Source: Botryllus schlosseri
Taxonomy: Eukaryota
DNA length: 64,000 bases
Direction: 5' to 3'
Assembly (NCBI GenBank): GCA_051294905.1
Contig: CM119374.1
Coordinates: 20,894,001 to 20,958,000 of the forward strand
Shown here: piece by piece, positions 1-64,000 of the stretch
Layout: each line of letters starts with the position of its first letter
How positions within the stretch are numbered: the first letter of the stretch is position 1
Made by a program: the position numbers and the translations under genes
Notes under the pieces: generated by a model
Databases searched by the model: none
The model's input: only the letters and a program-made list of their open reading frames with translations
What the model was told of the DNA's origin: nothing

Positions 1-16
1 TGATAAAGACTCAAAC

Positions 17-139
17 CTGTGCAAGACTCTCCGTTTCCAGTATATCCAGTGTTGCAGTTGCATTCATAACTTCCAATAGTATTCACGCAGGCAGCGTTGG
101 AATCACAATTATTATTATTTCCTTGGCATTCGTCAACAT
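17..139 (-). CDS. cbEGF exon 21 (DVDECQGNNNNCDSNAACVNTIGSYECNCNTGYTGNGESCT)
   Basis: 123 nt, AG/GT, phase 1-1; the gene continues left of the window. Confidence 0.9.
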
Positions 140-3100
140 CTTAAGTAATTTAGATTACAGATGAGTTGTATCGTATTCATGATAGCTAAAATTCATCAGT
201 TGTTATATCATACCGATATATCATTATCGTGAAGCACCATATTTCCAATAAATTTGATAAATATGATTGGTCAGACTAGCTCCTTTACCATGTTAATAAG
301 ACTGGGAAATCTAGCAAGGCTGGATTCGTTTCTGATGCTTTATCTGCCTGTGTATATATGTAGGCATAATCACCAGCCATCTCCTGGGTTATTGATTTGT
401 TTGCAGATTGGACGCAATTTTTAAATTGACAAAGTTAATTGACTAAATCTTAAAGGACTTTTGCACGATTTGAACAAAACAGGGGCACACCAGGAAACAT
501 GTCTGCTTATAAATATTTTGGTAATTTTAAAGTTATGATGACCCATTATCTTATCCAGCTTAACCTTGCCCCAAACGTACCATACCATGCTAAATTAGAA
601 ACCCAGTTCGCGGGCCGCACACCACTCAAAATTAGCATTTATTCACGGTCAGCACAAATGCTTTGTTATCGATTGTTGATGTACAATGTTCTTTCCAATT
701 TTCTACTAGTTACTGACGATTGCCCCTGACGAGTGTCAGTCGAAAATATCCGGGTTCATTTCAATATGAATATAATGTTCAATTGTATATTGAAGTTCTC
801 TACCTCCAAGACGCTCTAAAAACGCTTCATGTCAAGACTGGCAATAAAATATGGACATATTGATCACATCTAGCTGCATTTTCACATCCAGTGTGGGTGA
901 TTGGAAAATATTCATTTGATGTATTCTATTTTTCTATTTACCATAGCAGATGTTTCTTTATAAAAACTGAAGGCATGAATTTTATTTGTATTTCCAACAT
1001 AGACGTAAAACGGAAGTGGAATAGTGATCATTCCGTAAATAGGCCTCTTGCTAACAACGGAAACATTCCTCTCACCGGTTAGGCAGTTGCTAATGGTAAC
1101 AACTGAGCTTTCGCACTGTGAATTAACAGCTTTGATCTCGACCGAGTACGACGAGCCAGATACCAAATCGCAGATCTGTGTCTCGGTGACATTTCTGTCC
1201 ACGACCCTCTCGCCGACAACGCTGATCTTGAAATTGTCCTGAGCCGACGTGAAATTGACTCCGATGCAAGTCGCGCTTGCCGGGCCACATACCGCGCTGG
1301 TGACAGGTGGCGGACCTGGAACGAAAAACAGGATTGACTGTGTAATCGGAAAATCAATCATGACCGGAGCTGGTACGCAAGCAGAAGTAGAAGTATCCTT
1401 GTAGATTTCTACACAAGTACAAGTAGAAGAAGAGATATCCAAGTAGGTAAAAAAAGAAAGCACTCTAGGCCTAGTTCTGCCTATCGGCCGGAAACGGTCT
1501 GGTAGAAGTAGGAGTAACCACTTCAGTAACTAAACGTAGAAGTAGGCCACTTTGTTTCTGACCATCTCTGATTTCGACCATTTGTACTTGCTACCGTCTT
1601 GAGGTTTTGTCCCCTTTTTTACGAGAGGGCTAAAAAGGGGAGATAGGTGTTTCATAAAAATTTGACAGAGAAGGTAATTGAGAGAATTTATTGTGTTGGT
1701 CATCTTTCTAGATTCTCATTTTACTGTTACTGGGTTTGTTGTAGGACTAATTACGAATTTTGTCAATTTGAATCAGTACAGCGGATTCGACATTCGGACA
1801 CATTTTTTAAACTTTTGGATTGTCATTTCAGAATATAATTCAACCTTCAAGTCTACATTTAAGATTTTATTTTGGATAAGCATTAGACCTATAACCATAA
1901 ATCTGTTATTACCGCTAGTTCAATTAAATATTATAAAAAACGTGAAAAAAGGATTTTATGGATGCCGTCCCAAAGCCCTGGTGATTGATTTGATAATTGA
2001 GACTTACACGTTAGTTGCGGCAGTGTAAACAGGTTCTTCCCACCAGCTGATACTCGAACCAGGTATTCAGATCCAGGGACAAGTGATTCGATCACGGTAG
2101 ATGTAGTGGTCTGTTAATGAAAGGCCACAATAATGTACACATGAAATTTTTGATGAAAATCTAGTATTAAAATTTGGTTTTTGTTACACACAGAGAATTG
2201 TGTGCGAATAACGCACAAAATTGGCTGTATGTTGAATCATATGGGAATACTAATGGTAGTTTGATATTACCTAAGATCGAGAAGATGAAGATGAATTCGG
2301 TTCATTAAATTACTCATACCCTGGTATTTACTTCCACTTTTGGAATATTTCGAGTACAAATAATTTTAAAATTAGAAGTTTGGAGGATTATGTTAGATCA
2401 TGAATTCATGCTTAAAGTATTTCATTAATTCACAATAAAATCACAAGAAAAATCATTTCATTTTCTGTTATTCTATGTAAATGTTACTAGACAGAATCGA
2501 GTTAGGATTTTTCTGAAATTTAATTTGTCACGATAATATTTGGATTTATTGACTTATAAAACATTTCCTGTTCTAGAGTTTCGAATTCAGATCTGAATCC
2601 AAAATTAATTTGATATCATGTCCCTAGACATGTCCAATATCCACTCCGATTAACTGTTCCAATTAAACGTTTTGAGATTTGAAATTCAAAATCGTCTTCA
2701 CCCAAGGTTTCAATATAGCGCCTTACCTGTTCTCCCAAAGATGTGCCATCCAACGTTACATCATATGCAGCAGCACTCTTGTAAGCATTCCAGGATAACG
2801 CGAAAGTGGTTGTAGTCACGGAACCAACGCTCCAAATTTCTGAAACAGACTTATCTTCAGACTGCGTTGCGATAATAACATTAGAATCAATATACTTGAA
2901 TCGATGGCCGAGGAATACAGAGACATCTTGGTGGTTTTGTAAGCGACAGTCACATTGTAGCGGTTCGTTATAGGATTCGGCGCGGGTATGAATGTATCTG
3001 CATTCGATGTGGGGATTTCTTGTGTTCCAGCTTCGGAGGTGTATTTAACAATGTATGTAGTTGCGATTTCCGGAGTAATAACAACGGCGTCAAATTCCAC

Positions 3101-6100
3101 ATTGAATCCAGACGTAGTCACGTTGTATATTGACACGCCGCTGACCGTGGCTGGACCTGTGAAAATAAAACAACTTCATAAGTTTCAAATTCAATTTCAC
3201 AGTGTCCAACTCGTCATGTGTCTCATATACGTATTTACGGCAAGCAGATGAAAGAAAAGGGGATCTAATACCGATCCAAAAATAAAAACCAAAAATCTGG
3301 ACGCAGTTTTGATGATTGACAATAAAGCATTGAATGTTTTGAACAGGAAATTCTGCCATCAATAGCTTTATTTGAGATGATTTCAATTAATATTTCATCC
3401 TAAGTTTGTGATCACTATTGACGAGTCCTAATCACAGCATCACTTTTACCGAAAATATGGATGCAAGTCAAAGGATAAAGATATATCCTACAAATAAGGA
3501 CAATGTAGGTTTACAAGACGTCGTTCAAAATAAGGACAAATCTTATAAAAATCAACCCTTTCTATGGCATTGCAAATTGTGTGTCTTGAGCGGATGAAAA
3601 TAATATAACTGCTGATTTATTAGAACTTGAGCGTATACCGTTGCACAATAATTAAAAACAAATATCTCTTTTGCTGCCTGAGTGGATATCGAGAGTTGAT
3701 AAACAGATTCGAGCATTTCTAAAATGTTACCTGTAGTCGCATTTGTCCGAGAATCCGTGCTGTTCCGTCCTCCAACATTTGCCGAAACGATGAAATCGTA
3801 AGAAGTCTCCGGAGTCAGTTTATCGAGTCTTTGCGATATGGTGCCGTTGACTTGGTTAATTGACGACACAGTCATCAGGTCGGCGTAACCGTCACCAGAT
3901 ATTTGAATGTAGTATTCGTTTGCGGTTGGAACAGCGTCGAATTTCACTGTGAGACAGCTCCCGTTCAAGACAGATACCTTCAAATTTTTCGGCCCCTCTG
4001 CCACTGTTAAACAGAAGGTATTGCAGTTAGACTTCTAGAACTGTCCTTTGTTTGATTCGATCTTTGTCATATATCGACAAAAACATAAAAAGGTATGATA
4101 GAAATTTTGAACAACACGAAACTGTAGCAATAAACGGTCTATTTCATCATGAAGAAATGCATGGAAGATGTGTGGGTTCACCGCAACGCAAAAAGACGTA
4201 GATCTGATTTCCATTGCGACATTTGAACAGAGGAGATCAATGCAGCCACTGATTCTGCTGATGTCAAATTGATAGAGCAGAAATTGCTGACTGATGATTG
4301 ATTTTTAGACTGTTTATGGATTTTGATATGTTTGCAGAGAAGAAGCTCACGTAGTTACATAGTTATATGGCGTAAGGGTGTCTGAGACTATCTACCGCCA
4401 GGAAGCAATGATTCAAATATTTGATCGTTCTTTGTGAGACCTACACGAGTGCTGTAATGCTGAAAAATAGATGGTATATCTTTAGATAAGTACCAAACCT
4501 TGATGGTATTCATAAGTTACTTGTTTTGAAATTAGGTAGCAAAGACCCAATTCAATTCAATTCAATTTATTGCTCAAAATTTCACCATTTCAATACACCA
4601 AAAGACTGTGTTACAATGAAAGATAGGATGGTGTCGAAACGACTTCGAGTAGTTTTCGAAATCAGACACCCACCTGGCCTAGGCGATGTAAAAAAGGAGG
4701 CATGCACATTGCACACTGAATGACAAGTTAAAGAAGATAATATAAAAGGACTGGTGAAAAAAAATATGACATGTGTAAGAAGGCGAGATCGATATGTCAG
4801 GTTGTGCTCCGGTAAACTAGAGGGCTAACTAGTATTTATTCAGTGGGAAATGTTTGTATTTCGACTTGAATGTGGACAATGGACAAGCTCGATGACTGTC
4901 GGAGAGCCGGCGAGATGCTGTTCGACAAATCCCGTCCGGCATATTTGATAGAGCAATGATCTTTTTTGTCTACCATATGGTAGTTGGACAATGTGGACGT
5001 GCGTCGTACTTATGCACTTTTGATACCGAGGTTAAGAAGTTATTGAAGTTATCAAGTGCATCAAATTGCGGAAAGTTGAGGTATGTTTGTAATTTTGATC
5101 ATTTTATAATAGTATGTGACTCTGATGGCATAAAAAAGCATTTTTCCATACCTGTAGTGAATGTGACCTCTTCAGACACGTTGGAAAATCGGTATGTTCC
5201 ATTTTCCTTGATGACCGCCCGTACATAAGTAACGATAGCTGTGTTTGATGGCAAATCTTTCACCACAATCATTGTTTGATTGGCGGTCAAACTCAAAGAC
5301 GCGTTCAGATAATCCACTGAAGCAAATACATTTATTATGCAGATGCATCCAATTATAAATTCCACAAAGTAGTAAAATCATTGAGTACCTTTGACTTCAT
5401 AAGATACGGCATCAGTGTCCGAGTCCCAGTTTAGGGTAAAGCTGGACGTTGTAACGTCTGAGACGGTCAGATTTTCTGGTGGGGCATCAACTTCTTGCGG
5501 CACTATTATAGAATAACATCGACGTGTGTGAACATGAAAACGTCACAACATCATAGCACGTTTTCCAAATACTATATGTATATTGGATATATATATATAT
5601 ATAATTATAAGACGGTATGACAATTGCAAGATGACTTACAATTGCAACGAAGGCTAACCATTCAACGGGGTCATACACAGGAACCAAATTCTCCCAAGCT
5701 GGGCATGATGAGACAATGTAAAATCAGCAAGAAGCAACAATGTGTTTGTGTAGTTGGTTCATGTTAAAACATGTTATTACCGATACCGACCGTTTTTCCA
5801 TCAGATTTGTGTAATGATATTTCAATGATTTAATTCTCATTTTTCAAATAATCAACTAGCAATAATTGTGTTAATGCAAGATCTTTTCCCCTCTCCGAAT
5901 TTAAATTTGGCATACAGATACCATAAAAGATTGCTAATTATAGCATCATACTTGAAAATTGCAGCGAGGAATAACTTCATACTTTTAATTCACTCACTAA
6001 AATATTTTCAATTGACTCAAATCAGTAGCAACAGCGTAGCGTACAGCAACAGATTTCATTCAGAAATTCACTTACCAACGGTCAGCGTGTAATTCGGATT

Positions 6101-9100
6101 TGAAATCGGACTCGAATCTAAAGTTTCGTTCACCTGCGGATCTGTTTCTATCTCAGAAACTGCAATGGTGCTGCCAGGACTGCAAATAAAACATTATTTG
6201 TCATTTAATTATACGCTACTCGACGCAATTCTCATTTACAGCAGCATCACAATGCGAATTCTGATGATGAAAAGTTTCTCTCCTGTGATGACAAGGATGA
6301 GCTGGTCGGTGAAAGCTATCGACAGTGGACTGCTGAGGTCGTTGAATGCTGGCTCAAAAGGTCTCTGCGCAGCCAAGTTACACGGTGTCTTCACAGGCTC
6401 TGTGAAAACATTAATGCACGATGAAAGGAAGAGAAAATCTAATTGTTCCAGTGAATTTAGATTAGTGAATTAGTAAATAATAATTACATGTACTTGAGAA
6501 GAGAATGGTGGCCAGTATAACTGACCTCATGTCAACTCGACTGTGATGCGCGAAAGTAAAAGTAATGTAAATGATAATATTGCTTTGTATACTTTACTTA
6601 TTAACCAACAACATATAACTATATCTTATATCTCAAACCTGACACATGTTCAAATAATATCACCAAGTGAATACAGTTGAGGAATATGTCAGTAAAGTAT
6701 AGAGCCGAAAAAAATTGATTTCATCGAAATAACCATTTTACTGTCCGGAATAGTATTTTAATGTTGAAAACAGCATGACAACCACCATATGTCAGTGGTT
6801 AGAGCACTGGCAATCTACAGACCCAGTATCAAATCGCATAATCGGCAACGAACAAAAATATATTCCATGTCTGGTCCCTAGTCAGGGAAGATGAATAGGG
6901 TTTTGGAAAGAAGGGCATACTGTATAGAACTTTAGTCATACTATAATATGGATCACTGCTGCTCTGTGGCAACCCCTACATCAAAATTGACGAATCAAAA
7001 AGAAGACGTTGGGAACAGTATAAATCTTTTGAATTCAGTATAAATGTTAGTTATAGTTGTGGTATGAATGATTCTGTAATACATAACAGTTTTCACGCCA
7101 GTGCAGTTCATTTTTAATGAAAAAGTATCTGTCTTTGGTACCCTAAACACTGATTATTTCTAAATATTCATGTGTGCAGTAAAAATTCATACAAAAATAC
7201 CTGTCTGGAAGGAAATCTCGACACTCCATTCTGAAACGACAGTGTAACCATTCCTCAGTCGCACGATTCTGGCTCTGGCATTGTATGTTGTGTTGGGAGT
7301 CAGGTCACGTACATTTACAACCAGATTGATATCAGCCTCGGTGTACGGAATATTTTGTAAGACCGATCCACTGGTGTCCAACAATTCAATCTATATTGGA
7401 AACAAAAAGCAGGGCTTGCAAATATTAAATCTGCTCATCTCTTCCACAAAGGCATAGAACATAACTTGACAAACAGCAAGTAGGTCTATGAATTCACTCA
7501 CGCCATACCTCATACTCTTGGTGTCTCAAATCTGACATTATTTCCAATCGCGCCGACCTCTCTCTTCTTGCAATGTCCTGCAACTCGGGAGTTTCTATGA
7601 CTGAAAGTAATATTCCAAACAGATGATCAAGCCAAAATCCTAACACATAGAACAGCATATTCATACATAAACAATTCTTTCCGTCTCCTTCATAGCCTTC
7701 ACCGCATGAGCATGTGAATGCTCCAGGCTCATTGGTGCAGACGCCGGCCGGTGGTAAGCTGCAATCATTTGTTTCTTCTGACGCGCATTCATCAATGTCT
7801 GAATATATGTCGCAGTTTGATTTTTATCTAAATTGGGCAGCAAAACAAAGCCTAGTCCACATAATTTGGTTGTATGCGGTCATTATCCGATATTTTCTGG
7901 CTGGTCGAAGTATTTTTAGATATAATCATTGATGCAATTAGCTTTTATCATGTGAATTATGGATTGCTGACCGAACAAATATTACTGTACTTCTTAGTAA
8001 TTCAATGACGTCAACATGCGTTTTTTCCAATCGTAATTGCGAACTTCATAAAAAGTATACTTCTATTGAAGATAACAACAGATTTCGTAAAATGTCATGA
8101 TAGAATTAGATGTAAAAAAATGAAGCAACAGATCTTCGGTAACACGCTGTCACCGCAATACCGGCATTTGAAAACGAGTTCGAGATATAAATATTATTGT
8201 AAGTTGTGCACGATAGGTCCATTTGAGTTGATAGAATAGCTCCGACTATTTTCGGAAAATCATCAATGTTGCAGAGTAACTTACCTTCGCATGTAAAGCC
8301 GTCTCCGCTGAAACCGGTTTTACAAGCGCATGAAAACGATCCGACATTGTTAGTGCAGTCTGCATTTGCATGGCATGAGTGCAGGCCCAGAGCGCATTCG
8401 TCAATATCTGAGTTTAAGAAATTGTGAAAATGCATTGAGCAATTTTACAGGAGGTTCTCAAGCATGGTCCCTGGTCAAACACAAACAAACGGAAGGTTGT
8501 TGCTAGTCTTTTCAAATAATTTGCAGTTTTATATAGGTAATTTAAAATGGGAATTTGGTGTCTGGGAATACCATGTGCCAAGGAATGGACCGTTCTTAAT
8601 TCAGAATGGTTGTACTAGATCAGGGGTTCTCAACCTTTTTCACACCGTGGCCCCCTTTGAAAAATCAATGTGGCCCTCCTATATTTAAACCTCTTGAAAA
8701 AATTAAGAAAAAGCATTATAATTAATGAGCTGGTTCATACGGTAACCAGTACTTGGAATGATAAAATGATATGAGCTTGTTTTTGATTAGACTATGTTTT
8801 GTGGTAGAATTCACGAGCCGCATGACATATTGAATATCCAAGACACTATGATGACTTATCTTCAAAAGTAACTGCATGCAATGTCATGACAATTGCATGA
8901 AGTTTAGGGAGCGTGCTGCTTACTTTCGCCCAAAATAAGTCAAACTATCTTTCTTAAAGCTCAACCTATTTAGTTGCCGTCTGTTCTTACAGCTTAAATT
9001 TCAATTTATATCTTTTGTATAGTGACGTAAAAAGAAGTAGACAAAGAGATGATAAAAGTATTATACAGAAATTTTGATGGCCATCCTGAAAAAGGCTCAT

Positions 9101-12100
9101 GTCCCACAGAATGGGAACCTCTGCACTAGATAACGTGAAATGTGTACATCGTACGTGAATATTACAATCCACCAAATAGTAGGAACAGATATAATGATTA
9201 CACCAGCAGCATAAGGATCTATAGGAAAGAGGCATATACACCCACTCATGATAGACATACACACGTTCTGTACATATGCATACCATGAGTGTGTAGTGTC
9301 ACACTGAGAGCATACTTACCAAAGCATTTGAACCCATTTCCGGTAAAACCTTCCTTGCAAAGACAGGTGAAAGATCCTTTTGTGTTGCTGCATGTCGAAT
9401 TTTGCTCGCAGTCATCGATCTCCAATTGGCATTCGTCAAAATCTGTGATTCAGTTCAAAAATGCCGCCGTAACACGATATCAACGGCTATCAGTAGAAGT
9501 TGATCAGTAAGTAATAGCCAGAGCTCGTCGGCTGGTGACTGGATCTTTGGATACACTTTAAACGACACATATTGGGTACAAGTCAACTGAAGATTTAAAA
9601 AATCATGAGATGAGATGGTGTACTGAAATAGAAAGACATGTGACCTGTGCAGGACTGTCCGTCTCCGGTATATCCTGATTGGCAGGCGCATGAAAATGAG
9701 CCAACAGTATTAGTACAGTTCGCATCATCATTGCAATTGTCAGACGCCGCCGCACATTCATCAAGGTCTAAATAAAGAATAGAATTCTAAATCATTGAAG
9801 GCAATTATACATTCTTCCTCAACAAGAGAGGTGAGAGATACTTAAAAAAGAAAGGAGTCCGCAGTTACAAGTATACCCAATAAAGAAACGTTTTTTCCGG
9901 TTTGTGTATCGCTCTCATTATAATGTAAAGAAATGTTAGCGTTAATTTCCCCAGTGACTTGAGACTAATGGTAAAAAATGGGGTATCTTCATATTGCGGG
10001 TCTTGGAGTGCTCCGTTTGGGCTTGTGAAACATTATACATTGCTCCATCATTGAATTAAATACTCCCATATGTGTGTAGTAAGATGTTTTTCTAAACTAT
10101 GTTTCACTTTGTTGAGTTGCCATGGACATATACATCATAAAGCTGTAAATAAAAACAACTGATTAATAATCATACGAATAAAATTATTTTGGAGTTGGCA
10201 TTATAAACTTATTTATAGCAATATGATTTATAGGTTTTTAAGGTTCCAGTTAATCCTATGATTTTAGAAGCCAGATATCGGTGAGGATAATGATAAATAT
10301 CCCATCAATCTCTTTTATGTATAGAAATTGCATAAAGGTGGATGATTTCTAAGTGTCTTCTATTACAGAAAAACTCACTTACACATCAAACTAAAGGAAA
10401 AGCGTGTTCGTTGTAATAATTGCTATAAATTGACCGAAATTATGTATGTCATATACGCGAGTACCGATGCAGAAAGTATGACAGAGTGATTACCTTCACA
10501 ATACGACCCATTTCCAGTATAGCCCGTCTTGCAAGAGCAAACAAATGATCCTTCGTTGTTAGTGCAGTTTGCCTCACTGTGACAGTCTGCCATGTTAGTC
10601 GCACACTCGTCAATATCTGAACAAAGAAATGAAGTTCAACATAAATTGACACAAACTTGATCTGGATAAAACCTTCAAAATCTTTAACACAGTTTAGTAG
10701 GTAATTAACAATATTCCTCCTGTCCTATACATATGTAATGTACATATTGCAGTGTTGGGATATATCTGTCAAATTTATATTTTGCAAAAGATTCATGGTG
10801 TTCAGCAGCGGAATTAGGTACCCGTATTGCAATCAAGTTGGACAAAATAAAAAAGATGAAACCAAGCCGTCTCCCTTTCCTATTCATTGGGATGTATAAT
10901 ATTGATGGTATGTGTTAACTAAAGACATCTACTGGTGAAGATGAGTTTGGTATTTTACATACGTATTGCCGTCATAGTGGACCAAGTCAAAGCTATTGAG
11001 GTAATCTTGTCAGAAGGATCGGTTACCTTCACATAGAACTGTGTCAGTTGGTATGGCTAGTCTTCACTCCGCTAACACAACAGCAGCTAAATCTTGAGAT
11101 GTACTCCATTTCATTGTACTTGATAAAAGGCACTCAAGTACAAATTTTATAATTTGACAATATTTTGACATCATCAGAAATTTGACATGTGTGTTATGTG
11201 AAACCAAGGATGTGATCCATCTTCAATACACTCAAGGAATTGCTATATTCAAAAACAGTACCTGAACAGCTGATTCCATTGCCAGAGAATCCCATTTTAC
11301 AAGAGCAGATGAATGAGCCATTACTGTTAGTGCAATTTGCATTGCTGTCACAATCATCCGTCTGGTCAGCACATTCATCAATATCTGTTGAAGTACAATT
11401 CCAATATGAAAATCATATTGTGCTCATTATGGTACATGGCCATAGTGCGATTACTTCATTATTATAAACAACTGGTTTTCCCAGTATGAACGTAAGCAAA
11501 CAATTTAATAGGTTTTCTACTGATAATTTTCATAAGTTGTAGCAAACAAAACTATAATCTTATTACCAGGTTCACCCACTCTAATCAACAGCCAATGTCA
11601 GTAAATGTGGATATAGACTTTGAAAATTAAAGTGGCGGCGTGCGATAATTTGTATCTAATTGGAATCAACTCAAGGTAAGAGCATCGACTTAAGTTAAGG
11701 TTATCTATTGATGCATTTACTATAGCAGGAGTATACCAGTTGAGAATGGGAATCGCCCATTGCTAATACAGCAATTGGCATTGACACCGCAATTGTGCAT
11801 CTCAGCATCGCAGTTGTTACTTAACACATTGAAGAAAAACATTTGCACAATATCATCTTTAATCACATCAAATGAGCATCAATTCATCATTTAGAAATAA
11901 AAATATCTTTCCCAACAATTGATCGATCATTGCAATCACAAAATCCAAGAGTGATGTTTACAGTAATAGATTTATCCTTCTAGCCGAGTAGTTTCAGAGA
12001 TCATATAATCCATTATAGCCAAGATTAAACTGTGTCTGTGGACATTCCTCAACTTATAATTATCACAAATTGAGAATACACAGCCTTGACATTTTTCCGA

Positions 12101-15100
12101 ATACATCGTGCTCATTTGTAAGAAATGTCCCAAAATAATAAGTAATGTAAAAAGTCAGGACCTTCACATGTCACTCCATCCCCAGTGTATCCGGCCATAC
12201 AAGTGCATGAAAACGAGCCATTTGTGTTTCTGCAATCTGCCTTGCTATCGCAGTTGTGAAGATCCGTCGTACATTCATTGATGTCTGAAACAGCGAAAAT
12301 AGATTATATCTTGGCACAAATGAAGAGGAGAAATTTTTTCTCGAGTCAAGATATTTCAAAGCAATCTCTTAATTTCCTACAACAAATCAGGAATGGGCGG
12401 GTAGTCTATGCAACAGGGTTGTCACAACGTTCCGAATCACAAGTCCATTGAAATTTTATAATTTTGACTCAAGTCATTTTACGCATTTCAAAACTGACTC
12501 TAGTCAAGTCGAGTCACCAAAAAATCGCAACTCGATTCCGTATGCACAAAATAATACTGGTTTCTATTTTTCTTGTTATAGGGACAGACAGACAGTTTTA
12601 TCATTTTTCACCATAACCATTAACAAATATGAGCCTAATCAGCCAAAATAACATGACTTTATAGTTATTGGCATATAGGCTGGACTACAACCAGGCTACC
12701 ATCCCCCTATCAAACAAAGAGAAGCCCCCTGGGTCATGGCTGTGCTTCAATATCAGATTTGGCTCTCATACACAACAAACAGGCATAGTCAAACCTGAAC
12801 ATGTGAGACCATTCCCTGTAAATCCGACACTACAGGCGCACGAAAAGGACCCAACGCTGTTACTACAGTCAGCATGTTCATTGCAGTCATGTGACTCGTC
12901 AACACATTCATCGACATCTGAAACAGAATTATGCAATAACGATAGAAAATGTACGATACTAAAACTCTATAAGATTAAGTCTTTCAAGTTTATTCGTAAA
13001 ATTCCATCGTTTCAAAACATCACAAGACTGTGATACAATGAAAGATAAGAAGCTGCCGAAACGACTTGGAGTAGTCTTTGAGATCAGACACCTACCTGGC
13101 TTAAGACCAAGACTATATGACAAAGGAAAGTCGACGAATGTCAATCATGACCTCACACACTTTAAAAATGCAGATATTTCGAGGATTACCTAAACTTTCA
13201 GCCATCTCTAGAATAGGGGTGTGTGAAAAAACGTCACGTACCAGCTGAAGTAATTAAAGTGAAACAATCAAAAGTCATGAGTTAACACAAATTTTATGCT
13301 GCATTATTTCGCATTCCCAGAATTATACTTTTAATATATTTCAGCTCGAGGTTCGAAACGGTAGTATTCGCGCATTACAATGCGCTTTTCATCCTGGTAG
13401 TACCTGCAAAACCCATTGGTATTGACATAAATTTGAATTTTGTTGCACAGTAGTAATAAGGGTATTATCAAATAAGGGGTCCGGCGAGTGGCATTTGCAC
13501 CTGCGCCAGCATTGAAGATTTCAAGGTGACTATGCCTTGCTAGACTTGAAACGTCAATGTACCTGAGCATGTAATCCCATTTCCAGTGAAGCCAGTATCG
13601 CAAGAGCATGTGTAGGACCCATCATTGTTGGTGCAAGAGGCATTAACATTACAATTGTGGGTCTCACCAGTGCATTCATCAATATCTGCGGAAGTAAATT
13701 CGAACCATATATATTGCGAAAATTTAAATATATTTCATGCATCATAAACTTGAAGATATCATAGAATGTAACAACTGAAAACTAGGCATGTGGAGGCGGC
13801 TAAGCTCTTGTGGCTTCTGTGCCTCTGAGTTAGAAAGCTTGTGAAAGGCTTATAAAAAAGTAAAATAACCATTGACAGAAATGTTGCTTTTTTAACATAA
13901 AACCTGTATTACCAACGATACGGGCCACTTATACGGGCATGCACCGAACAATTAATAGATGAATTTGATTTCTAATATCAACATCAATGTACCTGAACAA
14001 GTAGTTCCGTTCCCGGTATAGCCTGTTTTACAAGAACATGAGAATGCTCCTTCGTTGTTGCTACATTCTGCATTGATGTCACAATTGTGCGTCCCAGCAG
14101 TGCATTCATCGATGTCTAAATGATACAAATAAACTTGAAAGCATTTACGTCCTTTACTTTGGATGACTGAATTTGAATGATTTCAAATTGTTATTGAGAG
14201 TGTACATCAAAATTACAAAAATATCCACAGAATAATTATACCTGGACATTAAAGAAAAACGTTTGTCTCCAGGTTGCCATGACACTTTCTTTCAAGGTTT
14301 AAATAGCCTACAAAATAGAATATAATATATGGACTAATGTGAATGACTATGAGAATCCAAGTTTTATTTACTGAGTCACTGTAAAAATGATATGATGTCT
14401 AAGATTGGAGGTCACACAAAAGTATCGAATGAAATCGATTCAAACAAAATCGTCAGAAAAAGCAGGAAAATTAACATAATATGTAACGAAACCTGTGCAA
14501 TTCATCCCATTCCCAGTAAATCCAGACTGGCAGGAGCATGTGTAAGACCCTTCGGTATTATTACAGCTCGCATTCGCATCACAGTCATGTATCTCCGTAG
14601 TGCATTCATTGATATCTGCACAAGTAAATTGTTAGAATATCTATTTTGATGTATTAGATTAGGCTTCACCATTCGTTTATAGACCTATAGACGTCAGTTA
14701 CAATTTGAAATGCCAGCAATAATGTACCTGAGCATGTAGTTCCATTGCCGGTATAACCTGTTTTACATGAACAATTGAATGCACCATCATTATTGCTGCA
14801 TTCAGCATTGTCATCACAATCATGAAATCCATCAGTACAGTCATCAATATCTGAAAATAGGTTCACAAATGCAACAACTGAGCATATGTTGTACTGATAT
14901 CTCCATGAAGAAAACCTGTGCAGTTGACACCATTGCCAGTATAGCCAGCCTTGCACGAGCATGAAAAGGATCCATCATTGTTGTTGCAATCGGCATTCAT
15001 GTGACAATTCTCCACACCGGAAGAGCACTCATTGATGTCTTGGTAAAAATACATTACTGATCAATTTTTCTAATTGCTTTCTAATGAGGAATAGTGAGCA

Positions 15101-18100
15101 ATTCAACTGAGAAACCAAATCATATTTCCTAGTTGATTCTCTATGAGCTATAGCATGATTGAATATCTTTTCACTGGAAAAAGCTCAAAACTCCAAAAGT
15201 TCTACTAAAATGGTGATCCAAATGTAGTAGCAAGTTTAAAGTGGGATGCACATCTTGAAAACAGCCTTTAACATATTACCTGTGCAATTGGTTCCATCTC
15301 CAGTGTATCCACTGCTGCATGTGCATGAGTATGAACCGTTGCTGTTAGTACAGTTAGCACTGCTTGAGCAATCATGGGTCCCAGTCGTACAATCATCAAT
15401 ATCTGGATTAAAAAACATGAAAATTTCCCATGAAATACCAAGCACACTGGTTTATTTTCACATTTTGGGATAATTCAACGATGAATGAATGCTTGATTAA
15501 CGATCAGTTACCGGGCCATTCATTTTAGGATTCTATTTCGAAATGGAGCCATAGTGGTAGTTTGATAAGCGGACATGACAAATTTGACATCAAAAAACTA
15601 CTAAAAGAAACATGTTCAAGGTTCAGAATCAAGAATTTCAACATCTCCTGTAAGTACAAAGTAAAAATAACACTGGCATAAACCTGTAGGCCCAATCGAA
15701 TTCCGCAAATCCCTGGTGACCGTGATGAAGTACGGTACATTTCATATATAATAGATCATCCAGTAAGATGAGTATGCTTCGTTTTTTTCTATTGGAGAGG
15801 TGTATTTTAATGCGAACATGTTTTAAATAACTGTATGTAACAATTGTGCTGAGTAAATTCTCTACTTTTATCATGCAAACTATGTTAGGATATTTGAGAC
15901 TCATCAAATTGACACTGTATTTGGCTGCCAAAATGTTATTAAGGAATGACTGAAATGATGTAATTGTGAAAACTTCTTCTAGTAAACCAATATGACAGCA
16001 TTGAAATTGTAGTACAATTGTGATTTCAACCTCCAGATAAATAAGTTATTGCGATAGATCACCATCATGCTGAAATTGTCTACAACTGCCGCCTGAGTAA
16101 TTAGGAAAATTTAATTATATTATATTCTTTGTAGGTAACCTTCGCATGACGTCCCATCACCAGAATATCCGGCCTTACAAGTACACACGAATGACCCGTT
16201 GATGTTTTCACAGTCAGCATTATCATGACAGTTTGATGTCCCAGTGGCGCACTCATTGATATCTGAAATGATTGTGTAATATATTATATTTTATGCATCA
16301 ACACATGCATAGAGGCCTACAATGAGCTAGGATGAAATTATTAGCAAGTGCAAATATCATCCAATTGCATCGCCCACTTATCAAACTCAACATATCAACA
16401 TGGGCTGGATAATAAACGCATTTTTTCAATCTACTCGGAGTTGTTTCGCGGGCCGGATGATATCGTCTGGCGGGCCGAATGCACCCCATGGGCCGTATGT
16501 TTGACACATCTGTTCTAATCATTATGTTTGAGTGTTAGTGGAAATCAGTAAAGCATGTTGAAGTCTGTTTGCAAACATTGGATGTCATTCACTTAGGCGA
16601 TGCCTCTCTTTAGTCTTTTCATCCCAATCACTAATCAGTAGGGCGATTTTTTCTACATGTCAAAATAAGACAAAATTTTGTCAAACTTGTAGCGATGGGT
16701 CATATAATTGTCAATACTGTTTAAAAAGTTAAAATAACTTTGCAACCTTCATTTCATTTTATTGTAGATGTTTTCACTGTCGGTGAACTTATCATTTGAC
16801 ATTTTTCAGCTTGTAGCCTACATTATAGGCTTAACATTGTAAACGGCCCATTGCCTGCTCATTGTGAATCATAAATGATCAAATGAAACAAATAGGTTGA
16901 CATGGTGTTATGCTCGACATATCGCAATATCCTAACTGAAGCAAAACGGCAAAGGCATTGGTTCTTGTATCAGGAAGCGCATTATGAAAAATTGTGATGT
17001 AGACAACATTGTCAGAATGAAGCAACACGGTGTGTTGCCAACTAACAACTGCTGCTTTCTCCATTCTTGGCAAGCTACTTAGTTATGACAGACACTTTCT
17101 ATGCGAGAATGTGGGGAAGTTTCGTTGTACTACAACAAATTTCAATTATTTCCGCCATAATGCGTGATGTAACTACTGGAATTCTTCATAGGTCCAGATT
17201 TCGATTGTCAGTTTTGTAGTCAAAAAAGTTTTTTCAGGCCAAACTACTTCGTAAGGACAGACAGTTTCCACCAGAAATGAAGATAAGTAGTACAATTCCT
17301 ACATTATGTGTGAAAACACCTAATTTGCATGCATGAGGTCAAAATTTTGTCAAAATCAAGTTTTTTAGGGGAAAAATGTCAAAATTTTAATTTTTTAGTT
17401 CAAAATTTTTCGTTTTTACGTAAAAAAAATCGCCCTACTAATCAGCATACACTCAACGGCATTGTCTTCAAGCCATCGAATGATAGGAGCCAAAGCACGC
17501 TAGGCCCGAGACTCGATTGTAAGTTCAGCAATGATATCTTTCCTACCAGGCCCGTTGCAGATGCGATTGAGTAGGCAGCGATGATATCGTGCGTACCGGG
17601 CCAATGCAGATGTGATTGTGCAGGCAAGCGATGGTACAGTGCGCACTGGGCCTATTGCATATGCGCTTCTTCAAGGCAGAGGAACCAGGTTTGCTGGAGA
17701 CACGATAAACAGGCCAGCGACAATTACCTAGTGCGTGGCAATCAATGACCGAGTTTCGCAACAATATTAACGGGAGATCGCGTTACGTTGTGCACAGACG
17801 AATCTCGCAACACGATTCTAGCTAATTGGCCACACGCAACACTGATAATAAGACTCATTGGATTGAAACTGAATATAAGCGTTAGAATGATCATATTAAA
17901 AGGACGGGTTTTGCGTTTCAATAGGGCGGTTCGACCCTTGAACCCCCCTGGCTATGCCCCTGCCTACAGACGCCATTTAAAATTTGAAATGCCATACTGA
18001 ACCTGCGCATGTAGTTCCATTGCCGGTATAACCTATTTTACAGGTACAATTGAATGCGCCATCATTATTGCTGCATTCGGCATTGTCATCACAATTATGC

Positions 18101-21100
18101 AATCCATCGGTACAGTCATCAATATCTGAAAATAGGTTCACTCATGCACGAACTGAGCATATATTGTACTGATATATCCATGAAGAAAACCTGTGCAGTT
18201 GACACCATTGCCGGTAAAGCCGGCCTTGCACGAGCATGAAAAGGATCCATCATTGTTGTTGCAATCGGCGTTCATGTGACAATTATCCACATCAGAAGAG
18301 CACTCATTGATGTCTTTGCAAAAATAAATTACCGATCAATTTCTCAAATAGTTTCATAATGTGGAATAGCGAGCAATTTAACTGAGAATAAGCTCAAAAT
18401 TCCAATAGTTTTTGCTAAAATCGTCATTTAAAGTGGGTTGACCATCTTGAAAACAGCCTTACCTGTGCAATTGGTTCCATCTCCAGTGTATCCACTGTTG
18501 CAGGTACATGAGTATGAACCGTTGTTGTTAGTGCAGTTAGCACTGCTTGAGCAATTATGGGTCCCAGTCGCACAATCATCAATATCTGGATTGACAAGCA
18601 TGAAAATTTCTTGTGAAATACAAGCACACCAGTGGATTTTCAAATTTTGGCGTTATTCAACGATGAATGAATGCTTGATTAACAATCAGTTACCGGGCCA
18701 TACATTTTAGGATTCCATTTCGAAATGGAGCAATGGTTGTAGTTCAATTAGAGTGCAGGACAAAATTTACATCAAAATATCTAATAAAGAAGATTTTACC
18801 ATCTTCTGTGAGTACAGATTAACAAGGATACTTGTATGAACCTGTAGGCTTATCCATTCACATCTTAATCAATGGCAACGGTGATGCAGAATAATCCATC
18901 ATCCAGTAAAATGAGTATGCTTCTCTTTTTCTATTGGAGATGTGTATAACAATTGTGATGAACAAATTCTCTTCTTTTAGCCTACAAGCTATGTTCGGAT
19001 ATTTGAGACTCATCAAATTTACATTTTATTTGGTTGCCAAAATGTTATTAAGGAATGACAGAAAAATGTAATTGTGCCGACTTCTAGTAAACATATATGA
19101 CAGCTTTTGGATTTTGGTACAGTTGTGGTTTCAACCTCTCGAAAAATAAGTTATTGCGATAGATCACAGTGATGCTGAACTTGTCTACAGCTGCTACCTG
19201 AGTAAATGGAAAAATTTAAATATATTCATTCTTTGTAGGTAACCTTCGCATGATGTCCCATCGCCAGAGTATCCGGTCTTACAATTGCACACGAATGACC
19301 CGTTGATGTTTTCACAGTCAGCATTATCATGACAGTTTGATGTCCCAGTTGCACACTCATCGATATCTGAAATGATTATGCATTGAAAATTATACTGTGT
19401 ACATCAATACATGCATAAATGTACACAATAAGTTTGGATGAAGTTATTACGGCTGGTTCGAGTACTCGAATCTGAATCGAGTATTAATTTTAATGATTCA
19501 AGTCGAGTAGTAAAAGACGATTTTCTGGAGTACTAAAATTATACGCTCCTCGCAACTGACAGTTAATTTGCTAACGAGAATTATAGTTTTGATACTATTT
19601 TACAGAGGGAGCCTTGAAACCTTGATTGGGCGTGTCGCAGCATCCGAGACATAGTACAAAGCTGCGAACGTTACTGGAAATAACACATTTCCGAAGTCAT
19701 GATCAACCCACAACATTGTCAAGAAGTGCAATGAAATCGGTATGGTCGAAAATATACCAAAGTATCTCTATTGTAACGGATACAAGGCATTATGTCCTTT
19801 GTGAGGGCCTAAAAGGTGCATGTTTAAACTTTGACATAGTACATTCTGTTGTGACGTCATAATGAGTGATACTCGAATACTCGACTCGACTCGAAGCATA
19901 ATACGTGATTCAGAATCGAATCACTCAGGTACTCGATTTTGCCCAGCCCTAGTTATTAGCAAGTTCAAATATCATCCGATTACATCAGTAGTTCTCAAAC
20001 CCTTCTGACTCATCGCGCCCTTATCAAGCTCAACATATCTTTATTACACCCCTAAAGACTAATATGTCATCAATAAGGTTTTCCTTCTACTTTCTGTAGT
20101 ATTCAAGTAGGTTGTATCCACTAGGAGTTGTGGTTGTAGACTACTTCTACTTCAATACTTTTTCGCCCCAAATCTTAGTGGACGACATAGGCCACTTTGA
20201 GAAGCACTAAATCACATCACGGTGTTATTCCGTGATAGATTTGCTAGTCATTGCCATAATAATACCATAGTGTCCTATATGGTGTCGACACAGGCAAATT
20301 TCACGCCTCAATGAAATTGTATCACGTCACAATTTCCATTTGGCTACAGGCAATTTGACGGTCATTTTTTACCGGCTTGCCGAGCATTAAAATTGGTAAA
20401 ACGGGTATCAATCGAAAGCTGGCTCTGCACTGATTAGGAAAATATAAATTTTATTCCGATTGTGGCCCTGGAACTCCCACAATCAGCCTCGAATTTCTCA
20501 TTGTTATGGAGATTCGCATTGGGACGCAACAATGCCGAACAATGCTGTCTGGCTCTTTTTCTCTTGAGCTACTCTCTCGTTTCGACAGACAGCATTGTTG
20601 CGTCCCAATGCCAATCTCCATAACAAAGAAAAATTCGAGGCTGATTGTGGGAGTTCCAGGGCCACGAGCGGAATAAAATTTATATTATGATAATACTGTA
20701 CTGCGCAATTAACAGAGTCCGAATTTTTATATTGATTACACCTATATGTAGGCGTTTACAATCTCAAAAATGGCAACCTTTGAAGGACTTGTGATGTTAA
20801 ATGCAATTAACATATATTATATTATATGTTTATTCATAAATTATCAATTACCTTGGGAAAGAAATCCAATAACCACTGGCGTGAGTACAATAACTTCCAA
20901 TATTATCGACACATAGTAACATTTCCAACTAGTTTATCTAACCTAACATTCTCTTTGATAGTAATAAACCAACCTTCACATGATGTCCCATTACCAGAGA
21001 AGCCTGTATTACATGTACAGACGTACGAATCAGCGGTATCATTACATGAAGCGTCCGGGTCGCAATTATGAGTTTCCAACTCACATTCATCACTGAGACC

Positions 21101-24100
21101 TATTAGTGGGAATACATTAAAAATCATGCATGCACAATAATATAGAATGTTTACTGAAGAATAAAATTCTACAGGGAATATATACGGCTGGCCACACCAC
21201 CATGATCAATATTATGCAATCTCAATTGACTGAGAAAAAGGTTTTTTAACTTCATTCCTGGTTAATCCGCTTTAGAAAATGAAGCAATTATGAAAAAAGG
21301 TATAATACAGACCATATACATACCTACTCTCTTGAAGCTCAATTATTATAGATGCTCCTATATGGAATCACAATAAATAGGGGATAGTTATCATGACAAT
21401 TATGAATATTCTTGGAATACTATATTATATTGGATCTACCTACACATCAATTTTCATTCATCTTTTCTTATCAAACCTCAACAATCAACATAGTTAACAG
21501 AGTGTAGTGAAGCAGTCCGCTGATTTTTCATCGTAATAGATGTATCTGATTCTTCCTCGTGGCATATGTAATATAGGAAAAAGTATCAAATACTAAGAGG
21601 AAATGTGGGTGCCACTTGTCAGTAATATTGTTCTTGTGATTCGATCTATCGTTCGCATACCTAGCTATTCTGCAAAACGTAACCAGCTACAGATGTGTGT
21701 GTATTTAGAAATGGCCATGAGTGTTCCTGAACCAAAATAATTTTCTAATCCCGCTTGTGTCCTTATTTAGAAATCACGTTATACAATATATATACTCATT
21801 ACTCATACTAAATGCGGAATTTATGACCGTGACATACAAACAGAATTTTCTCGTACATCATACTGAAACAAAGCAAATATTTCATAGCCTGTAAACTCAC
21901 TACTTGAAGATGCAGAAATCAAAGGACTTGCAGTTGTTACAGCAGATCTTGCAGTATTCCCATGAGATGTACTATCTGATGTGGTATGTTGATAATTATC
22001 AACTTCGGTTTTCGGAGTAGTAACATTGTTGTCCAAGATCCGAATGGCATTCAAGTCATCGGTAACAGAATTTGCAGCCGGGGTGGATGCAAACAAGCTT
22101 GTAAAATTCGATTTCTCACTGTTTCCCGTGGTAATTAATTGCATGTTACCTTCTGTGGTAGAAGCGATCCCACTATTAGCATTTACCGGTGAAATTGAGG
22201 CCTCGTTAGTACTTGATTCTCTTGATACATAGGGGGAATTTGTATCAGGATAGCTAGAGGAATTTTGGACGTTTGGCGTGGTTTCATCAGATCCAGTAAC
22301 AGAATCATAAAGAGGACTATCACTTGATACCGCACCTTCAGATGCTGTCGTACTGATTATGGTGGCAATATTTACCTCACTTCCCAGGTTTCTAACAGTA
22401 GTCAGGTCTGTGGTCCTCTCATCAGGAAGTCCGAATTGACCAGCGGCCTCAGTTGTAGAGCTGCCTAAAGTTGCTATGGCAAGTGAGCTTGGTGACGTAC
22501 TTGCAACGGTCGTGGCATCTGTGCGCTTTTCTGCGGGGACAGTAGTTTCGACTGCATCATAAGCGTCTGTGGTCGTTAAAGAATGGTCAGCACCAGAATC
22601 AGTGACACTGCCAGCAATTGTGGACTTATCATTATCATCTATTGCATTTTCGTAAGTTGTTGCTGATGTAGCAGTATTTCGAACGTCTGCTGAGGTTTCA
22701 TAATTATCAGTGCTTGTATCTACCACACCACTGGTCTCTGTGGATTTTCCATCAGTTGTTAGATCATAATTCCCCAGAACTTCAGAAGAGCTGGTTGATC
22801 TCACAGTGTTTGAAACTTTTGTAGTGGTTTCATAATGATCAGTATTGGAATCTGTTACTCCCGCGTCTGTTGTGGAAGTGTAATTATTTGCAACATTGGG
22901 AGCATTTCCGGCAAAAGTTGTTGGTGAACTATTGCTTGCAACATCGGATGTGGTTTCATAATCTTTGGTACTGGGATCTGTTACATTTCCTGAAGGCATT
23001 ATAGATGAAACATAGTTTGAAACGTCAGTTGTGGTTTCATAATCATCAGTACTGGGACCGGTCACACTTACATCAGTAGTGGACGTATCATTATTCAGAA
23101 TATTCCTTGCATTTGCTGAAGGGGTGGTTGATGTAACATTGCTTGCAACGTCAGTTGTGGTTCCATATTCATCCGTACTGAGATCTGTAACATTTTTCGA
23201 AGGTGTTGTAGATGTAACACTGCTGGCAATGTCTCTTGTGGTTCCATATTCGTCCGTACGGAGATCTGTGACATTTGCTGAAGGGGTAGTGGATGTAACA
23301 TTGCTGGCAACCTCGGTGGTGGTTCTATAATCACCAGTACTGGGATCTGTAACATATTCCGAGGGGGAAGTAGTTGTAACATTGTTTGCAAGGTCAGTTG
23401 TGGTTTCATATTCAGCAGTACTTGGATCTGTTACACCATCATCAGTAGTGGACGTATCATTGTTCAGAATATTTCTTGCATTTGCTGAAGGGATGGTTGA
23501 TGTAACATTGCTTGCAACGTCAGTTGTGGGTTCATACTCAACAGTACTGAGATCTGTGACGTTTTCGTAAGGGGTTGTAGATGTAACATTGCTTGCAACC
23601 TCCGTGGTGGTTCCGTAATCATCAGTATTGGGATCTGTAACATTTTCGGAGGGGGTTGTAGATGTAACATTGCTCGCAAGATCAGTTGTGGTTTCATACT
23701 CACCAGTATTAGGATCTGTAACATTTGCTGAAGCAGTTGCAGATGTTACATTGCTTGCAACCTCGGTGGTGGTTCCATAATCATCAGTATTGCGATCTGT
23801 AACATTTTCGGAGGGGGTTGTAGATGCTACATTGCTTGCAACATTAGATGTGGTTGCATACTCATCAGCACTGGGATCGGTAACATTTGCTGAAAGGGTT
23901 GTAGATATAACATTACTGGGATCTGTCACACTTTCATCAGTTGTGGAGGTATCATTATTCAGAATATTCCTTGCATTTCCAGAAGACGCTGTTGAAGTTA
24001 CATTTCTGGCAACATCAGTTGTGGTCCCATATTCATCCGTACTGAGATCTATAGCATTTTCTGAAGGGGTTGTAGATGTAACATTGCTTGCAACCTCGGT

Positions 24101-27100
24101 CGTGGTTCCATAATCATCAGTACTGGGAGCTGTAACACTTGCCGAAGGGGTTGTAGATGTATCATTGCTCACATAGTCAGCTGTGGTTTCATATTCAGCA
24201 GTACTTTGATCTGTCACACTTTCATCAGTGGTAGATGTATCATTATTCGGAACATTCCTTGCATTTCCAGAAGAGGCTGTAGACGTAACATTGCTTGCAA
24301 GGTCAGTTGTGGTTTCATATTCAGCAGTACTGAGATCTGTGATATTTTCGGAGGAGATTGTAGATGTAACATTGCTTGCAAGGTCAGTTGTGGTTTCATA
24401 TTCAGCAGTACTGAGATCTGTGATATTTTCGGAGGAGGTTGTAGATGTAACATTGCTTGCAACTTCGGTCGTGGTTCCATAATCATCAGTTCTGCGATCT
24501 GTAACATTTTCGATGGGGGTTGTCGATGTAACATTGCGTGCAACTTCGGTCGTGGTTCCATAATCATCAGTACTGGGATCTGTAACATTTTCGATGGGGG
24601 TTCTCGATGTAACATTGCTTGCAACAGTAGTTGTGGTTTCATACTCATCAGTACTTGGATCTGTAACACTTGCCGAAGGGGTTGTAGATGTATCATTGCT
24701 CGCATAGTCAGCTGTGGTTTCATATTCAGCAGTACTTTGATCTGTCACACTTTCATCAGTGGTAGATGTATCATTATTCGGTACATTCCTTGCATTTCCA
24801 GAAGAGGCTGTAGACGTAACATTGCTTGCAAGGTCAGTTGTGGTTTCATATTCAGCAGTACTGAGATCTGTGATATTTTCGGAGGAGGTTGTAGATGTAA
24901 CATTGCTTGCAACTTCGGTCGTGGTTCCATAATCATCAGTACTGCGATCTGTAACATTTTCGATGGGGGTTGTCGATGTAACATTGCGTGCAACTTCGGT
25001 CGTGGTTCCATAATCATCAGTACTGGGATCTGTAACATTTTCGATGGGGGTTCTCGATGTAACATTGCTTGCAACAGTAGTTGTGGTTTCATACTCATCA
25101 GTACTTGGATCTGTAACACTTGCCGAAGGGGTTGTAGATGTATCATTGCTCGCATAGTCAGCTGTGGTTTCATATTCAGCAGTACTTTGATCTGTCACAC
25201 TTTCATCAGTGGTAGATGTATCATTATTCGGTACATTCCTTGCATTTCCAGAAGAGGCTGTAGACGTAACATTGCTTGCAAGGTCAGTTGTGGTTTCATA
25301 TTCAGCAGTACTGAGATCTGTGATATTTTCGGAGGAGATTGTAGATGTAACATTGCTTGCAAGGTCAGATGTGGTTTCATATTCAGTAGTACTGAGATCT
25401 GTGATATTTTCGGAGGGGGTTGTAGATGTAACATTGCTTGCAACCTCGGTTGTGGTTTCAAAATCATCAGTAGGATCTGTAACATTTTCGGAGGGGGTTG
25501 TAGATGTAACATTGCTTCCAAGGTCAGTTGTGGTTTCATATTCAGCAGTACTTGGATCTGTCACACTTTCATCAGTGGTGGACGCATCATTATTCACAAT
25601 ATTTCTTGCATTATCTGAAGGTGTGGTTGATGTAACATTGTTTGCAGCGTCAGTTGGGGTTTCATATTCAGCAGTACTGAGATCCGTAACATTTTCCGAG
25701 GGGGTTGTAGATGTAGCATTGCTTGCAACCTCGGTTGTGGTTCCAAAATCATCAGTAGGATATGTAACATTTTCGGAGGGGGTTGTAGATGTAACATTGG
25801 TTGCAAGGTCAGTTGTGGTTTCATATTCAGCAGTACTGAGATCTGTGATATTTTCGGAGGAGGTTGTAGATGTAACATTGCTTGCAACTTCGGTCGTGGT
25901 TCCATAATCATCAGTACTGCGATCTGTAACATTTTCGATGGGGGTTGTCGATGTAACATTGCGTGCAACTTCGGTCGTGGTTCCATAATCATCAGTACTG
26001 GGATCTGTAACATTTTCGATGGGGGTTCTCGATGTAACATTGCTTGCAACAGTAGTTGTGGTTTCATACTCATCAGTACTTGGATCTGTAACACTTGCCG
26101 AAGGGGTTGTAGATGTATCATTGCTCGCATAGTCAGCTGTGGTTTCATATTCAGCAGTACTTTGATCTGTCACACTTTCATCAGTGGTAGATGTATCATT
26201 ATTCGGTACATTCCTTGCATTTCCAGAAGAGGCTGTAGACGTAACATTGCTTGCAAGGTCAGTTGTGGTTTCATATTCAGCAGTACTGAGATCTGTGATA
26301 TTTTCGGAGGAGGTTGTAGATGTAACATTGCTTGCAACTTCGGTCGTGGTTCCATAATCATCAGTACTGGGATCTGTAACATTTTCGATGGGGGTTGTCG
26401 ATGTAACATTGCTTGCAACATCGGCTGTGGTTTCATACTCATCAGTACTGAGATCTGTGATATTTTCGGAGGGGGTTGTAGATGTAACATTGCTTGCAAG
26501 GTCAGTTGTGGTTTCATATTCAGCAGTACTTGGATCTGCCACACTTTCATCAGTGGTGGACGTATCATTATTCAGAATATTTCTTGCATTTGCTGAAGGA
26601 GTGGTTGATGTAGCATTGTTCGCAACGTCAGTTGTGGTTTCATATTCAGCAGTACTGAGACCCGTAACATTTTCCGAGGGGGTTGTAGATGTAACATTGC
26701 TTGCAACCTCGGTTGTGGTTCGAAAATCATCTGTAGGATCTGTAACATTTTCGGAGGGGGTTGCAGATGTAGCATTGCTTGCAACAGCAGTTGTGGTTTC
26801 ATACTCATTAGTGCTGGGATCTGTAACATTTGCTGGAGGCATTGTGGAGGTAACATTGTTTGCAACCTCGATTGTAGTTCCAAAATCATCAGCACTTGAG
26901 TCTGTAACATTTTCGGTGGGAGTAGTAGATGTAACATTGCTTGGAGCCTCGGTTGTGGTTCCATAATCTTCAGTACTGAGATCTGTAACATTTTCGGACG
27001 GGATTGTTGATGTAACATTGCTTGCGACCTCGGTTGAGGTTCCATAATCATCAGTACTGGGATCTGTCACAATTCCCGAGGAGGTTGCAGATGTTGCATT

Positions 27101-30100
27101 GCTCGCAACCTCAGTCGTAGATTCATAACCATCAGTGCTAGGATCTGTCACACCTTCAGCTGTAGTGTAAAAGTCATTTTCTCCTGTTGATTGAATTGTA
27201 GAGACGGGTTCTGTCGTAACTATATCATCGGTTGACGTTTCTGTGTATCAACAATAATAACATTTCAATGTCATGTCTCATGCTTGGATAGGCATGCGCA
27301 ATTTTGAATTCTAATGGTCAAACCAAACTAAATATTGGGGCCTATTTAAAACTATTGGCTCCCACCATGCTCATAATACAATATTGAAGGCAACAATAGC
27401 ACATGCAGAGTTGGCATCATTTTGTGCACATCAAGCGCTGCGCTGACTGTTTTTAGTTGTAAAATATCTTTGTCCAATAAAAATGATACCCACTTGCAGG
27501 AAAAGATGCGTCCAGCACGTAATCAGGCGTGAATGTGGTTTAGAAATATTTTGTTGCATGTCAACATAATCACTCTGCCCTGAAACAGGCACCTTTATTA
27601 TCTGCATGATATCGGTGCGTCAAATATTCGTTGACGAATTCCCACAAGCATCAAATTGTCCGATGTATCGTCAGTAAAGAGAAGTATATTTTACTGAGTC
27701 GTATAGAAATATTAAATACGCCCTGCTTTCCTTTTATGTCAGTTACGCTAATTTTTCTTGCGTACCTCGGTTTGATATATTAGCAAGCAACAGGGCTTGC
27801 TTCGAGTGCATACATATAAGCGCATATGACTTTTGGTACAGCCTTACCAGTCCGGGTACGGATGGTCCAGTATATATTAGGGAGTATGGTGTTACCTATT
27901 TTAACCTTTCAACCTTTCCTACAAGATATAGAAATACACCACAAAGAAAAAAACGATGCTAGTACAAGCTACTGGCATTTCGAAGATATTTGGCGAGAAT
28001 CGTTGCGCAACCACAGGGTCAGGGAAGCATGCGACCAGGGTTGTAACCAAGTCACAAGGCTCCGAGTCACAAGTCAATCTCACTTTTATAGTTTTGACTC
28101 GAGTCAAGTCGAGTCATTTTCAATTCACCACCGAGTCAAGTCCAAGTCCAAGTCATGGTATCATGACTCGAGTCCGAGTCCAAGTCATAGTGTAGACTGC
28201 TCAGTTTTCAGTTAAGGTCTTGTTAAACCCACTTTTATAACTGTGTTTGGTGATATCAAATGGTTCACATTATAAGATACTAAATTTCCCTCACTTTTAG
28301 CAGTTTCTGGTCGCATTTTCAAATACTAGTAGGCTACCAATAGACGAAAGACCAATAGGGTGGCTGCGTTACTATTCTGTGAAATTACAATGAAATTTCG
28401 GTCTTGACCGTCTGAGTCTCGAGTCATATGACTTGGTTCGAGTCATGCGCAATGCAGGGCTGTAATGACTCGAGTCAGACTCGAGTCACGATTTTCGGAT
28501 GACTCGACTCGACTCGAGTCATTTTCTCAAAATACGGAAATGACTCGACTCGAGTCAATCTGTGTATTGACTCGACTTGGACTCGAGTCATTGCGCATGA
28601 CTCGAAGCAAGTCATTGACTCGAGATTGAGACGGCGAAGACCGACATTTCATTGTAATTTCGAAGCCAACACACTATTGGGAATTCGTTTGTTGGTACTA
28701 TGGTGCTTGAAAATGCGACCAGAAACTGCTAAAAGTGAGGAAAATTGATATATTATAAATGCGAACTATTCAATATCACCAAACATAGTTAAAAAAGTGG
28801 GTGTAGGAAGACTTTACCTGGAAACTTAGCAGTCAACACAATGACTTGGATTCGGACTCGAGTCATAATACCATGACTCGGACTCGATCCTCTGTTCGCT
28901 GACTTGGACTCGGACTTGACTCGGAGGGAATTGAAAATGACTCGACTTGACTGTCATGTTATCCACACTATGCTTAGCGCAACAGGATATTTCAATCGTT
29001 TCCAGTTGCAATGGATATTGCGCAAAGGAACCGCCCGATTAAAAGGCGCAAGTTACATAATGAAATCAATTGCCGCAAGTTTCGCCAGTCGTACGACTAC
29101 GTCTTAAGTGTCGTGCGATCAATTGACGCAGTGCGCTTTTAAGACGGAAGAATACGAATGCAACATTTAGGCATCCATCGGATCCTAGCTCTCATGCACG
29201 ATTTGAAAAAAAATGTTTACCAATCTTTCGCCACAAGACATCATTGATTTCAATGTCGACTACATAACATTACAGAGTGCTGAACGCTTTTCGTATGCCT
29301 GCATTCATTTGCATTCTGCGATCCTTGCGCCGGAAAATTCGTCTGTGATAGTGGTGATAATGAAATATATAGGTTTCGGAACTTGGTGATCGCAAACTTA
29401 TTCTTCCTTGACACGCTCGACTTTCGACTGTCAATTACAATTTTCGCCACAATGGGTCCTAAAACATGGATTGTCCAACATGCGGCACAATATATTACGA
29501 AACTATCGACGTCATGTGGAATGAGTAGAACATCGGTCACGTGATTGGTTGTAAAGATCGACTGACACGCGCCCTCTCTCTTCTCGGCCTGTGCTGATTG
29601 TGAAATTCACAAATTATATCTGGAATGTATCGTTTTGATCGTATCGAAATTTTGTGTCGGAAAGTAATTTGAGTCTAGCTAGTCTATGTTAGATGGGTCT
29701 GCGCCGTAAGGGTTCGGTATACTCTTTTCGGCAAATACACGTATTCGTCGATACTCCATAGCCATGTTGCAGAACCTAAAATACTACAATTAGGGTACGA
29801 AATTCGCGGAGACCGAGAATCTACTACATTCTACGCTACACAGACAGTATGCCGTTTTCGTTACCGCCCCTTGAAGTGTTTCCAGTTGCGCCTCTGTGTA
29901 TGGCCGCTGATCAGGTGTTTGTAGGTTTGTTATTGGTATTCATGGTGTTTGTCGACTACAATGGTCATGGTTATTTACGCCAGGCAGATTTTCTTGATTT
30001 AGATTCCGTAGCTGCCGACTTGTAGCACGACCCACTTCTAGCCTACTTGATACCTAGAAAAATAGAATGGGTCTGCTTAGCTGACCACTTCAGGTCGGCT

Positions 30101-33100
30101 AGATTGCGCTTCGATTGAATTACGTTCTTGTATAGTGAATCCTCCACTACAGCTTTATGTGTCAATTAATGTCTATTGGTGGTGTGGCCAAATTCCGGAG
30201 TTACAACTAATGGTTTAGCCAGATAGCCACTACTTATCAGGAGCAGTTCAAGAATTCTCACCGTCGCATATCGTACCATTCCCCGTATACCCGGCATTAC
30301 AAACGCATACATTGCTGCCATTTTGCGCCGTGGTACAGTTCGCATTCACATCACATTCGTCGCATTCGTCATCATCATCTATTGAGCCGAAGCCTTATAC
30401 GGAAATGACAAAAGGATCAACAACGATCAAAATATATGTTACTTTGCCGACACCCTTAGACAGTGGAATCATAGTGTCCTATATGGTGTGGACACAAGCA
30501 AATCTCAGGGCTCAGTGAAATTGGTCTACGTCATACTTTCCATTTGGCTAAAGGCAATTTGACGGTAATTTGTGACGGGCGCGAAATTTGATAAAACGTG
30601 TAACTATCGAAAGCTACCGCGGTACTGATTGCTATAATAGAAATTTTATTCTGCTCGTGGTCCTGGAACTCCCCCAAATCAGCCTCGAATGTTGCATTGT
30701 AACAGAGTTTGGCATTGGTTGCGTCACAATACCAAATTCCGTTACAATGCAACATTAGAGGCTGATTTTGAGGGGTTCCAGGACGACGAGCAGAATAAAA
30801 TTTATATTTTCGCAATCAGTACCGCTGTAGCTTTCGATTGATTCCCGTTTTATCAAATTTCGCGCTCGGCAAGCCGGCCAAAAATTAACGTCAAATTGTC
30901 TTTAGTCAAATGGCAAGTGTGACGTAGACCAATTTCACTGAGTCGTGAGATTTGCTTATGTCCACACCATATAGGACGCTATGGTGGAAGAGCGCAAACT
31001 CGTTTTCATTTGTCAAAAGACGCTGGTCACTGAACACTGCGTATTAGTCACTATAACTGCATATCATCACCGACAGCTATATACTTATATTACAACACGT
31101 AACCAGAGGTGGTCGGTAACGAAGTACTTCTACTTTTTGAAGTACTTGAAGTAGATTTTGCCAACTCACACTACTTTTTAAGTAGTTATGATTGTAGGCT
31201 ACTTCTACTTCTACTTGACAGTTTTCAGTTTTGCAGGCAAAAATAAGCGTAGAATACCTACTTACTTACTTACTAGTAAACCACCACTCCTACTTCTACT
31301 TGAGTAGAAATTTCGGCGTTACTTCTACTTCTACTTGAGTAGCGACGGTGACTACTTTGACCACCTCTGCACGTAACACGCTACTCCAATTTTATATCGA
31401 CCTGGCCACCGAAATATATACTGATGCAGTATGTACTAACTGCACGTAACACTACATTGCTACCACACGAGCAAATGCTACAATGTCGCATGTCCTGTGA
31501 CACTGTTAGTCACGGACGATTATAACCTGAAATCTGCATAGTATAGCCTTTTCTTCTGAACGAAGTTGACTATTCTACATATTACGTCGTATTACACATG
31601 AGCCGTTTGGTCAATAATGATCTGACTTAAGATATGCAATTAGGAGGACCATCTATCTATACATCAATAATGTGGACCAGTGAATCAATAGCTCTTATTA
31701 AATTTTGATGGTATTTGGCTGCCATGTTGTGAGACACGATGTCACGTTGAAATGAGACTGCAGTGGTTGGACTACTCAAGAGTTTTTGGCTGTCCTAAAT
31801 TTTAATAAAATGAATGAAATTGGTATCACTAATTACCTGTTCAACTTGAAATATCTTCCATTTTGTCACTTTCGGTCTCATTGGACACCCTGTACTCGTC
31901 TGATATAATGCAACAGAGTGAACCGCGCACTTTCAAATTAAGATTTTCGCTCACTGATACCATTAAAACTCTGTAGGCTAATTTTTGCAAGTATCTAACT
32001 GCGCTACTTGTTTGTGGCAAAGGGCATTGCTCTCCTTATGCGCTACGTATCAGTATTAGCCCATTAGGCTACTCATGCGCTATAACCTTTAACTTGGCCG
32101 TAACTAAACATGGTGTTTCCCGCTGCTCTCCTCCCTGTGCTGCCTCAGCGAGGATATTCGCAAATCACAATCTACACATCGGCTAGGATTTCAAACTCAT
32201 TTGCTGTTTCGTACCGGTTATCTGCCTCCACACACTTGTGTGCAAGTAGACCAGACTAATTATAGCTAAAAGAGAAGTATCTAATAGACTTCAACGGAAT
32301 AGGGAATATTTTGGAAATATAAAATTCTTACTGGTGCAATTTTCTCCGTTTCCAGTGAATCCCTCGTCGCAAACGCAAGTACTATTTGTACAGGTGGCGT
32401 TTACATGACAAACTGCCGGCAAACAGTCTGTCAAATCAGGCACAAGGGTTTATGATTTTACAACTGATCGTGTTCAGTGTTCACATGTTCACGCTGACGA
32501 ATGCTGTCTCGCTGTCTTAATTCAAAACGACAGGAGTATGTATGTTATGAGTTACATTTCGTACCAATAACTTTACGTCCAGCATCTATTTCATTATGGA
32601 ATAATGCAAATGACATGATATCCTACCTTCACCACCGTCGCGCGCTGTAAAGAAACAATTGCTATTGTCACGAAAAATCCATTATGATCTGTTCAATTAC
32701 ATTATACAAATCAATGATTGTGCCATGCGAATTGTTAGTATGGTTTATTGGACATTGTCAGTTAGATTTTACTGCTTACCATACATAAAATTCAACACGA
32801 TCCTCGTGCTATACATATTGTCTTATTAATCAAATTATTTCCACACTCAACTGTTAGTCACTCGACACCAATACAGGATTACCCAGACACTGTAGACATC
32901 TCTGTGGCTGCTAAGCTTATCTGATAACTAGGGCAAGTTTTTGCAACTTTTGCAACTTTTTTTACAGATTCCGGCAGCTTCCTAAATACTCGTAAGATAT
33001 GTAGAATGCTGTTTTAAGCTGTTTGAAGGAATCTTATAGTGCAACTTTTTGCAACTTTTGTCCATTTTTTCCATGCAACTTTTTGCAACATTTTGCAACT

Positions 33101-36100
33101 TTCTCGATTTTTCATGAAAGTATTTTCGATTTTGTTGAAATACACGGCCAAATTCGACTGAAACACCGTAAATCAACACCGAAGTAACGCTTTTACGGGT
33201 ATTTCGGGAGCTGAGCCGGAAAATTGACCTTTTTTTTAGTCAATCTGGGAAGTTGACCTTTTTTTTTCAGTCAACCGAGCAATATTGTGGTCAAAATGCA
33301 ACTTCTGCAATTTTTACAAAAATAAATGCAGCTTTTCACGGATTTAACTGCAACAAAAACTTGCCCTAGTGATATAACTTATAAATATCACTCTTGCGAA
33401 TACCCAACATGCAAATCAACGCATATCCATTAGGGATTAGTTACAATCAGTTGATCAGAATTTGTTACACTCGCAGATTTCCGATACGCGTTAGTTTGTT
33501 ATTTCATTCTCACACCGTTCTTTTTTTCAAGAACCATGTTAGTTACCCTGATCAAGATAAAATACCTACGTTCGCCTGCCCCTGAGCCCTCTTCATCAGA
33601 TTCTAAATTGAGCAACAAAAATGCATTACAATTTGCAACATACAAACCGCCAAAGTGCACTAATATAAAAATAAAAGAATTCAGAAATGGAATGATTCCG
33701 CCGTCTTCGGTAGTACACTACACACCTACTGCAAAACAATCCTTCATGTTCTATTATCCAAAGATACTTCGTATGTTCAACGCATTCTAATGGTAGTCGA
33801 GGGTATTTTTAGTCGATCACGTGGAGAATATAGTTGATAGTGCTTTGATCGAGGGATTCATGTAGAAACAATGAAGAAAATCTTGCGCACGGTGTGTTAC
33901 GTGGTAATCAATGCTAAGATGCCAGTGCTGTTCAACCGCTGTGCACGGTACACCAAAATATACACCGGTACACCATTACGAAAAGGTATACAAGGGTTCA
34001 TCACAAACTCGCCGCACGAAGCCAGGGGTTCTTAAACTGAAGTTTGTGGCTCCTTTGGGAGTTCATGAAAAGTCAAAAGATCCCCAAAACAAGGATTGGC
34101 GATTGAGCCAACAGATTTTGGAATCCTTGAATGAGAGCCTTATTAGGTATTACGTCTAAAATATAGACGACGGGTTACGCGGGAGTCATATCTGAAAAAT
34201 GGCTTTTATTTAATTAACACAAGATTTCAAGAAGATATTTGAAAATCAGCTTTTTTCAATTTCGGTAAACTAACTTTTATGATTTGATAAAAGTGTCCTC
34301 CTATCCCGATCCCAAAATATCGTAACCGTTAGGTGGATTCAACACAAGGACTAGGCATTTTCCTATTGTCACCTACATCATTCTGCCAGATTAACTCTCT
34401 TTCGTAAACGTTACTGCATCACCTAGGTATTATTGTTCAACCCCTTCATGGTTATTTGGTGAACGCTGTGAGTCAAGAGTATCAACCACGCTTTTCAATC
34501 GTTATGATATCTTGTACTGTGAACTGTCATTAGTTTATATGTCAGTAATTTAGACACACATATCGAATTGAGCTTAGATATTGTCACAGCAGTCGGTCAT
34601 CCACTCACTAACACCGGTGACAATTATATTCATATTAATATTCATATGTCCATGTCGCGAGTGATCAAACGGGCTGATCTAGGCCAGGGGTCACCAGCAC
34701 GCGGCCCGCGACTTGTCTTGGGAAGAAAGCTAAGAAAACCATTTTTGAAATGCTAAAATTGACTACAGTTTCGACATCTTGATGTTGTTGTTGTTTCAAA
34801 ATCAGCTATTCTCATGTGCTCGACATCACGATTGGTCACCATAGCTAAAACGGCTTTGGCGATGGCATCGCGGGAGAATCACCTGAAATAAATGGGCGTA
34901 TTGCCTTGACCGGCAGTGGCCCAAACACTGCTAAGACCGCAACGCTTAGAAAACGGTTGAGGGCAGTGGTTCCCAAACTGGAGGGCGCCTCCTTGCGGGG
35001 GCGTCAAAGCATCCGGAAGGGGCCACGGAGCTGCGCTCAACTGAAAATGTTTTCCCGCATTTTTTTCGCGCTTCGCGCGATTCCCATAATTTTCATAGCT
35101 GTTGCTAGTCCGAATTTAATATTTGAGAATTCTTTCATTTACAGTCATAACCTTCCATGCCATCAGAATATCCGTTGAGATTGCTAGCATTCTGGTTGCA
35201 TTTTGTGATATGACGAGAAGGGGGGGGGGGAGAAATTTTTCAGTATCATAAAGGGGAGCGTGTCTAAAAACGTTTGAGAACCACTGGCTTCCCCACAATA
35301 TCAAGATTTACGTGGAGGGAGATAGTCTTTCAGCTAGTAACGTATCTTGCTAGCCCCGATGTCGGTTACTAGTCGCTGAAAAGCATTTCTAGGTATCGTG
35401 CACAGCTCAGAGTTTAAAATAAAATGAAATTATTGATAATGATTTTTTGTTGTATTTGTATTCCTATGATAAAACATTACTTTCTTTGTGGTCACTACGC
35501 CTATCGCCCGTGTTAGGTAGCACAGCGTTGTACTGACGTAGAGTTTTAGAACGTGGTTGCCCATTTTAAATCGATATGGAATTCATGCGACACGCGACCG
35601 CTACGAAATTTGAAAAGTGGCCCGCGACCCGTTTTGAGTTGGCGACCCTGATCTAAGCCAACAATTCCTTCAACATTTTCTTGCCTGATTGCAATCCTAT
35701 GTAACAGTGGACACAGTGGTCCAACCCTTTCTTCTGCGCAAGCTGATAGGCTACACGTGAGTAAATGTCACCCGTCAAAGGGAATGGAAACACGCAAATG
35801 TATTTAGCCTCATTATGAAAAGTAGTTACACCGAAGAAATCAAACAAGCGATTGATATTTGCCCCAAATTATTAAAGAAATGAGTTTTCTTTTTGTGAGA
35901 CGTTTCAATTTAGTGACTCGCTAACACCAAGGTTGACATTGCAGCCCATTTGAGCCAGAAAGAAAAATAGTTTTAGTTACAATATATGCAAGGAAATACC
36001 TTGGACCGCACAATTTATATATCCAATCGAGCCGGCGGTTTAGAATATTTGACTAGCAATTCGGAGACTGTTCGTGCAACAGCAAAAAATGGCGACGAAG

Positions 36101-39100
36101 ACAAGACGTAGTCGTATAGTTGTGTTTATACAAATAGTCCACCAAACCATGTAATATTTTTCATTTCATTGTGTAAACTGCATGCCAAACCCCTAACCGA
36201 GATATTATAAGCGAAGCAATTTGGACTTATTCGGTTATTATCTACTCTTTCCATTCCGGTCTATTTTTGTCGAAGGAACCTTTGAGTAGGTTATCGAGTC
36301 TGCATCACCATTTGTCCTCTCCAAGCTATTCCGGAGTGATAGGAACGCCTAGCAAGGAAGCCGCTGATACCAATTTTACGATCCAGTCATGGTTTTTACG
36401 CACAGCTCTTGGGCAGAAGCTAGTGATCGGAAATTTGACCGGCTTCTGATGTCATTGACAGTGATCTTTTGATAGTAAACACTAGTATAAGATATGAGAA
36501 CATCCTTGCGCGGGGAAATGAAGGCTTGAGCCTTAGACTTTGCAATGGATTATCACGACACGTGCTTTCCGGTTTTGATACGATCGACGGTGTTTGATTC
36601 TCCCTCTCTAGCATAACCTTTGCATTGCTTAGAATCTAATATTAGTTCATACGCTGAGCCCCTCCCTAACGTCTTTAAGAAGATCCGGGTGGAGATAAAC
36701 ATTGACTTTTGAAAATATCAATCCTTGTGTTTTGTTACGGCCTTACACATTTGTCTAAACAATAAATAATAAATATTCGTTTCCTCGTTTCGAAATCGTC
36801 AGTACAATTTTAACATTTCATGTGCGATTGGTCGTGATGGTGTATGAAAAGTATTAGGAAAATTGGACTGGAGGAATTCGTTGATATCTAATGCTGTCTC
36901 ATCTTATCGTACGAACAGGCCTATTGGTATTCATATGTTATGTCAAGTCATGCAAATGAATCTTGTCACCGAGTTAAATACACTGTGATCATTACTGCAA
37001 TTGCACGAGACAAATTGTTGCCGAATGCTCCGCTCAACGCTATTTTATTTATTCGTTATTGCTCCGGGCCAATAATACATTACATGTGGGAAAAGTACAC
37101 ATTGTCTGCAACACTTTGGACTTCACGGTTTACCCCAAATAAAACCGAGAAGACATTCGTAACGAGGTGGCAGGTTGTTATTTTGAATTCGAGACTTGTC
37201 CAACGCAATCACAACATTTTGTCTTTTGTGCTATCCCCGGAAAGGTCTGTTGCCCAATCGAACTGGAGGTCATGCGACGCTAACACCGACACTCTATGCA
37301 GCCCCGTTTGCCATTTCGTGCTGTTACATTACTCGTCAGCGTATTTTACTGTTGACCGAAACATCTTGAAACACTATTCTCAACTTGCTGCGTCATGTCG
37401 GTGTTGCTAATCACAGCGACGCACTTCACACGCGCCGGCAACAGTGGTTTTGCAGGTCGTTGCGCACAATTCTATTTTAGATTTGGTGCTTCATCGTCGA
37501 ATGCCGCATTTTGTCGAAACATTCGCCTCTGTTACGCATAAAATATCGACGCGAAATGGCATCGTTTCCGTACAGAAAGCACACGCCGTTTCAAAATCAG
37601 CAGCATCACGATAGCAATATCCCCTATATGTTATTGCCAATTTGTGCATACTTAGTATTATTCCAAAACATATCGTTTCGAAAAGTGCAAATGTTTCAAT
37701 CGATCGTTAGTTTGAGAAATCACTTACGATAGAATTTGCATCAATCACCGACTCTAAATACTCTATTTACACCTCACCTACTCGAGTTCGAGGTTTTGTA
37801 AAACAAGTTATATTTCAGAATTGCGCCATTTATGAAAAGTTCAACAAGGATATTGTTTGTCCGGGAATACTGATGCAATAAATAGCACTCTTGGCTTGCC
37901 ATGATCTGAGCACGCGAGTTGGTTGTTGTTGCTTGTGGTATTCATGGTGTTCGTCGACTACTATGGTCATGGTCATTTACACCAGGCCGATATTACCAGT
38001 TTTGTATTCAGTATCTGTCGACTTGTAGCACGGCGCACTTCTAGGCTTATTGTAAGGATGAGATGGCATGGAGCAGCCTAGCTAAACCTCCAACACTTAG
38101 GTATGAATTCTGGAGTCGACCTCGGTCGGAGTCTAATCCACAACCCATTGGTTTTGTAGCTGTGGATTAAACCACTACGCTATCTCGCCTCCTACGCGAG
38201 TTGGTGATCAGTTTACGGCTAAGCAAATTGGTCTACTTCAACATGATTAATATATCGAAATGGATGCGTCGCTCTCTTCCGTAGCAGCTGTAGCCACAAT
38301 GCGTGTCAGCGTAGCTAATGTATTCGGTGATTGAAGTGACCTAATCCCGCAAATTTCGTGTTTTCGAAGATTTGAAATTGATATAATTTCGAATAAGTCA
38401 TCAACCTCCTTTTTGATTTTTTTTCAATTAAATGAATATTTGCCCAATAAAACTATTCATCAAATATACGTTTCGCAGAGATACGCATGGATTTGTACTC
38501 GGAAAATTTCCTTTCATATAGGATTTATACTGGGAGCTTTGGCGTAACTTGATTCTGATTTAGACAAGCATGGGAATACCAGTGTCTTGAAATTTTACAC
38601 GGCTGTGGTCGGAATTGAGCCAATATCCCATGGATAATGTCATGATGGCAAACACATTCAGATTTAAATTGGTATAATTGAAGCCTTAAGTGTTTCGGAA
38701 AATATTAAATCCGCACACCTCGATACGTTGGTTACGCTTACAGCCCCTACGTGTCTATACGTGCACACTGCACACTGCATACCTTCCTGCGCCCCTACGT
38801 GTTGTGTTTAATTTATACCGTGGTGTAAGTCTGAGGTATGGGTAATGATTTCGTGTACCACTGATGTATATTCACACCCTCTAAGAGTGTATGTGTAAGA
38901 CCTTCTTGGCTTGAAAAACCGACAAGGTCGTGAACAAATCGCCAAGTCACACACATTCCCGAATCGTAAATGTAGAAACGGTGAGGATTGATCCCGCATC
39001 TCATCCGATCGGCAATAAAAAGCTTTGAAACAGTTCAGTCAAAATCTCATACATTGAATAACATCACTATTATCTTTACTTCATTCCAATCCTAGAATCC

Positions 39101-42100
39101 TGACCATATATCTGCTGCCGATCAATGAATTGTTTGACGAATTCATTTCATACTGTTTATTTACTCGGCAAGTTGAACCAATATCGACGCAAATATACGT
39201 AACAGAATGGGATTTTAGAGGTTACGGTTGCGGTTTTGGCGGTTTATTTGCGAAAGCCGCCCTTTACCCGGATCGTTTGCGTAATGTCGGTCATATACTA
39301 CGAGAGGTGTGAATCGTAAGTAGATCGTAGATGACGTTAAGTTTTTAGAATTTCGTAAATACCAATAACTGCAATATCACTCAAGCAGTCTCTACGTTGT
39401 ACCGGTGCGTATCAATTTGTCATCGATGACTCAGCAATGCCTTGCAGTTACTGATGACGAAACGCGTCAAGAAATTGCTGAAAATCGCGCGGAAACGCAA
39501 GATTATAGGAATATAGCTGCAATGCCGTTCGGCTGGAAATAGATTTATGACGTTTTGTCGCACCTGCGACATTTGTCATGTCACGAGTGTCACACGAAGT
39601 CTCCGCACCACCTCGCCTACTTAAAAACCACACGAACCCGATCAAAATATTGAGCTCACGTTCAAGACACGCGCAACGCCGCGGTTGTAACCTGATATCG
39701 CTATCGCGAAGGAAACTTTCATCCACTTGATTATAGGACTGTGCGACAACTGTTATGGTTGAAACAATTTTAAAGATTCGCATCACGTTGTCACCGTTTC
39801 GTGTCGCGCTCGGCGTGTGACCCGGCCTAGTTCGCTCCAAGTCTAAACGTTCGGAAAAGTTATGTTATGAAATTATGAGTTAGGGTTGGACACAATGATT
39901 TGAGTATAATCCAATCCAAATCGAGTATTACTGGCAATGATTCGAATAGGGTAATTAGAATGAGACGAATTTTTAGAGTAGGCCTACTGAAATTATACGC
40001 CCTTGTCACAAAGAATTTTACTATGAGCGAGAATTATCGCTTCGACACTTTCTTCCCATCTGAGGAATCGTGAAACCTCGATTGTCCGTGCTTGAGCAAT
40101 TACAATATGTCCCACAAAGCTACGGACATTAGTGAAAACGAAATTTCTGCAGTCGTTATCTACTTCAAGCATTTACACAAAGCTCAATGAGATAACGGTG
40201 GTAAAAACTAACACATGATTTTAAATGTGGTATACAACTAGCATCATTTTCCTTTGTGGTCACCTAAAACGTACATGTTGGAACTTTTCTAACCATTTAT
40301 ACTGTCATGACGTCACAACGAATTCTACTCGACTTCACCCAGTCGCGTTATGCCTTGAATTAGTTTACAGAATTATTCGAATGGATGCGGGTGCTATGCG
40401 GAATCCTACGGGGGAAATTGTGTCGACAGGTTTTTAAAGGCGTATCGCGAATGATTTCTTAACTAGCCTAGAGCTTCTTGGAGGTACAGAACTTCAATAT
40501 ACAATTGAATAGTATATTCATATTGAAATGAACCCGAATATTTTCGGCTGACACTCGTCAGGGGTAATCGTCAGCAACTAGTAGAGAGCTTCTTGGAGGT
40601 ACAGAACTTAATATACAATTGAATATAATATTCATATCGCAATGAACCCGAATATTTTCGGCAGACAGTCGTCAGGGGTAATACTAGTTGCAGACGATTA
40701 CCCCTGACGAGTGTCAGTAGAAAATATTCGGTTTTTTTTTTCAATTTGAATATACTATTCTATACTATTATCATTAGCATAGAATAGTATTATCATACTA
40801 TTAGTAGAGATTTGGTAAGAACATTGTATATCAGCAATCGTATCACAAAATATGACGTCACCAGCATGAAATGAGATCTTAAATAAGAGAGCGTTAAATG
40901 TACTATTCTACTTCAACATTATTGTAAGATAGTACACGAACTCCTTTTGTAGACAAAGCTTGGGGCGATATATTTTGATAAAGGTCGACTCCGTGGCACA
41001 CAGATGAAAGTATGAGCGGCCACTTACGATGACGCGAAATCTGTCGTATCGATAATTTTTCGCACAAGCTGGATTATCCAACAGATGTTTGCCAATGGCA
41101 GAAGTTATGGCCTTTGAACGCTCAGCGTCAAGCTTGAGCGGATGAGTCAAGGGTGAACTTTTCACCGAGCGTGATGCACGCGTTTAGGGACATACCGGTT
41201 TATGCGTTTGCAGGTTTATGCGTTTTCGTTTCGTTGGGAGGGGCCGCTCACACTTTCATCTGTGTGCCTTGGAGTCGACCTTCATCAAAATACATTAGCC
41301 CCAGCTTTGTCTACAAAAGGATTTCGTGTACCATCTTAAAATAGAACATTGAACGTTCTCTTATTTGAGATCTCATTTCATGCTGGTGACGTCATAGTTT
41401 GTGATACGATTGTTGATATACAATGATCTTTCCAATTCTGGACTAGTTGCTGACGATTACCCCTGACGAGTGTCAGCCGAAAATATTCGGGTCCATTCCA
41501 ACTATTCAATTAACTCGCCCAATCAACGTTCAATTCAGGTCGAGTCAATCAATTTCACAACACAAACACATTTGCGACCTTCTCATTAACGACAAGCTAC
41601 CGCATCCGTCTTTACGAAGGTTGAATATTCGCCTGATTGGTATTGCTGGAAGCAGGATGTTAGATTTACGGGCGGTTAATTCACGAATCGCGAGCGTTAC
41701 ACGAGTCCACCAGGGCTCCTAGCCCACGAAATTTATACGATGTATTTATGTTACTATAACATTTGAGTGCATCATGCCAGGCAATTGGATGTTTGTACCT
41801 ATATAATTTGACGTTACGGGCGTACCCTAATCCTTCCTTGTAAGCGAAAATCGGAGTGTCACGGAGACATGGACCTCAAAAGATTTGCTGCTATTTCGAA
41901 CTGGCAGCTATGATACGATAGTACGCTTACTTTCAATTGAAGTTATAATTTAATTTGACCAATAATGTTGTCTTGTGTATACGAGAGACTCATGCGACCA
42001 CAAAAAAGCAATTTCTTGGATCTAAAGATTCGCCGACTGCACTGCCCAGGGAAGGCTAATGGCATCCAATAAAAGCAAGGGAGATTCCAAACCAATAGCT

Positions 42101-43605
42101 ATCTCTCAGTGATGTAATTCATTTTGAGTGCCCATATACATCATACACAAACAGTTTGTGACCATTATCACATTCCGTGCCGTGAAATTGTGCCAATTAC
42201 ACTATATTTCCGCTATTTCGAGGGAACCATCACAATTCCCTGCGTACAACTTATTACTACGGTTCTATGACTTTTACGACATTTATTAAACTACTGAAGT
42301 AGTGAAAATTCAACCATTACTGTGTTTTATAAAGCATACGATAAATGATGATAGCGTGACACAAGAAACAGAAAACATGGAATATACTTCATGCCCGATT
42401 TTGAGTTAGACCGAGTATTTGCCGACCATATCGCTGGGTTAATACATTAATCGCGTTTTATCAACGCACATAGCGAATACGTCGGCTTTTATGTATATTT
42501 AAGTTAATAGCATAAAGTAGAAGAAACATATTTACGTGTGACGTAATAACAATTGATAGAACTTCGACGCTTTCACGCTAACAGCTAGCCCTGCTGCTGT
42601 CGACCAGTTAACGAGAACACATACCGCAATACCAATGAAATAGTAGGAACAAAACAAGTGTGGCCTGCGGACTAATAAATTAATTTTACGCGTTAGTGCT
42701 TCTGTGTTGCGTTGTGAAGTATTGGAATCGTAGAGGGCGTAAGTGAATTTACAGGCAGCGCGAGCCTTGGCGTGCTCCACAACTTATTCTTGGGTGTTCA
42801 ACTCATGCGATGTTACTTTCAAGCAGAATTCATTTCATAATTGTAACAAGGCCTTCTTATCTTAAGCTTGAATTCAGACATCATACTGGTAAAACATTTT
42901 CAGCGCCCGATGTCAGATTGTAAGCTGTCGTTCAGGCTTATCGCATCATGCCCGATGCCCGAGCGTCCAATTTTGTTGGGATCCCTTTTTATTGCAAATG
43001 CATCAATGCAATAAATTAATCTTTCGGCCACAGCATTATAATATTCGGGCGTTTTGTCGTATAATGCCCCACTCGTGAGACCACAATCAGTGCATCATCC
43101 AAGACGAAAATAAAGCCATTGCTACCAACGAAATTCTGCCCTCTATTTTAAGTACGACAAATTGATTTGGAGCATACAGTTCGCACCAACACAGCGTAAT
43201 AAAGTGCGACACCACTGCGAAGGTTTGACTGCAGAGAAATTCAGTGAAGTTGATATCAAATCTGAACCACTTCGGCAAGGTTGAAAGTCGAGGCAGCCAG
43301 TGGTGAAGTTGAAATGAAAATTGTACCTATAAACCCAGATGTCCAAGATCGTAATACTGGGTACTGGGCACTTTTTTCTGATGTGTAGTATGCCTGGAAC
43401 GTGAAAAATAATCCACACACGCTTGGACGCATCAATTCCTGTATACTTGAAGGGCGAAATCGCATGCGCATGCTCGCATTACACAGCAAGGTTGTGCTCT
43501 AACTTATCATTTAAAAAGTCTGTACTCACGTGCGTGTGACGTATGAAACGCAACTATCATGGTGAGGATGAACAGCCACCGTACGGTGGGTGCATGAAAA
43601 GCCAT
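17..43605 (-). CDS. Giant spliced gene (3'-partial): signal peptide - mucin - 20x cbEGF - FN3 - SEA - 5x FN3 - cbEGF; secreted or cell-surface glycoprotein, ~3,290 aa in window
   Basis: 35 exons reconstructed by hand with AG acceptors, GT donors and consistent phases. The frame is open across all joins and the domain motifs are recognisable. It continues beyond position 1. The links of the two 5'-most exons are inferred. Confidence 0.88.
655..825 (+). mobile_element. Solo fragment of the Penelope-like pLTR seen at 40470-41500
   Basis: Colinear similarity to 41400-41500 and to the reverse complement of 40470-40580. Confidence 0.8.
722..755 (+). ncRNA. Minimal type I hammerhead motif, probably inactive (U16.1->C)
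   Basis: GCCC CUGACGA GUGUCAGUC GAAA AUAU CC GGGU. Confidence 0.6.
1076..1315 (-). CDS. FN3 domain 6 (Cys-containing, single exon)
   Basis: PPPVTSAVCGPASATCIGVNFT...DLVSGSSYSVEIKAVNSQCES; 240 nt; ttccag acceptor, gtgaga donor. Confidence 0.82.
2008..2839 (-). CDS. FN3 domain 5; exons 2727-2839 and 2008-2110
   Basis: VGSVTTTTFALSWNAYKSAAAYDVTLDG..Q|TTTSTVIESLVPGSEYLVRVSA; phases 1-0-1. Confidence 0.82.
2896..3156 (-). CDS. FN3 domain 4 (single exon)
   Basis: GPATVSGVSIYNVTTSGFNVEFD...YNVTVAY; the donor at 2895 (gtatat) is the best phase-1 candidate. Confidence 0.8.
3731..4003 (-). CDS. FN3 domain 3 (single exon)
   Basis: GPKNLKVSVLNGSCLTVKFD...LTPETSYDFIVSA; 273 nt, phase 1-1. Confidence 0.9.
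4548..4955 (-). mobile_element. 5'-truncated CR1/L2-type LINE (ORF2 C-terminus, 3'UTR, (TTGAA)n tail)
   Basis: Frameshifted SIKYAGRDL.NSI...SSSLSTFKSKYKHF.LNKY* resembles a LINE ORF2 end; microsatellite tail; same family at ~13000, ~48620 and 61297. Confidence 0.75.
5152..5502 (-). CDS. FN3 domain 2; exons 5389-5502 and 5152-5316
   Basis: APPENLTVSDVTTSSFTLNWD...YEVK|VDY...KDLPSNT...VRAV...SNVSEEVTFTT. Confidence 0.88.
6076..6399 (-). CDS. SEA domain; exons 6240-6399 and 6076-6179
   Basis: RPFEPAFNDLSSPLSIAFTDQL...IRIRIVMLL|PGSTIAVSEI fits the SEA pattern (F...L.D.sS...F and the GSVVV-like site); 60-nt phase-2 intron. Confidence 0.75.
7201..7600 (-). CDS. FN3 domain 1; exons 7509-7600 and 7201-7390
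   Basis: ...RERSARLEI...EYE|IELLDTSG...RDLTPNTTYNARARIV...SEWSVEISFQT; the LxPxTxY motif; phases 1-0-1. Confidence 0.82.
7667..7798 (-). CDS. cbEGF exon 20 (DIDECASEETNDCSLPPAGVCTNEPGAFTCSCGEGYEGDGKNCL)
   Basis: 132 nt, AG/gtatga, phase 1-1. Confidence 0.88.
8285..8407 (-). CDS. cbEGF exon 19 (DIDECALGLHSCHANADC...)
   Basis: 123 nt, AG/GT, phase 1-1. Confidence 0.9.
9320..9442 (-). CDS. cbEGF exon 18 (DFDECQLEIDDCEQNSTC...)
   Basis: 123 nt, AG/gtaagt, phase 1-1. Confidence 0.9.
9645..9767 (-). CDS. cbEGF exon 17 (DLDECAAASDNCNDDANC...)
   Basis: 123 nt, AG/GT (weak gtcaca donor), phase 1-1; not visible in this frame in the ORF track. Confidence 0.87.
10494..10616 (-). CDS. cbEGF exon 16 (DIDECATNMADCHSEANC...)
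   Basis: 123 nt, AG/GT, phase 1-1. Confidence 0.9.
11262..11384 (-). CDS. cbEGF exon 15 (DIDECADQTDDCDSNANC...)
   Basis: 123 nt, AG/GT, phase 1-1. Confidence 0.9.
12162..12284 (-). CDS. cbEGF exon 14 (DINECTTDLHNCDSKADC...)
   Basis: 123 nt, AG/GT (weak gtcctg donor), phase 1-1. Confidence 0.87.
12795..12917 (-). CDS. cbEGF exon 13 (DVDECVDESHDCNEHADC...)
   Basis: 123 nt, AG/GT, phase 1-1. Confidence 0.9.
12998..13112 (-). mobile_element. LINE 3'UTR fragment (same family as 4548-4955)
   Basis: Direct similarity to 4583-4685. Confidence 0.7.
13563..13685 (-). CDS. cbEGF exon 12 (DIDECTGETHNCNVNASC...)
   Basis: 123 nt, AG/GT, phase 1-1. Confidence 0.9.
13993..14115 (-). CDS. cbEGF exon 11 (DIDECTAGTHNCDINAEC...)
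   Basis: 123 nt, AG/GT, phase 1-1. Confidence 0.9.
14493..14615 (-). CDS. cbEGF exon 10 (DINECTTEIHDCDANASC...)
   Basis: 123 nt, AG/GT, phase 1-1. Confidence 0.88.
14728..14850 (-). CDS. cbEGF exon 9 (DIDDCTDGFHDCDDNAEC...)
   Basis: 123 nt, AG/GT, phase 1-1; paralog of exon 5. Confidence 0.9.
14916..15038 (-). CDS. cbEGF exon 8 (DINECSSGVENCHMNADC...)
   Basis: 123 nt, AG/GT, phase 1-1; paralog of exon 4. Confidence 0.88.
15280..15402 (-). CDS. cbEGF exon 7 (DIDDCTTGTHDCSSSANC...)
   Basis: 123 nt, AG/GT, phase 1-1; paralog of exon 3. Confidence 0.9.
16140..16262 (-). CDS. cbEGF exon 6 (DINECATGTSNCHDNADC...)
   Basis: 123 nt, AG/GT, phase 1-1; paralog of exon 2. Confidence 0.9.
16639..17437. 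mobile_element. hAT-type MITE, TIR TAGGGCGATTTTTT
   Basis: Perfect 8-bp TSD CTAATCAG (16631-38, 17438-45); second copy inverted at 49916-50766. Confidence 0.9.
18003..18125 (-). CDS. cbEGF exon 5 (DIDDCTDGLHNCDDNAEC...)
   Basis: 123 nt, AG/GT (weak gttcag donor), phase 1-1. Confidence 0.85.
18191..18313 (-). CDS. cbEGF exon 4 (DINECSSDVDNCHMNADC...)
   Basis: 123 nt, AG/GT, phase 1-1. Confidence 0.88.
18463..18585 (-). CDS. cbEGF exon 3 (DIDDCATGTHNCSSSANC...)
   Basis: 123 nt, AG/GT, phase 1-1. Confidence 0.9.
19244..19366 (-). CDS. cbEGF exon 2 (DIDECATGTSNCHDNADCENING...)
   Basis: 123 nt, AG/GT, phase 1-1, D-I-D-E-C consensus. Confidence 0.9.
19449..19950. mobile_element. MITE with degenerate (A)GGGCTGG TIR and ACTCGA-rich subterminal repeats
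   Basis: Flanked by the direct repeat AGTTATT(A); absent from the paralogous intron near 16340. Confidence 0.8.
20266..20690. mobile_element. Truncated copy of the CATAG foldback element
   Basis: Left arm matches 30470 onward; internal palindrome centred near 20550; right arm incomplete. Confidence 0.8.
20974..21099 (-). CDS. EGF exon 1 (LSDECELETHNCDPDASCNDTADSYVCTCNTGFSGNGTSCE)
   Basis: 126 nt, AG/GT, phase 1-1, 6-Cys EGF. Confidence 0.9.
21901..27240 (-). CDS. 5,340-nt mucin exon (1,780 codons; Thr/Ser/Asp/Glu/Asn-rich 27-aa repeats)
   Basis: ORF 21821..27151 extended 5' to the acceptor tgatacacag|AA; donor A|gtgagt at 21900; phase 1-1; units like SENITDLSTAEYETTTDLASNVTSTIS. Confidence 0.92.
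28036..28952. repeat. GACTCGAGTC-rich TIR element(s) in inverted arrangement (arms ~28102-28453 and ~28590-28952)
   Basis: The arms are reverse complements; starts CAGGGTTGTAAC; a related fragment lies at ~12415-12530. Confidence 0.8.
29925..30055 (-). mobile_element. 3' fragment of the tRNA-derived SINE
   Basis: Matches the 3' half of 37924-38193 and 53564-53814. Confidence 0.75.
30470..30983. mobile_element. Foldback (near-fully palindromic) element, CATAG...CTATG termini, P-superfamily-like
   Basis: ~250-bp inverted arms; 7-bp TSD GTGGAAT/GTGGAAG. Confidence 0.8.
31104..31369. mobile_element. hAT-type MITE, TIR CAGAGGTGGTC, CTACTT-rich
   Basis: Perfect 8-bp TSD CACGTAAC; longer family members at ~46280-47087 and 54730-55900, fragments elsewhere. 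Confidence 0.9.
32929..33368. mobile_element. MITE, TIR TAGGGCAAGTTTTT, TTGCAAC repeats
   Basis: Inverted termini visible; TSD only partial (CTGATAAC/GTGATATA). Confidence 0.75.
33570..33602 (-). CDS. 33-nt micro-exon (Q)SDEEGSGAGE
   Basis: Pyrimidine-rich ctcaatttag acceptor, gtaggt donor, phase 1-1, in frame with the signal and mucin exons; acidic Ser-Gly motif. Confidence 0.6.
34685..35650. mobile_element. hAT MITE (CAGGGGTCACC...GGCGACCCTG) with a nested CAGTGGTTC MITE at 34964-35286
   Basis: 8-bp TSD ATCTAGGC/ATCTAAGC with central TA; the inner element has TIRs but no clear TSD. Confidence 0.8.
37924..38193 (-). mobile_element. tRNA-derived SINE, full length
   Basis: tRNA-like head, (AAC)n tail, 12-bp TSD ACGCGAGTTGGT. 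Confidence 0.88.
40532..40565 (-). ncRNA. Minimal type I hammerhead ribozyme, core intact
   Basis: ACCC CUGACGA G-UGUCAGC-C GAAA AUAU UC GGGU; predicted cut after C at 40536. Confidence 0.8.
40646..40679 (-). ncRNA. Hammerhead motif, tandem copy with G10.1->C
   Basis: ACCC CUGACGA CUGUCUGCC GAAA AUAU UC GGGU. Confidence 0.6.
40700..40733 (+). ncRNA. Hammerhead motif, locally inverted copy with C11.1->A
   Basis: ACCC CUGACGA GUGUCAGUA GAAA AUAU UC GGUU. Confidence 0.55.
40908..41225 (-). pseudogene. Penelope-like GIY-YIG endonuclease C-terminal fragment
   Basis: RINRYVPK (cf. RIxQHVP), then after a frameshift SAIGKHLLDNPACAKNY...F.VI...RS.FHL...E..FIK...PKLCLQKEFVY.L*. Confidence 0.85.
41459..41492 (+). 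ncRNA. Minimal type I hammerhead ribozyme, core intact
   Basis: ACCC CUGACGA G-UGUCAGC-C GAAA AUAU UC GGGU; predicted cut after C at 41488. Confidence 0.8.
43530..43605 (-). CDS. Putative first coding exon: signal peptide MAFHAPTVRWLFILTMIVAFHTSHA
   Basis: ATG, hydrophobic core, S-H-A cleavage motif, consensus donor C|gtgagt in phase 1 matching the downstream phase-1 exons. Confidence 0.7.
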
Positions 43606-43654
43606 ATCCTTGTGCACAGGTTGGAACCCCACTCACAGATCGTTTCACAAGTTG

Positions 43655-43672
43655 TGCCGTCTTATAAAAGTA
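43655..43672 (-). promoter_or_regulatory. Possible TATA box (minus-strand TTTTATAAGA) ~60 nt upstream of the ATG
   Basis: Position only; imperfect consensus. Confidence 0.3.
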
Positions 43673-44443
43673 TCCTATAAATGCGATTACTTATATCCTG
43701 CCAAGAGAGAATATCAATAGACCAACAAGTCAAAAGCAATATATAGGTTTTGGATAGTTTACGCTGGCGCGGATAGTTACAAGTTGACATATCAGGAATC
43801 ATATTAGGGAATATTGGGCTTGCGGCAATGACCACAGAAGCAGTCGACACACCATAAGCACCAAAACAACAACTCGCGCGAAATATAATGCGGGAAGAAC
43901 TCCAGTGATTTAAATTACACATAAATATCAGATATAGCATCTCCCGGATAGCATGGAGGAGGGATGAAAGACTTTGAAAGCCTTACAAGGCTATATCAGT
44001 ACCATCCTTGTCCAGTGTCAAGTGTCCATCGGCATAGGCACATCATGCACATCGTGGTATGCATAGCACAGATTGTGTATATGTAGGCTATGTCATTAGT
44101 CGGTGTGTATGCCGCAAACATCAGAAACAAAAGTATATAACGTCCTATTCCCATCCTAATTTCAAACACCCTCCCATGCCACACAGGTCCGTGGTCGGGC
44201 GAAACCTCAGAACGTTACTTATGCAGCTCAAACTACTGTTAAAGGAATCGTGTTTAAGAAAGATATTAACTATTTTCCATCGGAGGCAAGCAAGACGTGG
44301 AAACCGAATCATAAACTCGATTGAACGAATACACTGCTGCATCGATAATTGTGATTTTGTGTTCCTCGTCGTTGTCGCTTAATTGAAATCACGTCCTCAA
44401 ACCTTTGATGAGGTTTGCGGGCGGCATAATGTAGATTGTAGAG

Positions 44444-44780
44444 CACTGGTTCTTAACCTTTACTAACCTAGGGAAAACTTTCGCTAATCCGAAGCCTTCG
44501 GGAACGCCAAATTTTCCCCCGAGTCATAATAACAAAAATCTACCACAATAGACAACTAACTAAACATCTAATACACTACTATAGATTACTGGTGCACGAA
44601 ATGAACTGCACATCAAAGGAATGTTATATGATTTTCACACAAGACGAAAACATTATACTGAATATTTGTTGCAAATCATTGTTACTTTCTGCTATTCCCT
44701 TTCAGATACCAGTTCAGGAACTTGAGGCTTCACTTTGACAGGGGTCATCGTATTGTTCGGCCGAAACGCAAGAGCTTGAC
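44444..44780 (-). mobile_element. hAT (Buster-like) end fragment with transposase C-terminus
   Basis: TIR CACTGGTTCTTAACC; minus-strand KVKPQVPELVSERE*QK, similar to 51170-51225. Confidence 0.6.
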
Positions 44781-46505
44781 ACCGCTTGCAAACGAGTAGG
44801 CTAATGCACGTTTCATCTCGGATAGACTCTCTACGTGCAGTACATCTCAAGCGATTTGACGGGTCGCATTTCCCAGTTTCCCACCTCACGGCCCTGTAGA
44901 TCATGTCCACCTTCATCCGATTTGACACATTCCTCACATGAAATTTACCACATTACGAACAGACAGGCAGGCCGACACGTAAACGTAACGAGTGAGTAGA
45001 CGGCACATTAGCTTCGGTTAACTTTAGAAATGTCTACTAGATCCGCACGCTTTCAATCGCGACTCTTCAAATCGACTACCAACCGTAAACACGTTATCCG
45101 CATAGCAGAGTATGAATGCGGAATAATAAAAAAAACATTTCTGACTGTTTAAATCGCATTTAACACATAAATATATGTAACTGTTCAAGTTCTCGCAATC
45201 TAGTACTGTCAGCTACAGAACGCTCCAGATCCTAAATTTCAATCAGCCTAAATTGCCAACTTATGATGTGATTGCTTCGGCGTCTCTAAAGTACCGATTG
45301 CAGCAAATGTATTTCACATTAATCATCACTAGTTTCTAAAACATAAACTTTATCATATTTCCTATGCAACGGACGAACTCGTCTCGCCGTGCGTCAGGGA
45401 ACCAACAGCCACCGCACACTCGTGTGAATTTGACCCATTCCAGCTCGAATAGTCGCATGTTATTATTATGATTCATAGATGTCGATTGTCGGCTTGTCCA
45501 CCGAGCTCCAGTAGACCTAGTGCGTGTAATTGATAATATACAACGTTCATTTATAAGCAAGTTACTTCCAGCTGTATGCAATGTGATATAAGTGAACTGA
45601 TAGCGGTATAGGGCTGTAGGGTTTGTGGGATATAATCAGGGTTAAAAAGCGGTTGATCTTATGCATTATTGCTACTAGAGTGTAAGCAAAGGTATGGTCG
45701 GGTCGTTTGGAGTGCATCCGCCTTATCGTAAATAAAACGCTATTCAAGCCAAATTATTTACACATTTCAGGGTTTCCAATTTCTAATGACGGCCGAATTT
45801 TTCACGATTCAGCATGTACTTGTAGAATGAAATAAACTCTGGATGAACTAAACACGTACGGACCGATCAAAGAATTGACGAAATGCTTCAGCTGTGAAGG
45901 GATAATCACGAATATCAAATCTACGATTACTTTCCGTTTTTCTTGTGTATGGGAATTGGGCAATCGCAATCCTTTGAAATAGATGGAACAGAGATTGACA
46001 TTCTTCAACTGTAACGACGAAACATGAAAGCCCATAGAATGGGTGGCACATTATCAAAACGAGCTATGTTTGACGATCGCAATAGCGACGGAATTGCACT
46101 ATAGGGGGAACGAGTCGTGATGACTTAGAATGAACTGGATATCGAAAACCATCAACACGTTCCACTTTAACCAGAACAGTTCTAGCGAGCCCTCGTATAT
46201 TTAGTATATATGAATGGTCGACATATTATTACATATCCGGTAGGAGAATCTATTTCTAACAGATATACTTGCGACCAGATGTGGTCGTGGTCAGTAACGA
46301 AGTATATTTATCTTTCACAGTACTCCTCTAGGTTTTGGCTATACTTACACTATTTACTCAAGCAGATAGGTTTTTCAGCTACTTTCTCTCATACTGACTT
46401 TTTACAGTTTAGATTTATTTTCAAAGTAGAAAGTAGTTCTAGGTATAGGCCTCGTTTTAAGATATGTTTGCATCACTGTTATGAGTTAAATTATCACAAC
46501 AACTG

Positions 46506-46782
46506 GGCGAAGTAGTGGCATAGTGGTATATTCCACAGCTGCGACACTAATGGGTTGTGGGTTCGATCCCACCGAGGTCCACTCCAGAATTCCTGCCTAA
46601 GTGTTGGAGGTTATTTAGGCTCGTCCTCGCCACTCGTCCGTGTAAGCGGTGTCTTATAAAAGCCTAGAAGTGGGCCGTGCTACAAGTCGGCAGCTACGGA
46701 ATAAGAATGAAGATAATTGGCCTGGTGTGAATGAACGAACACAGTAGTCAACAACCAACATGAATGCCGCAAAACAACAACT
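46506..46782 (+). mobile_element. tRNA-derived SINE inserted in a CAGAGGTGG-family MITE (~46280-47087)
   Basis: A box TGGCATAGTGG, B box GGTTCGATCCC, (AAC)n tail, ~10-bp TSD ACAACAACTG. Confidence 0.88.
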
Positions 46783-48614
46783 GTACTGAATCACGTTAAC
46801 TGAAAGATTGTACTATATTTATACTAATTGTATTGTCATTTGATATTTTTTTATCAGTCGCAAAGATCGATTTTATTTATTTCTCAAGTAGCCCCGTCTG
46901 ATTAACTGATAAACGTATGCAGTTCCACGACCGAGTATTATTTTTGAAGCTATACTTTACTACTACCACCTGAAGTGGTTTTGACATGTTTTAGAAATTA
47001 TCAATTCTGCTTGTAATTGAGTAGAAAGTTAGGTCGTTACTGCTACTTCTCCTCCAGTACTAACCTTGACTACTTTGACCACCTCTGTTTCCCATTAAAG
47101 GCTTATTGGTAAGCCGATACCACCCAACATCGAGTGCAAAATATGGTGCAAGCTATCCGCAGAGTGCACACAGATAGATATAGATATATAATCTGCTCGT
47201 ATCCCCATAGAATTCTTTAAAGGAGTTGTAATATCGTAATTACTTAGGCTCCATTATTACATCGCTGAGTTCTCGATTCCATTTAAGCGTTCTCTCGTAT
47301 ACACGAAATAGCTGAATGAACGAACATGTTTAGGATCTGTTTCAGGATATTCAATTCACCTAGGATACCTGATCCACTTAATTGTAAATTTATATATTAT
47401 CATATAAGATTAAATGAAGTCGAAACCTCTGCTCCGTATTATCCTTACTATACATAATAATCCAATCCGGCATTGCCTTTCCCAAATTTTGTCTGCAGCC
47501 TACTCAACACAATCGTTGTGCTCTATTCTTATGCCAAGTTCTATTTGCTGGATTGCATCTACGACAAGACTTTATTTTGGCACTTCATGATAATCTGATG
47601 TGTCTCACCAACAATCTTACAACGAACGTATTCGTCGAATGGGAAATGGCATCAAAACGCGGTGCATCGAAGGCTGGTCGACAAAAGGCATTTGAAATTG
47701 TAGATGGATGCGTCTTTTCAAATCCTGATACAAAGTCAGCACCTTGAAGGACTGTATTTGTTTAGGGATACTGAAGCATTCGCCCCAGGATCTCCTCTGA
47801 TCTCGACTCAAATCGAACATTCTACTACATGCAGATGCTTTATATGTAGTGCGAGGTCACCAATGCTGACTGCATTTTATAGAGTGATATAATTCTTGAA
47901 AATCCAACTATTTATCAAAGTAGTATTTCATTTCAATATTGAAGTTCAACAAAGCGTATCCTGACACTCCCTAGTTTACACGCCATGGACGTAAATAAGA
48001 TACAGTTGCATTTGGTTGAATGATATTCATAATCTTAATACTATAATTAGCAAGATAGAGAGCACATACTTTCACTTTTAACCATGGGTTTAAGAAGTCA
48101 ACAACTTAACGCGATATCTGTTACCATTTACCGCAAAGGCTCAGACTATAAACGATGTTGGTAACACGTAGCCCACTCTCCGAATAAAATGCACATCGAA
48201 GGATGTCTAAGAGAACTGTTTGTAATATTTTGGCTTATATTGTGGAGTCGGTGGTGTACTGTAGAATGTACAGAGTACACGTACCCACTGTATAGGCTAC
48301 TGTGGGCGTACTCGAACCCGAAGGCGCTACCCACATTCACCCACTGGAGAATGACAATCAGAGTTCTATTTACATAACGGTATAATATCGTGCTTGTATC
48401 AATCACGATACAGCTATGCAATTTGCTGGTCGAATACAAAATGTTACTTGCTATAAATTTAACCCTAAATTATTCATGTTCCGATTTCAATTATATTTAT
48501 CCCATGTAGTCGATTATATTGGGCTATCACAATTCTCACAATTCCTCAGTATAAGATAGGCTTAGATCGGTTTGTGTGAGTAAGAGTCAGTATCAGTTTA
48601 TTTATAATTTCATC

Positions 48615-48845
48615 ATTTCAAACTACCAGCAGACTGCGATACAATGAAAAGCTAGGAGGGTGTCGAAAAGACTTGGAGTAGCCTATAATCGATATCAATA
48701 AGAGGCATGCACACTGGATGGAAAGAAATAAGGGATAACAAAAACGACCGGTGATGAAAATGAATGACACATGTGTCGATATCTAAGGTTGATAAGTCAG
48801 ATCGAGGTCTGGTAATGTTGAGGGCTGACTGGTCTTCACACTATA
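48615..48845 (-). mobile_element. LINE 3'UTR fragment
   Basis: Similar to 4583-4835. Confidence 0.65.
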
Positions 48846-49915
48846 TAATATGTTGCTGGCTAAAATTAAATCACTGTGTTTCATCCGGAAACAGGTTTGT
48901 TTTCTTTTTCGTCATTCCCGACGTATATTAGAACGCCCATGCACGTGGATCTTGATAACATATATAAATGAATCCGAACTCCTAGGTGGCATCGACGCGG
49001 AGTCACTGCATGCCATTTGTGGTCACCAGGTCTATGCATGCCAGCAGATATGGTTAATATCGAATTAGGCCTACTTCTACTTTTTGGTTGTACTCACATA
49101 GGTTTTGCCTGCTTGTACTATAGCTACTCAATTATGTTTTGTTTTTACACTACTTCGCTGCTACTTGAACAGTTTTCAGGCTAAACTACATGCTTACTAA
49201 TTTGGACTTTGAAAAGTAAAAAGTATAGTTTTGCTTGATGGTTGACTAATAAAATATAGGCCTACTCACTTTTCTCCAAGAGATCTGGCGTCGAAGAGGT
49301 CCCAATCTGGCGTTGAAAAATTTATTCACACAAGTCCGGTTATACTCGTAAGTTGCGGTATATTCGAGTCGCTATACGATTTTGAAGTATAATTTTATTC
49401 TTCATTTTAATACCGATGCAGAATTACTTGGGTTGGTCACTTCTATGTTGTTGGAGAATTCAAATATAGCTTTCTCTACTTTATACTCCACATTGTTAAT
49501 ATACTCAATTATACGATGGAGAAGTGAAATTTTAGTTTTTCTGCCAAATTCGCCGAATGCGTGATATTCCAAAGACGGCATCTCCGGAGATGACGCAAAG
49601 CCGCAAAAGCCGGAGTTCTCGGACTTTCACTTTCACTTTATTACTTTACGCAAAGTTCATCGTAAAAGATTGATTGCAACACCCTCTCATTTGCACTCAC
49701 TGATTCATGATGACACAGGAACATACTTGAGCGCATGGCCTGTATTTAGTCCAATACTGTAGGAGCGCATATAGCGTAACAAAACATTTGGGGGTCGTGA
49801 TATTTTTCAAAATATGCCGTCTACGTTTCCGTTTTGGTGACTCAATTAAGAGTAGCACTGTCACAATAAATTTATTAAACTTCGTCAAGTTCATGTTTTT
49901 CGATACGGGTGGAAC

Positions 49916-50766
49916 TAGGGCGATTTTTTGACCTAAAACGGAAAATTTTGACCTAAAAAATCAAAATGTTGACATTTTTTTGACCTAAAAAACGTAGTTT
50001 TTATCAAATTTTGACCTCACGTATGCAAATTAGGTGTTTTCGCATATAATGTTAGAATTGTACTACTTATCTTCAATTGTGGTTGGAACTGTCTTTACGA
50101 AGTAGTTTGGCCTGAAAAAAAAACGTTTTTGACGTAAAAACCGGCAAATTTTACTTTATTTTACCTAAATCAGGACCTATGAAGAATTCCAGTAGTTACA
50201 TCACGTATATGGTAGAAATAATTAAAATTTGTTGTAGTACAACAACGAAAAATACTTTCCTACATTCTCGGGTAGAAAGTGTCTGTCCTTATCAAGTCAC
50301 TTGCCAAGAATGGAGAAAGAAAGTTCAACAAAAGCAGTTGCTGGCTGGCAACACTGAAGTTGTGTGCACACTGCTGGTGACGCAGCGTGTTGCTTCATTC
50401 TGACAACGTTGTCTGCATCACAATTTTTCCTCATGTGCTTCATGATATAAGAACCAATGTCCAAGCAGTCTCGCTTCAGTTAGGATATTGTGGTACGTTG
50501 AGCATAAGACCATGTCAGCCTATTTGTTTCATTTGACCTTTTATGATTCACAATGAGCAGATAATGGGCCGTCTACAACGGTAGGCCTATAAAGTGGGCT
50601 AAAAGTTGAAGATGTCAAATGATAAGTTCACCGACAGTGCAAACATTTACGATACAAACGAAATGCAGGTGACAAAAAAATTCTGACTTTGTAAACATTT
50701 TTGACAATTTTTTGACCTAACGCTACAATTTTGACAAAATTCTGACATGTCAAAAAAATCGCCCTT
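49916..50766. mobile_element. Second, inverted copy of the TAGGGCGATTTT MITE
   Basis: Internal sequence is the reverse complement of 16639-17437. Confidence 0.85.
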
Positions 50767-50852
50767 GTTAATATTAATAGTGGAGCGGGGATTATCACCG
50801 TTTCAGGCCTCGCGTACGACGGTCAAGGAAATGCCGATGGAATTGTTTAGAT

Positions 50853-52087
50853 CAGTGGTTCTTAACCGGCGTCCCATGAAATATTAGGGATTACGTGAGC
50901 CAGTCCCGGGGGTTCCGCGGGAGATCGAGACACACACTCCGCTCCAAGATATTATTTGTGATGATACGCCCATCTTGGTTATCATTGGTTGCTGGTCATT
51001 ATAGGTCCGACCAGTCGTCGAATTATGATTGCTGTGGTGGTACGTCGTGTGCAGTGCAGTGTCATTCTGGAATGTAAATTCCATCTCCAATACTTATAGG
51101 CTCATTTGCAATGAAGTAATTGGTGTCGAAGTTGTGTTTCATCCAAACAATACTATGACGCTTTTCAAGGAGAAGCCTCGCATTTCCGAACTGGTATCTC
51201 AAAGGTAACAGCAGATGTCACACGGATTCGTAATCAATATCAATTATAAAGTTTTCGTTTTGTGTGAAAATTATGTTTGAATGGTAATGGAATGGTCTTT
51301 CAACACTCTGTTGATGCACAGTTCATGTTGTGCAGCAGTGATTTGGAGTAAGATAATAGATGTGTAGTTAGATGTGATTCGTGGTTAATTTTGGTTTTCA
51401 TGACTCAGCGAAAATTTGAGGTTCCGCGAAAGCTTGCAGACTTGCGTAGTTGTTCCGCGCAGAGATGAGCGGATTTGAAATTTCTATGTCCTAATCCAGT
51501 TCAAATCCGAAGTTTCAAATCCTGTTCCTAATCCTAATCCAGAACTTTTGTATATTCCAATCTAAATCCTAGTCCTAATCCGATTCAAATATAGTGTTAA
51601 ATAGTTATAAAGCCTTCAACTTATGCCTAAAATTATGTAGAAAAGAAATAAAACGCTTAATTAGTGCCATACTACAGAAGTAACTTTGGTAGGACGAAAA
51701 ACTTATTCGCCATTCGCCTTAGGACATCAATCTCCCCGAAAATCGGTCAATCCAATCCTAATCCTAATCCATTTAAAAAACAATCTCAAATCCTAATCCA
51801 ATTATAATCCTGGAAGTTTTCACAAATCCGGTGTGTCTAAATCCTAATCCTAATCCATGCTCATTGGGCTGTTCAAAAATAACTTTTTTTTCGGATTCCA
51901 GCCATTCACTTATTAAATTGTCAGGTTACCCTAAAAAACGCTGCACACCAAATTTGGCTCAATTCTAACAAGTTTAGGACTCCGCAGATCCAATAAAAAA
52001 AATTAATGAATTAGGGAAAATTATTTTTGAACAGCCCTAATGCTCATCTCTGGTGGCTTAGTGAAGGTTAAGAAGTAAGAACCACTG
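50853..52087 (+). mobile_element. hAT (Buster-like) deletion derivative with two nested MITEs (51460-52052; 51865-52039)
   Basis: TIR CAGTGGTTCTTA; residual KPRISELVSQR*QQMSH; the innermost element has the perfect TSD ATGCTCAT. Confidence 0.8.
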
Positions 52088-52110
52088 AGATATTGAAACT
52101 AGGGATGGTG

Positions 52111-53088
52111 CAGTGTTTGGATCAAGTCACTACCTTCGAGTCACGAGTCATTTCGAGTCATTGCACATTTTGACTCGAGTCAAGTCAAGTCCATCAATTT
52201 TCGAAGGTGACTCGAGTCAAGTCAAGTCACTCGTTTTTTGGAGGTGACTCGAGTCAAGTCAAGTCAAGTCAAGTCACGAGTCAAGTCACAATTCAAGTCA
52301 TAGTGAATTTTCGAAGTATGAGTGATGATTCAAAGTCATTACATTTTGCTCGCTGCATGAAGGACAGATTAATTGACCATTTATCTTGAATCATATAACG
52401 AATATGAAGTTAAATACATGCTAAAAGGCGTTGTACCACTGACGCACACGTAGAACTGCTAATAAAATACATGAATAACTGTATAGCTACATGTTAGATT
52501 GTTATTATCATCCAAAATTGAGGATCGAATACGAAGCCTCGAAAAGTTGGAACAAATTGATATCGTACAATACCCAACCATCCAGCATACGTCCGTGAGA
52601 ATACAAACGCATAAACTATATTCGTTCGATTTAAATCATACAAGAGGATTGGTAAATGTGAGCGCTATGCACAATGTTAGCACTGACCACTGAGCCGTCT
52701 AAGAAACAGAGATACGTTACTATATTAGATTAATCTACTACTATACTACTACGACAACGTAAGCTGTGATAATTTTGTTTGCAGTCAATGTATTTGTGAT
52801 ATAACAATGGAGGATCAGTGAAACCTGAAACGTACTATCAGTGAATGACTGGTCGCTTTCACAAGTGACATCGGCGTATCGCGAACATTCCGAACACACA
52901 CAAGATGCAGAGATTTAATCGACAACGTTCACTTGATGACTCGAAATTGACTCGTGAATTTTGCTCCGAGTCACGAGTCAATCCACATTTCTGAAGCGCC
53001 GAGTCAAGTCAAGTCAAGTCATTTTAGCAAAGTGACTCGAGTCAAGTCAAGTCATATGAAAAAGGTGACTCGAGTCATCCCAACACTG
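52111..53088. mobile_element. hAT-type element, TIR CAGTGTT(T/G)GGAT, GACTCGAGTC/AAGTC repeats
   Basis: Perfect 8-bp TSD GGATGGTG. Confidence 0.9.
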
Positions 53089-53563
53089 GGATGGTGTGAA
53101 CGTTCGTATTCGGTATTCAAACAGTGATTATTTCGATGCTGCCGTTAAAACACGAGCCTATACTCTATACGCTCTACCATGTGAACAATGTTACTGAACA
53201 TGTTTGGGAAATACCTGTGATTTCCAGCAGTCTATAATATATGATTCAAATTCATTGGATTTCAACTTCATATCATAATCTGCCGGACGATGGCGACAAG
53301 AACGGTTATTCAACAGAAAACTAAGAGGGACCTTTTTACGTCACTATTGATTATAGTTGCGACTAACAAGTGACATGTCACGATATTTTGGAAGTTAAGC
53401 TTCCGTCACCAGCACCTGATTGTCCTATAGGCCCATAAGTCCCATGCGGTCCAGCGCTCGCAGACTATCTATGTCTGAGGAGACCTAAATCGTATATTTG
53501 GGTCCGTGATGCAAAATGTAATATGAAAATTCCCATTCCCACATACTGTGTGCGTATGCGGGT

Positions 53564-53814
53564 TTTGTTTCGTCTGTGGTATTCATGGTGTTTATCGACT
53601 ACTATGGTCATTTACACCAGGCCAATGTTCTTCATTCTAATTCCGTGGCTGCCGACTTGTAGCACCGATTACACGGGTGAGATGGCGAGGAGGAGCCTAG
53701 ATAAACCTCCAACACTTAGGTAGGAATTCCGGAGTAGAACTCCGTCAGACTCGAACCCGCAACCCATTGGTGTTGCAGCAATGGATTATACCACTATACG
53801 CTATCTAACCACAC
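53564..53814 (-). mobile_element. tRNA-derived SINE
   Basis: Family match; 13-bp TSD TGCG(T/C)ATGCGGGT. Confidence 0.85.
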
Positions 53815-54729
53815 TGCGCATGCGGGTCTTTGCTGAAGAAAGTGACTTTCGATCTATTAGAAATTTATTAACTGTAGGTATACATTTCGTCGAAGTTGGG
53901 TTACCATATTTTAAAATCCGGAAAGCAGGACCCTTCTGACAACCCCTAAAGTTTAGTGTACCGAAATTGAAAACAGCTGATTTTGTAATATTTACAGGAA
54001 ATCTTGATGTGAAAAAAGGGTCATCACTTTGAGTCGACTCCTGCGGGTAATTTTTCAGATTATACTCTCGCATGACCCGTCGTCTATCTTCTAGGCCAAA
54101 ATTTCAAGCCTTTCGTGGTCTCTGTTGGCATTGTAGCCCAAAAAGGAGGACAAATTGACAAGAAGGAGGACATTTGGAGGAAGGAAGAACATTTGTTCCA
54201 AAAATGAGGACCAATCCTCCTAAAGGAGGACGTACCGTAACCCTAGTTAAAGTCACATCATCATGACTCATATCTTATATCGAAAGTATCACGCTGATTG
54301 ATGAATACTAAATCAGCAATATCGCCCACTGACCCCTGACCAATAATCCAGACAGCCAACGCCTCCTACCTAATATCGACCTATCGTTTATTGCCCCCAC
54401 ATACTACGTTGGCGTTTATGGAATTTTTAGTATAATTCATAGGCAGCACGATATACGTTATTTCGGAGTGCCAACTCGTCAATGGAAATTTATGGACATA
54501 CATTATTATCAAGGAATAAAATCGTGAAAGCAATTTCCCTTCTACTATCATTGTATTTCGACGTGGTGCATTAATGCTCTTATAACAATCAATTATTGTC
54601 ATGGTTCAGGCGTTTATGAATGTGTGTTTAATAAGACTCGCTGGCTAATAATGCTGTTATTATGATTGATCGGTTAGAAAATTCAATATTGTATGACAAT
54701 AAACATCTACCGGTATGGAGAGGGTTGCG

Positions 54730-55900
54730 CAGAGGTGGTCAGTAACGAAGTACTTCTACTTTTGGGAAGTACTCAAGTAGTTTTCCTGTACTTCTGGTAC
54801 TTACTCAAGTAGATCTGATTTTCCCTATTTCTACTTCTACATCGTAATATTAAGTGATCTACTTACATACTTTTCGCTATTTTCAAATTGTCAAGTAGAA
54901 GTAGTTTAACCCCTATACGAAAAATAGCCAGAGGAATTTCGGGGCTGTTTTCACGGAGAGTACCATCATTTATTATTCATAAAAGTCAAGTAAAGCCCAG
55001 AAATGTTGTTGCTCTTCGCGCACAGTAGTTATGGAGTGACAAATATGTTTTCGCGAAAGTATCAGTGAATATAATTTAGGTACTGGATTGCTTGGTTCCG
55101 CTCTCACCGCATTGGTGCCCATATCAAATATTTTTTTTTAACGTTACACCTGTTGTAGCAAATCATCTTTGAAGCTTTATGGACAAAAGACATGAAATAT
55201 ATTTTCCGCTATTTAAAAGTGGTGTTTATATTTCACTTTCAATTCCGAGTATCATACTTTGAGTTCTAATTACTTTCAGGTCTTTTGTCTGCAGAACATA
55301 CATGTTGAAGCATAAAAGCAAGTGTAGTAATGCCTCTCTTTTCCGAAAATAAAGCTACACTAATTATAAATTTTACGACCCACAACATTTTGTATTAACG
55401 TATACGCTATACTAATCGCGCAAAGTGTTGAAATCGTATCCGATACAACTTTTTCGTATTGCTCTTCGCCTAAACTTGAGGCCTTATAATATGGGGTAGG
55501 GTGCCATACCATGATATTCTCTAAAATGGAGTCTTCTAGTAAAAAAAGGGTTAGTATCGCATTTTCATATCAATACTATAATTTGCATCCCATGATGCGA
55601 AAGAATGCTTATACTGTCGAAAATTGATACCTCCTGGGATTCATCAATACGAATCAAGCTCTTTGCACCTTCCGTATAGCTCAATTTGCAGTTTTTGACA
55701 GTCCATGCGAACGAATTAAGACTGTTTTCAAAACTACTTACTTACTTGAGTAGATTTAAAGTCAGTCAATTCTACTTCTACTTCAAGTAGTTTTATGTGG
55801 CTTATGGAAGAAGTACTTCAACTCGTACTTGAGTAGATTTTTTTCGTCGCTACTTCTACTTCTACTTGAGTAGCTTTCTTGACTACTTTGACCACCTCTG
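54730..55900. mobile_element. Long CAGAGGTGGTC-TIR element (same family as 31104)
   Basis: Both TIRs present; TSD unclear. Confidence 0.8.
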
Positions 55901-56368
55901 AGGGTAGGTGACAATTTCATATAGAAGCGCCTTGTGCGACCGCGAACGACGTGACCACATATTCTAATATGTCTCTTCTTAGTGCACAAATATAGCTATT
56001 GATTAACAGATTTTAACGTAGATCACTGTAGAGTTCATGACGCCTTCTTCTACTCTCAGCCCCCAAATCGCCCAGTTCGTAGCTAGCGCCACTTTGAGCT
56101 CTCTGGCGCCCACCTTGGGATTGGGAACCACTGTTGTAGATTCACATTGCGCACATTTGTGAGTGATAGTGATTGGTAATGTGACGACGTAGGTTTATAA
56201 TCTGCACGCCTACCGTGCTGTTGGCACCACATCTCTTCCCCTTCTGTCCTTTGTAACAATACCGGCCGAAACGAAACGTAAATCCCACTAACAAATATAC
56301 GGCCAATATCAATGAAGGTCACGAGACGCAAACGCTCATCTTACGACATCGGATGCAATAGTCAAAGG

Positions 56369-56590
56369 GCGGCGAGTAGCGCAGTGGTAATCCACAGCTG
56401 CGACACCAGGGTTGCGGGTTCGAGTCCGACCGAGGTCGACTCCAGAATTGTTACCTAAGTGTTGGAGGTTTATCTAGTAGTTGGAGTTAGTAGTTGTTAG
56501 TATAGTTAGTAGTTTATCTAGGCTTTTTGTGGTGTATGGAATTGATAAAATTGCTAATAAACCAATGATGAAGATGAAAACAACAACATT
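56369..56590 (+). mobile_element. SINE 5' head joined to a LINE 3' tail
   Basis: 56369-56478 matches the SINE head; 56524-56575 matches 62035-62090. Confidence 0.65.
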
Positions 56591-57159
56591 GAATAATACA
56601 GGATGAATTCATTGCAAACGCTCAATAGGTCAAAATTCTGTAAAATATTGGGCACTTCTTCGACGGTATTCCCCACACATCGATGAGTGATCCCCATGAA
56701 ACCAATAAAGTTTCCCATGAACACGTCAAAATTTATAAACGTCGAAATAAACTGTTGTTTGCCTTGGAGGAACGGATAATAGGGTTAGTGTAGGGTTGCC
56801 ATACGTCCGGAATTTCCCGGACATGTCCGGAATTTCACTGATAAAACTGCGTCCGGGAGGAAATTCTAAAATATGCCTAAATGTCCGGAATTTTGAAGGC
56901 TTGAAGTAGGCTCAAAGATTTTTCGTAAATCAACATAAACAATATTATTTTCAATCAGCTTTATGCTATTCGAAATTTTTCTTCGCGCTGCGCGCGAGTT
57001 AATGCAAGGTATATTGATATTAGTATGGGCACCAGGCACCGCCCTCGCAAAAAATGCAATCAAAAAGAAATAGAAATAGCCATCATTTACTGATATCAGT
57101 CTAATTGTAATCGCAATTTAAGCTAACGGTATATTTCTAGAGTTGGTTAAGGCGGTTCC

Positions 57160-57578
57160 CTACTATTACCGAGAATGCTATTACCGAGATGGACATTACC
57201 GAGAATGGTATTACCGAGAATGGACATTACCGAGAACGGACAATACCGAGAACGGACATTACCGAGAATGGACAATACCGAGAATGGACATTACCGAGAA
57301 TGACATTACCGAGAATGCTATTACCGAGAATGGACATTACCGAGAATGCTATTACCGAGAATGGACATTACCGAGAACGGACATTACCGAGAATGGATAT
57401 TACCGAGAATGGACAATACCGAGAATGGACATTAGCGAGAATGCTATTACCGAGAATGGACATTACCGAGAATGCTATTACCGAGAACGGACATTACCGA
57501 AAATGGACAATACCGAGAATGGACATTACCGAGAACGGACTTTGTCGAGAATGGACATTACCGAGAATGTATATTACC
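57160..57578 (+). repeat. Left TIR array: ~26 units ATTACCGAGAATG(GAC/CT), 15-16 bp
   Basis: Directly visible; unit count estimated from length. Confidence 0.95.
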
Positions 57579-58382
57579 ACTGACTGACACTGTATGACTG
57601 GTACCGAACACAGTGGACTTGGATACGACCAAAGTAACCATAGACCATAACTACATTACGTACAGATTACGTACCATATTACGTACGTATAAGGCAGTAG
57701 CGACCAACTTTTTTACCCTTCGCTACCATTACTGTAAGAAGCACGGGCGTAACCGATGCCACTGTCAGCAGCAGATTGGGATTCCGGGGTTGAAACGATA
57801 AATATGACAAAATTAAAAATGTTTGGCGCGCTGCAGCATACGAACAGTTGCCGAGCCCTGAGATAGACTATGAGCTTATATTCCACACTCATCACACTGC
57901 ATGTCCTATCCCCAGCTTTGACTGCTCGTATGCAAAGGTGATATAGGATTCGTGCTATATTTTCTCGCCTCTCCTTGCCTACTCGTTACTTCTAGGGCTT
58001 GCAGAAATAAGAGACTGAGGAATTTCGGATGTACACTATCCCCAAAAAATCTAGTCTGCACTTTGGAAAACAATCATTCGTTCAGTAGACCTGAAGTTTA
58101 TTATTTATATGGCATGACTGACATATAAATACAACGAAACAAACGAAGTGAAAGACACTCTAATTGACTTTACACGAGAGATTCAGATTGTAAATATGTA
58201 ATAGTGATTGCCATAGATTTAGTAGCACTTAGGTCTATTGAAACCTAATATCCGAAAACTTGCGGAGCTCTGCTCCGTCCTCAGAAACCTCAGGTACGAG
58301 CAGGGCTCCGTAAGCTGGTAATTTTAGTTTCAATAGACACGGCGTTACGCTAAATCTGTCTTGATCGCCATTATATATTTAC

Positions 58383-60618
58383 TCAGTTAAGATTATGTGC
58401 CACTCTCTTCAGAAAAGTTTCTGGCATTGGGTCATTCGTCCATGTTTCCTCACAGAGTCGCTTCAAATTTTCGCTCAGTGTAACGTATTTCTTCTTTCTT
58501 GTAGGCGGTTCTTGACCAGAGAAAGTTTGAATTAAGTCCACTTGCTTTTGTATGACATCCTTCCTTCAAAAATATGCCATGTTTGTAATTAGTATGCCAT
58601 GTATAATATGCCTGAATCTTAGGGCGGAGATAATAAAGTTAGCTGATCCGGGAGAATGCTAATCATGTGATTAAAACTGATTGCTCTTTTTATTATTTTT
58701 TCGGATATGACGATAAGGGGCGCGCGAAATTTTTCACTATCATCAAGGGGCGTGTCTAAAAAAGATTGAGGACCGCTGATCTACGGCAGCATACAATAAA
58801 AAACTTACTTAATACATTCTAAAAAACTCCAAATATTCACGTGGCACCCCCCAACCAGTACGCCGAAGCCACGATGCCATCCTTCAACGGAGTTGTTCGT
58901 TCGGTGCATGTCATCGATGGTACGTCGCCGCACGTTCCACACGCTGGGTGGGAATAGTGCCCGCCTGACACTGCCTTGTTGATAGTTTGTGCTACCTAAC
59001 GCAGAAAAGATAATGATTGAAATATGCCTATATTGATAGAATTGTGCTACAGCCTACCTATATATGTATCTCGAAAATAATTAGCCAAGTCGTCGGCAAT
59101 ACTTGGCCAGCCGTTGGCAGAGGAAGTCAATCTACGAAAGCAACGTTCTACGTCTGACTCCGGCACAAAAGCCAGGGCCGTCAAGGACTTTACCTGTAAC
59201 AAAACCTCAAGTTATTATCACTTAGCGATAACGTCATTGGCTATCCAAAGGCTTGCCTGAATGGAGAAGTCGCGATCAGATAGATATTGAGTTTTCAATC
59301 CTAACTCCTGCACCTTTCTTTGTACACTTTGACTGAGATGAAACAGGCACCCCGTAATTTTAACATTCGAAAATTCATCAGAGAATGCCCGAATGGCTGC
59401 CAATTCAAAGTCGTGCATAAGGGTTGTGGGCTGCAATGAAGGCCTTTTTTGTTTTAGCACCTGTTATTAAATGCATCATTATTTGTTATTAGCCTTACAT
59501 AGTTGATTATGTAGAGATTGCAGAGTAGAGAAAACTTCTAAATGTAGGCCTACCCCTATATATAATCTACGGGTGGTGTGAACGTGAGGTTCACGTTCTG
59601 TATGCGCCCTAGTGTTTAAATGACCATTGTTGTCAGAAAACACTATGTGAATACCAGAAAAAGCAACAATACCACATGTGCAAATTGTGATTATTCAACT
59701 AATCAATTTTTTAATTCAACGAAATTTAGGTAAAGAATGCATCGATGTGAAATGTAAAATCTAGCAGGCGTACGGGAGTTGCCTTGATTTGATATATTAT
59801 CATGAAAACCGAATCTGCTCGATTACGGTGTTGGCTACATCAATTTCAGCATTCGAACAAGACTTTACTCGGTTTGATAGCTATACGGCTGTACGCAGTC
59901 GAGTGCACCAACATAGGAAAGTTGTTGTGATAAGCATGACTCGCGGCTGGCGTAATTTACGTCATTTCGGCAAAGGCATCGCGTAAGGCAGTGCGCATTG
60001 TAATTCGAGTATAGTTGGTATTTCCTGCGGACGTTTACTCTGCCTCATATGAGACCAAACTCAATGTTATTGGTCTTATAGATCCTATTGATCGTACACA
60101 ACCAACTATATGTATATTTTCCAGCTGCATAGGGCCATCGGAAGTAAATATATTTTCATTCTAGAGCAGAACGAACTGTTGGTTGATCTCAAAGAAAATG
60201 TCATTGCTGGATAGCACTAATTTTTAGTTAAATTTAACAACACTTGTAGCATTTACTTACAGACATTGCGAGCTGCCGTTACTCGTAAAAGCATGATGGT
60301 ATTTGTTAAAGCATAGTAAACACTACAAAACTATAAATAACCATACCTTTGAACCACTTCTTTGGCCTCTACTGTGCCAAAACTAGCACAGTGATTATGT
60401 TCTTGGGATTGCTGTATGATACATGGTGGATCCGACCCATTAATGACTTTCAAGGAACACCGACATCTACTTTTGTCGTAATGAGTGCAAATCCAGTACG
60501 AGATGCCCTTTGACAATTTCGTTTTCCGAAATATGAATTCACCGACGGCAATTAACATATTTCCTCGTGGGGAAAGAATAAATTTTCCCAATATATTAGG
60601 ACCTGATTGCTCCGCCAT
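58383..60618 (-). pseudogene. FLYWCH + MULE (DDE) transposase; exons 60347-60618, [gap], 59257-59460, 59058-59193, 58809-58995, 58383-58563
   Basis: FLYWCH: SPRG..L..GEFIF.K....YWIC..Y.K..C...HNH. MULE: DFELAA, GCLFHLSQ, ALAFVP, YF.DTYIG, FPPSVWN, RTNNSVEGWH, KKKY, FLKRVAHNL*. Splice phases are consistent; the DGTF exon was not found. Confidence 0.88.
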
Positions 60619-61182
60619 TTAGCCACTCACGTCTCTTAGCTGACCAACACCAGGTTAGAAAATTCTGAAGACAGGAAGTCGATTCACTCGATAAGATAGA
60701 TTTCTACAACTGAATTGATACAGCAGCGTTGAAGCCGAAAATCGTTAAAAGACATCTAGAGAATTGGATAAGCAATTTGGATCTGACTTCCATCTGATAT
60801 TTGCATCTGAAAGTTGGTGGTAATTCTTCGACCCATCCTGCTGCCAATCGTCAGCTATTGTAAGCGCTCGCTTCCCGTCGGAATTGGCCGGCATTCTAGC
60901 TCAATGTTGCGTGAATCGGAAAGTATAACACAAGTACATAATTAGCTGATAAATCGCGCACATGCTTTTCTGGGTCAACTCGAAATAATAAACAACAATG
61001 GCCTATTCCCGCTGATTAAAAGGTGTAATTCAATCTCTACCAAAGAAGCTTCTCCATCTCCGAAAGACCACCAAATTTTGTCTGCTCCATAGAAATGTAC
61101 CAGTTCCACTGCGGTCATTGCCTCGAATATTTCAATGACGTCTTTATCTTGGAAGGAGTTTACTACATGTCATTTCTCTTAA

Positions 61183-61297
61183 GATGTAGTAAATAAAACC
61201 TTTGAGATGATCACAAAGCACCCAACTACAAACAGTTTGTTCGAAAATTCGTAGCTGCATTTCAAAATCTTGAGCACAAACATGAGCAAAAATACAC
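61183..61297 (+). pseudogene. Short frameshifted transposase relic resembling Chapaev3-type (CMC) proteins
   Basis: DVVNKTF/DDHKAPNYKQFVRKFVAAFQNL/NMS/KIH compared with the recalled consensus VVxNFLGNHKAxNYxxLVxxLLxAFQxLGCNMSxKIHF; family name from memory. Confidence 0.5.
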
Positions 61298-62090
61298 CCC
61301 CTGTGTGGAACAGTACCACACCGGATATCCGACAGTCGTCGACTATGTCCGCATTCAAGTCGAAATACTAGCAATTTCCACTAAATGAATACTAGTCCAG
61401 TGCTCTTCAACCGGGGTTTTCGTACACCCTAGGGTGTACCAGAATTTGCAAAGGGTGTACCATTCGGATGGGGTGTACACTGAATAGGGGTGTACCAGAC
61501 GGCAATAACTCCGCTTCTACTGGTTGGAATTGAATCAAATTTGAAGAACATCGTTTCTATAGACAACCTAACACTTTCATGGGGTGAACAGAAAAATTTC
61601 AAATTTTTCGTTATTTATCTTTATATCATAAATAGAAACTTTCTTCTTCCGTAGCAATGCGGCTACTGGTTGGAATTGGACCAAATTTGGTGTGTAGGCT
61701 TAAGTTAGGTAACCTAACAATTTTATCAAGTAGCCAATACGATTAGAGAAAAAAGTCATTTTTGAAGACCCCTAATGAACAGGGGTGTACCACGTCGAAA
61801 AAGGTTGAAGAGTACTGCTATAGTCTGCCCTCAAAAGTACTGGGGGACCACGACCTGACCTCTCGATCTCGCCTGCCGTGAATGCCACCCCGCTTGCTTG
61901 CTTTTCTATACTATCTTTTCTTTTACTTTTCATTCATTTCTTTTACTTTTCATCCTAGGCCAAGGTGGGTGTCTAATTTATAAGACTTCGCCAAGTCCTT
62001 TCGACACCTGCCTATCTTTTCATTATATCGCAATTTTTGTGGTGTATTGAACTGATAAAAATTGCTAATAAACCAATGATGATGATGATT
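61297..62090 (+). mobile_element. 5'-truncated CR1/L2-type LINE interrupted by a hAT MITE
   Basis: PPVWNSTTPDIRQSSTMSAFKSKY*QF.LNEY*, then 3'UTR ending AATAAACCAA(TGA)n; colinear with the reverse complement of 4548-4955. Confidence 0.8.
61398..61817. mobile_element. hAT MITE, TIR CAGT(G/A)CTCTTCAACC, GGGTGTAC subterminal repeats
   Basis: TIRs visible; partial TSD TACTAGTC/CTATAGTC with central TA; the LINE sequence resumes after it. Confidence 0.8.
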
Positions 62091-63559
62091 ATACCCGGGC
62101 ACTGTGGGACGCTCTGTGTGCAACGCGGTACATAGCACGTACGAGTCGTGGCATAGAACTCGCGGGCCTTGTTGCACGGCCTAGTCTAGAGACGGACGAT
62201 AACACTGGCCCCAAAAAAATCCATCGCCGTAGCCTCAGTCGAAATCAGAACTGGAAGTAAAGCAGAGTCAATGTTGAGGAAGTGCTACCTTCTTGTTTTA
62301 GTTCCAACAGTAGGCTATATCTAATTCATGTAAAAATATCAATCATCATGGTGGCTCATTAGCTCGCACAAAACTACGGGAATTACTAATTAATAACATC
62401 GATCTCGCCTTCCGCCACCTCATTTTGTCGCTTGCCTTTTATATTCTCTGCTTTACTTTTCATTCAGTGTGCATCAGGGCTCTTCAAAAATGACTTTTTT
62501 TCTCAAATCGTACTGGCTACTTGATATGAAATATATCGTACTGTGCAAACTCCTTTTAATTGCCAATAGCTCACTGATACTAACATTTTGCTGCTGAGAG
62601 ATGTTATGTTGGGGTTATGTTTGCGCAAAATTGGGATTTGAATTTCTTTGTACCCGCAAAATTGTAAACAATAGTTTGGGACAGAAATTACAGACTATAA
62701 ATTCCTAATCCGTCCCAGCAAAGTTATTGAGACCTCGCCACGAAATATATTTTCTTCTGTGATACACAATAACCACTATTCTAGATTTTCGAAAATCACT
62801 TTCTCAATATTGGGGCCATATGTTGCGAATATAAACAAAGATATCGTCGGAAGCTTTTACGCGTTAATAGTATATTCGCGACCACCTATCTTTGAGGAAA
62901 CATATTTTAGGTAGTCGTTCATATCAAATCTCAGGCGCGGATTTTCAAGCCACTGCCACGTATTTCAAGAAATGCAGCTACAGAATTCGTTTTGAAATAT
63001 TAAAAGTCTACCAAATTACGACATATATCATGGTGATATTTCAGGAAAATACAGTTTTTCCGGTTTAGCACTCTACAGTTAATGTGTGCACAAGACTGAT
63101 GACGGTTGCGTGATGACTGAGCTAAATTTGACTTTACCTTGAGTCCATAAGCGCGAAGTTTCAGCCTGCTGGTGCCCGGCGTTTATCTTGATCTCCCAAC
63201 GTCATACCATAAAAACTCCTTGTAAGTGCACTTGGTGACATTTCACATATTAAATCGCTTCATTTTCAACGTGTTCTCGTAACACGTGTAGCAAAACAAA
63301 TATAGGTCATTGCGACACTGTCTGTCTAGCTACATCACTCATTTTTTCAACATACGTAAAACAATGATGGAAATTTCGTAGGTTTCGTAAAAACGAGTGT
63401 AAAAGTCGAAAATTGCGATTTTTCAAACGACTATTCCGAGCCCGATCGGTTCGGTTAGTCTGTACAGCAAAGGGGGAGATCGCTTATCGCGTCGACACCC
63501 TCGGGTGGTATCTGCGACGTGAGGTCGCCGAGCATTAGTGCGCCAAAGTGTATTGTCGG

Positions 63560-63972
63560 TACTGTCCATTCTTGGTAATGGTCATTCTCTGTAATAGCAT
63601 TCTCGGTAATGTCCATTCTCGGTTATGGTCATTCTCGGTAATGGTATTCTCGGTAATAGACATTCTCGGTAATAGCTTTCTCGGAAATAGCCATTCTCGG
63701 TAATAGTCGTTCTCGGTAATAGCATTCTCGGTAATGTCCATTCTCTGTAATGGTCATTCTCGGTAATTGTATTCTCGGTAATAGACATTCTCGGTAATAG
63801 TATTCTCGGTAATAGCCATTCTCGGTAATAGCCATTCTCGGTAATAGTATTCTCGGTATTGTCCATTCTCGGTGATGTCCATTCTCGGTATTGTCCATTC
63901 TCGGTAATGTCCATTCTCGGTATTGTCCTTCTCGGTAATAGCATTCTCGGTAATAGCATTCTCGGTATTGTC
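63560..63972 (-). repeat. Right TIR array: the same unit, inverted
   Basis: CATTCTCGGTAAT units; the distance from the element end to the first TACCGAG (13 nt) is equal on both sides. Confidence 0.95.
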
Positions 63973-64000
63973 CGGATACGGGTTAAGGCCGATTGGATGC

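What the first reader, a model, noticed from the sequence alone, without database searches (positions are those of the whole stretch)
40466..41500. Cluster of minimal hammerhead ribozymes in tandem and inverted Penelope-like pLTRs
Seen: four copies of ACCC-CUGACGA-G(N7)C-GAAA-AUAU-UC-GGGU flank a GIY-YIG remnant. Two are in 115-bp tandem units on the minus strand, one is inverted, and one is on the opposite pLTR arm. Helix III is only the palindrome AAUAUU. Established: Penelope-like elements carry minimal type I hammerheads with palindromic helix III that are thought to cleave as dimers, and tandem hammerhead repeats underlie retrozyme-type small circular RNAs. Inference: tandem units could yield ~115-nt self-processed monomers. 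The cluster sits in intron 1 of the mucin gene, and the intact copy at 40532-40565 is on the host sense strand, so it could cleave the pre-mRNA.
Basis: partly seen in the sequence, partly recalled or inferred. Interest (0 to 1): 0.8.

Follow-up and report, generated by a model that had tools for sequence, protein, structure and literature searches.

The report
Penelope relics carrying pseudoknotted hammerhead motifs
This is a dead, scrambled pile of tail ends of a very abundant Penelope-like jumping gene; each tail carries the family's small self-cutting hammerhead RNA motif, which has an unusual second helix, and nothing suggests it acts on the host gene here.

Summary
The four motifs exist at the stated places (0.05 expected by chance), and a fifth, decayed copy lies at 702-759. 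Only two (A, 41459-41492 +; B, 40532-40565 -) are intact. C has C at position 10.1 and no upstream box, D has A at 11.1 and a helix I mismatch, and E has C at 16.1.

The cluster (about 40471-41520) is a typical Penelope-like (PLE) insertion relic. It holds two head-to-tail 5'-truncated 3' ends, an inverted one, and two inverted fragments that keep the C-terminal part of the endonuclease.

The motif is a real type I minimal hammerhead. There is no helix II hairpin. The 7-nt loop pairs with a box 3 nt upstream of helix I. Related PLE families from other assemblies keep this layout with different sequences, and covariation beat 0 of 500 shuffles.

- The 115-bp tandem junction is specific to this locus.
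- In a double hammerhead, cutting B's site needs C's damaged core.
- In the predicted host-sense RNA fold, every copy is paired to an antisense copy.
- An RNA-seq run gave no reads on the unique flanks and no pile of read ends at the cut sites.
- The intron 1 claim could not be tested.

Earlier reports of this scan described the same family on other DNA of this genome.

The parts
40471..40587 (-). Unit 1: a 5'-truncated PLE 3' end made of box, hammerhead B and a ~65-nt tail. The family's 3' terminus lies at 40470/40471.
   Evidence: 100% identical to L035:993-1075 over 83 nt. Family reads and contigs diverge at 40470-40476 and at 40587 (table 7).
40532..40575 (-). Hammerhead B, intact. Box GCUGACG 40575-40569, linker 40568-40566, helix I ACCC 40565-40562, core CUGACGA 40561-40555, G10.1 40554, loop UGUCAGC 40553-40547, C11.1 40546, GAAA 40545-40542, palindrome AAUAUU 40542-40537, C17 40536, GGGU 40535-40532.
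40586..40688 (-). Unit 2: a second 5'-truncated 3' end holding hammerhead C (40646-40679). It has C at 10.1 (40668), loop UGUCUGC and no box in cis. It is cut off at the palindromic ACTAGT (40683-40688), where the inverted copy starts.
   Evidence: 90.6% to L035
40683..40768 (+). Inverted copy D. Box GCAGACG 40690-40696, motif 40700-40733, then part of the tail. It has A at 11.1 (40719) and a helix I mismatch (GGUU), and its box and loop no longer match.
   Evidence: The family majority letter at 40719 is C (table 3).
40769..40801 (.). Short scrambled tail fragment (small inverted repeat I8) between copy D and the left arm.
40802..41234 (-). Left arm: the C-terminal ~105 codons of the PLE endonuclease region (one stop) plus the 3' UTR. 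It ends just before the place where box and hammerhead would follow.
   Evidence: tblastn with P0001 aa130-235, 69% identity, E 3e-47; L035:640-1001, 78.5%. The 85-aa ORF gives 772 hits by phmmer.
41212..41520 (+). Right arm: the last ~46 codons of the endonuclease (one stop), the 3' UTR, box, hammerhead A and a decayed, shortened tail.
   Evidence: tblastn with P0001 aa191-236, 80%; L035:782-1057, 84.7%. nhmmer extends the tail to ~41557.
41449..41492 (+). Hammerhead A, intact and identical to B. Box 41449-41455, helix I 41459-41462, core 41463-41469, G10.1 41470, loop 41471-41477, C11.1 41478, GAAA 41479-41482, C17 41488, GGGU 41489-41492.
662..815 (+). Solo 5'-truncated copy E of the same family. 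Box ACUGACG 712-718 and loop UGUCAGU 734-740 carry a compensatory change. Helix I is GCCC/GGGU. Position 16.1 is C (750), which breaks the palindrome.

Best explanation
[quoted passage not shown] Five 5'-truncated 3' ends lie here. Two are head to tail on the minus strand. One is inverted against them. Two longer fragments lie head to head and keep the end of the endonuclease ORF. This is the standard PLE layout of partial tandem plus inverted truncated copy.

Every family member carries a type I minimal hammerhead about 65 nt from its 3' terminus. Its parts are a 4-bp helix I, the core CUGANGA...GAAA, a single G10.1-C11.1 pair, and a 7-nt loop II that pairs with a 7-nt box three bases upstream of helix I. 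That pseudoknot takes the place of the helix II hairpin. Helix III exists only as the palindrome AAUAUU.

Inferred mechanism in active elements: two motifs, on a tandem transcript or on two RNAs, pair through the palindrome. The core of one then cuts the site of the other. This trims multimeric or read-through PLE transcripts.

At this locus the motifs are passengers. Two copies are still intact by sequence and three carry lesions at essential positions. When the cluster is transcribed as one RNA, each copy is predicted to be buried in a long duplex with an antisense copy.

Shown: the anatomy, the family membership, the covariation, the abundance and the predicted fold. Inferred: catalysis, dimer use, and lack of function at this locus.
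For: Motif count against chance.
Repeat anatomy.
PLE identity: phmmer gives 772 hits. The best, P0001, is 78% identical. P0111 (841 aa) and P0115 carry RVT_1 upstream of the matching C-terminus.
Independent copy: L035 holds ORF end, 3' UTR, box, hammerhead and tail, with box and hammerhead identical to A and B.
Same layout in related PLE families, found through protein homology only: L036, L037, L038, L041, L044, L045, L046. Their boxes and loops differ (UCGCA/UGCGA, GCAAC/GUUGC, GUCGAU/AUCGAC, UCUGACG/UGUCAGA). So do helix I (UCCC/GGGA, AGAU/AUCU, CAAG/CUUG) and the palindromes (AAGCUU, AACGUU, AAGUUAACUU).
Pair counts on alignment A2: 88.6% of cells paired against 72.3% in shuffles, 11 of 16 pairs changed on both sides, 0 of 500 shuffles as high, slid controls 26-39%.
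Box-loop complementarity against random windows of the same loci: 0.004-0.05 for each independent family.
Abundance and 3' terminus: summed word depth up to 6.2 million against ~88 on the flanks. Family copies end at 40470.
No function here: zero RNA reads on the unique flanks, 99% of reads on the repeat run on into unlike sequence, and no pile of read ends.
Folds: -127.6 kcal/mol with z -15, and -553.8 kcal/mol, with every copy paired to an antisense copy.
Literature: PLE hammerheads and dimers (PMC4209133, PMC6765202); the typical insertion structure (PMC8557442).
Against: No Rfam hammerhead model matches, even at E up to 10. No cleavage was measured, and published PLE minimal hammerheads cut poorly in vitro even as dimers (PMC4209133). 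The nested minimum-energy fold of a monomer is two hairpins that sequester both halves of the core. The six A-U pairs of the palindrome are worth only about -0.2 kcal/mol. L042 has the motif but no box-loop pairing. My motif scan required a paired helix I and a palindromic helix III, so covariation in those two helices is partly selected for. Only the box-loop pairing and the position 3-8 pair were free of that filter. One RNA-seq run, read at about 6%, is thin evidence that the locus is not expressed.
Confidence: 0.8

Rival explanations
1. An intronic ribozyme that acts on the host gene. Copy B, in the sense orientation of the mucin-like gene, cuts the pre-mRNA and lowers or regulates its expression.
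For: The large Ser/Thr-rich repeat ORF (21821-27151) is on the minus strand, as are copies B and C. B is intact by sequence. Conserved intronic hammerheads exist in amniotes (PMC3088659).
Against: Placement in an intron is unproven. The cluster lies 13 kb upstream of the only recognisable exon. The RNA run gave zero reads on the unique flanks. B is 100% identical to an unrelated copy, L035, so it looks like a recent family insertion and not a conserved, exapted element. In a double hammerhead, B's site must be cut by the partner's core, and the only cis partner, C, has C at 10.1 and no box. In the host-sense fold, B pairs with the antisense of A over ~65 bp and C pairs with the antisense of D. 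A preprint reports that in vertebrates retrozymes are depleted from introns (10.64898/2026.07.22.740005, abstract).
Confidence: 0.04
2. A nascent mini-retrozyme. The 115-nt unit is cut out at two hammerhead sites, circularised and copied, so the tandem is the footprint or source of a small circular RNA family.
For: There are two head-to-tail units with one hammerhead each. The six bases CTAGTT that follow the tail at the unit junction also follow the last tail at 40461-40466 (D3), as if a third unit had started. Animal retrozymes are tandem type I hammerhead repeats thought to derive from PLE pLTRs (PMC7229834; 10.64898/2026.07.22.740005).
Against: Family reads and contigs leave the locus at 40587 and continue into the PLE 3' UTR, so the tail-to-box junction is not the family's usual arrangement (table 7). 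There are only 1.9 units, 91-92% alike. One is identical to the current family sequence and the other is 9% diverged, which fits separate events. Unit 2's core is damaged. Known retrozyme RNAs are ~170-400 nt (PMC7229834). No pile of read ends was seen at the cut sites (table 6). Other tandem pairs noted in this genome have different unit lengths (s1-281539, unchecked).
Confidence: 0.05
3. A hairpin double-stranded RNA locus. The nested inverted repeats make a long duplex when transcribed, and the duplex feeds small-RNA silencing of the family. The hammerheads play no part.
For: The predicted fold of the whole cluster is a nested double hairpin at -553.8 kcal/mol. The 311-nt inner part has z -15. 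Rfam's only weak hits are miRNA-precursor-like hairpins across the C/D foldback.
Against: There is no evidence that the locus is transcribed. No small-RNA data were examined. Inverted copies are a by-product of PLE insertion (PMC8557442), so the structure needs no function to explain it.
Confidence: 0.08
4. A chance resemblance: the motifs are not hammerheads, and their conservation reflects some other role of the element's 3' end.
For: No Rfam hammerhead hit. No helix II hairpin. The loop can also pair with the core CUGAC in this family.
Against: Related families keep all invariant core positions while helix I, box and loop, and the palindrome centre change in compensating ways. The loop-core hairpin is not conserved in L036, L037 or L041, but the box-loop pairing is.
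Confidence: 0.03

Closest known systems
Minimal type I hammerheads of Penelope-like elements (Cervera and de la Pena 2014, PMC4209133; reviewed in PMC6765202)
   Same: They sit in the 3'/pLTR part of an RT plus GIY-YIG PLE. Helix I is short (4 bp here, 4-5 published). The G10.1-C11.1 pair is conserved. Positions 15.2-16.2 are palindromic and there is no stable helix III, so dimers are expected. Copies lie in tandem and inverted arrangements. Sequence varies strongly between families, with compensatory changes.
   Different: The published motifs have a long helix II hairpin (7-8 bp) with an unpaired base between positions 9 and 10.1. Here only 9 nt separate CUGANGA from GAAA. No hairpin is possible, and the 5' strand of helix II is supplied by a box upstream of helix I.
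[quoted passage not shown] 2011, PMC3088659, Figure 4 legend and text)
   Same: Stem II is reduced to one pair. A pseudoknot of about 6 bp linking the stem I and stem II sides is needed for activity there, and compensatory mutants rescue it. This shows that the design can be catalytic.
   Different: That ribozyme is type II, bacterial or metagenomic. Its pseudoknot joins loop I to the 3' tail after stem II, and it has a normal stem III and acts as a monomer. Here the motif is type I, the pseudoknot joins loop II to the 5' tail before stem I, and stem III is only a palindrome.
Animal non-LTR retrozymes (PMC7229834; 10.64898/2026.07.22.740005)
   Same: Tandem units each carry a type I hammerhead. 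They are proposed to derive from PLE pLTRs, and some need dimers.
   Different: Retrozyme units are ~170-400 nt, occur as families with a fixed unit, and are expressed as abundant circular RNAs. Here there are 1.9 units of 115 bp with a locus-specific junction, and no RNA evidence.
Non-circularly permuted hammerheads (types SGC and CSG; PMC10085705)
   Same: Core helices are formed as pseudoknots and not as a simple three-way junction. A short linker joins the stem I and stem II strands directly.
   Different: There the three conserved blocks are reordered. Here the block order is the ordinary type I order, and only the 5' strand of stem II has moved.
Typical PLE insertion architecture (Craig et al. 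2021, PMC8557442, Figure 2 legend)
   Same: It has partial tandems forming pLTRs, an inverted 5'-truncated copy next to them, a terminal 'tail', and a hammerhead near the 3' end. The same inverted pairs flank the ORF in L044 and L046.
   Different: None in kind. This copy is only more fragmented, and no RT region is left.

Membership tests
Hammerhead ribozyme, type I | Conserved core CUGANGA ... GAAA and a cleavage site U-H (H not G) in type I order | tested here: met
   Four exact matches against 0.05 expected. The core columns are invariant across related families.
Hammerhead ribozyme, type I | Helix I formed by the sequences before the core and after the cleavage site | tested here: met
   ACCC/GGGU here; UCCC/GGGA, AGAU/AUCU, CAAG/CUUG and GCCA/UGGC in relatives; 97.7% of cells paired and all 4 pairs changed on both sides. 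Caveat: my scan required at least 3 of 4 pairs.
Hammerhead ribozyme, type I | Helix II hairpin closed by G10.1-C11.1 | tested here: not met
   The 10.1-11.1 pair is present in A, B and E (G-C; G-U or A-U in some relatives). The 7 nt between them cannot form a hairpin. They pair with a box upstream of helix I, 5-7 bp, with p 0.004-0.05 for each independent family.
Hammerhead ribozyme, type I | C3-G8 tertiary Watson-Crick pair in the core (known from crystal structures; my own knowledge) | tested here: met
Hammerhead ribozyme, type I | Match to a curated Rfam hammerhead covariance model | tested here: not met
   No hammerhead family was reported at gathering score or at E up to 10.
Hammerhead ribozyme, type I | Site-specific self-cleavage giving 5'-OH and 2',3'-cyclic phosphate ends | not testable with these tools
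   Indirect evidence only: no pile of read ends at 40536 or 41488 in one ordinary RNA-seq run (table 6). That is weak negative evidence.
Penelope-like element (canonical, C-terminal endonuclease) | ORF with reverse transcriptase followed by a GIY-YIG endonuclease | tested here: inconclusive
   Only the last ~105 and ~46 codons remain here. Homologues with the same C-terminus carry RVT_1 upstream (P0111, P0115). Pfam GIY-YIG appears only as a faint hit on relatives and not on the window ORF.
Penelope-like element (canonical, C-terminal endonuclease) | Partial tandem (pLTR) and inverted 5'-truncated copies, with a hammerhead near the 3' end | tested here: met
   The same holds in L044 and L046. 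The description is in PMC8557442.
Animal non-LTR retrozyme | A family of tandem units of fixed length (~170-400 nt), each with a type I hammerhead | tested here: not met
   1.9 units of 115 bp. Family reads leave the locus at the unit junction, 40587.
Animal non-LTR retrozyme | Abundant unit-length linear and circular RNA | not tested
   The single read-laying run showed no ends at the cut sites. No small-RNA or circRNA library was examined.

The most novel reading that the evidence does not exclude
The hammerhead of this PLE clade is a distinct, so far undescribed architecture. Helix II is reduced to the 10.1-11.1 pair and continued by a 5-7 bp pseudoknot with a box that lies 2-5 nt (usually 3) upstream of a 4-bp helix I. 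This is combined with an obligately intermolecular, palindromic helix III. Natural U3-A8 versions of the core occur in some lineages. If it is catalytic, it would explain why some PLE 'hammerhead cores' do not fit the stem-loop descriptors in use (PMC8557442, Methods). It would also extend the pseudoknot-dependent design known from bacterial type II ribozymes to animal retroelements.
Probability: 0.4. Interest if true: 0.6.

Novelty: new variant of a known kind. Interest (0 to 1): 0.42.

Why it matters
The cluster itself is ordinary. It is one more relic of a known retroelement class with its known ribozyme motif, and it should not be read as a regulator of the mucin-like gene.

What may matter is the ribozyme's build. 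The papers I could read describe PLE minimal hammerheads with a long helix II hairpin. This clade supplies one strand of helix II from upstream of helix I, and the pairing covaries across several families from different assemblies.

That has three consequences. Descriptor-based and Rfam searches will miss such motifs. The literature already lists PLE 'hammerhead cores' that fit no descriptor, and this layout is one candidate explanation. And it offers a small natural system, about 45 nt plus a partner, for testing how a pseudoknot and dimerisation together gate hammerhead activity.

Tried and rejected
- Rfam at gathering score and at E up to 10 gave no hammerhead. The only weak hits were miRNA-like hairpins caused by the C/D foldback.
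- Pfam on the 85-aa remnant ORF found nothing. The word-indexed protein search with it found nothing either. Full HMMER was needed.
- An exact-pattern scan of metagenome contigs for the motif with a free loop gave 34 hits. All were unrelated bacterial coding sequence, and none belonged to the family.
- A search with the C-terminal 447 residues of the mucin-like ORF, meant to recover an annotated gene model and test the intron claim, gave no hit. Pfam on ten ORFs between and beyond the exon and the cluster found nothing credible. The intron claim stays untested.
- The bacterial promoter and terminator scan is not informative for an animal genome.
- MAFFT misaligned L036 and L037, whose loop and helix III lengths differ. 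I left them out of the counted alignment A2 and report their pairings from the script.
- L040's hit has an ordinary GGCU/AGCC hairpin helix II but no palindromic helix III, and its gene did not translate to the query. I left it out as possibly chance.
- L039 showed no motif.
- Lunse et al. (PMC5785218), the main paper on dimeric PLE hammerheads, is not held. I could not check whether it already describes the pseudoknot.
- I considered post-insertion selection on copy A's hammerhead, which has 0 changes in 51 nt on an arm 15% diverged from L035. I rejected it as unproven, because subfamily differences explain it and the private-mutation rate gives only p about 0.07.
Full report
OBSERVATION. The region was read directly. 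The pattern CTGANGA-N9-GAAA-N4-TH has exactly four matches in the 64-kb window: 40536-40561(-), 40650-40675(-), 40704-40729(+) and 41463-41488(+). Dinucleotide-preserving shuffles give 0.05 on average, and none of 100 reaches four. I call these copies B, C, D and A. Tandem Repeats Finder reports a 114-bp period with 1.9 copies at 40470-40682. The repeat finder shows the two direct units and the inverted pairs B/A (65 nt, 94%), B/D (58 nt, 90%) and C/D (38 nt, 87%). It also shows two long inverted arms, 40802-41039 against 41224-41445. BLAST and nhmmer of the unit against the whole window find one more copy, E, at 662-815.

ANATOMY. I used an independent copy of the same family as a yardstick. 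This is L035, a 1.2-kb metagenome scaffold that holds the ORF end, a ~90-nt 3' UTR, box, hammerhead and part of the tail. Against it the cluster resolves as follows.
- Unit 1 (40471-40587, minus strand) is 100% identical to L035 over 83 nt.
- Unit 2 (40586-40688, minus) is 90.6% identical. It is cut off at a palindromic ACTAGT.
- Copy D starts at that ACTAGT in the opposite orientation (40683-40768, plus, 88.6%).
- A scrambled tail fragment follows (40769-40801).
- The left arm (41234->40802, minus) carries codons ~130-235 of the homologous protein with one stop, plus the 3' UTR.
- The right arm (41212->~41520, plus) carries codons ~191-236 with one stop, the 3' UTR, box, hammerhead A and a shortened tail.

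All five pieces are 5'-truncated 3' ends. Craig et al. describe partial tandems, an adjacent inverted 5'-truncated copy and a terminal tail as the typical PLE insertion structure (PMC8557442, Figure 2 legend). Two related loci, L044 and L046, show the same inverted hammerhead pair around their ORF.

WHICH ELEMENT. The 85-aa ORF at 40908-41165(-) has no Pfam hit, and the word-indexed search found nothing. A full phmmer search of 1.84 billion representative proteins gives 772 hits at E up to 0.001. The best is P0001 at 78% identity. P0111 (841 aa) and P0115 (587 aa) carry RVT_1 upstream of the matching C-terminus. P0001 and P0111 show the GYVGR-type endonuclease motif just N-terminal of the part preserved here. 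This is a canonical PLE with a C-terminal endonuclease. No reverse transcriptase piece is left in the window (P0111 tblastn).

IS IT A HAMMERHEAD? No Rfam hammerhead model matches, even at E up to 10. Read as a type I motif, A and B have these parts:
- helix I ACCC/GGGU;
- core CUGACGA;
- G10.1;
- seven nucleotides UGUCAGC;
- C11.1;
- GAAA;
- the palindrome AAUAUU (15.1-16.1);
- C17, the cleavage site.

The seven nucleotides cannot form a hairpin. They are complementary over 7 bp (6 Watson-Crick plus one G-U) to GCUGACG, which lies three bases upstream of helix I. An earlier report of this scan (s1-231978) suggested this pairing, and I tested it independently.

I fetched genomic loci of eleven proteins found by homology to the endonuclease remnant, with no RNA criterion. 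I then looked 3' (or 5') of their ORFs. The same layout recurs: box, 2-5-nt linker, 4-bp helix I, core, one 10.1-11.1 pair, 6-9-nt loop, GAAA, palindrome, H, helix I. The sequences differ.
- L036: box UCGCA, loop UGCGA, palindrome AACGUU, helix I CAAG/CUUG.
- L037: GCAAC/GUUGC, AAGUUAACUU, AGAU/AUCU.
- L041: GUCGAU/AUCGAC, AACGUU.
- L044 and L046: UCUGACG/UGUCAGA, AAGCUU, UCCC/GGGA.
- L038 and L045: variants of the L044 type.

Against all 14-nt windows of the same loci, box-loop runs as long as those observed occur at 0.004 (this family), 0.047 (L036), 0.027 (L037) and 0.006 (L041).

I counted pairs on a 12-sequence alignment (A2, 11 distinct rows) with the pseudoknot, helix I, the 10.1-11.1 pair, the C3-G8 pair and the palindrome written in. 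88.6% of cells pair, against 72.3% in shuffles. Eleven of 16 pairs change on both sides. No shuffle of 500 reaches any observed measure. Sliding the partners by 1-3 columns drops pairing to 26-39%. Core columns U4, G5, A6, A9, G12, A13, A14 and A15.1 are invariant. Positions 3 and 8 are C-G in nine rows and U-A in two (L041, L045), never mixed.

Caveats. The scan required at least 3 of 4 helix I pairs and a palindromic helix III, so those two helices are partly selected for. The box-loop and 3-8 pairs were not. L042 has the motif without box-loop pairing. In this family the loop can also pair with the core's own CUGAC, but that alternative is not conserved in L036, L037 or L041.

I conclude that the motif is a genuine hammerhead of active PLE lineages, with helix II built as a pseudoknot.

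STATE OF THE COPIES HERE. A and B are identical, and identical to L035, over box and motif.
- C has C at 10.1 and the loop variant UGUCUGC. It has lost its box at the inversion junction.
- D has the box variant GCAGACG, A at 11.1 and a helix I mismatch. Family reads show C at the 11.1 position (40719, table 3).
- E has a compensatory box-loop change (ACUGACG/UGUCAGU) but C at 16.1.

Lesions at essential positions in three of five copies show that there has been no constraint after insertion. Across lineages the core is far more conserved than its surroundings. Among the dead copies it is not protected.

ABUNDANCE AND RNA. Runs of the same organism hold the stretch. I laid one raw RNA-seq run, one RNA contig set and two contig sets whose kind is not on record (probably DNA, judging by their even depth on the unique flanks) on 39800-42300 at 90% likeness.
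- Summed word depth on the tail and hammerhead bin is 6.2 million, against ~88 on the unique flanks in X5. This is not a copy number, but it shows a very abundant family. Depth falls towards the ORF, as expected for 5'-truncated copies.
- Loose ends at 40470-40476 mark the family's 3' terminus.
- Loose ends at 40587 continue into the 3' UTR sequence. The tail-to-box junction of the tandem is therefore not the family's usual arrangement.
- In the raw RNA run the unique flanks have zero reads. 99% of reads on the repeats run on into unlike sequence, so they come from other loci. Both read orientations are equal.
- The table of places where many molecules begin or end is empty.

This is one ordinary RNA-seq run read at about 6%, so the negative evidence is modest.

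(a) 115-nt monomers. In a double hammerhead the palindromes of two motifs pair. The enzyme strand of one (helix I 5' strand, core, helix II, GAAA) then assembles with the substrate strand of the other (16.x, C17, helix I 3' strand). This follows from strand continuity and from the published dimer model (PMC4209133, Figure 1A). On the minus-strand transcript, C's site would be cut by B's intact core, but B's site would need C's damaged core. Release of a unit needs both cuts. The junction is locus-specific. The two units differ in age: unit 1 is 100% identical to L035 and unit 2 is 90.6%. Known retrozyme RNAs are 170-400 nt (PMC7229834). One point stays in favour: the six bases CTAGTT that follow the tail at the junction also follow the last tail at 40461-40466.

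(b) Cleavage of the pre-mRNA. The large Ser/Thr-rich repeat ORF (21821-27151) is indeed on the minus strand. But the predicted fold of the host-sense RNA is a nested double hairpin. The 311-nt inner part folds at -127.6 kcal/mol with z -15. The whole cluster folds at -553.8 kcal/mol. In that fold B pairs with the antisense of A, the two arms pair with each other, and C pairs with the antisense of D. No copy is free to fold or to dimerise.

(c) Intron 1. I could not test this. There is no homologue or gene model for the ORF, no recognisable coding sequence between 27 and 47 kb, and no RNA reads.

HOW IT MOST LIKELY WORKS. In active elements, transcripts that run through tandem or neighbouring copies contain two motifs. 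The box-loop pseudoknot (about -9.6 kcal/mol as a duplex) frees the core from its competing hairpins and sets helices I and II side by side. The weak palindrome (about -0.2 kcal/mol) makes cutting depend on a second motif close by. Each core then cuts the other's site. The element's true 3' end lies about 65 nt further on. It carries a terminal motif (TTCTGTACC..CCAA) shared by several families, so the cut separates that tail from the body. What this does for retrotransposition is unknown (PMC8557442 discusses this). All of this paragraph is inference from sequence, covariation and published work on related motifs. Published PLE minimal hammerheads cleave poorly in vitro (PMC4209133).

COMPARISON AND NOVELTY. 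The hammerhead-PLE association, the palindromic helix III, the dimer model and the tandem and inverted insertion structure are all known. Published PLE minimal hammerheads have a 7-8-bp helix II hairpin (PMC4209133). This clade does not. The nearest precedent for a one-pair stem II supported by a pseudoknot is a bacterial or metagenomic type II hammerhead, where the pseudoknot was shown to be essential (PMC3088659). Craig et al. mention PLE 'HHR cores' that fit no stem-loop descriptor (PMC8557442, Methods). I found no paper in the library that describes this pseudoknot in PLEs, but the key paper by Lunse et al. is not held. I therefore rate the cluster as an ordinary relic and the ribozyme build as a probable new variant of a known kind. 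Earlier follow-up reports of this scan reached the same reading of the family on other DNA of this genome (s1-231978, s1-229058, s1-286518). One of them (s1-229058) says this looks like a sea-squirt genome, which I did not verify.

Noticed in passing
window 21821-27151 (-): A 1776-codon open reading frame made largely of 81-bp (27-aa) Ser/Thr-rich repeats, nested in 162-, 369- and 450-bp higher-order periods; it looks like a mucin. Its non-repetitive C-terminal 447 residues have no detectable homologue in the 5.8-billion-protein index.
   Followed up: partly
L041:1150-1156, L045:919-925 (also L043 about 2304-2310): Three related PLE hammerheads have UUGANAA instead of CUGANGA. Positions 3 and 8, which pair in the active fold, have both changed (C-G to U-A). 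This looks like natural covariation inside the catalytic core.
   Followed up: partly
window 40661-40667 (-) and 40690-40696 (+): Copy C's loop variant (UGUCUGC) is exactly complementary to copy D's box variant (GCAGACG). They lie on opposite strands and can never be in one RNA. This suggests both descend from a subfamily with a compensated pair, followed by rearrangement or conversion. Unexplained.
   Followed up: no
window 40461-40470 and 40576-40585: The bases after the family's 3' terminus at the left edge (AACTAGCCTA) resemble those at the tandem junction (AACTAGTAGA), as if a third unit had begun. This could be a template-jump footprint, a target preference or chance (about 1 in 4000 for the six-base match at that exact position).
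   Followed up: partly
window 40471-40495; L042:2470-2493; L045:978-996; L046:2125-2139: The last ~20 nt of the element's tail (TTCTGTACC..CCAA...) are shared by PLE families whose hammerheads and UTRs otherwise differ. This may be a 3'-terminal recognition element for the reverse transcriptase.
   Followed up: no
L044:1333-1390(-) and 2157-2214(+); L046:1333-1390(-) and 2040-2097(+): In two related loci, identical hammerheads sit in inverted orientation on both sides of the endonuclease ORF fragment. This is the same inverted-copy architecture as in the window.
   Followed up: partly
window 57165-57578 and 63552-63967: Two ~410-bp arrays of a 16-bp unit in opposite orientation, about 6 kb apart.
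   Followed up: no
window 40136-40387: Contigs of a related organism (run X6) cover both flanks of the cluster at about 1% divergence but give no depth on 40136-40387. The right-hand junction with hammerhead A (from 41472) is present there, so at least that part of the insertion is shared.
   Followed up: no

What the first reader, a model, noticed from the sequence alone, without database searches (positions are those of the whole stretch)
57145..63989. Complete Phantom-like Mutator transposon whose TIRs are ~410-bp minisatellite arrays
Seen: two minisatellites 6 kb apart are in inverted orientation, bracketed by an exact 9-bp duplication (GGTTAAGGC), and enclose a FLYWCH+MULE gene. Established: Mutator elements make 9-bp TSDs, and Phantom elements encode FLYWCH+MULE and can have foldback-like repeat TIRs. 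The unmutated TSD suggests a fairly recent insertion, yet the element carries older nested insertions and a broken transposase. Inference: it was mobilised in trans with its cargo.
Basis: partly seen in the sequence, partly recalled or inferred. Interest (0 to 1): 0.75.

Follow-up and report, generated by a model that had tools for sequence, protein, structure and literature searches.

The report
Recently jumped Foldback-type Mutator transposon
This is a 6.8-kb defective copy of a Foldback-like Mutator (Phantom-type) jumping gene whose ends are arrays of a 16-base repeat. It moved very recently, because an identical copy sits on another chromosome, but the kind of element is already known.

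Summary
Two inverted arrays of 414 and 416 bp, built from a 16-bp unit, bracket window 57154-63980. An exact 9-bp duplication, GGTTAAGGC, flanks the element. FLYWCH and MULE coding pieces lie inside on the minus strand.

- A second copy on contig C8 is identical at all 6,827 positions but has a different 9-bp duplication, TGCAAAAGC.
- Both insertions sit inside other repeats, and paralogues of those repeats carry a single 9-mer (paralogous empty sites).
- Five of six complete copies examined have perfect, different 9-bp duplications.
- The genome holds 283 left and 163 right termini. Exact-match termini pair up into elements of about 0.5 to 17.8 kb.

- Most apparent breaks in the transposase are introns. 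The gene has eight exons, and three introns are supported by spliced contigs in RNA-like runs.
- The real defect is a 1.9-kb internal deletion that removes exons 2a-3, which include the first catalytic aspartate.
- The outermost 11-13 nt of the two ends are not inverted. They are asymmetric and conserved.
- An 8,649-bp copy on C14 has all exons open and is a candidate autonomous source.

The architecture matches published Foldback/Phantom elements such as Tm1. It is a new member of a known kind. The scan had already noted a sister family elsewhere in this genome (s1-268414).

The parts
57145..57153 (.). left copy of the 9-bp target-site duplication GGTTAAGGC
   Evidence: Exact 9-mer. Paralogues of the host repeat carry one copy only; the left and right flanks overlap by exactly 9 bp in L049, L050 and L051.
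57154..57164 (+). left asymmetric terminus GGTTCCCTACT
   Evidence: Identical in all family copies examined. 34 exact and 283 <=2-mismatch genomic matches to the 20-mer, with 0 in the reversed control.
57165..57578 (+). left arm: array of 26 units of 15-16 bp (consensus ATTACCGAGAATGGAC, core TACCGAGAA)
57579..58385 (-). left subterminal region, which is the 3' untranslated region of the transposase gene
   Evidence: Shared with 40+ genomic places. A spliced contig from run X13 runs on from exon 7 down to 57511, inside the array.
58386..58562 (-). exon 7 (last coding exon)
   Evidence: Open frame. Conserved in the family and the sister family. Joint 58562/58808 seen in X13 and X7.
58563..58807 (-). 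intron 7 (245 nt, GT-AG)
   Evidence: Spliced contigs in X13 and X7; boundaries read.
58808..58991 (-). exon 6, carrying the catalytic-glutamate motif RTNNSVEGWH
58992..59053 (-). intron 6 (62 nt, GT-AG)
59054..59192 (-). exon 5
59193..59255 (-). intron 5 (63 nt, GC-AG)
59256..59460 (-). exon 4: second half of the MULE domain (second aspartate in MHDFE, CLFH motif)
   Evidence: Pfam PF10551 profile positions 59-98; alignment to an intronless FLYWCH-MULE ORF.
59461..60151 (-). remnant of intron 4
   Evidence: Collinear with copies L012-L015 up to 60154.
60152..60154 (.). junction of the 1.9-kb internal deletion (3-nt overlap) that removed exons 2a, 2b and 3
   Evidence: L013 positions 3245-5191 are absent here. 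Those exons are present in L013, L014, L012 and L019 but not in this copy or its C8 twin. Contigs of four runs diverge at exactly this point.
60155..60346 (-). remnant of intron 1
60347..60618 (-). exon 1: start codon and FLYWCH zinc finger
   Evidence: Pfam PF04500 E 8.6e-10. Donor CAAAG|GTATGG read.
60619..61394 (-). region upstream of the gene (putative promoter and 5' UTR), shared with other copies
   Evidence: Matches copies on C1, C5, C3 and C14.
61395..61817 (.). nested MITE-like insertion from a very abundant repeat family, with 15-nt inverted ends and a CTA direct repeat on each side
   Evidence: 10,976 first-look candidates and 95-96% identical copies. The C1 copy is collinear across the site. 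Sequence read.
61818..62520 (.). internal non-coding region of the family, ending in an inverted fragment (62468-62526) of the same MITE family
   Evidence: 88% identical to the C14 and C13 copies and 98% to the C3 copy.
62521..63551 (.). right subterminal region
   Evidence: Shared with the C3, C9, C13, C16 and C14 copies.
63552..63967 (-). right arm: array of 27 units, inverted relative to the left arm
63968..63980 (+). right asymmetric terminus ...GTCCGGATACG
   Evidence: Conserved in all copies. 31 exact and 163 <=2-mismatch genomic matches, with 0 in the control.
63981..63989 (.). right copy of the 9-bp target-site duplication GGTTAAGGC

Best explanation
Window 57154-63980 is a complete-ended but non-autonomous member of a Foldback-like Mutator (MULE) family of the Phantom type, meaning a FLYWCH zinc finger followed by a MULE DDE transposase.

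Shown here:
- The element has about 425-bp arms, each built from 26-27 copies of a 15-16-bp unit. The arms are capped by conserved, non-inverted 11-13-nt termini.
- It inserts with a 9-bp target-site duplication.
- This exact 6,827-bp deletion derivative transposed very recently, because two identical copies lie at different sites.
- It cannot supply its own transposase. Exons 2a-3, which include the first catalytic aspartate, are deleted, and splicing exon 1 to exon 4 would shift the frame.

Inferred:
- It was cut and pasted by transposase made in trans from a full-length relative. The 8.65-kb C14 copy has all eight exons open, and spliced transcripts of a roughly 98%-identical copy exist.
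- The N-terminal FLYWCH domain probably recognises the repeated 16-bp unit, so each arm offers many binding sites.
- The internal deletion, which has a 3-nt overlap at its junction, most likely arose by abortive gap repair after an excision.
For: - Anatomy: arrays, termini and TSD.
- Identical twin on C8 with a different TSD and different flanks.
- Paralogous empty sites with exactly one 9-mer for both insertions.
- TSDs in other copies: CAAAAATTT (C13), TTTGTAAAT (C3), CGGAAGAAC (C14).
- Genome-wide termini: 283 left and 163 right, against 0 in reversed controls, pairing into elements of 0.5-17.8 kb.
- Domains: FLYWCH E 8.6e-10; MULE split over exons 3 and 4 in the C14 copy (profile positions 2-50 and 59-98).
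- DGTF, DFE...CxFH and NNxxEGWH motifs are conserved against an intronless FLYWCH-MULE ORF from the same genome.
- Exon structure is conserved with a sister family about 70% identical at the protein level.
- Spliced contigs in runs X13 and X7 skip 245, 62 and 63 nt, with GT-AG or GC-AG ends on the minus strand. These joints give an uninterrupted 236-codon frame.
- Deletion of exons 2a-3.
- Published parallels: Tm1 in Meloidogyne has asymmetric 7-bp termini, 14-bp tandem-repeat TIRs, 9-bp TSDs and a FLYWCH+MULE transposase (PMC3169594). Tandem repeats in Foldback and Phantom TIRs are noted in PMC3688188.
Against: - No allelic empty site was seen. The laid contigs did not resolve presence or absence at the C4 junction.
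- The C14 candidate source is only 81-90% identical in DNA to this copy. Exon junctions 1-4 of the gene are predicted, not RNA-supported.
- The expressed copy, about 98% identical, was not located in the assembly.
- One complete-looking copy (C9) has unmatched flanking 9-mers.
- Placement inside the Phantom clade was not tested by phylogeny.
- Binding of FLYWCH to the 16-bp unit is pure inference.
Confidence: 0.9

Rival explanations
1. The two identical copies are old, independent insertions that were later made identical by ectopic gene conversion, so nothing transposed recently.
For: Many related copies exist that could act as conversion partners. One copy (C9) has mismatched flanks, which suggests recombination between elements does occur.
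Against: Identity is 6827/6827 and stops exactly at the element ends, and both TSDs are perfect. A conversion tract covering the whole 6.8 kb between chromosomes, including the private deletion junction and the nested MITE, without touching the flanks, is far less likely than transposition. Other copies differ from this one by 2-19%.
Confidence: 0.04
2. The second copy is an assembly artefact: one element was placed twice, so there is only one real insertion.
For: Both insertions lie inside high-copy repeats, where assemblies are most error-prone.
Against: Each copy has its own matching 9-bp duplication, and its own left and right flanks are collinear with an uninterrupted paralogue. A misplaced sequence would not create a correct TSD in a different host repeat.
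Confidence: 0.03
3. The element is a chance composite: two unrelated minisatellites happen to flank a decayed MULE gene, with no mobile unit.
For: None beyond the fact that minisatellites are common in this genome.
Against: The same termini, arrays and internal sequence recur at dozens of loci with different 9-bp TSDs.
Confidence: 0.01

Closest known systems
Tm1, the Mutator/Foldback family of root-knot nematodes (Gross & Williamson 2011, PMC3169594)
   Same: Composite arms made mostly of a variable number of short (about 14 bp there, 15-16 bp here) tandem repeats. Short asymmetric, non-inverted motifs at the very ends. 9-bp TSDs without a clear target consensus. A transposase with an N-terminal FLYWCH and a MULE domain. 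A family spanning coding, deletion-derivative and MITE-like members.
   Different: Unrelated repeat-unit and terminal sequences. The Tm1-A protein is reported as 496 aa, whereas the gene here has eight exons. Tm1 was judged inactive and decaying, whereas this family has identical copies and spliced transcripts. No histone-hairpin cargo was seen here.
Phantom subclass of Mutator (Marquez & Pritham 2010, as summarised in PMC6446971 and PMC3169594)
   Same: FLYWCH zinc finger plus MULE transposase; 8-10 bp TSD; TIR length very variable (18-613 bp); animal hosts; minisatellites associated with some members.
   Different: Clade membership was not tested by phylogeny here. The original paper was not available to read, so the comparison rests on secondary descriptions.
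Drosophila Foldback (FB) elements
   Same: Long inverted arms composed of short tandem repeats, 9-bp TSD, arm length variable between copies, and many copies consisting of little more than the arms. This comparison is from my own knowledge and from the Tm1 paper's discussion.
   Different: No sequence relationship was tested. The FB arms have a more complex gradient of repeat periods.
Galileo (P-superfamily Foldback-like element; PMC3688188)
   Same: A working analogy only. Long, internally repetitive TIRs in which the transposase's N-terminal zinc-finger (THAP) domain binds several repeated sites. This is the model I adopt for FLYWCH and the 16-bp unit.
   Different: Different superfamily (P element), different TSD length and different DNA-binding domain.

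Membership tests
Mutator/MULE superfamily | 9-bp (8-11 bp) target-site duplication | tested here: met
   Perfect 9-bp TSDs in 5 of 6 complete copies. Paralogous empty sites overlap by exactly 9 bp.
Mutator/MULE superfamily | MULE (PF10551) transposase domain | tested here: met
   This holds for the family. In the C14 copy, exon 3 hits profile positions 2-50 (21.3 bits) and exon 4 hits positions 59-98 (25.8 bits). Each exon alone is below the 27.6-bit cutoff. This window's copy keeps only the second half.
Mutator/MULE superfamily | DDE triad with a C/DxxH motif after the second D | tested here: met
   In the C14 copy, DGTF, DFE...GCLFH and NNSIEGWH align with the same motifs of an intronless FLYWCH-MULE ORF. 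This window's copy lacks the first D because exon 3 is deleted.
Phantom subclass | N-terminal FLYWCH zinc finger fused to the MULE transposase | tested here: met
   PF04500 E 8.6e-10 (window) and 5.2e-10 (C14), in exon 1, upstream of and on the same strand as the MULE exons.
Phantom subclass | Transposase groups with canonical Phantom sequences in a phylogeny | not tested
No reference Phantom sequences could be fetched.
Foldback-like elements (FB/Tm1 type) | Long inverted arms made of short tandem repeats, with length varying between copies and between the two arms | tested here: met
   Arms of 414 and 416 bp here. Arms span roughly 540-610 bp in the C9 copy and about 530 bp in the C14 copy, judged from alignment ranges.
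Foldback-like elements (FB/Tm1 type) | Short asymmetric terminal motifs outside the inverted repeat (a Tm1 feature) | tested here: met
   Left GGTTCCCTACT versus right (reverse-complemented) CGTATCCGGAC. Both are conserved across copies.
Foldback-like elements (FB/Tm1 type) | MITE-like members consisting of arms only | tested here: inconclusive
   Exact left and right termini pair at 0.5-1.5 kb at a dozen loci by coordinates.

The most novel reading that the evidence does not exclude
The family is transposing now in this animal. That would give a naturally active metazoan Foldback/Phantom MULE in which three things are already identified: a candidate autonomous copy (C14), a defined non-autonomous partner (this 6.8-kb element) and expressed, spliced transposase mRNA. 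With these one could test directly the long-open question of whether the tandem repeats in Foldback/Phantom arms are the binding sites of the FLYWCH domain.
Probability: 0.5. Interest if true: 0.5.

Novelty: new member of a known kind. Interest (0 to 1): 0.35.

Why it matters
Foldback-like elements are known for causing chromosomal rearrangements, yet their transposition is poorly understood. According to PMC3688188, whether the tandem repeats of Foldback and Phantom arms bind the transposase is untested. From my own knowledge, Muta1 of Aedes is the only animal MULE I know to have been shown active.

This family offers a tractable system. It has a 100%-identical pair that proves recent movement, a full-length candidate source, spliced transcripts, and a graded series of deletion derivatives. 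For annotation of this genome, it also shows that the family's gene must be modelled with introns rather than called a pseudogene.

Tried and rejected
- Rfam scan of 57000-64000 at E<=0.1: no hit, so no ribozyme or structured RNA is involved.
- Pfam on other open pieces of the internal region (60978-61380, 61953-62180, 59482-60044): nothing.
- ORF listing of full-length relatives found no long ORF. This first looked like universal decay. It was reinterpreted as exon-intron structure after comparison with the sister family and after the spliced contigs were seen.
This remains unresolved.
- A possible truncated FLYWCH plus half-MULE protein from this copy: rejected. Exon 1 ends in phase 2 and exon 4 begins in phase 0, so direct splicing gives an immediate stop.
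- The protein-atlas search was unreachable twice. The original Phantom paper (PMC2927773) is not held.
- The costly protein searches were not used, because the family scans already named the protein.
- The joined spliced protein was never sent to a search tool. Exons were searched one by one by reference. Joining was done only inside scripts, to test for stops.
Full report
**Observation**

Tandem Repeats Finder reports a 16-bp-unit array at 57165-57578 (consensus ATTACCGAGAATGGAC, 26.4 copies, 84% matches). It reports the reverse-complement unit at 63552/63566-63967. The repeat finder pairs the two arrays as inverted repeats. The outermost 119 nt (57167-57285 against 63849-63967) are 91% complementary. 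A global alignment of the two arms gives 90% identity, with 26 and 27 units spaced 15 or 16 bp apart around an almost invariant core TACCGAGAA.

GGTTAAGGC occurs only twice in the 64-kb window, at 57145-57153 and 63981-63989, directly outside the arms. The mobile unit is 57154-63980, 6,827 bp.

One detail differs from the finding. The extreme ends, GGTTCCCTACT on the left and GTCCGGATACG on the right, are not inverted copies of each other.

**Proof of transposition**

The window is contig C4:20894001-20958000 of a 495-Mb assembly. A search of that assembly with the left subterminal region found more than 40 related places, including a 100% match on contig C8.

Aligning the fetched C8 locus shows that all 6,827 positions of the element are identical. 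The flanks are unrelated, and the C8 copy is bracketed by its own 9-bp repeat, TGCAAAAGC.

Both insertions happen to lie inside other dispersed repeats. This supplies paralogous empty sites. In five paralogues of the C8 host repeat (98-99% identical), the left flank including the 9-mer and the right flank including the 9-mer align with an overlap of exactly 9 bp. The same holds for three paralogues of the C4 host repeat. So a single 9-mer was duplicated on insertion, and the element boundaries are exactly as stated.

Other complete copies carry CAAAAATTT/CAAAAATTT (C13), TTTGTAAAT/TTTGTAAAT (C3) and CGGAAGAAC/CGGAAGAAC (C14). One copy, on C9, has unmatched 9-mers.

Genome-wide, the 20-nt left terminus occurs 283 times and the right terminus 163 times at up to 2 mismatches. 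Exact matches number 34 and 31. The reversed control patterns give zero. By coordinates, the exact termini pair in the correct orientation at about 25 loci. The spacings run from about 0.5 kb to 17.8 kb. This is the size spectrum expected of a family with full-length, deletion-derivative and arm-only members.

**The gene**

All coding pieces lie on the minus strand. Pfam identifies FLYWCH in a 95-codon open frame that begins with ATG (60334-60618, E 8.6e-10). It identifies the second half of the MULE domain at 59221-59463.

No copy in the family has a long ORF. However, the short open frames have the same lengths in every copy, and also in a sister family whose exons are about 70% identical at the protein level. 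Translated comparison with that sister family delimits eight conserved blocks. This pointed to introns rather than decay.

Laying public runs on the region confirmed the introns. Contigs of runs X13 and X7 skip 58563-58807, 58992-59053 and 59193-59255. Both runs are small assemblies of the size expected for RNA, and the tool marks X7 as probably RNA. On the minus strand these gaps have GT-AG, GT-AG and GC-AG boundaries. Joining exons 4-7 at these joints gives an uninterrupted 236-codon frame ending in a stop. The deep DNA run X4 shows no such joints.

The spliced contig differs from this copy at roughly 2% of positions. It therefore comes from a close relative, not from this copy. It shows that the family is transcribed and spliced.

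**The defect in this copy**

Copies on C9, C13 and C16 (94-95% identical) are collinear with this element from the left arm to 60154 and again from 60152 onward. Between those points they hold about 1.95 kb that is absent here. The missing segment contains exons 2a, 2b and 3.

In the C14 copy, exon 3 matches MULE profile positions 2-50 and exon 4 matches positions 59-98. Exon 3 carries the DGTF motif, which aligns with the first catalytic aspartate region of an intronless 491-aa FLYWCH-MULE ORF found elsewhere in the genome. Exon 4 carries DFE...GCLFH and exon 6 carries NNSIEGWH.

This copy and its C8 twin therefore lack the first catalytic aspartate. In addition, exon 1 ends in phase 2 and exon 4 starts in phase 0, so direct splicing would run into a stop. 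The copy cannot make transposase.

The deletion junction has a 3-nt overlap. I read this, by inference, as the signature of abortive gap repair, the usual origin of internally deleted DNA transposons.

**A possible source of transposase**

The C14 copy (C14:22255631-22264279, 8,649 bp) has exact termini, a perfect TSD and all eight exons open, beginning with methionine. For every junction there is at least one splice-site pair that preserves the frame.

It is only 81-90% identical to this element in DNA. The true donor may therefore be a closer copy that I could not fetch, or one absent from the reference.

**Cargo**

Segment 61395-61817 is a member of a very abundant repeat, with 10,976 first-look candidates and copies 95-96% identical. 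It has 15-nt inverted ends and a CTA on each side. The family copy on C1 is collinear across the site, so this segment is a nested insertion.

It is present, identical, in the C8 twin, and at 98% identity in the C3 copy.

The remaining internal sequence (60619-61394 and 61818-63551) is shared with other family members and is family-intrinsic. I found no reverse-transcriptase or other domain hit that would support a LINE fragment, and no Rfam family.

**Mechanism**

*Shown:* precise insertion with a 9-bp TSD; mobility of a transposase-defective derivative together with its nested MITE; conserved asymmetric termini; arms made of a repeated unit; and a transcribed, spliced FLYWCH-MULE gene in the family.

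*Inferred:* cut-and-paste mobilisation in trans by the family's DDE transposase. I also infer that the FLYWCH domain recognises the repeated 16-bp unit, so that each arm provides some 26 binding sites. [quoted passage not shown] That paper states that the corresponding question for Foldback and Phantom repeats is untested.

**Comparison with known systems**

The closest published description is Tm1 of root-knot nematodes. It has asymmetric 7-bp terminal motifs outside the inverted repeat, arms made of a variable number of about 14-bp tandem repeats, 9-bp TSDs, and a FLYWCH+MULE transposase assigned to Phantom. It also has MITE-like and cargo-bearing derivatives (PMC3169594).

The survey of MULE diversity lists Phantom with 8-10-bp TSDs, TIRs of 18-613 bp, FLYWCH fingers and associated minisatellites (PMC6446971).

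All defining features that I could test are met (see the membership table). Phylogenetic placement in the Phantom clade was not tested.

What is specific to this case is the multi-intron gene, including one GC-AG intron, and the direct evidence of very recent mobility. The scan had already flagged a sister family in another piece of this genome as a Mutator/Foldback hybrid with an intron-bearing FLYWCH-MULE gene (s1-268414). My exon comparison with the sister loci agrees with that note.

**Verdict**

I score it as a new member of a known kind: a well-documented, recently active Foldback/Phantom MULE family. It is of moderate interest to transposon specialists and ordinary otherwise.

**Limits**

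- The organism is coded in the tools and I did not try to name it.
- Allelic empty sites were not demonstrated.
- The joined spliced protein was not submitted to any search. Exons were searched separately by reference.

Noticed in passing
window 56780-57153 and beyond 63990 (L044): The C4 insertion sits inside a dispersed repeat of at least 870 bp, with about 5,000 first-look candidates in the genome and copies 91-92% identical on the left flank and 83-86% on the right. The family was not identified.
   Followed up: partly
L011 800-1610 and 8438-8837 (G000:C8:16435799-16436609 and onward): The C8 twin sits inside a very young, abundant repeat. At least 40 copies are 98-99% identical over 811 bp, with 2,271 candidates. 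This points to another recently amplified element in the genome.
   Followed up: no
window 61395-61817 and 62468-62526: A MITE-like member of a family with more than 10,000 candidate copies. It has 15-nt inverted ends (CAGTGCTCTTCAACC) and is flanked by CTA. At other loci its two parts lie about 1 kb apart, so longer relatives exist. A 59-bp inverted fragment of the same family lies 700 bp downstream.
   Followed up: partly
G000, e.g. C12:1565938-1567821, C39:46678-48643, C1:4035803-4037754 (L037-L043): A sister Foldback/MULE family. Its exons are about 70% identical at the protein level and it has similar 16-bp arrays. The variant termini GGTTCCATACT and GTCCGGACACC, seen at a hundred or more places, may belong to it, but I did not link them to it. 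It is probably the element noted earlier as s1-268414.
   Followed up: partly
G000:C6:18298431-18299906 (L045) and about 10 further loci: Intronless ORFs of about 490-520 aa with FLYWCH plus a full MULE domain (Pfam E 1.3e-15). They are 36-45% identical to this family's exons. This is a second, distinct Phantom-like lineage with apparently intact genes.
   Followed up: partly
L013 (G000:C9:3640604-3648854): A complete-looking 8.25-kb copy whose two flanking 9-mers differ (TGCCCCACC against GATTACCAG). This could mark a rearrangement between two elements, as Foldback elements are known to cause, or it could be two juxtaposed partial copies.
   Followed up: no
G000:C7:24798433-24798971 and C11:14017614-14017675: Left termini occur head-to-head about 500 bp apart on C7, and doubled 42 bp apart on C11. 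Unusual end configurations, not examined.
   Followed up: no
window 59193-59255 (minus strand): The RNA-supported intron between exons 4 and 5 has GC-AG boundaries, conserved in the C14 copy.
   Followed up: yes
window 57655-57686: A short 12-bp tandem repeat (ATTACGTACCAG, 2.8 copies) lies just inside the left arm.
   Followed up: no
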